Virus record (IMG/VR): IMGVR_UViG_2547132281_000015
Coordinates: 1 to 19,148 of that record
Length of the DNA: 19,148 bases
Source of the DNA: a virus
Lineage: Duplodnaviria; Heunggongvirae; Uroviricota; Caudoviricetes
Strand: one strand, 5' to 3'
The notes beneath the pieces were generated by a model. That model worked only from the letters and a program-made list of their open reading frames with translations. It made no database searches and was not told the origin of the DNA. Positions 1-19,148 of the stretch are shown here, in pieces. The position numbers were made by a program, and so were the translations under genes. Numbering within the stretch: position 1 is the stretch's first letter; the number at the start of each line of letters is the position of its first letter.

Positions 1-376
1 TGGTATGCCGAAAGGGATGCTGAAATTGAGAATGAAAAGCTGCGCCGGGAAGTTGAAGAACTGCGGCAGGCCAGCGAGACAGATCTCCAGCCAGGGACTA
101 TTGAGTACGAACGCCATCGACTTACGCGTGCGCAGGCCGACGCACAGGAGCTGAAAAATGCCAGAGACTCCGCTGAAGTGGTGGAAACCGCATTCTGTAC
201 TTTCGTGCTGTCGCGGATCGCAGGTGAAATTGCCAGTATTCTCGACGGGATCCCCCTGTCGGTGCAGCGGCGTTTTCCGGAACTGGAAAACCGACATGTT
301 GATTTCCTGAAACGGGATATCATCAAAGCCATGAACAAAGCAGCCGCGCTGGATGAACTGATACCGGGGTTGCTGA

Positions 377-402
<26 letters not shown>
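1..402 (+). CDS. nu1: Terminase small subunit Nu1, C-terminal fragment (5' end lies outside the window)
   Basis: Frame 1 reads ...EIENEKLRREVEELRQASE...VVETAFCTFVLSRIAGEIASILDGIPLSVQRRFPELENRHVDFLKRDIIKAMNKAAALDELIPGLLSEYIEQSG then TAA at 400-402, matching the lambda Nu1 C-terminus as I recall it. Overlaps the start of A by 26 nt as in lambda. Confidence 0.85.
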
Positions 403-4083
<3,681 letters not shown>

Positions 4084-4103
<20 letters not shown>

Positions 4104-5403
4104 TCTCCCGCATATTGCCAGCATGGCTTTTAATGAGCCGCTGATGCTTGAACCCGCCTATGCGCGGGTTTTCTTTTGTGCGCTTGCAGGCCAGCTTGGG
4201 ATCAGTCGCCTGACGGATGCAGTATCCGGCGATAGCCTGACTGCCGGAGAGGCACCCGCGGCGCTGGCGTTATCCGGTGATGATGACGGACCACGACAGG
4301 CCCGCAGTTATCAGGTCATGAACGGCATCGCCGTGCTGCCGGTGTCCGGTACGCTGGTCAGCCGGACGCGGGCGCTGCAGCCGTATTCGGGAATGACCGG
4401 TTACAACGGCATTATCGCTCGTCTGCAACAGGCTGCCAGCGATCCGATGGTGGACGGCATTCTGCTCGATATGGACACACCGGGCGGGATGGTGGCGGGA
4501 GCATTTGACTGTGCTGACATCATCGCCCGTGTGCGTGACATAAAGCCGGTATGGGCGCTGGCCAACGACATGAACTGCAGTGCAGGTCAGCTGCTTGCCA
4601 GCGCCGCCTCCCGGCGTCTGGTCACGCAGACCGCCCGGACAGGCTCCATCGGCGTCATGATGGCTCACAGTAATTACGGCGCTGCGCTGGAGAAACAGGG
4701 CGTGGAAATCACGCTGATTTACAGCGGCAGCCATAAGGTGGATGGCAACCCCTACAGCCATCTACCGGGTGATGTCCGGGAGACACTGCAGTCCCGGATG
4801 GATGCAACCCGCCGGATGTTTGCGCAGAAGGTGTCGGCATATACCGGCCTGTCCGTGCAGGCTGTGCTGGATACCGAGGCTGCAATGTACAGCGGTCAGG
4901 AGGCCATTGATGCCGGACTGGCTGATGAACTTGTCAACAGCACCGATGCGATCACCGTTATGCGTGATGCACTGGATGCACGTAAATCCCGTCTCTCAGG
5001 AGGGCGAATGACCAAAGAGACTCAATCAACAACTGTTTCAGCCACTGCTTCGCAGGCTGACGTTACTGACGTGGTGCAAGCGACGGAGGGCGAAAACGCC
5101 AGCGCGGCGCAGCCGGACGTGAACGCGCAGATCACCGCTGCGGTTGCGGCAGAAAACAGCCGCATTATGGGGATCCTCAACTGTGAGGAAGCTCACGGAC
5201 GCGAAGAACAGGCACGTGTGCTGGCCGAAACCCCCGGTATGACCGTGGAAACGGCCCGCCGCATTCTGGCAGCTGCACCACAGAGTGCACAGGCGCGCAG
5301 TGACACTGCGCTGGATCGTCTGATGCAGGGGGCACCGGCACCACTGGCTGCAGGTAACCCGGCATCTGATGCCGTTAACGATTTGCTGAACACACCAGTG
5401 TAA
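4084..5403 (+). CDS. C: Head maturation protease / minor capsid protein gpC (439 aa, S49 family), GTG start
   Basis: The ORF track extends to 3949, but the lambda-like start is the GTG at 4084 (VTAELRNLPHIASMAFNEPLMLEP...), giving 439 aa and a 20-nt overlap with the end of B, as in lambda. Confidence 0.85.
4798..5403 (+). CDS. nu3: Scaffolding protein Nu3, nested in-frame in the 3' third of C (201 aa)
   Basis: In-frame internal ATG at 4798 (MDATRRMFAQKVSAYTG...), same offset from the C stop as the lambda Nu3/C nested pair. Nested initiation is inferred by analogy, not proven by sequence. Confidence 0.7.
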   Translation: MDATRRMFAQKVSAYTGLSVQAVLDTEAAMYSGQEAIDAGLADELVNSTDAITVMRDALDARKSRLSGGRMTKETQSTTVSATASQADVTDVVQATEGENASAAQPDVNAQITAAVAAENSRIMGILNCEEAHGREEQARVLAETPGMTVETARRILAAAPQSAQARSDTALDRLMQGAPAPLAAGNPASDAVNDLLNTPV

Positions 5404-5412
5404 GGGATGTTT

Positions 5413-5745
5413 ATGACGAGCAAAGAAACCTTTACCCATTACCAGCCGCTGGGCAACAGTGACCCGGCACATACGGCAACCGCGCCCGGCGGATTGAGTG
5501 CGAAAGCGCCTGCAATGACCCCGCTGATGCTGGACACCTCCACCCGTAAGCTGGTTGCGTGGGATGGCACCACCGACGGTACTGCCGTTGGCATTCTGGC
5601 GGTTGATGCTGACCAGACCAGCACCACGCTGACGTTCTACAAGTCCGGCACGTTCCGTTATGAGGATGTGCTCTGGCCGGAGGCTGCCAGCGACGAGACG
5701 AAAAAACGGACCGCGTTTGCCGGAACGGCAATCAGCATCGTTTAA
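5413..5745 (+). CDS. D: Capsid decoration protein gpD (110 aa)
   Basis: [110 protein letters not shown], recognised as lambda gpD. Confidence 0.95.
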
Positions 5746-5762
5746 CCTTACCCTTCATCACT

Positions 5763-5787
5763 AAAGGCCGCCTGTGCGGCTTTTTTT
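5763..5787 (+). terminator. Hairpin plus T-run between D and E (partial intrinsic terminator or RNA-stability element)
   Basis: GCCGC (5767-5771), loop CTGT, GCGGC (5776-5780), extended by A/T pairs, followed by TTTTTTT at 5781-5787. Confidence 0.45.
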
Positions 5788-5800
5788 ACGGGATTTTTTT

Positions 5801-6826
5801 ATGTCGATGTACACAACCGCCCAGCTGCTGGCGGCAAATGAGCAGAAATTTAAGTTTGATCCGCTGTTTCTGCGTCTCTTTTTCCGTGAGAGCTATCCCT
5901 TCACCACGGAGAAAGTCTATCTCTCACAAATTCCGGGACTGGTAAACATGGCGCTGTACGTTTCGCCGATTGTTTCCGGTGAGGTTATCCGTTCCCGTGG
6001 CGGCTCCACCTCTGAATTTACGCCGGGATATGTCAAACCCAAGCATGAGGTGAATCCGCAGATGACCCTGCGTCGCCTGCCGGATGAAGATCCGCAGAAT
6101 CTGGCGGACCCGGCTTACCGCCGCCGTCGCATCATCATGCAGAACATGCGAGACGAAGAGCTGGCCATTGCTCAGGTCGAAGAGATGCAGGCAGTTTCTG
6201 CTGTGCTTAAGGGCAAATACACCATGACCGGTGAAGCCTTCGATCCGGTTGAGGTGGATATGGGCCGCAGTGCGGCGAACAACATCACACAGTCCGGCGG
6301 TACGGAGTGGAGCAAGCGTGACAAGTCCACGTATGACCCGACCGACGATATCGAAGCCTACGCGCTGAACGCCAGCGGTGTGGTGAATATCATCGTGTTT
6401 GATCCGAAAGGCTGGGCGCTGTTCCGTTCCTTCAAAGCCGTCAGGGAGAAGCTGGATACCCGTCGCGGCTCTAATTCCGAGCTGGAGACAGCGGTAAAAG
6501 ACCTGGGCGAAGCGGTGTCCTATAAGGGGATGTATGGCGATACGGCGATCGTCGTGTATTCCGGACAGTACGTGGAAAACGACGTCAAAAAGAACTTCCT
6601 GCCGGACAACACGATGGTGCTGGGGAACACTCAGGCACGCGGTCTGCGCACCTATGGCTGCATTCAGGATGCGGACGCACAGCGCGAAGGTATTAACGCC
6701 TCTGCCCGCTACCCGAAAAACTGGGTGACCACCGGCGATCCGGCGCGTGAGTTCACCATGATTCAGTCAGCACCGCTGATGCTGCTGGCTGACCCTGATG
6801 CGTTCGTGTCCGTACAACTGGCGTAA
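5801..6826 (+). CDS. E: Major capsid protein gpE (341 aa)
   Basis: ORF from the ATG at 5801 (MSMYTTAQLLAANEQKFKFDPLFLRLFFRESYPFTTEKVYLSQIPGLVNMALYVSP...), recognised as lambda gpE. The upstream in-frame extension from 5774 is rejected. Confidence 0.95.
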   Translation: MSMYTTAQLLAANEQKFKFDPLFLRLFFRESYPFTTEKVYLSQIPGLVNMALYVSPIVSGEVIRSRGGSTSEFTPGYVKPKHEVNPQMTLRRLPDEDPQNLADPAYRRRRIIMQNMRDEELAIAQVEEMQAVSAVLKGKYTMTGEAFDPVEVDMGRSAANNITQSGGTEWSKRDKSTYDPTDDIEAYALNASGVVNIIVFDPKGWALFRSFKAVREKLDTRRGSNSELETAVKDLGEAVSYKGMYGDTAIVVYSGQYVENDVKKNFLPDNTMVLGNTQARGLRTYGCIQDADAQREGINASARYPKNWVTTGDPAREFTMIQSAPLMLLADPDAFVSVQLA

Positions 6827-6867
6827 TCATGGCCCTTCGGGGCCATTTTCTCTCTGTGGAGGAGTCC

Positions 6868-7263
6868 ATGACGAAAGATGAACTGATTGCCCGTCTTCAG
6901 GTGCTGGGTGAGCAACTGAACCGTGATGTCAGCCTGACGGGGACGAAAGAAGAACTGGTGCTCCGTGTGGCAGAGCTGGAAGAGGAGCTTGATGACACGG
7001 ATGACGCTGCCGGTCAGGACACATCTGTCAGCCCGGAAAATGCGCTGACCGGACATGAAAATGAGGTGGTATCAGCGCAGCCGGATACCGTGATTGATAC
7101 GGCTGCTCTGGTCACGGTCGTGGCACTGGTGACGCTGCATACTGATGCACTTCACGCCACGCGGGATGAGCCTGTGGCATTTGTGCTGCCGGGAACGGCG
7201 TTCCGTGTCTCTGCCGGTGTGGCAGCTGAAATGACAGAGCGCGGCCTGGCCAGAATGCAATAA
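6868..7263 (+). CDS. FI: DNA-packaging protein FI (131 aa)
   Basis: MTKDELIARLQVLGEQLNRDVSLTGTKEELVLRVAELEEELDDTDD... with GGAGG 4 nt upstream of the ATG at 6868; matches lambda gpFI with a few substitutions relative to my recollection. Confidence 0.85.
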   Translation: MTKDELIARLQVLGEQLNRDVSLTGTKEELVLRVAELEEELDDTDDAAGQDTSVSPENALTGHENEVVSAQPDTVIDTAALVTVVALVTLHTDALHATRDEPVAFVLPGTAFRVSAGVAAEMTERGLARMQ

Positions 7264-7274
7264 CGGGAGGCGCT

Positions 7275-7628
7275 GTGGCTGATTTCGATAACCTGTTCGA
7301 TGCTGCCATTGCCCGCGCCGATGAAACGATACGCGGGTACATGGGAACGTCAGCCACCATGACATCCGGTGAGCAGTCCGGTGCTGTGATACGTGGTGTT
7401 TTTGATGACCCTGAAAATATCAGCTATGCCGGACAGGGCGTGCGCGTTGAAGGCTCCAGCCCGTCCCTGTTTGTCCGGACTGATGATGTGCGGCAGCTGC
7501 GGCGCGGCGACACGCTGACCATCGGTGAGGAAAACTTCTGGATAGACCGGATTTCGCCAGATGATGGCGGAAGCTGTCATCTCTGGCTTGGGCGGGGCGT
7601 ACCGCCTGCCGTTAACCGTCGCCGCTGA
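7275..7628 (+). CDS. FII: Head-tail connector protein FII (117 aa), GTG start
   Basis: 117-aa ORF (V/M)ADFDNLFDAAIARADETIRGYMGTSATMTSGEQSGAVIRGVFDDPENISYAGQGVRVEGSSPSLFVRTDDVRQLRRGDTLTIGEENFWIDRISPDDGGSCHLWLGRGVPPAVNRRR, recognised as lambda gpFII. Confidence 0.85.
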   Translation: MADFDNLFDAAIARADETIRGYMGTSATMTSGEQSGAVIRGVFDDPENISYAGQGVRVEGSSPSLFVRTDDVRQLRRGDTLTIGEENFWIDRISPDDGGSCHLWLGRGVPPAVNRRR

Positions 7629-8403
7629 AAGGGGGATGTATGGCCATAAAAGGTCTTGAGCAGGCCGTTGAAAACCTCAGCCGTATCAGCAGAACGGCGG
7701 TGCCCGGTGCCGCCGCAATGGCCATTAGTGCAGTTGTTACATAACTGAGTTTATGTAAGTCTTCATCATTCAGACGAGTGAGGGCTGGGACAGTAGCCAT
7801 GATGGCAGCCTCCTTGATCGGTGAAATACTTCCACCACCGGAAACGCCAATTTCGCTGGTGGTGAACTGAACGGGGTTGGCGTAACCGGTGATCAAGGAA
7901 ACCGGCGCATCTTTCGATGCCCCCGCCCAGCCCACCATAACTTTGATGTGAGCAAATGCGGACGATAAAAAAGACGCTGGCGCGTCATATATCGCCTTGA
8001 TCAATTCCAGGACGCCAATCCCGGCACCCGCTTTATAAGGTGCCTGAACAGTGTAACGTCCCGGAATGGCAGAATCAATGTGCTGGTGGTCCTTCACACT
8101 CAACAAAATCACGCCTGAATTTCCACAAAGGACTAAAGCACTCATGCGGGTAGTCTTTGCGAAGATAGATAACGCGCTGTGTTTCTGGTTCCCAACGAAT
8201 AACATGGACATAAAGCCCTCTTCCGTCACGAAACCAGCGGTTAAGTTCCCGCACAACTCGCCCCCCACAGTCAGGTAAAGTTCTCTGTGGTTACTTACAG
8301 CCAGGTGATTTGGTAATCTGCATTCATGCCGTAACAACAGGTGTTCAGCGACACTGACCACCAGCTGTTGCGACAAACGGTTATTTGCCGTTAAACTGTT
8401 CAT
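7612..8403 (-). CDS. Hypothetical early-right protein, 3' end disrupted at the rearrangement junction (native part about 7730-8403)
   Basis: 263-aa ORF whose ATG (8401-8403) overlaps the TGA of the upstream CII-like gene (ATGA coupling). Its last ~40 codons are read through the antisense of the lambda Z/FII sequence, so the true C-terminus is missing. No recognisable motif. Confidence 0.45.
   Translation of the reverse strand: MNSLTANNRLSQQLVVSVAEHLLLRHECRLPNHLAVSNHRELYLTVGGELCGNLTAGFVTEEGFMSMLFVGNQKHSALSIFAKTTRMSALVLCGNSGVILLSVKDHQHIDSAIPGRYTVQAPYKAGAGIGVLELIKAIYDAPASFLSSAFAHIKVMVGWAGASKDAPVSLITGYANPVQFTTSEIGVSGGGSISPIKEAAIMATVPALTRLNDEDLHKLSYVTTALMAIAAAPGTAVLLIRLRFSTACSRPFMAIHPPFSGDG
7640..7747 (+). 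pseudogene. Z: Tail gene Z remnant: first ~29 codons lambda-like, then divergence and stop after 35 codons
   Basis: MAIKGLEQAVENLSRISRTAVPGAAAMAI matches the lambda gpZ N-terminus (192 aa in lambda); the frame then reads SAVVTN and stops at TGA 7745-7747. No U, V, G, T, H... tail genes follow. Confidence 0.75.
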
Positions 8404-8963
8404 GCGTTAGTTTCTCCACAGACACAAAACGCCACGACGCCCGGAGCTGCACACTCGCGGGCGTCACTCTTTTCTGGAGCGCAAAAGATTTTGTAGACCA
8501 GTGCTGCATGCTCTTGGAGCTTCGAAATTGACAGATACAACTCATCATTAATTGCTGTCTGCTCGTGTGGCTCCACGACCCCATCTTCGATTGCCGAACG
8601 AATCTGCTTTGAGTAATTCCCGATCTGTTCGATGACTTCCAGCAGGCGCTGGTTTATATCGGCGTTCTCTACTTCCTCAATTTCAGGAAGCGATACGAAC
8701 ACCCCACCAGCAGACTGTGCGACAGCATCCGCAATGTAGTGAGTGCCAGCCGCGCGCTGTAAAACCATTGCCCATCCCAGCGGGAAAATCTGATCGCCAT
8801 CGGCACGAAGGCGGTTAAATAATGCGTTCTCTGTTACATCCAGCCAGTCAGCTGCTTCAGCGTAACCACCCGGCAACGCTGCGATAGTTTTTCTGACAGC
8901 TTTCACGTACCACTCAGGCTGTTTTTCTACTTTCCAGTGATACTTACCCACGGTTAGCCTCAT
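8400..8963 (-). CDS. CII-like early regulator (YdaT / phage CII family), tentative
   Basis: 187-aa ORF immediately downstream of the cro-like gene on the same strand, the position CII/YdaT occupies in Rac- and CP-933P-type prophages. Assignment rests on position, size and vague recollection of the family. Start uncertain (poor SD at 8963; alternative GTG four codons in). Confidence 0.5.
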   Translation of the reverse strand: MRLTVGKYHWKVEKQPEWYVKAVRKTIAALPGGYAEAADWLDVTENALFNRLRADGDQIFPLGWAMVLQRAAGTHYIADAVAQSAGGVFVSLPEIEEVENADINQRLLEVIEQIGNYSKQIRSAIEDGVVEPHEQTAINDELYLSISKLQEHAALVYKIFCAPEKSDARECAAPGVVAFCVCGETNA

Positions 8964-8994
8964 CGTTCTGTGGTTAAAAATTGAAGGTGTTCTG

Positions 8995-9195
8995 TTAATC
9001 TTTCGGATAGATATCCGGTCTTAAGTCAGATTTCGTAATTGCACCTGACGTGCATTGCTCAAGTTTTTTCGCCAGCACAAAACTGGCTTTTTTATAACCA
9101 TTGAAAACCAGCCGTAAGTAGCCAGGTGTTGAGCCAACTTTTCCGGCCAACTCGCCCTGCTGTTCTTTGGTTAAAGAGTCCCAATACGCTTTCAT
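8995..9195 (-). CDS. Cro-like HTH regulator (YdaS/Cro family, 66 aa)
   Basis: MKAYWDSLTKEQQGELAGKVGSTPGYLRLVFNGYKKASFVLAKKLEQCTSGAITKSDLRPDIYPKD; GGAGG about 10 nt upstream of the ATG at 9195; divergent from the cI-like gene. The longer 167-aa ORF to 9498 is rejected. Confidence 0.7.
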   Translation of the reverse strand: MKAYWDSLTKEQQGELAGKVGSTPGYLRLVFNGYKKASFVLAKKLEQCTSGAITKSDLRPDIYPKD

Positions 9196-9285
9196 ACAAT
9201 ATGTACCTCCGATATACATATTACATGATTGAAATGAACCTTCAAGATACTTGTACCTTATCGGTACAAAGGTTTTAATTTCGTT
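9196..9285. promoter_or_regulatory. Divergent cro/cI control region (pR-like and pRM-like promoters with operator-like palindromes)
   Basis: Operator-like 19-mers ATGTACCTCCGATATACAT (9201-9219) and TTGTACCTTATCGGTACAA (9251-9269, 7-bp perfect inverted arms). Candidate pRM: -35 TTGTAC 9251-9256, 17-nt spacer, -10 TTTAAT 9274-9279, ending 6 nt before the cI ATG (possibly leaderless). Candidate pR on the minus strand: -10 TAATAT at 9218-9223, -35 TTGAAG at 9240-9245. Confidence 0.5.
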
Positions 9286-9960
9286 ATGAAAACAATCCAT
9301 GACATCCGGCGGTCTAACGCCAGAAAACTGAGAGATGGTGTTGGCGGGAATTCTTCCTTTGCCACCATGATTGATCGCGAGCCAACCCAGACCAGCAGGT
9401 TTATGGGAGATGGTGCTACTAAAAATATCGGTGACAGCATGGCGCGGCACATCGAAAAATGTTTCGACCTGCCTGTCGGATGGCTTGATCAAGAACACCA
9501 GACCACGAACATCACAAAAAAACCTGATGTTTCAATCACTAACAAACAAATAACGTTAGTCCCTGTCATATCATGGGTACAGGCCGGAGCATGGAAAGAA
9601 GTTGGCTATTCTGAGGTTGATTTGAGCACAGCAGAAACTTACCCCTGCCCTGTACCCTGTGGCGAAATGACTTATATCTTGCGGGTGATTGGTGATTCAA
9701 TGATTGATGAGTACCGCCCTGGAGACATGATTTTTGTTGATCCCGAAGTCCCTGCCTGCCACGGTGACGACGTTATTGCATTGATGCACGATACAGGCGA
9801 AACCACCTTCAAGCGATTGATAGAAGATGGAACACAGCGTTATCTCAAAGCATTAAACCCAAACTGGCCTGAGCCTTACATTAAGATTAACGGTAATTGC
9901 TCTATAATTGGTACAGTGATTTTCTCGGGAAAACCAAGAAGATACACAATAAAGGCCTAA
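9286..9960 (+). CDS. cI-like prophage repressor with C-terminal LexA/S24 autopeptidase domain (224 aa)
   Basis: C-terminal half carries the S24 signature: candidate Ala-Gly cleavage site (VQAGAW), Ser nucleophile in GDSM, Lys in TFKRL. Divergent from the cro-like gene. Confidence 0.85.
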   Translation: MKTIHDIRRSNARKLRDGVGGNSSFATMIDREPTQTSRFMGDGATKNIGDSMARHIEKCFDLPVGWLDQEHQTTNITKKPDVSITNKQITLVPVISWVQAGAWKEVGYSEVDLSTAETYPCPVPCGEMTYILRVIGDSMIDEYRPGDMIFVDPEVPACHGDDVIALMHDTGETTFKRLIEDGTQRYLKALNPNWPEPYIKINGNCSIIGTVIFSGKPRRYTIKA

Positions 9961-9971
9961 TCAATATTTAT

Positions 9972-9996
9972 GAACCTGCTTCGGCAGGTTTTTTTA
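9972..9996 (+). terminator. Intrinsic terminator of the cI-like gene
   Basis: GAACCTGC (9972-9979), loop TTCG, GCAGGTT (9984-9990), then a run of T to 9996; begins 12 nt after the cI stop. Confidence 0.75.
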
Positions 9997-9999
9997 TAC

Positions 10000-10027
10000 T
10001 TGACAATGTACCCATGAGATACATAAT
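10000..10027 (+). promoter_or_regulatory. pL-like early-left promoter with embedded operator-like site
   Basis: -35 TTGACA (10000-10005), 16-nt spacer, -10 CATAAT (10022-10027). The spacer and -10 contain ATGTACCCATGAGATACAT (10006-10024), matching the 9201-9219 motif at 15 of 19 positions. Confidence 0.55.
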
Positions 10028-10445
10028 GTATCCAAAAGAAACATGAGGCAGGCAAAATTCAAACAAAATTTGGTTGTAACACGGCGTATGGCACATGCGT
10101 CGTTAGCGGTCTGGGGACGTTAAAGGGGACAATCCACTTCTTGCTCGGGCAAACAAACCAGGTAGCCGGAATGTGCAAGTCAATGATGATGCTGATAAGA
10201 CGCCTAACCAGCGTGGCGATCCGGTTTGACGCCTGGGAAGAGACCAGGGTGCAACGATGAGGGCATTTATAGAGCCGCGACAAAGTGTGGTGCCGTAACT
10301 GGCTAAGTGCTCTCAGCGTTGTGGTAATCCGCGAAATGGCGCGGCGGTAAGTATGGCGGGGTTACTCTTTCCCCGTTGAGGACACCGGATTGTCAGGTTG
10401 ACCATACGCCTGAGTGACAACCCCACCACAACAGCCACTGCTTTG

Positions 10446-10491
10446 GCGGTACCAGTTTGTACACTTGCTTCCGGCTGGTACCGCTCTTTTT
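10446..10491 (+). terminator. Intrinsic terminator (or nut/boxA-like element) at the end of the early-left leader
   Basis: Perfect 10-bp inverted repeat GCGGTACCAG (10446-10455) / CTGGTACCGC (10475-10484) followed by TCTTTTTAC. The CGCTCTTTTTACAA stretch also resembles boxA (CGCTCTTA / GCTCTTTAACAA). Confidence 0.55.
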
Positions 10492-10628
10492 ACAAAATAG
10501 AGAAGAGCATCACCGGACGACGGGCTCATAACCCAATCCATCCGGGCGGCTGCCACCGCAGGTGTTCTTCTCTGTTTTGTGGAGAAACCAACCGACCTTG
10601 CAGGGTCGATATGATGAGGAGCAGCAAA

Positions 10629-10991
10629 ATGGCTAGCGAACGCAGTACTGATGTGCAGGCATTTATCGGGGAGCTGGACGGCGGCGTATTTGAAACCAAA
10701 ATCGGCGCAGTTCTCAGTGAAGTCGCTTCCGGTGTGATGAACACGAAAACCAAAGGTAAGGTCTCACTCAACCTGGAAATCGAACCATTTGATGAGAACC
10801 GTGTGAAAATCAAACACAAACTCTCATATGTTCGCCCGACTAACCGCGGGAAAATTTCCGAAGAAGACACCACCGAAACGCTGATGTATGTCAATCGCGG
10901 TGGTCGCCTGACTATTCTGCAGGAAGACCAGGGACAATTACTGACTCTTGCCGGTGAACCTGACGGAAAACTACGCGCAGCAGGTCATTAA
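10629..10991 (+). CDS. yfdP: YfdP-like early-left protein (120 aa)
   Basis: ATG at 10629 preceded by GAGGAG (10616-10621) gives 120 aa, the size of E. coli K-12 CPS-53 YfdP, and it is followed by YfdQ/R/S/T-like genes in K-12 order. The upstream in-frame extension from 10398 is treated as leader. Confidence 0.6.
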   Translation: MASERSTDVQAFIGELDGGVFETKIGAVLSEVASGVMNTKTKGKVSLNLEIEPFDENRVKIKHKLSYVRPTNRGKISEEDTTETLMYVNRGGRLTILQEDQGQLLTLAGEPDGKLRAAGH

Positions 10992-11056
10992 TATCGTTCT
11001 TAATTAACTGATTATTTATCTCATCACTGAATATCTTTATATAGTGAGGACTTATT

Positions 11057-11881
11057 ATGTCTCAGAACTTAGACGCAACCGCAATTAATCAAATCCATGC
11101 CCTTATTTCTGCTCAGGGTGTTAATGAAATTATCAGTAATATTGGTGCCGATGCTGTGGCATTGCCTGAGAATTTCCGCATTCATGATCTGGAAAAATTT
11201 AATTTAAATCGCTTCCGTTTCCGTGGTGCGCTTTCCACTGCCAGCATCGATGACTTTACCCGTTATTCTAAAGATCTTGCAGATGAAGGCACCCGCTGCT
11301 TTATCGATGCTGATAATATGCGTGCCGTCAGTGTACTTAACCTGGGTACTATTGATGAACCAGGTCACGCAGATAACACCGCCACTCTCAAACTGAAAAA
11401 GACAGCACCGTTCTCTGCCCTGTTGTCTGTTAACGGCGAGCGTAACTCCCAGAAGTCACTGGCAGAATGGATTGAAGACTGGGCCGACTACCTTGTGGGC
11501 TTTGATGCTAATGGTGACGCTATTCAGGCAACAAAAGCGGCTGCGGCAGTCCGTAAAATCACGATTGAAGCAAACCAGACCGCTGATTTTGAAGATAATG
11601 ACTTCAGCGGCAAACGCTCCCTGATGGAGTCTGTCGAAGCGAAGACCAAAGACATTATGCCAGTGGCATTTGAATTTAAATGCGTTCCGTTTGAAGGTCT
11701 GAAAGAACGTCCGTTTAAATTACGCCTCAGCATTATCACTGGCGATCGTCCTGTACTGGTTCTGCGCATTATTCAGCTGGAGGCGGTGCAGGAAGAAATG
11801 GCTAACGAATTTCGTGATCTGCTTGTTGAGAAATTCAAGGACAGCAAAGTAGAAACCTTTATTGGTACTTTCACCGCCTGA
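11057..11881 (+). CDS. yfdQ: YfdQ-like protein (DUF2303 family, 274 aa)
   Basis: 274-aa ORF with GAGGA SD, same length as K-12 YfdQ and the same position in a yfdP-Q-R-S-T array. Family assignment from recollection. Confidence 0.65.
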
Positions 11882-11893
11882 TTTCATTACTGC

Positions 11894-11915
11894 AAATGCC
11901 CCTGCGGGGGCATTT
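11894..11915 (+). terminator. GC-rich hairpin between yfdQ-like and yfdR-like (possible attenuator)
   Basis: AAATGCCCC (11894-11902), loop TGCG, GGGGCATTT (11907-11915); no clean T-run afterwards. Confidence 0.35.
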
Positions 11916-12008
11916 ATGGAAACGTAATTTACTCAATAATCGCCGGATGGTGAGGGATTCTTTTTACCAGAATTCAGCGCGGTGCAGCGCATATACGTGG
12001 AGAACAAA

Positions 12009-12545
12009 ATGTCATTTATCAAAACTTTTTCTGGGAAGCATTTTTATTATGACAGGATAAATAAAGACGACATCGATATTAACGATATCGCGGTTTCCCT
12101 TTCAAATATCTGTCGCTTTGCCGGTCATCTTTCGCACTTCTACAGCGTCGCCCAACATGCGGTTCTTTGCAGCCAGCTGGTGCCGCAGGAATTTGCTTTT
12201 GAAGCGTTAATGCATGATGCAACAGAAGCGTATTGCCAGGACATTCCCGCACCACTGAAACGCCTTCTTCCTGACTATAAACGGATGGAAGAAAAAATAG
12301 ACGCCGTAATCCGTGAGAAATACGGGTTACCCCCGGTTATGAGTACACCCGTGAAATATGCCGATCTCATCATGCTGGCAACCGAACGCCGCGATCTCGG
12401 GCTTGATGATGGCTCTTTCTGGCCTGTACTGGAAGGCATCCCGGCAACAGAGATGTTCAACGTGATTCCACTGGCACCGGGCCATGCCTACGGGATGTTT
12501 ATGGAACGTTTTAACGATTTATCGGAGTTACGCAAATGCGCATGA
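12009..12545 (+). CDS. yfdR: HD-domain phosphohydrolase, YfdR-like 5'-deoxynucleotidase (178 aa)
   Basis: ATG at 12009 with GGAGA SD gives 178 aa (the K-12 YfdR length). HD signature: His in AGHLSHFYSVAQHAV and HD in LMHDATEAY. Stop overlaps the next gene by 10 nt. Confidence 0.75.
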   Translation: MSFIKTFSGKHFYYDRINKDDIDINDIAVSLSNICRFAGHLSHFYSVAQHAVLCSQLVPQEFAFEALMHDATEAYCQDIPAPLKRLLPDYKRMEEKIDAVIREKYGLPPVMSTPVKYADLIMLATERRDLGLDDGSFWPVLEGIPATEMFNVIPLAPGHAYGMFMERFNDLSELRKCA

Positions 12546-12898
12546 ATGTTTTCGAAATGGAAGGGTTTCTTCGCGGGAAATGTGTACCGCGAGATCTGAA
12601 AGTGAACGAAACAAATGCTGAGTACCTGGTACGTAAATTCGACGCGCTTGAAGCTAAATGTGCGGCACTGGAAAACAAAATAATACCAGTGTCAACTGAA
12701 CTGCCACCAGCAAATGAAAGTGTTCTGTTATTTGATGCTAATGGAGAAGGCTGGCTGATTGGCTGGCGTTCTCTCTGGTACACCTGGGGACAAAAAGAAA
12801 CCGGAGAATGGCAGTGGACATTTCAGGTCGGGGACCTTGAAAACTTCAATATCACTCACTGGGCAGTAATGCCCAAAGCGCCGGAGGCTGGAGCATAA
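12536..12898 (+). CDS. yfdS: YfdS-like protein (120 aa)
   Basis: 120-aa ORF, the K-12 YfdS length; start overlaps the yfdR-like stop, stop overlaps the next start (TAATG). Confidence 0.6.
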   Translation: MRMNVFEMEGFLRGKCVPRDLKVNETNAEYLVRKFDALEAKCAALENKIIPVSTELPPANESVLLFDANGEGWLIGWRSLWYTWGQKETGEWQWTFQVGDLENFNITHWAVMPKAPEAGA

Positions 12899-13518
12899 TG
12901 ACCACATTTACCAATAAAGAACTGATTAAAGAAATCAAAGAACGAATCAGCAGCCTAGAGGTTCGAGACGATATTGAGCGCCGTGCTTATGAAATTGCTC
13001 TGGCATCGCTGGAAGAGGAGCCGGTGGCATGGCTGCATTCAGACAATGGCTTAGGTATTCCGGCAATAACCAGGAGCAAAAACATTGCTGACAGTTGGTT
13101 ATCAATGGGCTGGTATGTTCAGCCGCTATATATAGCCAAGCCAGTACTGGTGGTGCCAGATGCTCGTCCGTCTTTAAATAATGGCATAGTCGGTTTTGAT
13201 GAAGGCTGGAACGCCTGCCGCGCCACCATGCTTCATGGTGCCAAACCTGTAAGCCAGACTTACAAGTTGAACAAGCTGTCGGGCAACTCTCCGGTAACTC
13301 AGGATGGTTGGATAAGCTGTAGTGAGCGAATGCCGAACGATAAACAGTATGTTTGGTGTTGGGGTAAGTCTTACGGCTGGACTGAGTGCGATACCTTCGA
13401 AGGGTATTACGATTGGTCGAGAAACAAATGGTGGGCAGTTACTGACGATGGGGAAGAACCGGCATCGAAAGTAACCCACTGGATGCCGCTACCGGAGCCA
13501 CCGCAGGAGGTGAAGTAA
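12898..13518 (+). CDS. YfdT-like protein with C-terminal Trp/Cys-rich DUF551-type region (206 aa)
   Basis: 206-aa ORF translationally coupled at both ends; C-terminus ...DKQYVWCWGKSYGWTECDTFEGYYDWSRNKWWAVTDDGEEPASKVTHWMPLPEPP resembles DUF551 ends. About twice the size of the K-12 yfdT product (101 aa as I recall). Confidence 0.5.
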   Translation: MTTFTNKELIKEIKERISSLEVRDDIERRAYEIALASLEEEPVAWLHSDNGLGIPAITRSKNIADSWLSMGWYVQPLYIAKPVLVVPDARPSLNNGIVGFDEGWNACRATMLHGAKPVSQTYKLNKLSGNSPVTQDGWISCSERMPNDKQYVWCWGKSYGWTECDTFEGYYDWSRNKWWAVTDDGEEPASKVTHWMPLPEPPQEVK

Positions 13519-13712
13519 TGAACAACTTAATGACAACTAAACAAGTCGCCGACTTCTGTGGCGTTTCAGTATCGACCGTTCTTCGCTGGAACAGCGTAAA
13601 CAGGAGAACTGGCCAGAAATACAGGCCTGACTTTCCAGATCCTGATATTAAATCCTGCCCAAATAAATGGGCATCACGCAAGATATACAGGTTTGCTGGA
13701 GTTATTGAGTGA
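13518..13712 (+). CDS. AlpA/Xis-like small HTH protein (candidate excisionase, 64 aa)
   Basis: MNNLMTTKQVADFCGVSVSTVLRWNSVNRRTGQKYRPDFPDPDIKSCPNKWASRKIYRFAGVIE; HTH followed by a basic/aromatic tail, as in AlpA/TorI-type excisionases. Last gene of the early-left operon, on the integrase side. Confidence 0.6.
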   Translation: MNNLMTTKQVADFCGVSVSTVLRWNSVNRRTGQKYRPDFPDPDIKSCPNKWASRKIYRFAGVIE

Positions 13713-13747
13713 TGGGTATTAGCTCATATCAGAACTAATACCCATCA
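13710..13747. terminator. Strong hairpin at the convergence point of the early-left operon and the SIR2 gene (candidate bidirectional terminator)
   Basis: T-GATGGGTATTAG (13710-13722), 12-nt loop, CTAATACCCATC-A (13735-13747): 13-bp perfect stem overlapping the xis-like stop codon. No T-run on either side. Confidence 0.45.
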
Positions 13748-13914
13748 ATGACACAGAGCCAACTACCCACCCTGTGTCAGGGGCTAACTTTTAACACCAT
13801 AATTCACCGCTAGATAAAAACTGTATTGCATTGCACGAGCGGCGCAGCATTATCAGTTAGAGTGTCTTTACCTTGTTAGGCTCCACAGTTCGCACTGTCC
13901 AACGCCTGTCACTT

Positions 13915-16900
13915 TCACACGCTGCGCCTTCGAGAATATTCATTTAATCGCTGATAACGAACATCTTGCTCCAGTTGTGGAGCAGCTTGAACAATTTGAA
14001 GCAAGCATTGCCCCAACTCTCGAGGCCCCCAGTGTTGTTCGGCAATCACGGCATTCAGCAGGGATAGAGCGTCCGCAGGATATCGGCTGCAAATATCTGA
14101 TTCTAGCAAAAGGCGAACGTCGTAGCTAAGGTGTTCGAGCGGTTGCAGCCAGTCCTGCACCACTGCCAAAGCCGCCGGAAATTCACCTCGGGCAGCAATC
14201 ACCATACGAGTCAACGATTCGGATATGCGTGGGGTGGCCAAGTTGCGGGACTTTGGCCAAACCTGTTGCCAAAATGGCTGGACACGATTTTTCCAATACT
14301 CCTCGCGCTGATCGCCCGCACCTTCAAGTGCCTGGTATAACGCCTGCGCGGCTACCTCCAGACCTTCTTGTGGAAGAGCACTAATTGCCGTTCGGAACTC
14401 CTCCACGGTATATCCCTCGGTAGGGCCCAGAGCTGCATAAGTCAGGAAAATAGCGAATTGCTGCCGGTGCTCGCCAAGATCAGAATAGTGATTGGCGCTC
14501 TCCAAAAAATCTGACTTGAAAGCTATCAGCAACGGTTCATACAGGCGTGGCGACCAGAGGAAGCCTTCCCACACAGCTTTTGCTTCGACGGGATTACTCC
14601 AAGCAAACAAGGGCAATAGATACTGTTCGGTCCAAGGTCGATCTACGCGAAAAAATGCGATCAGCCGCGACCCCAGCAACACCCGACCATGGCGGAATAG
14701 CTCTATCTGTACATTACACAATTTGGTGAAAAGTGTTTTCAATTCAACAGGAAGCAAATCATTGTCATTCGGGTTCTGTTTGAACCATAGGGTGATCAGT
14801 GATTGCGTGACATGCCCAATGGGATGATTGATCGCCGTAGAAACAGGATCATAGGTCTCAATTCCGTTTCGAATGGTGCTAGACTCTGGGCTTGTTTCTA
14901 TCATCAGAACCCGACGACAAAGGGCCAGTAGAATCTCCTCGTGGCAGAGGATGGTCTTCGAAGCCTCCTCCATCCACCAAGTGACAGCGTGGGAAATCTC
15001 CTGAAGTACTGCGTCAGGCATGTCAAGCACCAACGGTGCGGCGTACCGCCACGAACGCAAAATCATCCCTGGTTCAGCCCAAGTCTGCAGAGCTTCACGC
15101 CACCGACCAACAGGCCACACATCATCTTGTGATAGTTTACGTAACGCATACAGACTGTGAAAAAAGCGCGTACGGCAAACATCACTCCAAGTGTCCTCAT
15201 AGAAAGGCAGTCTTTCTGGCATAGGCTTTGCGAGCCATTGCACTAATTCCTGCCACTTACGGGGCGCAATGTCGACATCTATACTCTCCTCGAAGCCTGG
15301 ATCACCGGTTCCGCTCATCCAGTGAGAGAATTCATCACGCTCGTTGGTTGCCAGTTGCCATTTTGGGTATGCTGTGGATATTTCCGTCAAACGTGTAGCC
15401 GCAGACTCTCCCAAAACAAGGCCCGCTCCCCTGAGCTTCGCTAGACACAACCAGACGGAATGAGCCACCAAATAATGCCACCTGTCTGCTTCCAAATTAT
15501 CCTCGTACATCTCGCGCGGAGGCCCTGCCAAGATAGCAGTTTCCAGACGCTCTTGTGCAATTCCTGTCAGATGTCGTCCCTGCAAAACAAACAGTCTGAA
15601 TACCTCTCGCCGAGTATCCGTGGCCCACAACCACCATGAACCGTCCTCTAACAACCAATTAACCCACCGCTCAGGTGGTATGCAGTTGTCTTGGCTTGCG
15701 GCAAACAGTGCCAGACGTTTGAAGGTGGGATATGGCAACTCAAACCAATTCTGAGCAATGCGCGAGGCCTGATCGCTGTCTTTGGCTCGAACGGCTAACC
15801 ACGAATCCCGAAGTAATTCAATCAGGCTCACCCAATCGCGGAACCCCCGGTTCTGCCAGTGCGGAGTGATGGACGGCAAATCCCAATGCGAGCGGTCGTG
15901 ACGATCGTCGGACTCTCCCAACTCCCGCAACAAGTCCAGTGCATCACGCAACAACTGCTGAAAATCTTCCAACAGGTATGGCAAGGACGATTTCCATGAC
16001 TCGTCAGCAAGGTCGAACAGGGTTGAACGTACGTAATCAGCAGTCAGCACCAGCTCCCAATCCACCAATTGCTTGATTCGCAAGGGTTCATCAGTGCTGC
16101 TCGAATCGTCTTCACTATAGCGAAACGGCCGCCTCAACATAACCTTGGGAGAAAGCAACCCGCGTAACTCCAAGCGCAATGTAGTCGTCAAGCCTTCATT
16201 CTTTAAGCGGTTTTGCCAACGATACAAATCCAGGTTCTGCAATGGCGATTTCACACGACCACTAAGCAGAAGCCGCCATAAAGTAGACATAGGTGGACCA
16301 GGAATAGCCAGGGGGGAATGCAAGAGAATTTCATCTAACTCAGAAGTCTTACGCTCCCGCATCAGTGCTGCTAAGCGATCTAGTTCGCTCTCAATCAGAA
16401 ACATCCAACGGTCGTGTATTTGTCCGCCGCGTTCAGCAATCCATATGATCAACCTAGGGTCGCCCAGATAACGAACTAGCCAACGGGCTATATGGGACAT
16501 TACGTCATCCCATTTGCTAGCACTGACACATCCAGAAACCAGCGACATCTGCGGGGCCAGCTCATAGGGCGCTGGACGCTGAACCAGACTGAATCGGAGT
16601 TTCGGGTCAATTTCGACATGCGGAGATACACAAAAGCGTGGCAGATCGCTGTATTTAAATCGTTCGTCCGAGAAAGCTTTCAATAACCAATCCAGCGGCG
16701 GTGCAGGATTGAGTTCCGCAAAGCGTTTTGCTGGTAAACCTGATTTATCTGACAAGGCCCACAACATCCGACCAACGAAATCGTCCTGACGAGTGCTGTC
16801 CTGCGGGCGGGCCAGAGCATGTTTGACGACTATAGCCTCTTTGCCCTGTATACCATCTCGATAAGTATCTGCCCAAGCGTGCAACGTTTGATGCAGCACT

Positions 16901-17742
16901 GAATGATCAGTGGAGCCCGCCGGTACGGTGTAAAGGATAGGAGTGACCCCTTTGGCCTCCCACTCGATGGCTTTCCGGTGCTCCTGCCCCGGCTCACACT
17001 CCCCCAGTGCCCATACTTGTGGTGTGACTTCACCGAGCCTCCGATCTGCTGCAAGCGCATCCATCATGTAGCGCAGTACCGGGTCGTTGATGCTGTAGCC
17101 AACGAAGCAGACCACATAGTTACGAAATAACTCACTCACAAAGCGAGCTGCCCAACGCTCAGTGAGATAAGCCAAGCCAAAGTCACCGCTGGTAACAACC
17201 AGACGATTCAGGGCAGTATCATCCGCCTTTTCCGGTAACAGCCCATGCAGGTATACAAGTCCATCCCAGCGGCTGTTTTTTGGAATTGGCAGCATCGGCG
17301 CTACATAGGCCTGAAAAGCCTGGCCTGTACGTTTAGCTGCCACATGAAAGAGACGGTCAAAGTTGGTAGTGACCAATCGAAGGGCACCCTCGCGGCTACG
17401 GGCTAAACGTAACAGCGCCGCCTGAGTATCAATAGCGCCCCTACGACGGAGCTTTGGCTTAAGGGCTTTTTCCAACGCGCGTCGGACGGCTATACGCTGC
17501 CCTGGTAAGCGCCGTTCCAGCAAATCTAATGTGCCGTCAAATTGCCCACGCTCGAAAACCTCACGCTCAATTTCTGAAAGTGTTGTTCCGTTCCTCTGGT
17601 AAATTAGTTCTACCAACCCTTTGAAACCAGGTAAACCAGCAGGGTAGGAAATGCCTGCTCCACAGAAGAACACAACGCGCCCTTCCTCGTGCGCCTGCAA
17701 AAGCTCATCAGGAATATCAGGGCCGTTGGTAATGAATTGCAT
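13915..17742 (-). CDS. SIR2-like (sirtuin/NADase) domain protein, 1275 aa; candidate single-gene anti-phage defence protein (DSR-like)
   Basis: N-terminal ~300 aa carry SIR2-type motifs: FFCGAGISYP (GAG, res 28-30), VTTNFD (Asn127/Asp129), VYLHGLL (His166), VVTSGDFG, FVGYSINDP. GGAGG 9 nt upstream of the ATG at 17742. The remaining ~950 aa is W/L/R-rich with no P-loop. Confidence 0.8.
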   Translation of the reverse strand: MQFITNGPDIPDELLQAHEEGRVVFFCGAGISYPAGLPGFKGLVELIYQRNGTTLSEIEREVFERGQFDGTLDLLERRLPGQRIAVRRALEKALKPKLRRRGAIDTQAALLRLARSREGALRLVTTNFDRLFHVAAKRTGQAFQAYVAPMLPIPKNSRWDGLVYLHGLLPEKADDTALNRLVVTSGDFGLAYLTERWAARFVSELFRNYVVCFVGYSINDPVLRYMMDALAADRRLGEVTPQVWALGECEPGQEHRKAIEWEAKGVTPILYTVPAGSTDHSVLHQTLHAWADTYRDGIQGKEAIVVKHALARPQDSTRQDDFVGRMLWALSDKSGLPAKRFAELNPAPPLDWLLKAFSDERFKYSDLPRFCVSPHVEIDPKLRFSLVQRPAPYELAPQMSLVSGCVSASKWDDVMSHIARWLVRYLGDPRLIIWIAERGGQIHDRWMFLIESELDRLAALMRERKTSELDEILLHSPLAIPGPPMSTLWRLLLSGRVKSPLQNLDLYRWQNRLKNEGLTTTLRLELRGLLSPKVMLRRPFRYSEDDSSSTDEPLRIKQLVDWELVLTADYVRSTLFDLADESWKSSLPYLLEDFQQLLRDALDLLRELGESDDRHDRSHWDLPSITPHWQNRGFRDWVSLIELLRDSWLAVRAKDSDQASRIAQNWFELPYPTFKRLALFAASQDNCIPPERWVNWLLEDGSWWLWATDTRREVFRLFVLQGRHLTGIAQERLETAILAGPPREMYEDNLEADRWHYLVAHSVWLCLAKLRGAGLVLGESAATRLTEISTAYPKWQLATNERDEFSHWMSGTGDPGFEESIDVDIAPRKWQELVQWLAKPMPERLPFYEDTWSDVCRTRFFHSLYALRKLSQDDVWPVGRWREALQTWAEPGMILRSWRYAAPLVLDMPDAVLQEISHAVTWWMEEASKTILCHEEILLALCRRVLMIETSPESSTIRNGIETYDPVSTAINHPIGHVTQSLITLWFKQNPNDNDLLPVELKTLFTKLCNVQIELFRHGRVLLGSRLIAFFRVDRPWTEQYLLPLFAWSNPVEAKAVWEGFLWSPRLYEPLLIAFKSDFLESANHYSDLGEHRQQFAIFLTYAALGPTEGYTVEEFRTAISALPQEGLEVAAQALYQALEGAGDQREEYWKNRVQPFWQQVWPKSRNLATPRISESLTRMVIAARGEFPAALAVVQDWLQPLEHLSYDVRLLLESDICSRYPADALSLLNAVIAEQHWGPRELGQCLLQIVQAAPQLEQDVRYQRLNEYSRRRSV

Positions 17743-17924
17743 TCCTTTTCCTCCTATCCAATGTGCACGTTCATTCGAGTAAATGAAGGCAAGGGGTTAC
17801 ATCTTATTATACCGACCGTGCAAATCCGGCTTCCTAGCAAGCTACTTTACTTGCCAACTCATAATGTCCGAACTCCGAACAAAGCGGACTGCTAGATTTG
17901 ATTGCGTTCTAGCTACGCAAAATA
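17743..17924 (-). promoter_or_regulatory. Integrase-SIR2 intergenic region with candidate own promoter for the SIR2 gene
   Basis: Perfect -10 TATAAT on the minus strand (plus-strand 17806-17811), about 64 nt upstream of the SIR2 ATG; no good -35 at 17-nt spacing. Confidence 0.3.
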
Positions 17925-19148
17925 TCATTTCGAGCCTGAACGAGTACAAGTAACAATCGATTCAACTCTCTCCCACCATGCCTGGTAGGCTTTACGCTGT
18001 TCTTCTAGATAATCACTCTTGTCATAAACTTGCCATACACCTGGCAGTTTATGACCGAGCATTATTTCAGCAATATGAGGCGCAGTAAGATCAGAAAAGT
18101 TTGTTCGTGCTGTTCGTCTCAAATCATGAAGAGACCAGTGAGGAAATTGATACCCCAAACGCCGCCATGCGTACTGCATTAAATTGTAAGGCAGCGACTG
18201 CAATGATGTCCGACCAACTGGTTCCCTGCTTCCTTCCTTAGTAAAAAGCATATCGGAACCGTTGTTCATAGAGATAACGTATTTTATAAGCTCTTCAACC
18301 GGTTCAATAATGGGCCGCTTTAGCGGTTCGCCTGTTATATCCCCTGTCTTATGTCGTTCTGGTGGTACAGTCCATATTTTATTAATGAAATCAAAATCGT
18401 CCACCTTGGCAGTAATTAGCTCTGAACTACGGCAACCAAAATGCAGCAATAGTTTAATGAAGGCCCGGTATTTAGGAACCATTCGAGAACCATCGATCGC
18501 AGCATAAAGGATTTTAATTTCATCATGTGTCAGAAACCGTTTCTTCTGACCTTTACGGATATCCATATCTTTACCCGTGATATCCGACAGCGGGCGAGTT
18601 TCAATGAGCTTTCTCTTATACGCCCAGACATGGGCCTGCTTTGCGTTAATTAGCAATCGGTCTGCTATTGCTGGAGTCTTAGTGCTAAGAGGCTCCAGGA
18701 CTTCTAACCAATCATGCAATGTAGCTGCATCGTGAGGGATATTCCCGATTTTAGAGAACAGGTGCAGCTCAAACGAGCGGAGTATCTGTTCAGAACCTTT
18801 TTTATTTTTTACACAATATGCTTCATACCAAGCACGGATCACAGATTCTACCGTCATGGCTTCAGTAGCTTTACGTTTTTCTGCCAGCTTGACCAATCGT
18901 GGATTGCGGTTTGACTCGAGTTCACCACGAAGACGGATAACTTCTTCTCTGGCCTCTTTTAGTCCAGTTGCCGGGTAAGTTCCGATATCAAGACGCTCAC
19001 CTTTCCCCGCCCACTGATAACGATATTGGAACACTACGCGACCTTTCGGTGATACTCTAACAGACAGACCATCACGATCGGATTTAACCAAAACCTTATC
19101 ACGTTCCTTTCCAACGACTGAACGCAACCACGCATCAGACAGCGCCAT
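17925..19148 (-). CDS. Tyrosine recombinase / phage integrase, P4/CP4-57 (IntA/IntS) type, 407 aa
   Basis: Complete ORF whose ATG is the last three bases of the window (minus strand). C-terminal catalytic region HDLRRTARTNF...LGHKLPGVWQVYDKSDYLEEQRKAYQAWWERVE has the H-x-x-R and terminal Tyr pattern of P4-type integrases; N-terminus has the arm-binding (DUF4102-like) look. Confidence 0.9.
   Translation of the reverse strand: MALSDAWLRSVVGKERDKVLVKSDRDGLSVRVSPKGRVVFQYRYQWAGKGERLDIGTYPATGLKEAREEVIRLRGELESNRNPRLVKLAEKRKATEAMTVESVIRAWYEAYCVKNKKGSEQILRSFELHLFSKIGNIPHDAATLHDWLEVLEPLSTKTPAIADRLLINAKQAHVWAYKRKLIETRPLSDITGKDMDIRKGQKKRFLTHDEIKILYAAIDGSRMVPKYRAFIKLLLHFGCRSSELITAKVDDFDFINKIWTVPPERHKTGDITGEPLKRPIIEPVEELIKYVISMNNGSDMLFTKEGSREPVGRTSLQSLPYNLMQYAWRRLGYQFPHWSLHDLRRTARTNFSDLTAPHIAEIMLGHKLPGVWQVYDKSDYLEEQRKAYQAWWERVESIVTCTRSGSK

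What the first reader, a model, noticed from the sequence alone, without database searches (positions are those of the whole stretch)
7720..7760. Breakpoint inside tail gene Z: lambda head module fused in inverted orientation to an immunity/early region
The + strand encodes Nu1 through FII and then Z, which matches lambda gpZ for about 29 codons and then diverges and stops at codon 36. From about 7750 the minus strand carries the 5' two-thirds of an unrelated gene that is coupled to the CII-like gene, and its reading frame runs into the antisense of Z/FII. So both genes are truncated at one junction, and the head genes converge on the early-right operon instead of lying downstream of it. This indicates an inversion or deletion inside a prophage, a recombinant between two prophages, or a misassembly.
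Basis: seen in the sequence. Interest (0 to 1): 0.55.

Follow-up and report, generated by a model that had tools for sequence, protein, structure and literature searches.

The report
Inverted segment inside a defective prophage
A roughly 17-kb stretch of a lambda-like prophage in enterotoxigenic E. coli strain TW14425 has been flipped by a non-homologous break-and-join event that cuts tail gene Z and a small early gene, which should leave the prophage unable to grow; this is a real but ordinary kind of prophage decay.

Summary
The breakpoint is real and exact. The lambda-type head genes (Nu1 to FII plus the first 29 codons of Z) stop matching other genomes at window 7727. An SfV/e14-type early region on the minus strand starts matching at 7726. 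The two flanks share only the dinucleotide TA.

Both arms best match one prophage, which lies between yjjG and prfC in ETEC H10407 and in an O177:H21 strain. There all these genes run in one direction. The window is therefore that prophage with the segment from the early gene to Z inverted (about 17.4 kb).

I predicted the reciprocal junction from this model. The chimeric 88-aa ORF it would create exists exactly in public data (WNT87436.1). It sits 25 accession numbers from the ORF spanning the window's junction (WNT87461.1, E. coli TW14425). Both are listed with a longest contig of 4,943,650 bp. TW14425's genome was assembled from Nanopore reads at over 100x coverage, with each chromosome and plasmid as a single contig.

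This argues strongly against misassembly, deletion and a fusion of two prophages.

The gene cut on the right is not a large "ash" protein. It is a 77-codon ORF at the icd position of a P1-type isrK/C4 antisense-RNA module. Both RNAs remain intact.

The finding is ordinary biology and of low interest.

The parts
1..402 (+). Nu1-type small terminase subunit, C-terminal 134 codons (cut by the window start)
   Evidence: Mapped from the gene called on L002 (Pfam Phage_Nu1); the window is 99.99% identical to L002.
377..2302 (+). Large terminase subunit (gpA type, 641 aa)
   Evidence: GpA_ATPase and GpA_nuclease.
2299..7263 (+). Head genes: W (2299-2505), portal B (2502-4103), S49 protease C (4084-5403), decoration D (5413-5745), major capsid E (5801-6826), FI (6868-7263)
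   Evidence: Gene calls and Pfam families on L002 and L003, mapped to the window.
7275..7628 (+). FII head-tail joining protein, intact (117 aa)
   Evidence: Pfam Phage_attach, E 1.3e-19.
7640..7744 (+). Truncated tail gene Z: 29 native codons, 5 foreign codons, stop
   Evidence: Pfam Minor_tail_Z matches profile positions 1-31 of 190 only.
7726..7727 (.). Inversion junction J1: the TA dinucleotide shared by both parental sequences
   Evidence: The left alignment ends at 7727 and the right alignment starts at 7726. Parental sequences were compared.
7726..7800 (-). First 25 codons of a 77-codon ORF at the icd position. Its Shine-Dalgarno sequence AAGGAGG and ATG lie between the C4 target elements. 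After the junction the frame continues to 7612.
   Evidence: PHROG 4908/3960 match the ancestral 77-aa product.
7855..7942 (-). C4-type antisense RNA gene, intact
   Evidence: Rfam RF01695, 82.3 bits against a gathering score of 45. The predicted duplex with the downstream Shine-Dalgarno region is -52 kcal/mol.
7967..8043 (-). isrK-type Hfq-binding sRNA gene with its own terminator, intact. It overlaps a weak match to the C4 a1/b1 target (8056->8004).
   Evidence: Rfam RF01394, 64.2 bits against a gathering score of 50; RF03163, 21.4 bits, below threshold. Terminator at 7986->7973.
7612..8403 (-). The 263-aa fusion ORF as annotated in public records (WNT87461.1, 'hypothetical protein', E. coli TW14425). 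Probably not a real protein over most of its length.
   Evidence: The Pfam Phage_ASH match (residues 117-210, window 8055->7774) coincides with the RNA module.
8075..8254 (-). DUF4222 small gene (59 aa), in a different frame from the long ORF
   Evidence: Pfam DUF4222, E 1.1e-13; PHROG 1343.
8400..8951 (-). ymfL, CII-like regulator (SfV orf36)
   Evidence: Pfam Phage_CP76; PHROG 101, CII-like activator; annotation.
8995..9195 (-). ymfT, Cro-type repressor
   Evidence: Annotation in H1, H10407 and SfV; weak HTH_3/YdaS match.
9286..9960 (+). ymfK, CI-type LexA-like repressor
   Evidence: Pfam Peptidase_S24, E 1.5e-26; annotated cI in SfV.
13915..17742 (-). Dsr1 anti-phage defence gene carried by the prophage
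   Evidence: PADLOC Dsr1, full length, 2733 bits.
17925..19148 (-). Prophage integrase, next to yjjG in related genomes
   Evidence: Pfam Phage_integrase plus the arm-binding domain; genomic context.

Best explanation
The window shows one junction (J1) of a conservative inversion of about 17.4 kb inside a single lambdoid prophage. The prophage sits between yjjG and prfC and combines an SfV/e14-type early region with lambda-type head and tail genes.

Shown:
- In relatives the order is int, dsr1, cI, cro, cII-like, DUF4222, isrK, C4, icd-position ORF, orf38, O-like replication gene, further early genes, Q, lysis, Nu1 to FII, Z, tail genes, all in one direction.
- In the window's lineage the DNA between codon 25/26 of the icd-position ORF and codon 29/30 of Z has been turned round.
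- The predicted reciprocal junction (J2) exists, and its ORF is listed with the same longest-contig length as J1's ORF and 25 accession numbers away.

Inferred:
- The two breakpoints share only a palindromic TA, and there is no IS element or inverted repeat. The event was therefore illegitimate (non-homologous, at most microhomology-assisted) break and rejoining, not homologous or site-specific recombination.
- Promoter pR now reads through cro, the cII-like gene, isrK and C4 into the antisense of the head genes.
- The replication genes and Q have lost pR. The tail genes have lost the late promoter. Z and the small early ORF are destroyed.
- The prophage should therefore be locked and unable to grow lytically, while it keeps its repressor, integrase, the two regulatory RNAs and the Dsr1 defence gene.
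For: 1. Exact breakpoints with a 2-bp overlap.

2. Both arms have their best or near-best matches in one prophage. In ETEC H10407 the right arm is 99.9% identical at 5072386-5083808 (-) and the left arm 99.5% at 5094855-5102581 (+). The same holds in O177:H21. In both the genes are colinear.

3. The 2.4 kb beyond the window's left end on contig NJYM01000069.1 continues colinearly into the lysis cassette of that same prophage type at 99.86%.

4. The reciprocal junction was predicted from a base-conservative inversion model. One predicted chimeric ORF of 88 aa, made of the antisense of Z codons about 30-65 fused in frame to the last 52 codons of the early ORF, is present exactly in the 15-billion-protein collection as WNT87436.1 / WP_192807048.1.

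5. The J1 fusion ORF is WNT87461.1 from E. coli TW14425. Both ORFs are listed with a longest contig of 4,943,650 bp. The 24 accession numbers between them equal the 24 genes annotated between the two breakpoints in the uninverted relative.

6. TW14425 was sequenced with Nanopore R10.4 at over 100x and assembled with Flye, each chromosome and plasmid into a single contig (PMC10761095). J1 also occurs in GCA_002458215.1 and in the Logan assembly of SRR5185391.

7. There is no homology at the breakpoints. Only TA is shared, and the longest exact inverted match within +-200 bp is 8 nt, located elsewhere.
Against: - The DNA of J2 and the full interval between J1 and J2 could not be read directly. 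Co-occurrence in one genome therefore rests on the shared longest-contig length and the spacing of accession numbers.
- The three assemblies with J1 may all derive from one strain or clone, so the event could be recent or even a laboratory-stock change.
- The left arm is a little less similar to H10407 and O177:H21 (99.1-99.5%) than the right arm (99.9%). The direct ancestor is therefore not among the genomes compared.
- The functional consequences (no lytic growth) are inferred from gene order and were not tested.
- The enzymology of the break and rejoining cannot be told from the sequence.
Confidence: 0.9

Rival explanations
1. Assembly artefact: a chimeric contig joins head genes of one prophage to the early region of another.
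For: Lambdoid prophages share long repeats that often break or mis-join short-read assemblies. The junction is absent from 5,426 complete RefSeq genomes.
Against: The identical junction ORF is on record from three contigs produced by different pipelines: an NCBI draft, Logan, and a record of strain TW14425, which was assembled from Nanopore reads at over 100x. The reciprocal junction, predicted independently, also exists. The join is not at a repeat boundary; it lies inside unique sequence and shares 2 bp only.
Confidence: 0.02
2. A deletion fused two neighbouring, convergently oriented prophages, or a deletion occurred inside one prophage, removing everything between Z and the early gene.
For: Deletions are the commonest form of prophage decay. 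Other genomes carry deletion derivatives of this same prophage (L022 and L026).
Against: A deletion between colinear genes cannot place them head-on, and a deletion leaves no reciprocal product. Yet the exact reciprocal chimera exists, listed with the same longest-contig length and 25 accession numbers away. Both arms belong to the same prophage type.
Confidence: 0.02
3. A large chromosomal inversion arose between two different lambdoid prophages at distant sites, one supplying Z and the other the early region.
For: Chromosomal inversions between prophages are well known in E. coli O157 (from memory). E. coli genomes carry up to 7 copies of this head module.
Against: Only 24 protein accession numbers separate the two junction ORFs. 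This matches the 24 genes of the intra-prophage segment. The flank beyond Nu1 carries the 106-aa ORF and lysis cassette typical of the yjjG-prfC prophage, whereas other prophages with the same terminase carry other genes there.
Confidence: 0.03
4. A programmed, reversible inversion was made by a site-specific recombinase (Pin/Gin/Hin-type invertase, or the prophage integrase acting on secondary sites).
For: e14-type prophages can carry Pin invertase (from memory). The shared core TA is palindromic, so it is compatible with an inverted exchange.
Against: No inverted-repeat recombination sites exist: only 2 bp are shared and the nearest inverted match is 8 nt. No invertase gene lies in the window. 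The inverted allele is extremely rare, whereas a switch would be seen in both states across many genomes. The inversion also destroys two genes.
Confidence: 0.02

Closest known systems
Uninverted prophage at yjjG-prfC in ETEC H10407 (NC_017633, 5072386-5120000) and E. coli O177:H21 (NZ_CP016546)
   Same: Same integrase, dsr1, ymfK/ymfT/ymfL, isrK/C4 module, replication and Q genes, lysis cassette and lambda-type head genes. Identity is 99.1-99.9% over both arms of the window.
   Different: In those genomes all early-right and late genes run in one direction, and both Z and the small early ORF are intact. The window's lineage has the segment between them inverted. Those relatives are damaged in other ways: IS66 in the tail genes of both, IS3 in the KilA-N gene of H10407, and IS4 near yfdR in O177:H21.
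Shigella phage SfV early region (U82619: cI, cro, orf36, orf37 'immunity region', orf38, orf39 replication protein)
   Same: 99.1% DNA identity over window 7726-8403, with the same gene order and the same isrK and C4 RNA hits.
   Different: SfV is an intact phage. Its orf37 runs on for 52 more codons and is followed by orf38 and the replication gene. In the window those lie at the far end of the inverted segment.
Phage lambda head genes Nu1-FII and tail gene Z
   Same: About 98.6% DNA identity to lambda-type phages up to the breakpoint, with the same gene order.
   Different: Z stops after 29 native codons, and U, V and the remaining tail genes do not follow.
P1/P7 immI module (c4 antisense RNA, icd, ant) and the Gifsy-1 isrK-orf45-anrP locus (PMC4825925)
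   Same: A C4 RNA at Rfam gathering level. Target elements flank the Shine-Dalgarno sequence and start codon of the next ORF. Loop and target co-vary between the window and a P1-like phage. The start 'ATGGCTACT' is homologous to the start of P1-type icd. An isrK-type sRNA lies upstream, as in Gifsy-1.
   Different: The downstream ORF shares no detectable protein similarity with P1-type Icd. It is followed by replication genes rather than an antirepressor.
Illegitimate recombination in E. coli prophages (aberrant lambda excision in the Spi- assay; PMC3375238, PMC11372144)
   Same: Joins are made without homology or with a few bases of microhomology inside or next to a lambdoid prophage.
   Different: Those events are deletions or aberrant excisions scored in the laboratory. 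Here the product is a reciprocal inversion fixed in a natural isolate.
Cryptic lambdoid prophages of E. coli K-12 (e14, Rac, DLP12, Qin)
   Same: Lambdoid prophages that have lost lytic competence but keep a repressor, integrase and accessory genes (from memory).
   Different: Those are known mainly as deletion or IS-riddled remnants. This prophage probably keeps almost all its genes and is disabled by their orientation.

Membership tests
Conservative (reciprocal) DNA inversion | Both novel junctions exist | tested here: met
   J1 is in the window. The J2 chimeric ORF, predicted, was found exactly.
Conservative (reciprocal) DNA inversion | Both junctions lie in the same molecule, separated by the inverted segment | tested here: met
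   WNT87436.1 and WNT87461.1 (the latter named as E. coli TW14425) are both listed with a longest contig of 4,943,650 bp. The 24 accession numbers between them equal the 24 genes of the segment in O177:H21. This is indirect; the DNA between them was not read.
Conservative (reciprocal) DNA inversion | No bases lost or gained at the junctions | tested here: met
   The J2 ORF built under an exact-exchange model, with one TA kept at each junction, matches a database protein residue for residue across the join.
Homologous recombination between inverted repeats or IS copies | Inverted repeats of tens of bases or more, or an IS copy, at both breakpoints | tested here: not met
   Only TA is shared. 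The longest inverted exact match within +-200 bp is 8 nt and lies away from the breakpoints. No transposase ORF lies at the junction.
Site-specific invertase switch (Hin/Gin/Pin type) | Paired inverted recombination sites of about 26 bp and a nearby invertase gene | tested here: not met
   No such repeats exist. No resolvase or invertase domain was found in the 16 window ORFs scanned with Pfam. The rest of the genome was not examined.
Site-specific invertase switch (Hin/Gin/Pin type) | Both orientations occur in populations or related genomes | tested here: not met
   The inverted state is absent from 5,426 complete genomes. It is on record for 3 contigs only.
Lambda gpZ (Pfam Minor_tail_Z, PF06763) | Full-length protein of about 190 aa | tested here: not met
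   Only profile positions 1-31 of 190 are present, and the ORF stops after 34 aa. Intact relatives are 192 aa.
P1 immI-type c4 module | c4-type antisense RNA | tested here: met
   RF01695, 82.3 bits against a gathering score of 45.
P1 immI-type c4 module | Target elements complementary to c4 flanking the ribosome-binding site of the next ORF | tested here: met
   Duplex of -52 kcal/mol covering GAUCAAGGAGG...AUG...CCCAGCCC. Loop and target co-vary with a P1-like phage.
P1 immI-type c4 module | Downstream icd homologue followed by the antirepressor ant | tested here: not met
   The start-codon region is homologous, but there is no protein similarity to the P1-type Icd. The following genes are orf38 and an O-like replication gene.
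Ash protein family (Pfam PF10554) | Significant match to the family profile | tested here: met
   E 1.1e-18, residues 117-210 of the 263-aa ORF.
Ash protein family (Pfam PF10554) | The matched stretch is a translated protein-coding region | tested here: inconclusive
   The match (window 8055->7774) coincides with the isrK, C4 and target elements. The ORF's 5' part overlaps a DUF4222 gene in another frame. A P1-like phage keeps the RNAs but has no ORF that spans the isrK-like and C4 region. No expression data are available.

The most novel reading that the evidence does not exclude
The inversion is not neutral decay but a selected 'grounding' lesion. A single rearrangement uncouples pR from the replication genes and Q, and the late promoter from the tail genes. 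This makes the prophage non-inducible while it keeps every beneficial function: CI immunity, Dsr1 defence and the isrK/C4 RNAs. It also sets early and late transcription head-on, so that any escape transcription is silenced by antisense RNA.
Probability: 0.08. Interest if true: 0.35.

Novelty: new member of a known kind. Interest (0 to 1): 0.15.

Why it matters
The main value is practical.
- The odd gene order is real and not a misassembly, so annotation and prophage-prediction tools should call this element one defective prophage and not two fragments.
- It is a clean natural example of a reciprocal inversion made at a 2-bp microhomology in E. coli, which lacks classical end-joining.
- It shows how a nearly complete prophage can be disabled without losing genes, while keeping an anti-phage defence gene (Dsr1) in an ETEC strain.
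- It does not reveal a new mechanism or system.

Tried and rejected
- An exact scan for J1 found nothing in the species-representative genomes of genome contigs, in viral contigs or in JGI metagenomes.
- A search for J1 and for a synthetic J2 in 5,426 complete RefSeq E. coli genomes found no spanning match. The TW14425 genome is evidently not in that collection.
- The exact look-up of the 34-aa truncated Z and of the 166-aa version of the fusion ORF, from the start codon annotated in the RefSeq records, found nothing on record.
- Nine other predicted J2 products and nine other start variants of the J1 ORF are not in the collection.
- Look-ups of the terminase and of Dsr1, meant to reach a long contig carrying J1, returned only ordinary prophages because both proteins are too common.
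- A paper search for the assembly, run and protein accessions found nothing.
- I considered site-specific and homologous recombination and rejected both for lack of repeats.
- I considered that the right-hand gene is a true 278-aa Ash protein. I rejected this as unlikely for three reasons: it overlaps the RNA genes, its 5' part overlaps DUF4222 in another frame, and no such ORF exists in a P1-like phage.

Full report
**Observation**

The + strand of the window carries a lambda-type packaging and head module:
- Nu1, cut by the window start
- A at 377-2302
- W, B, C, D and E
- FI at 6868-7263
- FII at 7275-7628

An ORF starts at 7640 that is identical to the Z-type tail gene of many E. coli prophages for 29 codons. 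It then diverges and stops after 34 residues. Pfam Minor_tail_Z covers only profile positions 1-31 of 190.

Alignments of the left flank to complete E. coli genomes (100% identity) and to lambda-type phages (about 98.6%) all end at window 7727. Alignments of the right flank begin at 7726. They are 100% identical to the ash/DUF4222/ymfL region of many prophages and 99.1% identical to phage SfV orf36-orf37. The flanks therefore overlap by the dinucleotide TA at 7726-7727.

**Where the two arms come from**

Both arms have their best or near-best matches inside one prophage in two genomes.
- In ETEC H10407 the right arm (7726-19148) is 99.9% identical to 5072386-5083808 on the minus strand. The left arm (1-7727) is 99.5% identical to 5094855-5102581 on the plus strand.
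- E. coli O177:H21 shows the same picture.

In these genomes the prophage lies between yjjG and prfC. Its order is int, dsr1, a few accessory genes, ymfK (cI), ymfT (cro), ymfL (cII-like), DUF4222, 'ash', orf38, an O-like replication gene, PerC, dam, rusA, Q, lysis genes, Nu1 to FII, Z, U and the tail genes. All early-right and late genes point the same way.

To turn that arrangement into the window's, one must invert the DNA between a point in the 'ash' ORF and a point in Z. That segment is about 17.4 kb in O177:H21 and 18.8 kb in H10407, which has an extra IS3. On contig NJYM01000069.1, which carries the same junction, the 2.4 kb beyond the window's left end continues colinearly into the lysis cassette of this same prophage type at 99.86%.

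**Test of the inversion model**

An inversion, unlike a deletion or a misjoin, predicts a second junction (J2). There the reverse complement of the 3' part of the early ORF meets the 3' part of Z.

I built J2 from the H10407 sequence, assuming a base-conservative exchange that leaves one TA at each junction. I derived ten possible ORFs across it, using four Z variants. One of them is present residue for residue in the 15-billion-protein collection, as WNT87436.1 / WP_192807048.1 from E. coli. It is an 88-aa chimera of the antisense of Z codons about 30-65 fused in frame to the last 52 codons of the early ORF. Such a protein can only exist if J2 exists with exactly the predicted breakpoints.

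The ORF that spans J1 in the window (263 aa) is WNT87461.1, 'hypothetical protein QMY53_01359 [Escherichia coli TW14425]'. Both ORFs are listed with a longest contig of 4,943,650 bp. The 24 accession numbers between them equal the 24 genes annotated between the two breakpoints in the uninverted O177:H21 prophage.

TW14425 is an ETEC strain. Its genome was assembled with Flye from Nanopore R10.4 reads at over 100x, each chromosome and plasmid into a single contig (PMC10761095). J1 is also on record in the draft GCA_002458215.1 and in the Logan assembly of SRR5185391.

These results leave little room for misassembly, for a deletion, or for a fusion or large inversion between two separate prophages. 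One caveat remains. The link between the two junctions therefore rests on the shared longest-contig length and the accession spacing.

**How it happened**

The parental sequences share only TA at the crossover. Within +-200 bp the longest exact inverted match is 8 nt and lies elsewhere. No IS element or recombinase site is present.

The inverted allele is absent from 5,426 complete genomes, from the species-representative genomes of genome contigs, from viral contigs and from metagenomes.

This is the signature of a rare illegitimate (non-homologous, at most microhomology-assisted) double break and rejoining. It belongs to the class of event studied in E. coli with aberrant lambda excision (PMC3375238, PMC11372144). 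It is not a programmed switch. Which enzymes did it cannot be told from the sequence.

**What was cut on the right-hand side**

The minus-strand ORF 8403->7612 is annotated in public records as an Ash-family protein or as SfV orf37 'immunity region'. Rfam, however, places two RNA genes on the same strand inside it, both at gathering level:
- an isrK-type sRNA at 8043->7967, with its own terminator (also seen)
- a C4-type antisense RNA at 7942->7855

The Pfam Ash match (window 8055->7774) coincides almost exactly with these RNAs and their targets. The 5' part of the long ORF overlaps a DUF4222 gene (8254->8075) in another frame, and that gene has its own Pfam and PHROG support.

Downstream of C4 lie GAUCAAGGAGG and an ATG at 7800. 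C4 can pair with the Shine-Dalgarno sequence and with codons 5-7 of this ORF, at -52 kcal/mol. An alignment with a P1-like phage shows three things:
- the RNA module is conserved
- the C4 loop and its two targets co-vary (GAUCAAGG/CCUUGAUC against GUCUAAGG/CCUUGGAC)
- the start 'ATGGCTACT' is the start of the annotated icd gene

That phage has no ORF spanning the isrK-like and C4 region.

The most likely real gene is therefore a 77-codon ORF at the icd position of a P1 immI-like / Gifsy-1 isrK-like module (PMC4825925). Its protein is unrelated to P1-type Icd, and it is followed by replication genes rather than an antirepressor. The inversion cuts it after codon 25 and leaves both RNAs and their targets intact.

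**Consequences (inferred, not tested)**

- Transcription from pR now runs through cro, ymfL, isrK and C4 into the antisense of Z', FII and the head genes.
- The replication genes and Q sit at the far end of the inverted segment without pR.
- The tail genes downstream of J2 have lost the late promoter.
- Z and the small early ORF are destroyed.

The prophage should be unable to replicate or to make tailed particles. It keeps the CI-type repressor, the integrase and the Dsr1 defence gene.

Relatives of this prophage are often damaged in other ways: by IS66, IS3 and IS4 insertions and by large internal deletions that keep dsr1 (L022 and L026). The inversion is one more route of decay.

**Verdict**

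The event is a strain- or lineage-specific, non-homologous, reciprocal inversion within one prophage. It is a new instance of a well-known kind of event and of low general interest.

The side observation may be of more use to annotators: the 'Ash' protein family match lies on top of conserved RNA genes.

Noticed in passing
window 7774-8056, minus strand: The Pfam Phage_ASH (PF10554) match coincides almost exactly with the isrK sRNA, the C4 antisense RNA and their target elements. The family, or at least this branch of it (SfV orf37, 'ash family protein' in RefSeq), may largely be a translation of conserved RNA genes and not a protein.
   Followed up: partly
window 13915-17742, minus strand: A full-length Dsr1 (SIR2-type) anti-phage defence gene lies between the integrase and the early-left genes. 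Deletion derivatives of the prophage in other genomes (L022, L026) retain it.
   Followed up: partly
protein P0005 (268 aa, on a 50,021-bp NCBI contig): Another genome carries a different truncation of the same small early ORF. Its sequence is native up to '...TRLNDEDL' (codon 15 of the 77-codon ORF) and then unrelated. This is a second, independent break only ten codons from the one in the window.
   Followed up: no
L004 18444-21059; L005 34377-35992 and 18049-19277; L001 16913-18121: The uninverted relatives are also damaged. IS66/ISCro1 lies in the tape-measure gene of O177:H21 and in gpU of H10407. IS3 lies in the KilA-N gene of H10407. IS4/ISVsa5 lies near yfdR in O177:H21. The prophage at yjjG-prfC seems to be defective in most genomes examined.
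   Followed up: no
L018 and L025, 19940-21091: In some relatives the isrK/C4 module is followed by a Rha-type (antirepressor-like) domain fused in the same long ORF (383 aa), in place of the 77-codon ORF. The RNA module seems to be a cassette placed in front of different payload genes.
   Followed up: no
window 9961-10628: About 670 bp without a convincing gene lie between the CI-type repressor gene and yfdP. Rfam found nothing here at gathering level. SfV annotates two terminators and a small orf33 downstream of its cI.
   Followed up: no
window 13518-13712, plus strand: A 64-aa ORF with a weak HTH_17/MerR-type helix-turn-helix match lies at the end of the early-left operon next to dsr1. It may be the excisionase.
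   Followed up: no
window 12536-13518, plus strand: Two consecutive DUF551 ORFs (120 and 206 aa) are intact here. The RefSeq records for H10407 and O177:H21 annotate the 206-aa one as incomplete pseudogene fragments.
   Followed up: no

Follow-up and report, generated by a model that had tools for sequence, protein, structure and literature searches.

The short palindromes that flank the cI gene in the window (the whole 19,148-bp stretch of viral DNA that was analyzed) are very probably operators through which CI and Cro of an SfV-type lambdoid prophage govern the choice between lysis and lysogeny. The observations behind this assignment are that the motif occurs nonrandomly, that it holds defined positions relative to the genes and to promoter-like hexamers, that it is conserved, and that it co-occurs and covaries with the DNA-binding domain of CI. 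The putative operator core is 17 bp, TGTACC-N5-GGTACA. Two divergent genes, separated by an intergenic gap of 90 bp, frame the control region:

8995 to 9195, minus strand, cro-like gene (66 amino acids), ATG at 9195 with GGAGG 6 nt upstream
9286 to 9960, plus strand, cI repressor gene (224 amino acids), matching Pfam Peptidase_S24 (1.5e-26) and PHROG 4 (7.5e-49)

The Cro-like protein matched PHROG 35 ("transcriptional repressor") at 3e-15, scored below threshold against the Pfam families YdaS_toxin (25.1 bits; cutoff, 30) and HTH_3 (16.9 bits; cutoff, 23), and weakly matched the PDB Cro proteins 8co2/8c7k; a Cro homolog occupied the same position in 33 of 33 related loci examined. CI was found to consist of a helical N-terminal DNA-binding domain (residues 1 to 71), a linker with Ala100-Gly101, and a C-terminal S24 peptidase domain with Ser138 and Lys176. 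This C-terminal domain resembled that of lambda CI in sequence (1.8e-9) and in structure (Foldseek, 6.5e-9 to 2hnf, with further matches to 8gmu and 3bdn), and Q99 and A100 of the VQAG at residues 98 to 101, along with S138 and K176, were nearly invariant, G101 being conserved as well. The AF2 model of CI (mean pLDDT, 80.6) placed helices at residues 4 to 19, 22 to 28, 33 to 40, and 50 to 59, the N-terminal domain being modeled as four helices with a pLDDT of ~85 to 93. A search at E values up to 10 found no Pfam family for this domain, and a protein search with the domain alone returned fragments only. Among solved structures, sequence similarity to this domain was detected solely in the Rep protein of Salmonella phage SPC32H (PDB 5D50), where it was weak and covered CI residues 1 to 76 (E = 0.0018; Foldseek, 7.5e-4). 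Together, the AF2 model, PHROG 12107/5736, and the weak 5D50 match point to a helix-turn-helix fold.

On the OR side, the following sites and promoters were located:

9201 to 9219, no strand, putative OR1-like operator O1, ATGTACCTCCGATATACAT, exact pattern match, 20.8 bits
9218 to 9245, minus strand, predicted cro promoter P_R, read from the sequence: -35 TTGAAG, 16-nt spacer, -10 TAATAT
9234 to 9252, no strand, putative weaker OR2-like operator O-mid, ATGAACCTTCAAGATACTT, two pattern mismatches, 13.2 bits (rank 4 in the window)
9251 to 9269, no strand, putative operator O2, OR3-like by position, TTGTACCTTATCGGTACAA, exact pattern match, 22.8 bits (best in the window)
9251 to 9279, plus strand, predicted cI promoter P_RM: -35 TTGTAC at 9251 to 9256, 17-nt spacer, -10 TTTAAT at 9274 to 9279

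O1 spans the last 2 bp of the P_R -10 hexamer, the point near 9211 (minus strand) where cro transcription is predicted to start, and the Shine-Dalgarno sequence of cro. The P_R hexamers (-35, the complement of 9240 to 9245; -10, the complement of 9218 to 9223) match the consensus at 8 of 12 positions, which is under the promoter-scan threshold; the pattern of TTGnnG, 16 or 17 nt, and a second hexamer is kept in 28 of 31 distinct relatives, and the promoter and its start site are predictions. O-mid covers the P_R -35; its center lies 43 bp before the cI ATG, and it shares 2 bp with O2. O2, a perfect 7-bp inverted repeat, lies over the predicted cI promoter, on its -35 and spacer. On the model of lambda P_RM, the cI start site probably lies at or adjoining the A of the ATG (9286), so that the mRNA would be leaderless; nnnAAT stood 6 to 7 nt before the cI ATG in 30 of the 31 distinct relatives (T..AAT being invariant in alignment A1), and none of the 31 had a Shine-Dalgarno-like motif 4 to 9 nt upstream of cI. 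The three site centers, 9210, 9243, and 9260, are thus 33 and 17 bp apart.

On the OL side, the elements begin just past the cI stop, with a hairpin and T-run at 9972 to 9991:

9972 to 9998, plus strand, cI intrinsic terminator found by terminator scan, 8-bp stem (GAACCTGC/GCAGGTTT) and T-run
10000 to 10027, plus strand, P_L-like promoter TTGACA-16-CATAAT, 11/12 consensus matches in the promoter scan
10006 to 10024, no strand, putative operator OL1, ATGTACCCATGAGATACAT, exact pattern match, 21.8 bits
10026 to 10044, no strand, putative weaker operator OL2, ATGTATCCAAAAGAAACAT, one pattern mismatch, 13.0 bits (rank 5 in the window)

The first-pass annotation of this DNA had placed such a promoter directly after the cI terminator, and both elements were recovered by the scans. 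The SfV and Ayreon records both annotate the terminator, which is also conserved in Hafnia phage yong2, and the annotation of Ayreon includes the promoter. OL1 occupies the P_L spacer plus the first 3 bp of the -10 hexamer; OL2 lies over the last 2 bp of that hexamer and over the start site, predicted near 10034. The centers of these sites, 10015 and 10035, are 20 bp apart, and only two OL sites were found. A search of the P_L leader against Rfam gave subthreshold chance matches only.

The occurrence of the motif was not random. The pattern WTGTAYN7RTACAW matched three times in the 19,148-bp window (9201, 9251, and 10006), versus 0.03 matches expected, and none of 200 shuffled sequences reached three matches. 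The same three copies of a 19-bp motif had been described in the first-pass annotation, and their coordinates and sequences proved exact, as did the 15/19 identity of 9201 to 9219 with 10006 to 10024 and the 7-bp perfect inverted arms of 9251 to 9269 (TTGTACC/GGTACAA). The three strong copies stand, but not the total of three: the search for further copies that had been proposed yielded the two weaker ones at 9234 to 9252 and 10026 to 10044, giving five sites. A weight matrix built solely from sites of Hafnia, Edwardsiella, and Pseudomonas phages, in which the window sites played no part, ranked O2, OL1, and O1 first to third and the two weaker sites fourth and fifth; all remaining window positions scored at most 7.4 bits (null maximum, 9.8 ± 2.3). 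In the complete genome of Ayreon (44.7 kb), the four best matrix sites were OR and OL sites, and there were also two unrelated 13-bit matches. Both in the window and in the complete genome of a related phage, the motif was confined to two places, the region between cro and cI and the promoter that follows the cI terminator. The scores of ~13 bits of the weak sites are at chance level for a whole genome, and the case for 9234 to 9252 draws on its position and conservation.

The immunity region of the window is of the SfV/Stx2c-phage/cdtI/Ayreon type (98 to 99% identity). A scan of viral contigs with CI returned relatives of at least 99% identity only, which were uninformative for footprinting. 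In 31 distinct relatives from ~20 genera, all with a Cro homolog and with the DNA-binding domain of this CI, the strong sites kept their positions relative to cI. Indeed, in 27 of 27 genomic loci with this domain, from Escherichia, Atlantibacter, Leclercia, Pantoea, Klebsiella, Erwinia, Proteus, Edwardsiella, Rosenbergiella, Salinicola, Halomonas, Pseudomonas, and other hosts, strong sites were present at about -85, at about -35, and in the downstream promoter led by TTGAC(A/G/T), and no matrix match of at least 10 bits lay outside the OR and OL regions in the ~140 kb of these loci. Counted from the cI ATG, the O1 counterpart stood at -85 to -88 in all 27 and in 5 phages, with invariant arms, and the O2 counterpart stood at -35 to -38 in all relatives; the two strong OR palindromes are exactly 50 bp apart, with the weak third site 33 bp from one and overlapping the other by 2 bp, a geometry held within ~1 bp from Escherichia to Pseudomonas and Halomonas. 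Of the 27 loci, 21 had a counterpart of O-mid of at least 10 bits, located between -51 and -54 and often better than the site in the window (e.g., ATGAACCTACAAGGTACTT, 16.6 bits). TTGAC[A/G/T] with ATGTACC directly after it is conserved in almost every relative, those from Pseudomonas, Halomonas, and Salinicola among them. Enterobacterial relatives had the OL1 counterpart between +703 and +747, counted from the start of cI; in Pseudomonas, Halomonas, and Salinicola it lay farther downstream, past inserted genes, and in this clade the ~33-bp spacing also recurs between the two P_L sites. Equivalents of OL2 (11 to 18 bits, 20 bp after OL1) were found in most enterobacterial relatives; the site was missing or reduced to a half-site in five loci (L098, L101, L107, L109, and L110). 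Vibrio phage Va_PF430-3_p42 has weaker sites (12 to 15 bits) at equal spacing and was kept out of the evidence as a marginal case.

This conservation has in part other causes: some stretches of the arms also serve as promoter elements (TTG in the P_RM -35, AT in the P_R -10, and CAT in the P_L -10), and the center of O1 holds CCTCC, the cro Shine-Dalgarno sequence. That promoter and translation signals, together with recent common ancestry, would account for all of it is nevertheless very improbable. The hexamers leave unexplained an invariant GGTACA placed symmetrically 5 bp from TGTACC in three promoter contexts, the one palindrome lying in the spacer at OL1, over the start site at O1, and over the -35 at O2, and a matrix trained elsewhere selects only these sites. 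Flanks and centers have diverged freely in hosts as distant as Pseudomonas and Halomonas; in alignments A1 and A2, the arms carried 1.2 to 2.0 bits per position versus 0.2 to 0.6 bits for the O2 center.

It is harder still to credit that the sites serve a host regulator such as LexA or that O2 is a terminator hairpin. The LexA box is a 16-bp palindrome with the consensus CTGT-N8-ACAG, and the Pseudomonas versions of O2, CTGTAC...GTACAG, do contain CTGT and ACAG; the sites nevertheless read TGT-N13-ACA, the Pseudomonas phages carry separate CTGTATATACAG elements just downstream of cI, and the motif follows the phage CI domain across hosts whose LexA boxes differ. Similarly, the terminator scan reported a hairpin at 9251 to 9269 followed by AGGTTTTAAT, but the stem has only 3 G-C pairs, the tail AGGTTTTAAT is interrupted, the position is upstream of cI rather than at a gene end, and sister copies are without a T-run. 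Both identities were therefore rejected, the LexA box on its spacing.

The N-terminal domain of CI is the constant partner of the motif, as the Pseudomonas phages indicate: they have another CI C-terminal domain and other neighboring genes (Ant and BrnT), yet their CI N-terminal domain and their operators are the same, and their Cro is homologous. The TQxSR helix was always paired with the TGTACC half-site, T34, Q35, S37, and R38 being invariant among relatives with this operator. Other recognition helices were accompanied by other half-sites, namely, TTTATC in H-19B, TTTAGC-N5-GCTAAA in Klebsiella phage Chronis, ATTACC-N5-GGTAAT in the metagenomic locus L121, and TTTAGC in locus L120, and the divergent half-sites were common to OR and OL wherever both were inspected. 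In this small sample, compared qualitatively, operator specificity thus appears to track the CI recognition helix.

CI and Cro probably both bind the motif, as Cro is as constant a partner of it as CI. Because both co-occur with the motif in every one of the 33 loci, the sequence data do not by themselves assign the binder, and no similarity was detectable between the CI DNA-binding domain and Cro, which would suit an arrangement in which the palindromes are bound by Cro alone (or CI alone) and the other protein uses different, unrecognized sequences. We regard that arrangement as improbable. In lambda, 434, and P22, CI and Cro use common operators, and the intergenic 90 bp, nearly filled by three sites and two promoters, shows no second repeated motif. 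Moreover, the motif is also present on P_L, which a prophage repressor must silence, and the half-site changes along with the CI recognition helix.

Binding, the order in which each protein would occupy the sites, the points where transcription starts, cooperativity, and an activating role of the middle site are what we infer from these observations. A CI dimer would read TGTACC-N5-GGTACA, probably via the helix at residues 33 to 40 (PTQTSRFM). In the lysogen, CI at O1 and the weaker middle site would shut the leftward cro promoter P_R, and CI at OL1 and OL2 (10006 to 10044) would shut the strong P_L. Occupation of O2 by excess CI or by Cro would turn off the weak, probably leaderless cI promoter. 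Positive autoregulation is plausible, since the middle site is centered at -43 from the cI start, as is lambda OR2 when it activates P_RM. Upon SOS induction, activated RecA would stimulate self-cleavage of CI at Ala100-Gly101 by the Ser138/Lys176 dyad, and the parting of the DNA-binding domain from the dimerization domain would derepress P_R and P_L. Within the literature library searched, full texts on the SfV/Stx2c repressor type gave no binding or expression account of these operators.

The proposed switch resembles that of lambda in its divergent cI and cro genes around a short control region, its three partly symmetric OR sites over P_R and P_RM with an OR2-like site centered at about -43, its repetition of the motif at a P_L downstream of cI that is transcribed in the cI direction, its 17-bp operator core, its probably leaderless cI mRNA, and its CI, in which an Ala-Gly linker joins a helix-turn-helix N-terminal domain to an S24 C-terminal domain. 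It differs from lambda in the half-site, TGTACC, in a CI N-terminal domain without a Pfam helix-turn-helix match, in having two OL sites instead of three, with OL ~0.8 kb from OR, in the 2-bp overlap of the middle site with O2, in a CII-like protein of the CP76 type, and in having its best palindrome on the cI promoter rather than on P_R. The lambda-like OR/OL layout proposed in the first-pass annotation was borne out by all sequence-level tests except that of spacing; the centers are 33, 17, and 20 bp apart here versus 23 to 24 bp in lambda, and thus cooperativity and activation are not simply transferable. This geometry concerns the degree to which the switch would operate as lambda's does and leaves the identification of the sites as operators unaffected. 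If O2, the best palindrome, were bound tightest by CI, the lambda order of occupancy would not hold. That the OR geometry encodes a switch logic other than that of lambda is unlikely. Were it so, occupation of the middle site would preclude that of O2 and vice versa, pairs of CI would act cooperatively across three helical turns (the recurring ~33-bp spacing), the best site would be reserved for shutting the leaderless cI promoter, possibly aided by a 0.8-kb OR-OL loop, and the sites would be read by a helix-turn-helix subfamily without a Pfam model.

In 434 and P22, as in the relatives examined here, each immunity type matches the recognition helix of its CI or C2 to a symmetric operator of its own, which recurs at OR and OL; their sequences are different from those in the window, as are their half-sites and spacings, and the CI studied here is only ~32% identical to 434 CI. 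The SPC32H Rep protein is inactivated by an antirepressor instead of, or besides, self-cleavage. The immunity region of SfV has reportedly been described by Allison et al. (2002, J Bacteriol 184:1974). SfV (GenBank U82619.2) has essentially the same module, with a cI that is 99% identical, an identical O1, and an O2 that differs by one central base. Unlike the window, SfV has an additional insert, orf33, in its P_L leader and replication genes to the left of the Ash-type gene. Its record labels 26377..26445 as "putative operator region," which corresponds exactly to 9201 to 9269 of the window; the OR part is thus already annotated there, and the P_L promoter, the OL sites, and the middle site are not. 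In SfIV, cI and cro are identical to those of SfV, no N homolog was recognized in either phage, and cII and cIII were likewise not recognized in SfIV (PMC3851460).

The module is very probably an ordinary lambda-style switch and provides a further worked example of the lambda paradigm, with no new principle. The consensus TGTACC-N5-GGTACA and the site map may aid the design of reporter and binding experiments, and the consensus allows homo-immunity among prophages to be predicted from sequence and the same module to be annotated in ~20 further genera. The immunity type is present in Stx2c-converting phages of E. coli O157 and in cdtI, SfV, and SfIV (cdtI is a cytolethal-distending-toxin phage, and SfV and SfIV are Shigella serotype-converting phages). 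Since toxin and serotype phages carry it, this repressor and its putative operators would set the timing of induction of the toxin and serotype genes and the mutual immunity of these phages.

The three 19-bp sequences that the first-pass annotation had singled out as operator-like, and their coordinates, proved exact when the window sequence was re-read, and the claimed identity of O1 and OL1 at 15 of 19 positions was confirmed. The pattern WTGTAY-N7-RTACAW has three matches in the 19,148 bp (O1, O2, and OL1), against 0.03 expected, and three or more matches were obtained in 0 of 200 shuffles. With up to two mismatches allowed, the motif search for further copies suggested at the same time recovered two more, both inside the same two control regions; the only remaining matches in the window, at 13115 and 17864, were within chance expectation. 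The window was also scanned with a weight matrix made from ten sites of other phages only (Hafnia, Edwardsiella, and Pseudomonas), the window being excluded, which gave the following scores.

9201-9219: O1 (OR1-like), ATGTACCTCCGATATACAT; exact pattern match, 20.8 bits
9234-9252: middle site (OR2-like), ATGAACCTTCAAGATACTT; at most two mismatches to the pattern, 13.2 bits
9251-9269: O2 (OR3-like by position), TTGTACCTTATCGGTACAA; perfect 7-bp arms, exact pattern match, 22.8 bits
10006-10024: OL1, ATGTACCCATGAGATACAT; exact pattern match, 21.8 bits
10026-10044: OL2, ATGTATCCAAAAGAAACAT; at most two mismatches to the pattern, 13.0 bits

The next best position in the window scored 7.4 bits, and the maximum in shuffled windows was 9.8 +/- 2.3 bits. 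In the complete genome of the related phage Ayreon (44.7 kb), the top four matches were OR and OL sites; since two unrelated 13-bit matches also occurred there, a score of 13 bits is not by itself significant at genome scale. The core operator is the 17-bp TGTACC-N5-GGTACA, and the base at either end of the 19-mer is conserved only as part of a promoter hexamer. A LexA box was rejected because the spacing does not fit, and the listing of O2 as a terminator by the scan was a by-product of O2 being a palindrome.

The sites were placed against the following genes and signals, P_R and P_RM being predicted promoters named after those of lambda.

8995-9195, minus strand: cro-like open reading frame (ORF), 66 codons; PHROG 35 at 3e-15
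Complement of 9240-9245 (-35, TTGAAG) and of 9218-9223 (-10, TAATAT), minus strand: predicted P_R, 16-nt spacer
9251-9256 (TTGTAC) and 9274-9279 (TTTAAT), plus strand: predicted P_RM, 17-nt spacer
9286-9960: cI; Peptidase_S24 at 1.5e-26, PHROG 4 match
9972-9991: hairpin and T-run after cI, from a consensus scan
10000-10027: P_L-like promoter TTGACA-16-CATAAT, 11/12 consensus matches, from the consensus scan

Both the cI terminator and the near-consensus promoter proposed just past it were thus recovered by the consensus scan. P_R was chosen as the best and most conserved promoter candidate for cro, and its TTGnnG-16/17-hexamer form is kept in 28 of 31 distinct relatives. O1 spans the end of the predicted P_R -10, the start site, and the cro Shine-Dalgarno sequence, and the middle site covers the predicted -35. 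The predicted P_RM start site lies at or adjoining the A of the cI ATG, nnnAAT is kept 6 to 7 nt ahead of this ATG in 30 of 31 relatives, and a Shine-Dalgarno-like motif precedes cI in none of the 31, all of which suggests that the cI mRNA is probably leaderless, as is the cI mRNA from lambda P_RM. The centre of the middle site lies at -43 from the cI start, the same placement that OR2 has relative to P_RM in lambda. O2 covers the predicted P_RM -35 and spacer and is therefore a putative shut-off site. OL1 fills the P_L spacer and reaches into the -10, and OL2, 20 bp from OL1, extends from the end of the -10 over the start region.

The product of ORF 8995-9195, for which YdaS_toxin and HTH_3 fell below the Pfam threshold and Cro proteins in the PDB matched weakly, is predicted to be a Cro-type small repressor, and that of ORF 9286-9960 is the CI repressor. 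The C-terminal domain of CI resembles that of lambda CI in sequence (1.8e-9) and in fold (Foldseek, 6.5e-9 to 2hnf; also 8gmu and 3bdn); residues 98-101 are VQAG (Ala100-Gly101), and almost no variation is seen at S138 and K176. In the AF2 model (mean pLDDT, 80.6), the N-terminal domain is made up of four helices (4-19, 22-28, 33-40, and 50-59). For residues 1-75 (window 9286-9510), a Pfam search with E values as high as 10 gave no family, and PF00717 is the sole family in the precomputed annotation of full-length homologues; full-length CI has 591 homologue clusters at E <= 1e-10. The CI DNA-binding domain is a widespread HTH-like domain without a curated model. In the proposed mechanism, CI dimers would silence P_R and P_L, and CI would autoregulate via the middle site and O2. 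Cro would act on the same sites, shutting off cI and later damping early transcription, and RecA-stimulated self-cleavage of CI at Ala100-Gly101 would lead to prophage induction. Binding of the sites by only one of the two proteins is unlikely, as every studied lambdoid switch speaks against it.

The first 71 to 95 residues of CI recur in several other phages, with N-terminal domain identities of 73% in Hafnia phage yong2, 62% in Edwardsiella phage EPP-1, 55 to 59% in Pseudomonas aeruginosa phages including CF3a and LESphi3 (which have another C-terminal domain and other neighbouring genes), and 55% in a Vibrio phage. The cro-cI gap of the Hafnia, Edwardsiella, and Pseudomonas phages holds the same palindromes in the same places, with invariant arms and differing centres (O2 versions TTGTACC-TTATC-GGTACAA, -AACGC-, -AATTT-, and CTGTACA-TTTCT-GGTACAG); in the Vibrio phage, the sites are weaker and the spacing is equal. 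The promoter after cI in Hafnia and Edwardsiella reads TTGACA-ATGTACC-N5-G[GA]TACAT-A-ATGTAC..., as in the window. A domain-alignment scan with one genome per species yielded 27 true loci (Escherichia, Atlantibacter, Leclercia, Pantoea, Enterobacter, Pseudocitrobacter, Klebsiella, Phytobacter, Trabulsiella, Kluyvera, Limnobaculum, Entomohabitans, Erwinia, Proteus, Edwardsiella, Rosenbergiella, Salinicola, Halomonas, and Pseudomonas), each with a homologous Cro. Relative to the cI start, strong sites were found at -85 to -88 and -35 to -38 in 27/27, a site of at least 10 bits at -51 to -54 in 21/27, and one or two sites in a downstream TTGAC(A/G/T)-led promoter in 27/27, with no match of at least 10 bits outside these regions in about 140 kb. 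Among distinct O2 sequences, the arms hold 1.2 to 2.0 bits per position and the five central positions 0.2 to 0.6 bits. Conservation could be ascribed to promoter and ribosome-binding signals alone, but these do not account for a GGTACA arm being placed symmetrically at three dissimilar promoters.

More distant relatives of the CI domain differ in their recognition helices and, at equivalent places, in the half-site that is repeated: …SPSQLTQVSG with TTTATC-type repeats in H-19B, …SPAALSQLIG with TTTAGC-N5-GCTAAA in OR and OL in Klebsiella phage Chronis, and …QASLVSRLLS with ATTACC-N5-GGTAAT twice, 51 bp apart, in the metagenomic locus L121. The TGTAC motif was found in none of the three. Helix 33-40 of the window CI is PTQTSRFM, with T34, Q35, S37, and R38 invariant. 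In this small sample, half-site and helix appear to covary as expected if helix 33-40 reads the half-site. Together, the conserved positions and the helix covariation suggest that the lambda-like OR/OL layout first proposed was a correct reading of the locus.

Several neighbouring features were also observed. The gene after cro (8400-8963, minus strand; Pfam Phage_CP76 at 1.2e-14, PHROG 101 at 7.5e-73) is a predicted CII-like activator of the CP76 type; SfV and SfIV were described as lacking cII (PMC3851460). Downstream of cro and this gene, an Ash-family ORF (7612-8403, minus strand), whose SfV and Ayreon homologues are annotated 'immunity region', contains Rfam matches to C4 antisense RNA (7855-7942, minus strand, 82 bits) and isrK RNA (7967-8043, minus strand, 64 bits), which suggests that an RNA-based immunity system of the P1/P7 c4 type may act as a second layer in addition to the CI/Cro switch. 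The final ~38 codons of this ORF come from the other side of a junction at about 7726-7727. Positions 1-7727 carry lambda-like packaging and head genes on the plus strand, 99% identical to phiSTEC1575-Stx2k and others, and the SfV/Stx2c-type early region runs from 7726 onward; the window lacks the replication genes found beyond the Ash gene in SfV and Ayreon, as well as the genes for late regulation and lysis that Ayreon has there. The junction, present in 0 of 5,426 complete E. coli genomes, could mark a prophage that is rearranged or defective, prophages in tandem, or a join made in assembly.

On the P_L side, about 600 nt from the start of the predicted transcript (10028-10628) are without a convincing ORF, and a strong terminator-like hairpin with a U-run lies at about 10446-10492, ahead of the first gene (10629). 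The 3' 200 nt of this leader are conserved in relatives and the 5' 400 nt are variable, with SfV having an orf33 insert in the 5' part; the fold z-score is -2.3, the leader matched no Rfam family, and no N-like antiterminator was recognised. In CF3a (locus L086, 2793-2904) and LESphi3 (locus L087, 2757-2869), two copies of CTGTATATACAG just downstream of cI precede a gene pair annotated in the LESphi3 record as BrnT ribonuclease toxin and transcriptional repressor, and CI-type P_L operators occur only beyond this insert. Between the early-left genes and the integrase, ORF 13915-17742 (minus strand, 1,275 amino acids; PADLOC Dsr1, 2,734 bits over 1-1275; Pfam SIR2_2) is predicted to encode a full-length DSR1 defence sirtuin, an anti-phage gene as prophage cargo; Ayreon has a different, 729-amino-acid gene at this position.

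The immunity region is 98 to 99% identical to those of Ayreon, 2H10, cdtI, and Stx2c-converting phages, and, in the 78% that can be aligned with SfV and SfIV, about 96 to 97% identical to these two; cI and cro of SfIV are identical to those of SfV (PMC3851460). In the SfV record (GenBank U82619.2), the "putative operator region" at 26377..26445 corresponds exactly to window 9201-9269, from the first base of O1 to the last base of O2; the OR pair was thus already recognised over 20 years ago. In the Ayreon record, the terminator and promoter after cI are annotated, and none of the phage records examined marks the OL sites or the middle site. Experimental work on this repressor type was not found in the literature searched, the SfV paper lying outside that search. 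Compared with lambda, the sites are spaced 33, 17, and 20 bp apart rather than 23 to 24 bp, 2 bp are shared between the middle site and O2, there are two OL sites (OL2 being missing from some relatives), only about 0.8 kb separates OR from OL, and the palindrome closest to perfect symmetry is the one on the cI promoter. In the Pseudomonas/Halomonas/Salinicola clade, the two P_L sites are about 31 to 36 bp apart, echoing the 33-bp spacing of O1 and the middle site. These differences leave room for another order of occupancy or another cooperativity. The sites are almost certainly the operators of an ordinary lambdoid switch, partly annotated before and no surprise to a specialist, and their use lies in annotation and immunity prediction in Stx2c, cdtI, and SfV-type prophages.

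Follow-up and report, generated by a model that had tools for sequence, protein, structure and literature searches.

How lambdoid phages without an N gene (the LLS, ST64B and SfV types) pass their early terminators to reach xis is the question raised by the locus described here. Terminator passage has been raised as a question for the N-less LLS/ST64B types, and put-like antitermination has been proposed for LLS-type phages (PMC12315714). The window, a stretch of 19,148 nucleotides from a phage record of IMG/VR (IMGVR_UViG_2547132281_000015), is an SfV/cdtI-like lambdoid prophage region whose + strand runs "leftward". An earlier note on this DNA had described a leader between a pL-like promoter and the first early-left gene, ending in a strong terminator with a boxA-like tail, and had offered three explanations: an RNA-based mechanism as with HK022 put, a small protein, or a structured non-coding RNA. 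Our analysis bears out the last of these. Nearly the entire leader is conserved and structured, with compensatory base changes, and by sequence comparison it comprises five predicted structured RNA modules in the order X-H-Y-T-Z, which assort independently of each other.

The leader is bounded by the following elements.

9972-9991, + strand: intrinsic terminator of the cI transcript, GAACCTGC-TTCG-GCAGGTTT followed by a T-run.
10000-10027, + strand: candidate pL-type sigma-70 promoter, TTGACA, 16-nt spacer and CATAAT, with 11 of 12 consensus matches.
10006-10025, + strand: operator OL, a 20-nt operator-like motif, ATGTACCCATGAGATACATA, overlapping pL.
10592-10643, + strand: small hairpin (10592-10608), Shine-Dalgarno sequence GAGGAG (10616-10621) and start of the first early-left gene (ATG at 10629).

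The cI gene, encoding an HTH and S24 peptidase protein, occupies 9286-9960; its terminator is annotated as such in phages Ayreon and SfV, and pL is marked as a promoter in the Ayreon record. Two further copies of the OL motif, at 9201-9220 and 9234-9253, are located between cI and cro. Since the motif is shared with the cI-cro intergenic region and the promoter follows cI and its terminator, 10000-10027 is predicted to be a CI-controlled pL, and the transcription start was placed near 10034. The genes 3' of the leader are, in order, a yfdP family gene (phrog_204; 10629-10991), whose counterpart in LLS carries a yfdP family annotation, DUF2303/yfdQ, a YfbR-like phosphatase, two DUF551 proteins and xis, which lies at the early-left operon's far end. 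A second terminator-like hairpin is found within the operon at 11895-11916, after the DUF2303 gene and before xis. This layout of pL, leader and genes recurs in the annotations of phages Ayreon, SfV, LLS and Stx2a_WGPS2. No N gene was found in the window or in the corresponding region of these four phages, and no protein of the window is N-like, as the earlier note had stated. SfV orf33, checked as an N analogue, belongs to a PHROG of unknown function and gave no N-like match, and LLS has been described as having no N homologue (PMC12315714).

The roughly 600 nucleotides between pL and ATG 10629 contain no conserved ORF, in agreement with the earlier description of the leader as lacking a convincing one. 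The + strand ORFs are indeed all short, 20-39 aa over 10034-10628. The sole longer + strand ORF, 10398-10991 with a TTG start, is the first gene extended upstream in the same frame. It could be proposed that there are one or more small-protein genes in the leader, missed by ordinary gene calling, as short ORFs are present on both strands and the records of Ayreon, 2H10, cdtI and mEp390 label some leader ORFs hypothetical proteins. However, over the stretch that is most conserved, 44-45 different start/stop layouts of the reading frames are seen among at least 107 sequence variants, and no ORF is conserved across the variants. In addition, the 28-aa ORF at 10414-10500 becomes 66 aa long in near-identical relatives through a TAG to CAG change, the variation tracks base-pairing rather than codons, and the leader ORFs are without Shine-Dalgarno sequences. 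We consider the small-protein explanation highly improbable. What had appeared to be an "empty" 600-bp leader, annotated with spurious hypothetical proteins in phage records, becomes an array of RNA modules with coordinates.

The leader folds with z = -2.75 on the + strand versus z = -1.47 on the - strand. When the leader region was compared with phage genomes by BLAST, it divided into three parts. Positions 9990-10061, containing the end of cI and pL, are common to the window and SfV. Positions 10062-10423 form the middle block of the mosaic, part of which (module X) has 78-82% homologues in unexpected places. The third part, 10424-10640, extends from the T hairpin up to the first gene and travels with this gene in SfV, SfII, SfIV, ST64B and others. 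At least 80% of X-H-Y-T is present in 814 of 5,426 complete E. coli genomes (~15%), including Stx2-converting prophages. A search of 9950-10700 against Rfam 15 returned only chance-level matches even at E <= 10, leaving X, H, Y and Z without a family. Elsewhere in the window, the Rfam matches were C4 and isrK only. ARAGORN detected no tRNA or tmRNA in the window, indicating that X and Y are not degenerate tRNAs by that test.

The first module, X, has the following predicted elements.

10081-10251, + strand: X core, a pseudoknotted RNA of ~170 nt, defined by a covariance model and covariation.
10082-10102, + strand: P1 hairpin.
From 10108, + strand: P2 closing helix.
10161-10179, + strand: near-invariant 19-mer GGUAGCCGGAAUGUGCAAG.
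10200-10214, + strand: P4 hairpin with a 7-nt loop.
10223-10226, + strand: GGUU, forming the pseudoknot with AACC of the P4 loop.
10232-10248, + strand: P5 hairpin.

IMG/VR was scanned with the most conserved 19-mer as an anchor, which yielded at least 120 loci with at least 107 distinct sequence variants, and covariation was measured on an alignment of 30 representative sequences. The alignment supports four helices and a pseudoknot of the P4 loop (CACC) with a downstream GGUG, and the AACC:GGUU of the window is a compensated change relative to this pair. Among the 30 representatives, 95.8% of the cells pair and double changes are observed in 11 of 26 pairs. None of 500 shuffles attained the observed value, and when the partners were slid by 1-3 columns only 31-50% paired. 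The invariant G-U pairs are compatible with the + strand only. RNAalifold preferred a long-range pairing of the hairpin P1 loop, GCACAU:AUGUGC; no variation supports it, and two natural variants alter the G of AUGUGC without compensation. We adopted the local P1 hairpin, since a clear G-C to A-U exchange is found there.

The covariance-model search for RNA structure that the earlier note had proposed gave a strong match with our own X model, a single copy in the window with 140 bits and E = 2.5e-45 (the window sequence belongs to the seed alignment), and none with Rfam 15. P1, P2, P4, P5, the pseudoknot and the GGUAGCCGGAAUGUGCAAG block, which together define membership in the X family as used here, are all present in the window. 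The model detected one copy in phage P1 and none in SfV, HK022, Qin or LLS. Rfam searches at E <= 0.1 found nothing on the X or Y homologues of phage P1, phiV10, a Klebsiella phage and mEp390. A full-text literature search for the X 19-mer retrieved no paper, and keyword searches for a described motif were also empty. X is thereby predicted, with strong covariation support, to be a structured RNA that is absent from Rfam 15 and apparently undescribed.

Among Enterobacterales temperate phages, the distinct contexts of X number at least 128. In at least 54 of them it lies just downstream of a CI/S24 repressor gene, in at least 25 it is directly upstream of tRNA-Arg(UCU) and divergent from the portal gene, and in at least 13 it directly follows tRNA-Ile2. 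The last arrangement is that of phage P1; in P1, P7 and D6, the X homologues (78-82%) are positioned between tRNA-Ile (trnI) and ban, where there is no annotation. In phiV10, TL-2011b, SPN1S, Tyrion and Klebsiella epsilon15-like phages, the homologues end exactly at the first base of the tRNA-Arg gene, while that of mEp390 lies in the pL leader. X adjoins a tRNA in 39 of the 128 contexts among those listed, and the junction is the tRNA end. Otherwise, its 3' neighbour is Y (at least 22 contexts) or a hairpin resembling the 5' part of STnc100 (at least 27 contexts). The immediate gene neighbours of X are entirely different among P1, epsilon15-like and lambdoid genomes. A second scan, using an independent anchor and one genome per species, gave 15 true X matches, all in Enterobacterales. 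The 19-mer was exact in 13 of the 15, and both exceptions alter the same G. Matches of the scan in Rivihabitans and Elusimicrobia were rejected as chance because every other X feature is missing; the Elusimicrobia locus scored 9.3 bits with the X model. X is thus a widespread RNA, predicted to be structured, that is unannotated even in phage P1.

The next two modules connect the leader with the dicF region of the Qin prophage.

10251-10323, + strand: H, a helix of ~20 bp (GCAACGAUGAGGGCAU ... AAGUGCUCUCAGCGUUGUG) enclosing a variable insert, with compensated changes; an RNase III-type processing helix by homology.
10324-10424, + strand: Y, a structured spacer with homology to the 5' portion of the 190-nt DicF precursor, containing a hairpin CCGCG/CGCGG and two interleaved helices.

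H begins right after X, has 19-21 bp and ends in GUUGUG, the 3' junction of which is the module boundary. Thirty distinct strand pairs of H, which carry many compensated changes, have folding energies of -23 to -31 kcal/mol, compared with an average of -15 kcal/mol for randomly re-paired strands. The helix is also present upstream of dicF in E. coli K-12 Qin (z = -3.1) and in LLS (z = -3.2). According to the account of DicF processing in bioRxiv 10.1101/2023.04.14.536235, citing Faubladier 1990, the 190-nt DicF species owes its 5' end to RNase III, and the 53-nt form is made by RNase E. When 190 nt are counted back from the Qin terminator, this 5' end would map into the 3' strand of the Qin H helix. 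Window positions 10318-10424 are 93.5% identical to the ydfC-dicF spacer of E. coli K-12 Qin, and Y is 75% identical to the "dicF-like region" annotated in phage P1, which consists of Y and an unrelated terminator. In 10 sequences of Y, 97.2% of the cells pair and three pairs are compensated; the covariation support is limited because of low sequence diversity. The two interleaved helices with compensated changes suggest that Y is probably a pseudoknot. The order in Qin, ydfC-[H]-[Y]-dicF-terminator-dicB, is collinear with the window, and the genuine Qin DicF, followed by its terminator and then dicB, scores 76.7 bits with the DicF model.

The last two modules lie next to the first gene.

10445-10491, + strand: T, a hairpin with U-tract, having a 13-bp stem with flanking pairs, a 15-nt loop and the tail UCUUUUU.
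10492-10580, + strand: Z, a helix of ~20 bp (ACAAAAUAGAGAAGAGCAUCACC ... GGUGUUCUUCUCUGUUUUGU) starting right after the U-tract; a structure predicted for the yfdP-family gene's 5' UTR.

The perfect 10-bp inverted repeat that had been reported here was confirmed, with the arms GCGGTACCAG (10446-10455) and CTGGTACCGC (10475-10484). T has a dG of -21.2 kcal/mol (z = -3.2), and its GC-rich stem-loop stands directly before the U-tract, the form of an intrinsic terminator, which T is predicted to be. A simple terminator scanner missed T because the 15-nt loop exceeds the 8-nt limit of the scanner. The stem is compensated in locus L092 (GGUACC/GGUACC to GGUGCC/GGCACC), and unrelated terminators stand at the position of T in LLS, P1 and others, meaning that a terminator is kept there even though its sequence is replaced. 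T lies where DicF lies in Qin, downstream of H and Y in a repressor-controlled prophage operon, and ends with a hairpin and U-tract. The two share UUUGGCGGUAyCAGUUUuAC, and ~18 of 21 nt in the 5' arm of T are those of DicF, but the 5' seed UUUCUGGUGAC of DicF is missing from T and the 3' arm and loop are different. The DicF model (RF00039, gathering threshold 48 bits) had no match in 9950-10700 even at E <= 10, and the STnc100 model (RF02076, gathering threshold 47 bits) had none in the leader of the window. In SfV, a sub-threshold STnc100-like match of 216 nt (39.5 vs 47 bits) has the homologue of T as its terminal hairpin. Since T falls below both models, a small RNA function is assigned to it by position only, and it is by position only that T may be regarded as a DicF-type sRNA terminator.

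The stretch 10492-10640, which contains Z, folds with a dG of -57.6 kcal/mol (z = -4.4), and compensated variants of the helix were found in loci L148, L098, L134 and L092 and in LLS. Z accompanies T and the yfdP-family gene even without X, as in SfV and LLS. A terminator at the position of T is always followed by Z, also where the terminator sequence has been replaced.

Because T is strong, a second hairpin lies at 11895-11916 and xis is distal, some active antitermination in the early-left operon could be needed, and several mechanisms have to be weighed. The tail CGCTCTTTTTACAA after the hairpin is present as described, and its reading as a boxA would make this site a lambda-type N/nut or rrn-type antitermination site. 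The lambda boxA consensus is CGCUCUUA, and CGCUCUUU matches it at 7 of 8 positions. Within this tail, however, CGC(U) is paired as the 3' base of the T stem, ACAA belongs to the 5' strand of helix Z, and the resemblance is not kept in homologues, where hairpins homologous to T read CCGUCC, CCGACC or CCGCCC instead of the CCGCUC of the window. A fixed-length scan with the rrn boxA consensus (up to 3 mismatches) did not report the site at the T tail, and the 6 other sites that it did report compare with 4.8 expected by chance. There is also no boxB hairpin, and no N-like protein among those of the window, SfV orf33 or the annotated proteins of the LLS region. The boxA resemblance is best explained as a coincidental product of the T stem base, the U-tract and the start of Z, and a boxA-type site at this position seems to us barely credible. 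The other suggestion, that X or another module acts in cis as an RNA-only processive antiterminator replacing N/nut, like HK022 put or Bacillus EAR, by binding the elongating RNA polymerase and taking it through T and later terminators, has more in its favour. The action of put is factor-independent and depends on the beta' zinc-binding domain of RNA polymerase. N homologues are missing from the window, Ayreon, SfV, LLS and Stx2a_WGPS2, and a put-like mechanism is the one already proposed for LLS-type phages. X follows a repressor-controlled promoter by 30-60 nt in at least 54 contexts, as putL does, terminators come after X in most contexts, and the second terminator-like hairpin precedes xis. 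The put analogy nevertheless fails on similarity: HK022 putL and the leader have no sequence in common, as blastn-short comparisons of the HK022 immunity region with the leader and with its phiV10 and mEp390 versions found nothing beyond chance 9-14-mers, the putL sequence proved unrelated when read directly, and the X model was not significant in HK022 (5.8 bits, E = 0.78). While put copies lie behind both pL and pR, a single X was found in the window, which leaves out most of the pR operon, and X occupied one place per lambdoid phage record, with no copy serving the pR operon. SfV and LLS have T, Z and yfdP but no X, which indicates that read-through of the same terminator is independent of X. 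Furthermore, the X of epsilon15-like phages lies in a short unit (X, tRNA-Arg, a terminator and one small ORF) converging on the terminase gene, and that of P1 sits 2.3 kb inside the ban operon. In Qin dicBF, the sRNA terminator is upstream of the protein genes, yet dicB is expressed when derepressed (bioRxiv 10.1101/2023.04.14.536235); this operon has neither an N gene nor an X core. On balance, cis-acting RNA antitermination is unlikely.

X might alternatively be the sensor domain of a cis-acting riboswitch- or attenuator-like switch controlling T, for example through pairing of the 19-mer with T. At window-type loci, 16 bp with two bulges can form between the 19-mer and the loop and 3' arm of T (-23 kcal/mol, z ~ -2.4 vs shuffled 19-mers), and the complex pseudoknotted fold of X with its near-invariant unpaired nucleotides would suit a sensor. 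This complementarity, however, is gone in the diverged loci L092 and L126 (-15 to -17 kcal/mol, z > 0) and absent at the tRNA-linked and P1 loci. X and T also assort independently and are separated by ~200 nt containing two other structured modules, which makes such a switch very unlikely in our judgement. An anti-terminator role of the 19-mer through pairing with T was discarded, as the pairing is not conserved. A bolder proposal is that X represents a new self-contained class of phage RNA whose 19-mer and pseudoknot make direct contact with the host transcription machinery or some other host factor, giving N-like but protein-free early antitermination or host takeover in SfV/cdtI/Stx2c-type phages, and that P1 and epsilon15-like phages have reused the cassette. 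We regard this proposal as speculative and rather unlikely.

We favour, with moderate confidence, the reading that the leader is the non-coding 5' part of a CI-repressed pL transcript, a processed multi-ncRNA of the order X-H-Y-T-Z with a leaky terminator T, arranged like dicBF. Upon derepression, RNA polymerase would start near 10034 and make X as a compact, pseudoknotted RNA of ~170 nt. RNase III would then cut the ~20-bp helix H, as inferred for the homologous Qin helix from the size of the Qin 190-nt species, and this cleavage would free X from a Y-T RNA of ~170 nt, the presumed counterpart of the 190-nt DicF precursor. The 3' end of the Y-T RNA would be formed by intrinsic termination at T, which may thus have a dual role, as the 3' end of a small RNA of the DicF/STnc100 type and as an attenuator of transcription. 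Partial read-through at T would give the Z helix and the yfdP-yfdQ-...-xis mRNA, with Z probably serving as a second processing or stability element. Processing steps by RNase E and RNase P are likewise supposed, and no boxA/N system would take part. X most likely remains as a free stable RNA, since it is used as a stand-alone cassette beside tRNA genes in unrelated temperate phages; it may act in trans, recognising a host or phage factor via its near-invariant single-stranded 19-mer. Separate deletions of X, T and Z are feasible, and relatives that naturally lack X can serve as controls.

Several known systems resemble parts of this arrangement. GOLLD and ROOL are large tRNA-linked phage RNAs, and P1 C4 and P4 CI are RNase P-processed RNAs cut from early leader transcripts. 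X resembles the former as a structured phage ncRNA often found beside tRNA genes and the latter as part of an early leader, both likenesses being of context only; it is much smaller than GOLLD or ROOL, the leader has no Rfam match to GOLLD, ROOL, C4 or CI, and no counterpart of the C4 or CI antisense targets was found for X. HK022 put is similar as an ncRNA just downstream of pL in a lambdoid phage lacking N, but put is ~70 nt long with two long stems and is present in both early operons, whereas X, with ~170 nt, a pseudoknot and a single copy, occurs outside operon leaders as well. Lambda PreS likewise is an sRNA from an early-left operon (bioRxiv 10.1101/2024.10.31.621285), with a different sequence and in a different phage. 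STnc100 is a prophage-associated sRNA: the junction GUUGUG/GUGAAU after X or H is the STnc100 5' end in many loci, and in the window the STnc100 body is replaced by Y.

The dicBF operon of Qin is, like the locus studied here, a repressor-controlled early-left-type operon of a lambdoid prophage, in which the H helix and the 93.5% identical Y are followed by a hairpin and U-tract just upstream of protein genes. Its published model involves RNase III and RNase E as processing enzymes, with the sRNA 3' end formed by termination (bioRxiv 10.1101/2023.04.14.536235). Qin differs in lacking the X core and in having the ydfABC genes upstream, and the window differs from Qin in that yfdP and other genes, rather than dicB, are located downstream. 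The comparison shows that conserved structured parts, H and Y, which are common to active phages, lie within the long E. coli K-12 DicF precursor.

In the window, head genes and immunity-region genes meet in the following arrangement:
377-7628, + strand, lambda-like head genes (large terminase, portal, protease/scaffold, major head protein, FI, and head closure FII)
7612-8963, - strand, immunity-region genes (Ash-like and CII-like)
The head genes end at 7628, head-on with the Ash-like and CII-like genes, and the two groups are not separated by any tail, lysis, Q, or replication genes. This junction breaks synteny, which suggests either a deleted or rearranged prophage or two adjoining elements.

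The immunity region also contains a pair of neighbouring matches to RNA families:
7855-7942, - strand, C4 antisense RNA, full-length Rfam match (82 bits)
7967-8043, - strand, isrK, full-length Rfam match (64 bits)
Both matches fall within a mechanically called 263-aa ORF of the Ash family (7612-8403), and the true start of this gene is therefore probably located downstream of both RNAs. The pair, which is also found in the related phage SfV, resembles a module for antirepressor control, of the P1 immI-like or IsrK type, placed in a lambdoid immunity region.

Towards the other end of the window, two genes follow xis:
13915-17742, - strand, SIR2-domain protein of 1275 aa, full-length match to Dsr1 (PADLOC, 2734 bits)
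17925-19148, - strand, P4-type integrase, on the far side of the Dsr1-like gene from xis
The Dsr1-like defence gene lies between xis and the integrase on the opposite strand, and either represents defence cargo carried at the end of the prophage or belongs to a neighbouring island.

Additional hairpins were observed around pL, the CI-controlled promoter, and within the early-left operon. In many relatives, an extra conserved hairpin, CCUGAUGUGGUGAAAAGACAGG, is positioned just 3' of pL, as in LLS (L149 2140-2240) and SfV (L002 3640-3680), and in several IMG/VR loci it is found upstream of X, the pseudoknotted RNA family of the leader. In some cases, LLS among them, a further terminator-like hairpin comes after it. 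The conserved hairpin itself is absent from the window. Inside the operon we found one further element:
11895-11916, + strand, GC-rich hairpin AAAUGCCCC-UGCG-GGGGCAUUU with a short U-run, 3' of the DUF2303 gene
Its counterpart in Ayreon carries a terminator annotation, and the hairpin is a potential second stop inside the early-left operon. Weak, sub-threshold Rfam matches to STnc50 and STnc370 (9962-10036, - strand) cover the cI terminator and pL, and probably merely reflect the bidirectional terminator hairpin.

At the place occupied by X in the window, SfV has a segment (L002 3440-3610, - strand) with orf33, which belongs to a PHROG of unknown function. In addition, inspection by eye suggests a small ORF on the opposite strand that ends at an annotated terminator, and the segment looks like a gene cassette (moron) that has been inserted.

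The ydfC-dicF interval of Qin (L131 1422-1607), the DicF precursor region of E. coli K-12, contains the conserved helix H (z = -3.1) as well as the spacer Y with its probable pseudoknot. H and Y of Qin are common to active phages at 75-93% identity, and Rfam contains neither of them. The long form of DicF may possess a 5' domain that is both structured and functional. Phage P1 carries related elements at two positions:
L003 230-400, Y and terminator, directly 3' of the ban promoter, with 'dicF-like region' as the sole annotation
L003 2514-2691, X, between trnI and ban in the ban operon, unannotated there
In P1, the X core is followed on its 3' side by UUUUCUGGUGAUGAC, which is similar to the 5' seed of DicF.

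Follow-up and report, generated by a model that had tools for sequence, protein, structure and literature searches.

The DSR1 family of defence-associated sirtuins is reportedly attributed to Gao et al. 2020. In Escherichia coli, the characterised example is EcDsr1 (WP_029488749.1, from strain NCTC9112), which defends against some Drexlerviridae phages and is triggered by a Drexlerviridae major capsid protein (MCP). The ZL19 MCP was the unique EcDsr1 activator in a screen of 73 genes, co-expression of MCP and EcDsr1 resulted in NADase-dependent cell death, and toxicity was abolished once the NADase domain was disrupted (PMC13581612). NARP3 counters DSR1 defence by restoring NAD+, as observed with an Ecdsr1 construct (PMC13464706). 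The dsr1 gene of ECOR17 is active from a plasmid when accompanied by 300 bp of upstream DNA; together with the native upstream region, it blocks T4 devoid of nrdC.5 (PMC9391042). In Bacillus subtilis, a DSR1 inhibited phi29, the NAD+ dip was transient, and no culture collapse was observed (bioRxiv 10.1101/2021.12.14.472415). The outcome differs between reports, being cell death in one case, a transient NAD+ dip in the other.

The window analysed in this work is the whole 19,148-nucleotide stretch of viral DNA corresponding to the IMG/VR record IMGVR_UViG_2547132281_000015. The features of interest are collected in Table 1. The dsr1 ORF starts with ATG, and its translation, checked against the ORF list, is free of internal stops. 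At the DNA level the gene is 100% identical, nucleotide by nucleotide, to the RefSeq dsr1 of E. coli TW14425, encoding WP_001159683.1; the exact protein carries the NCBI name Dsr1, and is present on 203 contigs. The protein matches the PADLOC Dsr1 model PDLC02183 from end to end (2733.6 bits, residues 1-1275 of 1275), a second PADLOC Dsr1 model at 647.3 bits, and the curated Dsr1 equivalog of NCBIfam, NF041818, at 2057.3 bits with the model fully covered (1-1263 of 1263), the cutoff being 1400 bits. A third PADLOC Dsr1 model covers only residues 4-220, within the SIR2 part, at 40 bits. Identity with the tested EcDsr1 extends to 1274 of 1275 residues, and the two proteins are equal in length (1275 aa). 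The sole difference resides at the SIR2/sensor boundary, at residue 302, which is Lys in WP_029488749.1 and Glu in the protein described here. Glu is the family consensus at this position, and is retained by each of 56 relatives with 74-82% identity. Judged by its sequence, this is the E. coli dsr1 known from earlier work, not a new family. The preliminary description of this DNA had left undecided whether the protein belonged to a described DSR family or to a new one. The first option holds, in the strictest form: the gene is DSR1 itself.

Table 1. Features of the dsr1 locus, with positions given along the window.
Feature	Position	Strand	Basis or remarks
dsr1 coding sequence, Dsr1 defence-associated sirtuin	13915..17742	minus	1275 aa + stop; ORF list and PADLOC/NCBIfam matches
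N-terminal SIR2 domain, residues 1-300	16843..17742	minus	Pfam SIR2_2 and motif check
C-terminal sensor, residues 301-1275, alpha-helical repeat (solenoid)	13918..16842	minus	AlphaFold2 model and PMC13581612
dsr1-specific cargo cassette, ~4.1 kb	13763..17879		No blastn counterpart in siblings integrated at this chromosomal site
Cassette-specific dsr1 upstream region	17743..17879	minus	Script: GGAGG 17754-17750, perfect TATAAT 17811-17806
Prophage tyrosine integrase, upstream of and co-directional with dsr1	17925..19148	minus	RefSeq; PHROG 1 (E 3.8e-75); NCBIfam integrase-domain matches
64-aa HTH ORF, possible excisionase, last gene of the early-left operon, facing dsr1	13518..13712	+	Pfam HTH_17
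Pair of hairpins on the early-operon side of the cassette	13710..13782		Repeat search and terminator scan

The effector side of the protein is typical of SIR2 enzymes. Pfam SIR2_2 matches residues 123-269 far beyond chance, with 81.3 bits where the cutoff is 24.5 (E 9.3e-23). All the motifs previously quoted as a SIR2 signature within the first ~300 residues were retrieved by script at the expected places, namely GAG at 28-30, TTNFD at 125-129 (Asn127, Asp129), VYLHGLL at 163-169 (His166) and GYSIND at 215-220. In the same way, the reported lack of a P-loop is borne out by the absence of any Walker A motif in the whole protein. Across 45 relatives sharing 32-51% identity, conservation of the Asn, Asp, His and GAG columns is 90% or higher. 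His166 lines up with His146 in KomC, a SIR2 NADase with solved structure, which has been deposited also as an H146N mutant. The SIR2 domain could be imagined to be a protein deacylase or an ADP-ribosyltransferase, with a macromolecule as its target, rather than a hydrolase of bulk NAD+, and the profile does match, though weakly, the sirtuin deacetylases SIRT2/3 and Hst2 over the NAD-binding GAG region. However, the best SIR2-profile matches are to defence NADases of the SIR2_2 type, as KomC, ThsA and DSR2, and both NAD+ depletion (bioRxiv 10.1101/2021.12.14.472415) and rescue by an NAD+-rebuilding pathway (PMC13464706) have been published. A macromolecular substrate is in our opinion very improbable. 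Hydrolysis of NAD+ is the preferred reading and, by analogy with the published EcDsr1, NADase-dependent toxicity and NAD+ loss plausibly extend to the E302 allele.

The C-terminal 975 residues are rich in Trp (4.4%), Leu (14.2%) and Arg (8.4%), as had been noted by eye, and none of the Pfam families matches residues 301-1275 at E<=0.1, in keeping with the previous remark that no motif could be placed beyond the SIR2 part. The preliminary description had proposed a profile search of the protein and a structure prediction of this region. The former returned the significant SIR2_2 hit and the end-to-end PADLOC Dsr1 match reported above, the latter a confident alpha-solenoid. The AlphaFold2 model is almost wholly helical (pLDDT 88.7, pTM 0.82); an earlier model, based on a shallow alignment, had a pLDDT of 64.4 and generic Foldseek matches. 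Foldseek comparison of the good model to PDB entries up to 2026-04-08, a set without the SeAvs7 entries, retrieved karyopherin, PP2A-A and other HEAT/ARM solenoids (TM 0.16-0.25), thus generic matches only. Searches of the PDB at the sequence level, by using either the single protein or a 45-sequence profile, gave matches confined to SIR2 domains. By phmmer, the sensor has 2766 matches among 1.84 billion representatives, and the best 150 of the 2766 all have the length and layout of Dsr1. Eight sensor relatives of atypical length were scanned against Pfam. Seven of them are truncated or extended SIR2_2 proteins; the remaining one, P0165, has no SIR2 match, and its sensor part gives only a THAP match below threshold. 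The C-terminal region had been indicated as the likely phage sensor, and this agrees with the published view of the long C-terminal region of EcDsr1 as a sensor, reported to be homologous to that of Avs7 (PMC13581612, Nature 2026). It had also been regarded as a domain of unknown specificity, and as the part of the protein most likely to be new. This view is not supported, since the region is already described in print as a sensor of the Avs7 type, with a phage major capsid protein as trigger.

The gene is prophage cargo, as initially suggested, and fills a variable slot beside the integrase of a lambdoid prophage. Its neighbours are the integrase and phage early genes, according to RefSeq annotation and PHROG matches. 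The edges of the cassette were set by blastn comparison to prophages which lack dsr1. Homology stops at 13762 and restarts at 17880 in two of them (L003 and L004), and stops at 13724 and restarts at 17943 in a third one (L005). The cassette has a GC content of 0.516, versus 0.446 of the integrase and 0.472 of the early genes. A repeat search found no direct repeats on its flanks that would set it apart as a separate mobile unit. The variable slot that it fills has the integrase on one side and the early-left operon on the other, in a lambdoid prophage adjoining yjjG. Of 5426 E. coli genomes, 700 carry the integrase family, which adjoins yjjG in all cases inspected. At the opposite edge, the 64-aa ORF falls within a block conserved in sibling prophages. 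Its HTH_17 match (22.6 bits) is under the cutoff of 27, and the ORF is tentatively taken as a candidate excisionase. Of the two hairpins found next to it, one is formed by a 16-bp inverted repeat (13710-13725/13732-13747, 94% complementary), while in the other, terminator-like, a T-run comes after a GC-rich stem (13770-13782, + strand). Both are putative terminators, which would part convergent transcripts. Upstream of dsr1, GGAGG is a strong ribosome-binding site. A consensus scan of the same region detected no canonical sigma-70 -35/-10 pair, and the TATAAT hexamer at 17811-17806 may mark a putative dsr1 promoter.

The dsr1 gene is present in 76 of the 5426 complete E. coli genomes, and in 67 of these 76 is at least 99% identical; in one genome it is interrupted by IS1203. 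The EcDsr1 gene is likewise integrase-adjacent in a prophage, and the int-dsr1 module is found also in a deposited genome of a Stx2c-converting phage. The prophage in the window is rearranged: tail, ash and DUF551 genes are truncated, and a strain-specific junction occurs at ~7726. Such rearrangements, together with the IS1203-split copy and the lack of a canonical promoter upstream, could be taken to indicate that dsr1 is decaying along with a defective prophage that carries it as a passenger, and is unexpressed or non-functional in this strain. Yet, the ORF is intact, and hardly varies in the large majority of the genomes hosting it, the consensus residue is found at the sole position differing from the tested protein, and the strong ribosome-binding site has been kept, as has a perfect -10 sequence. 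The module resides also in the Stx2c-converting phage, and decay of dsr1 seems very unlikely.

A joint account, in which dsr1 is the cargo of a prophage slot and works by a capsid-triggered NADase mechanism, is very probably correct. In the mechanism proposed the lysogen would make Dsr1 from the upstream region of the gene itself, and the ~975-residue alpha-solenoid sensor would bind the major capsid protein of the infecting phage, as reported for the protein differing by one residue. Capsid binding would in turn switch on the N-terminal SIR2 domain (Asn127, Asp129, His166), and NAD+ would be hydrolysed. Phages may oppose the process, T4 nrdC.5 and the NAD+-rebuilding pathway of NARP3 being published examples of countermeasures. 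Dsr1 senses a capsid protein of HK97 fold, and its own prophage has one of the lambda-E type (window 5801-6826), which raises the question of self-triggering.

The fate of the infected cell may be conceived in a different way. Dsr1 might protect without killing, in that a transient fall of NAD+ stalls the phage and the host recovers, a response distinct from classical abortive infection. The B. subtilis data, in which NAD+ recovered and phi29 was inhibited without culture collapse (bioRxiv 10.1101/2021.12.14.472415), support this possibility, and have been repeated in a review. In contrast, the E. coli protein which differs by one residue gave NADase-dependent cell death on MCP co-expression (PMC13581612). 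The DSR1 protein tested in B. subtilis may have another C-terminal region, because the third PADLOC Dsr1 model matches the SIR2 part only. Protection without killing is in our view rather improbable for the protein described here, and NADase-dependent death following capsid recognition is preferred.

The slot hosts other genes in sibling prophages. In place of dsr1, L003 carries a gene for a 331-aa protein, L005 a gene for a 239-aa protein, and L004 a pair of genes encoding proteins of 81 and 436 aa, all unannotated. The accessions of these proteins are WP_000653746.1, the pair WP_015740443.1 and WP_000551783.1, and WP_000040218.1. None of these alternative cargo genes belongs to a PADLOC or Pfam family, and they are ruled out as known defence genes. 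In lambdoid prophages residing at the yjjG site, the slot flanked by the integrase and the probable excisionase might be a dedicated hotspot for defence genes, a possibility that we consider open to serious doubt. If true, the genes replacing dsr1 in the siblings would be undescribed anti-phage genes. The scientific gain from the dsr1 gene is little, as it is already in RefSeq, PADLOC and NCBIfam, and the trigger and the NADase requirement of its near-twin have been published in 2026. On the side of annotation the outcome is positive, since both the defence sirtuin and its prophage-cargo setting had been recognised correctly from sequence alone. The value of the analysis is mostly contextual: the boundaries of a 4.1-kb cassette have been set, and about 700 E. 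coli genomes share the integrase family. The three genomes lacking dsr1 that were inspected, in which the cargo differs and is mostly unannotated, provide a short list of candidate defence genes.

The SIR2_2-type NADase effector of Dsr1 is shared by ThsA, SIR2-HerA, SIR2-pAgo and Avs5. These systems need a further component, which is ThsB TIR with a SLOG domain for Thoeris, and HerA, pAgo or a STAND NTPase for the others. Neither Dsr1 nor the window contains any of them. As to Thoeris, the match to ThsA models is weak (E 3.2e-5) and confined to residues 13-230 in the SIR2 part, and no TIR gene lies within the window. SIR2-HerA and SIR2-pAgo are rejected for the absence of an adjacent HerA ATPase or pAgo gene, neither of which appears in the annotation of the surrounding 36 kb or among the neighbours scanned with PADLOC. 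Avs5 and other SIR2-STAND proteins are similarly rejected, as the protein has no Walker A motif and no NTPase Pfam domain, and no Avs model is among the PADLOC matches. The claim that there is no partner gene nearby is supported by the annotation and by the PADLOC scan, in which, a trivial HTH match apart, no partner defence gene was found among the nine neighbouring ORFs. With the Dsr1 models matched and no partner gene around, the stand-alone DSR-type architecture proposed for the locus, in place of Thoeris, SIR2-HerA, SIR2-pAgo or Avs, is the correct one.

DSR2 of B. subtilis 29R (8WKT, 8K98 and others) is, like Dsr1, a single protein with an N-terminal SIR2 NADase. It is reported to have, similarly, a long helical C-terminal sensor which binds a phage structural protein, but the trigger is the tail tube protein for DSR2, the capsid protein for Dsr1. 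No PADLOC Dsr2 match was found at E<=1, DSR2 chains in the PDB match only residues 17-68 of the profile, the region of the NAD-binding motif (E about 2e-3), and DSR2 is absent from the top 50 fold matches of the sensor model. Avs7 (SeAvs7 of Salmonella enterica; 9N00, 9N01, 9YIX) is reported to have a homologous bilobed sensor, and to fall in the same class for its capsid-protein trigger (PMC13581612). Avs7 is however a STAND NTPase which recruits EF-Tu, and the SeAvs7 effector is a Cap4-type nuclease, whereas Dsr1 is devoid of a P-loop and has SIR2 as effector. EcDsr1 combines the SIR2 domain and the solenoid sensor in the same architecture, and differs from the protein described in this work at residue 302 only.

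The gene under study is dsr1, and its product is the known defence-associated sirtuin Dsr1; it represents no new family or variant. PADLOC's Dsr1 model PDLC02183 aligns to the protein from the first residue to the last (1-1275 of 1275; 2733.6 bits). A second PADLOC Dsr1 model (647.3 bits) and NF041818, the curated NCBI equivalog for 'anti-phage defense-associated sirtuin Dsr1' (2057.3 bits, cutoff 1400), recognize it as well. The exact protein sequence is public under the name Dsr1, and is found on 203 contigs. At the DNA level the gene is 100% identical to dsr1 of E. coli TW14425 (WP_001159683.1), and the entire 19,148-base window matches the TW14425 chromosome at 99.995%. Within a set of 5426 complete E. 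coli genomes dsr1 resides in 76, with an identity of at least 99% in 67 of them. A single difference separates the window protein from EcDsr1 of E. coli NCTC9112 (WP_029488749.1), the accession used in a 2026 Nature study of phage-protein sensors (PMC13581612): residue 302 is Lys in EcDsr1, Glu in the window protein. Since Glu302 is invariant in 56 relatives at 74-82% identity, the window protein carries the consensus state at this position.

The ORF is uninterrupted, and includes 1275 codons plus stop with an ATG start. All the SIR2 motifs quoted in the preliminary description were retrieved by script exactly where they had been read: GAG at 28-30, TTNFD at 125-129 (Asn127, Asp129), VYLHGLL at 163-169 (His166), GYSIND at 215-220. 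The SIR2 call is confirmed by a Pfam SIR2_2 match on residues 123-269 (E 9.3e-23; 81.3 bits, cutoff 24.5). NAD-binding and catalytic residues of the domain are at least 90% conserved among 45 relatives at only 32-51% identity, and His166 lines up with His146 in the solved SIR2 NADase KomC, of which the H146N mutant has also been deposited. The P-loop, described as missing, is indeed so, as no Walker A motif was found by script in the whole 1275-aa protein. Full-length matches to Dsr1 models and the absence of a partner gene support the earlier assignment to stand-alone DSR-type sirtuins: HerA, pAgo, TIR, SLOG or STAND genes were found near dsr1 neither in the annotation of the matching genome region, nor in a PADLOC scan of neighbouring ORFs. 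Of the features that define DSR1, the full-length family match, the SIR2 domain with its NAD-binding and catalytic residues, the single-gene layout and the near-identity to an experimentally validated member are all present. DSR2, Thoeris, SIR2-HerA, SIR2-pAgo and Avs5 were considered as alternative families and ruled out, because domains or partner genes are missing. A natural example of dsr1 inactivation is found in E. coli CUVET18-789 (NZ_CP115312.1 3969379-3974519), where IS1203, an IS3-family element, splits the gene into pieces annotated as 'hypothetical protein' and 'SIR2 family protein'.

As had been noticed, Trp (4.4%), Leu (14.2%) and Arg (8.4%) are abundant in the region downstream of the SIR2 domain, whose conserved positions are mostly tryptophans. 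Residues 301-1275 match zero Pfam families even at E<=0.1. With a diverse alignment, AlphaFold2 gave a confident model of this 975-residue C-terminal region (pLDDT 88.7, pTM 0.82), which predicts alpha-helical repeats nearly throughout, plus one small beta element. Relatives of this sensor region number 2766 among 1.84 billion representatives, and the best 150 of the 2766 all have the Dsr1 layout; among eight relatives of atypical length, SIR2_2 was detected in seven, and the eighth (P0165) has no SIR2 match. A 45-sequence profile retrieved from PDB sequences SIR2 domains only, DSR2 being matched solely over residues 17-68, and Foldseek aligned the model only to generic HEAT/ARM solenoids (karyopherin beta2, exportins, PP2A-A; TM 0.16-0.25), the PDB compared extending up to 8 April 2026 and not including SeAvs7, the Avs7 of Salmonella enterica (9N00, 9N01, 9YIX). 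The homology of the Dsr1 sensor to that of the STAND protein Avs7 is taken here from PMC13581612. The C-terminal domain, proposed as the part most likely to be new, is thus already published as an Avs7-type sensor.

Coordinates of dsr1, of features of the resident prophage, and of genes at the same slot in sibling prophages
Feature	Coordinates	Strand	Basis
dsr1, 1275 aa	13915-17742	-
Terminase, portal, protease, decoration, major capsid genes	377-7628		PHROGs and RefSeq annotation
Lambda-E-type major capsid protein	5801-6826	+	phrog_6020
C4 antisense RNA and isrK matches	7855-7942 and 7967-8043	- (both)	Rfam
cI-like repressor	9286-9960		PHROGs and RefSeq annotation
cro-like and YmfL genes			PHROGs and RefSeq annotation
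yfdP-S early genes	10629-12898		PHROGs and RefSeq annotation
64-aa ORF, N-terminal helix-turn-helix	13518-13712	+	Pfam HTH_17, 22.6 bits, under cutoff 27
Tyrosine integrase	17925-19148		PHROGs and RefSeq annotation
L003 slot gene, 331 aa	L003 8591-9586	-	annotated hypothetical
L004 slot genes, 81 and 436 aa	L004 8396-8641 and 8634-9944	-	annotated hypothetical
L005 slot gene, 239 aa	L005 8511-9230	+	annotated hypothetical

Phage head, repressor, early and integrase genes surround dsr1, which bears out its reading as prophage cargo. In the matching genome yjjG abuts the integrase; dsr1 lies directly downstream of the integrase, in the same direction, and is convergent with the early-left operon, whose last ORF, conserved in sibling prophages and left without annotation in RefSeq, is possibly an excisionase. 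A deposited genome of an Stx2c-converting phage contains the int-dsr1-early module at 99.6% identity. Of the 5426 genomes, TW14425 alone has the head-gene block (1-7725) fused to the int-dsr1-immunity block (7726-19148); truncated tail and ash genes reside either side of the junction (about 7640-8145, breakpoint near 7726), and head genes are in inverted order with respect to the lambda-type map. The prophage is a strain-specific rearranged mosaic, and is probably defective. Matches to the C4 antisense RNA (RF01695, 82.3 bits) and to the Hfq-binding RNA isrK (RF01394, 64.2 bits), both over the Rfam gathering score, overlap or adjoin the truncated 'ash family' gene; the pair looks to be left over from a P1/P7-type c4/ant immunity module.

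Three prophages that occupy the same site but lack dsr1 are homologous to the window up to 13762 and again from 17880, and the dsr1-specific insert therefore spans about 13763-17879. Its GC content is 0.516, that of the integrase 0.446. The integrase family is present in 700 of the complete genomes, dsr1 in 76. The genes hosted by the siblings at this position match no significant PADLOC or Pfam family, and are candidates for as yet undescribed genes of defence or lysogenic conversion. The variable slot, set between the putative excisionase and the integrase, may be a defence hotspot. The slot and its unannotated occupants, which merit testing, are the only lead worth keeping, though peripheral to dsr1. 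The ATG of dsr1 is preceded by GGAGG at 7 nt and by a perfect TATAAT at 63 nt; promoter scan and sequence reading recognized no -35 element. At the boundary between early operon and cassette lie a 16-bp inverted repeat, near perfect and with a loop of 6 nt (within 13710-13747), and a GC-rich hairpin ahead of a T-run (13770-13782, + strand). The two hairpins are plausible terminators between convergent transcripts.

In E. coli, EcDsr1 gives protection from a few phages of the Drexlerviridae; of 73 phage ZL19 genes put through a barcoded screen, only that of the major capsid protein activated EcDsr1-mediated cell death, and this toxicity was abolished by disrupting the NADase domain (PMC13581612). 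NARP3, a phage pathway rebuilding NAD+, counters DSR1 defence by restoring NAD+, as observed with an expressed Ecdsr1 construct (PMC13464706). A dsr1 homologue from ECOR17, on a clone that included 300 bp of its native upstream sequence, blocked T4 lacking nrdC.5, and infection was restored by supplying nrdC.5 (PMC9391042). Combining the present tests with the results on the near-identical EcDsr1, in the window allele the solenoid sensor would bind a capsid protein, the SIR2 NADase would be released, and the ensuing NAD+ collapse would abort infection. The reported trigger of Dsr1 being a major capsid protein of phages, the question arises of whether, and how, Dsr1 copes with the lambda-E-type capsid protein encoded by the resident prophage; the phage relatives of this capsid protein, among the matches listed, are lambdoid, Stx and other E-type phages.

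In B. subtilis, a DSR1 tested there caused only a transient loss of NAD+ and no culture collapse (bioRxiv 10.1101/2021.12.14.472415). A third PADLOC Dsr1 model (PDLC04166) matches the window protein in the SIR2 part only (residues 4-220, 40 bits), which suggests that proteins whose C-terminal regions are unrelated share the name 'DSR1'. A different C-terminal region may account for the B. subtilis-tested DSR1 behaving unlike EcDsr1.
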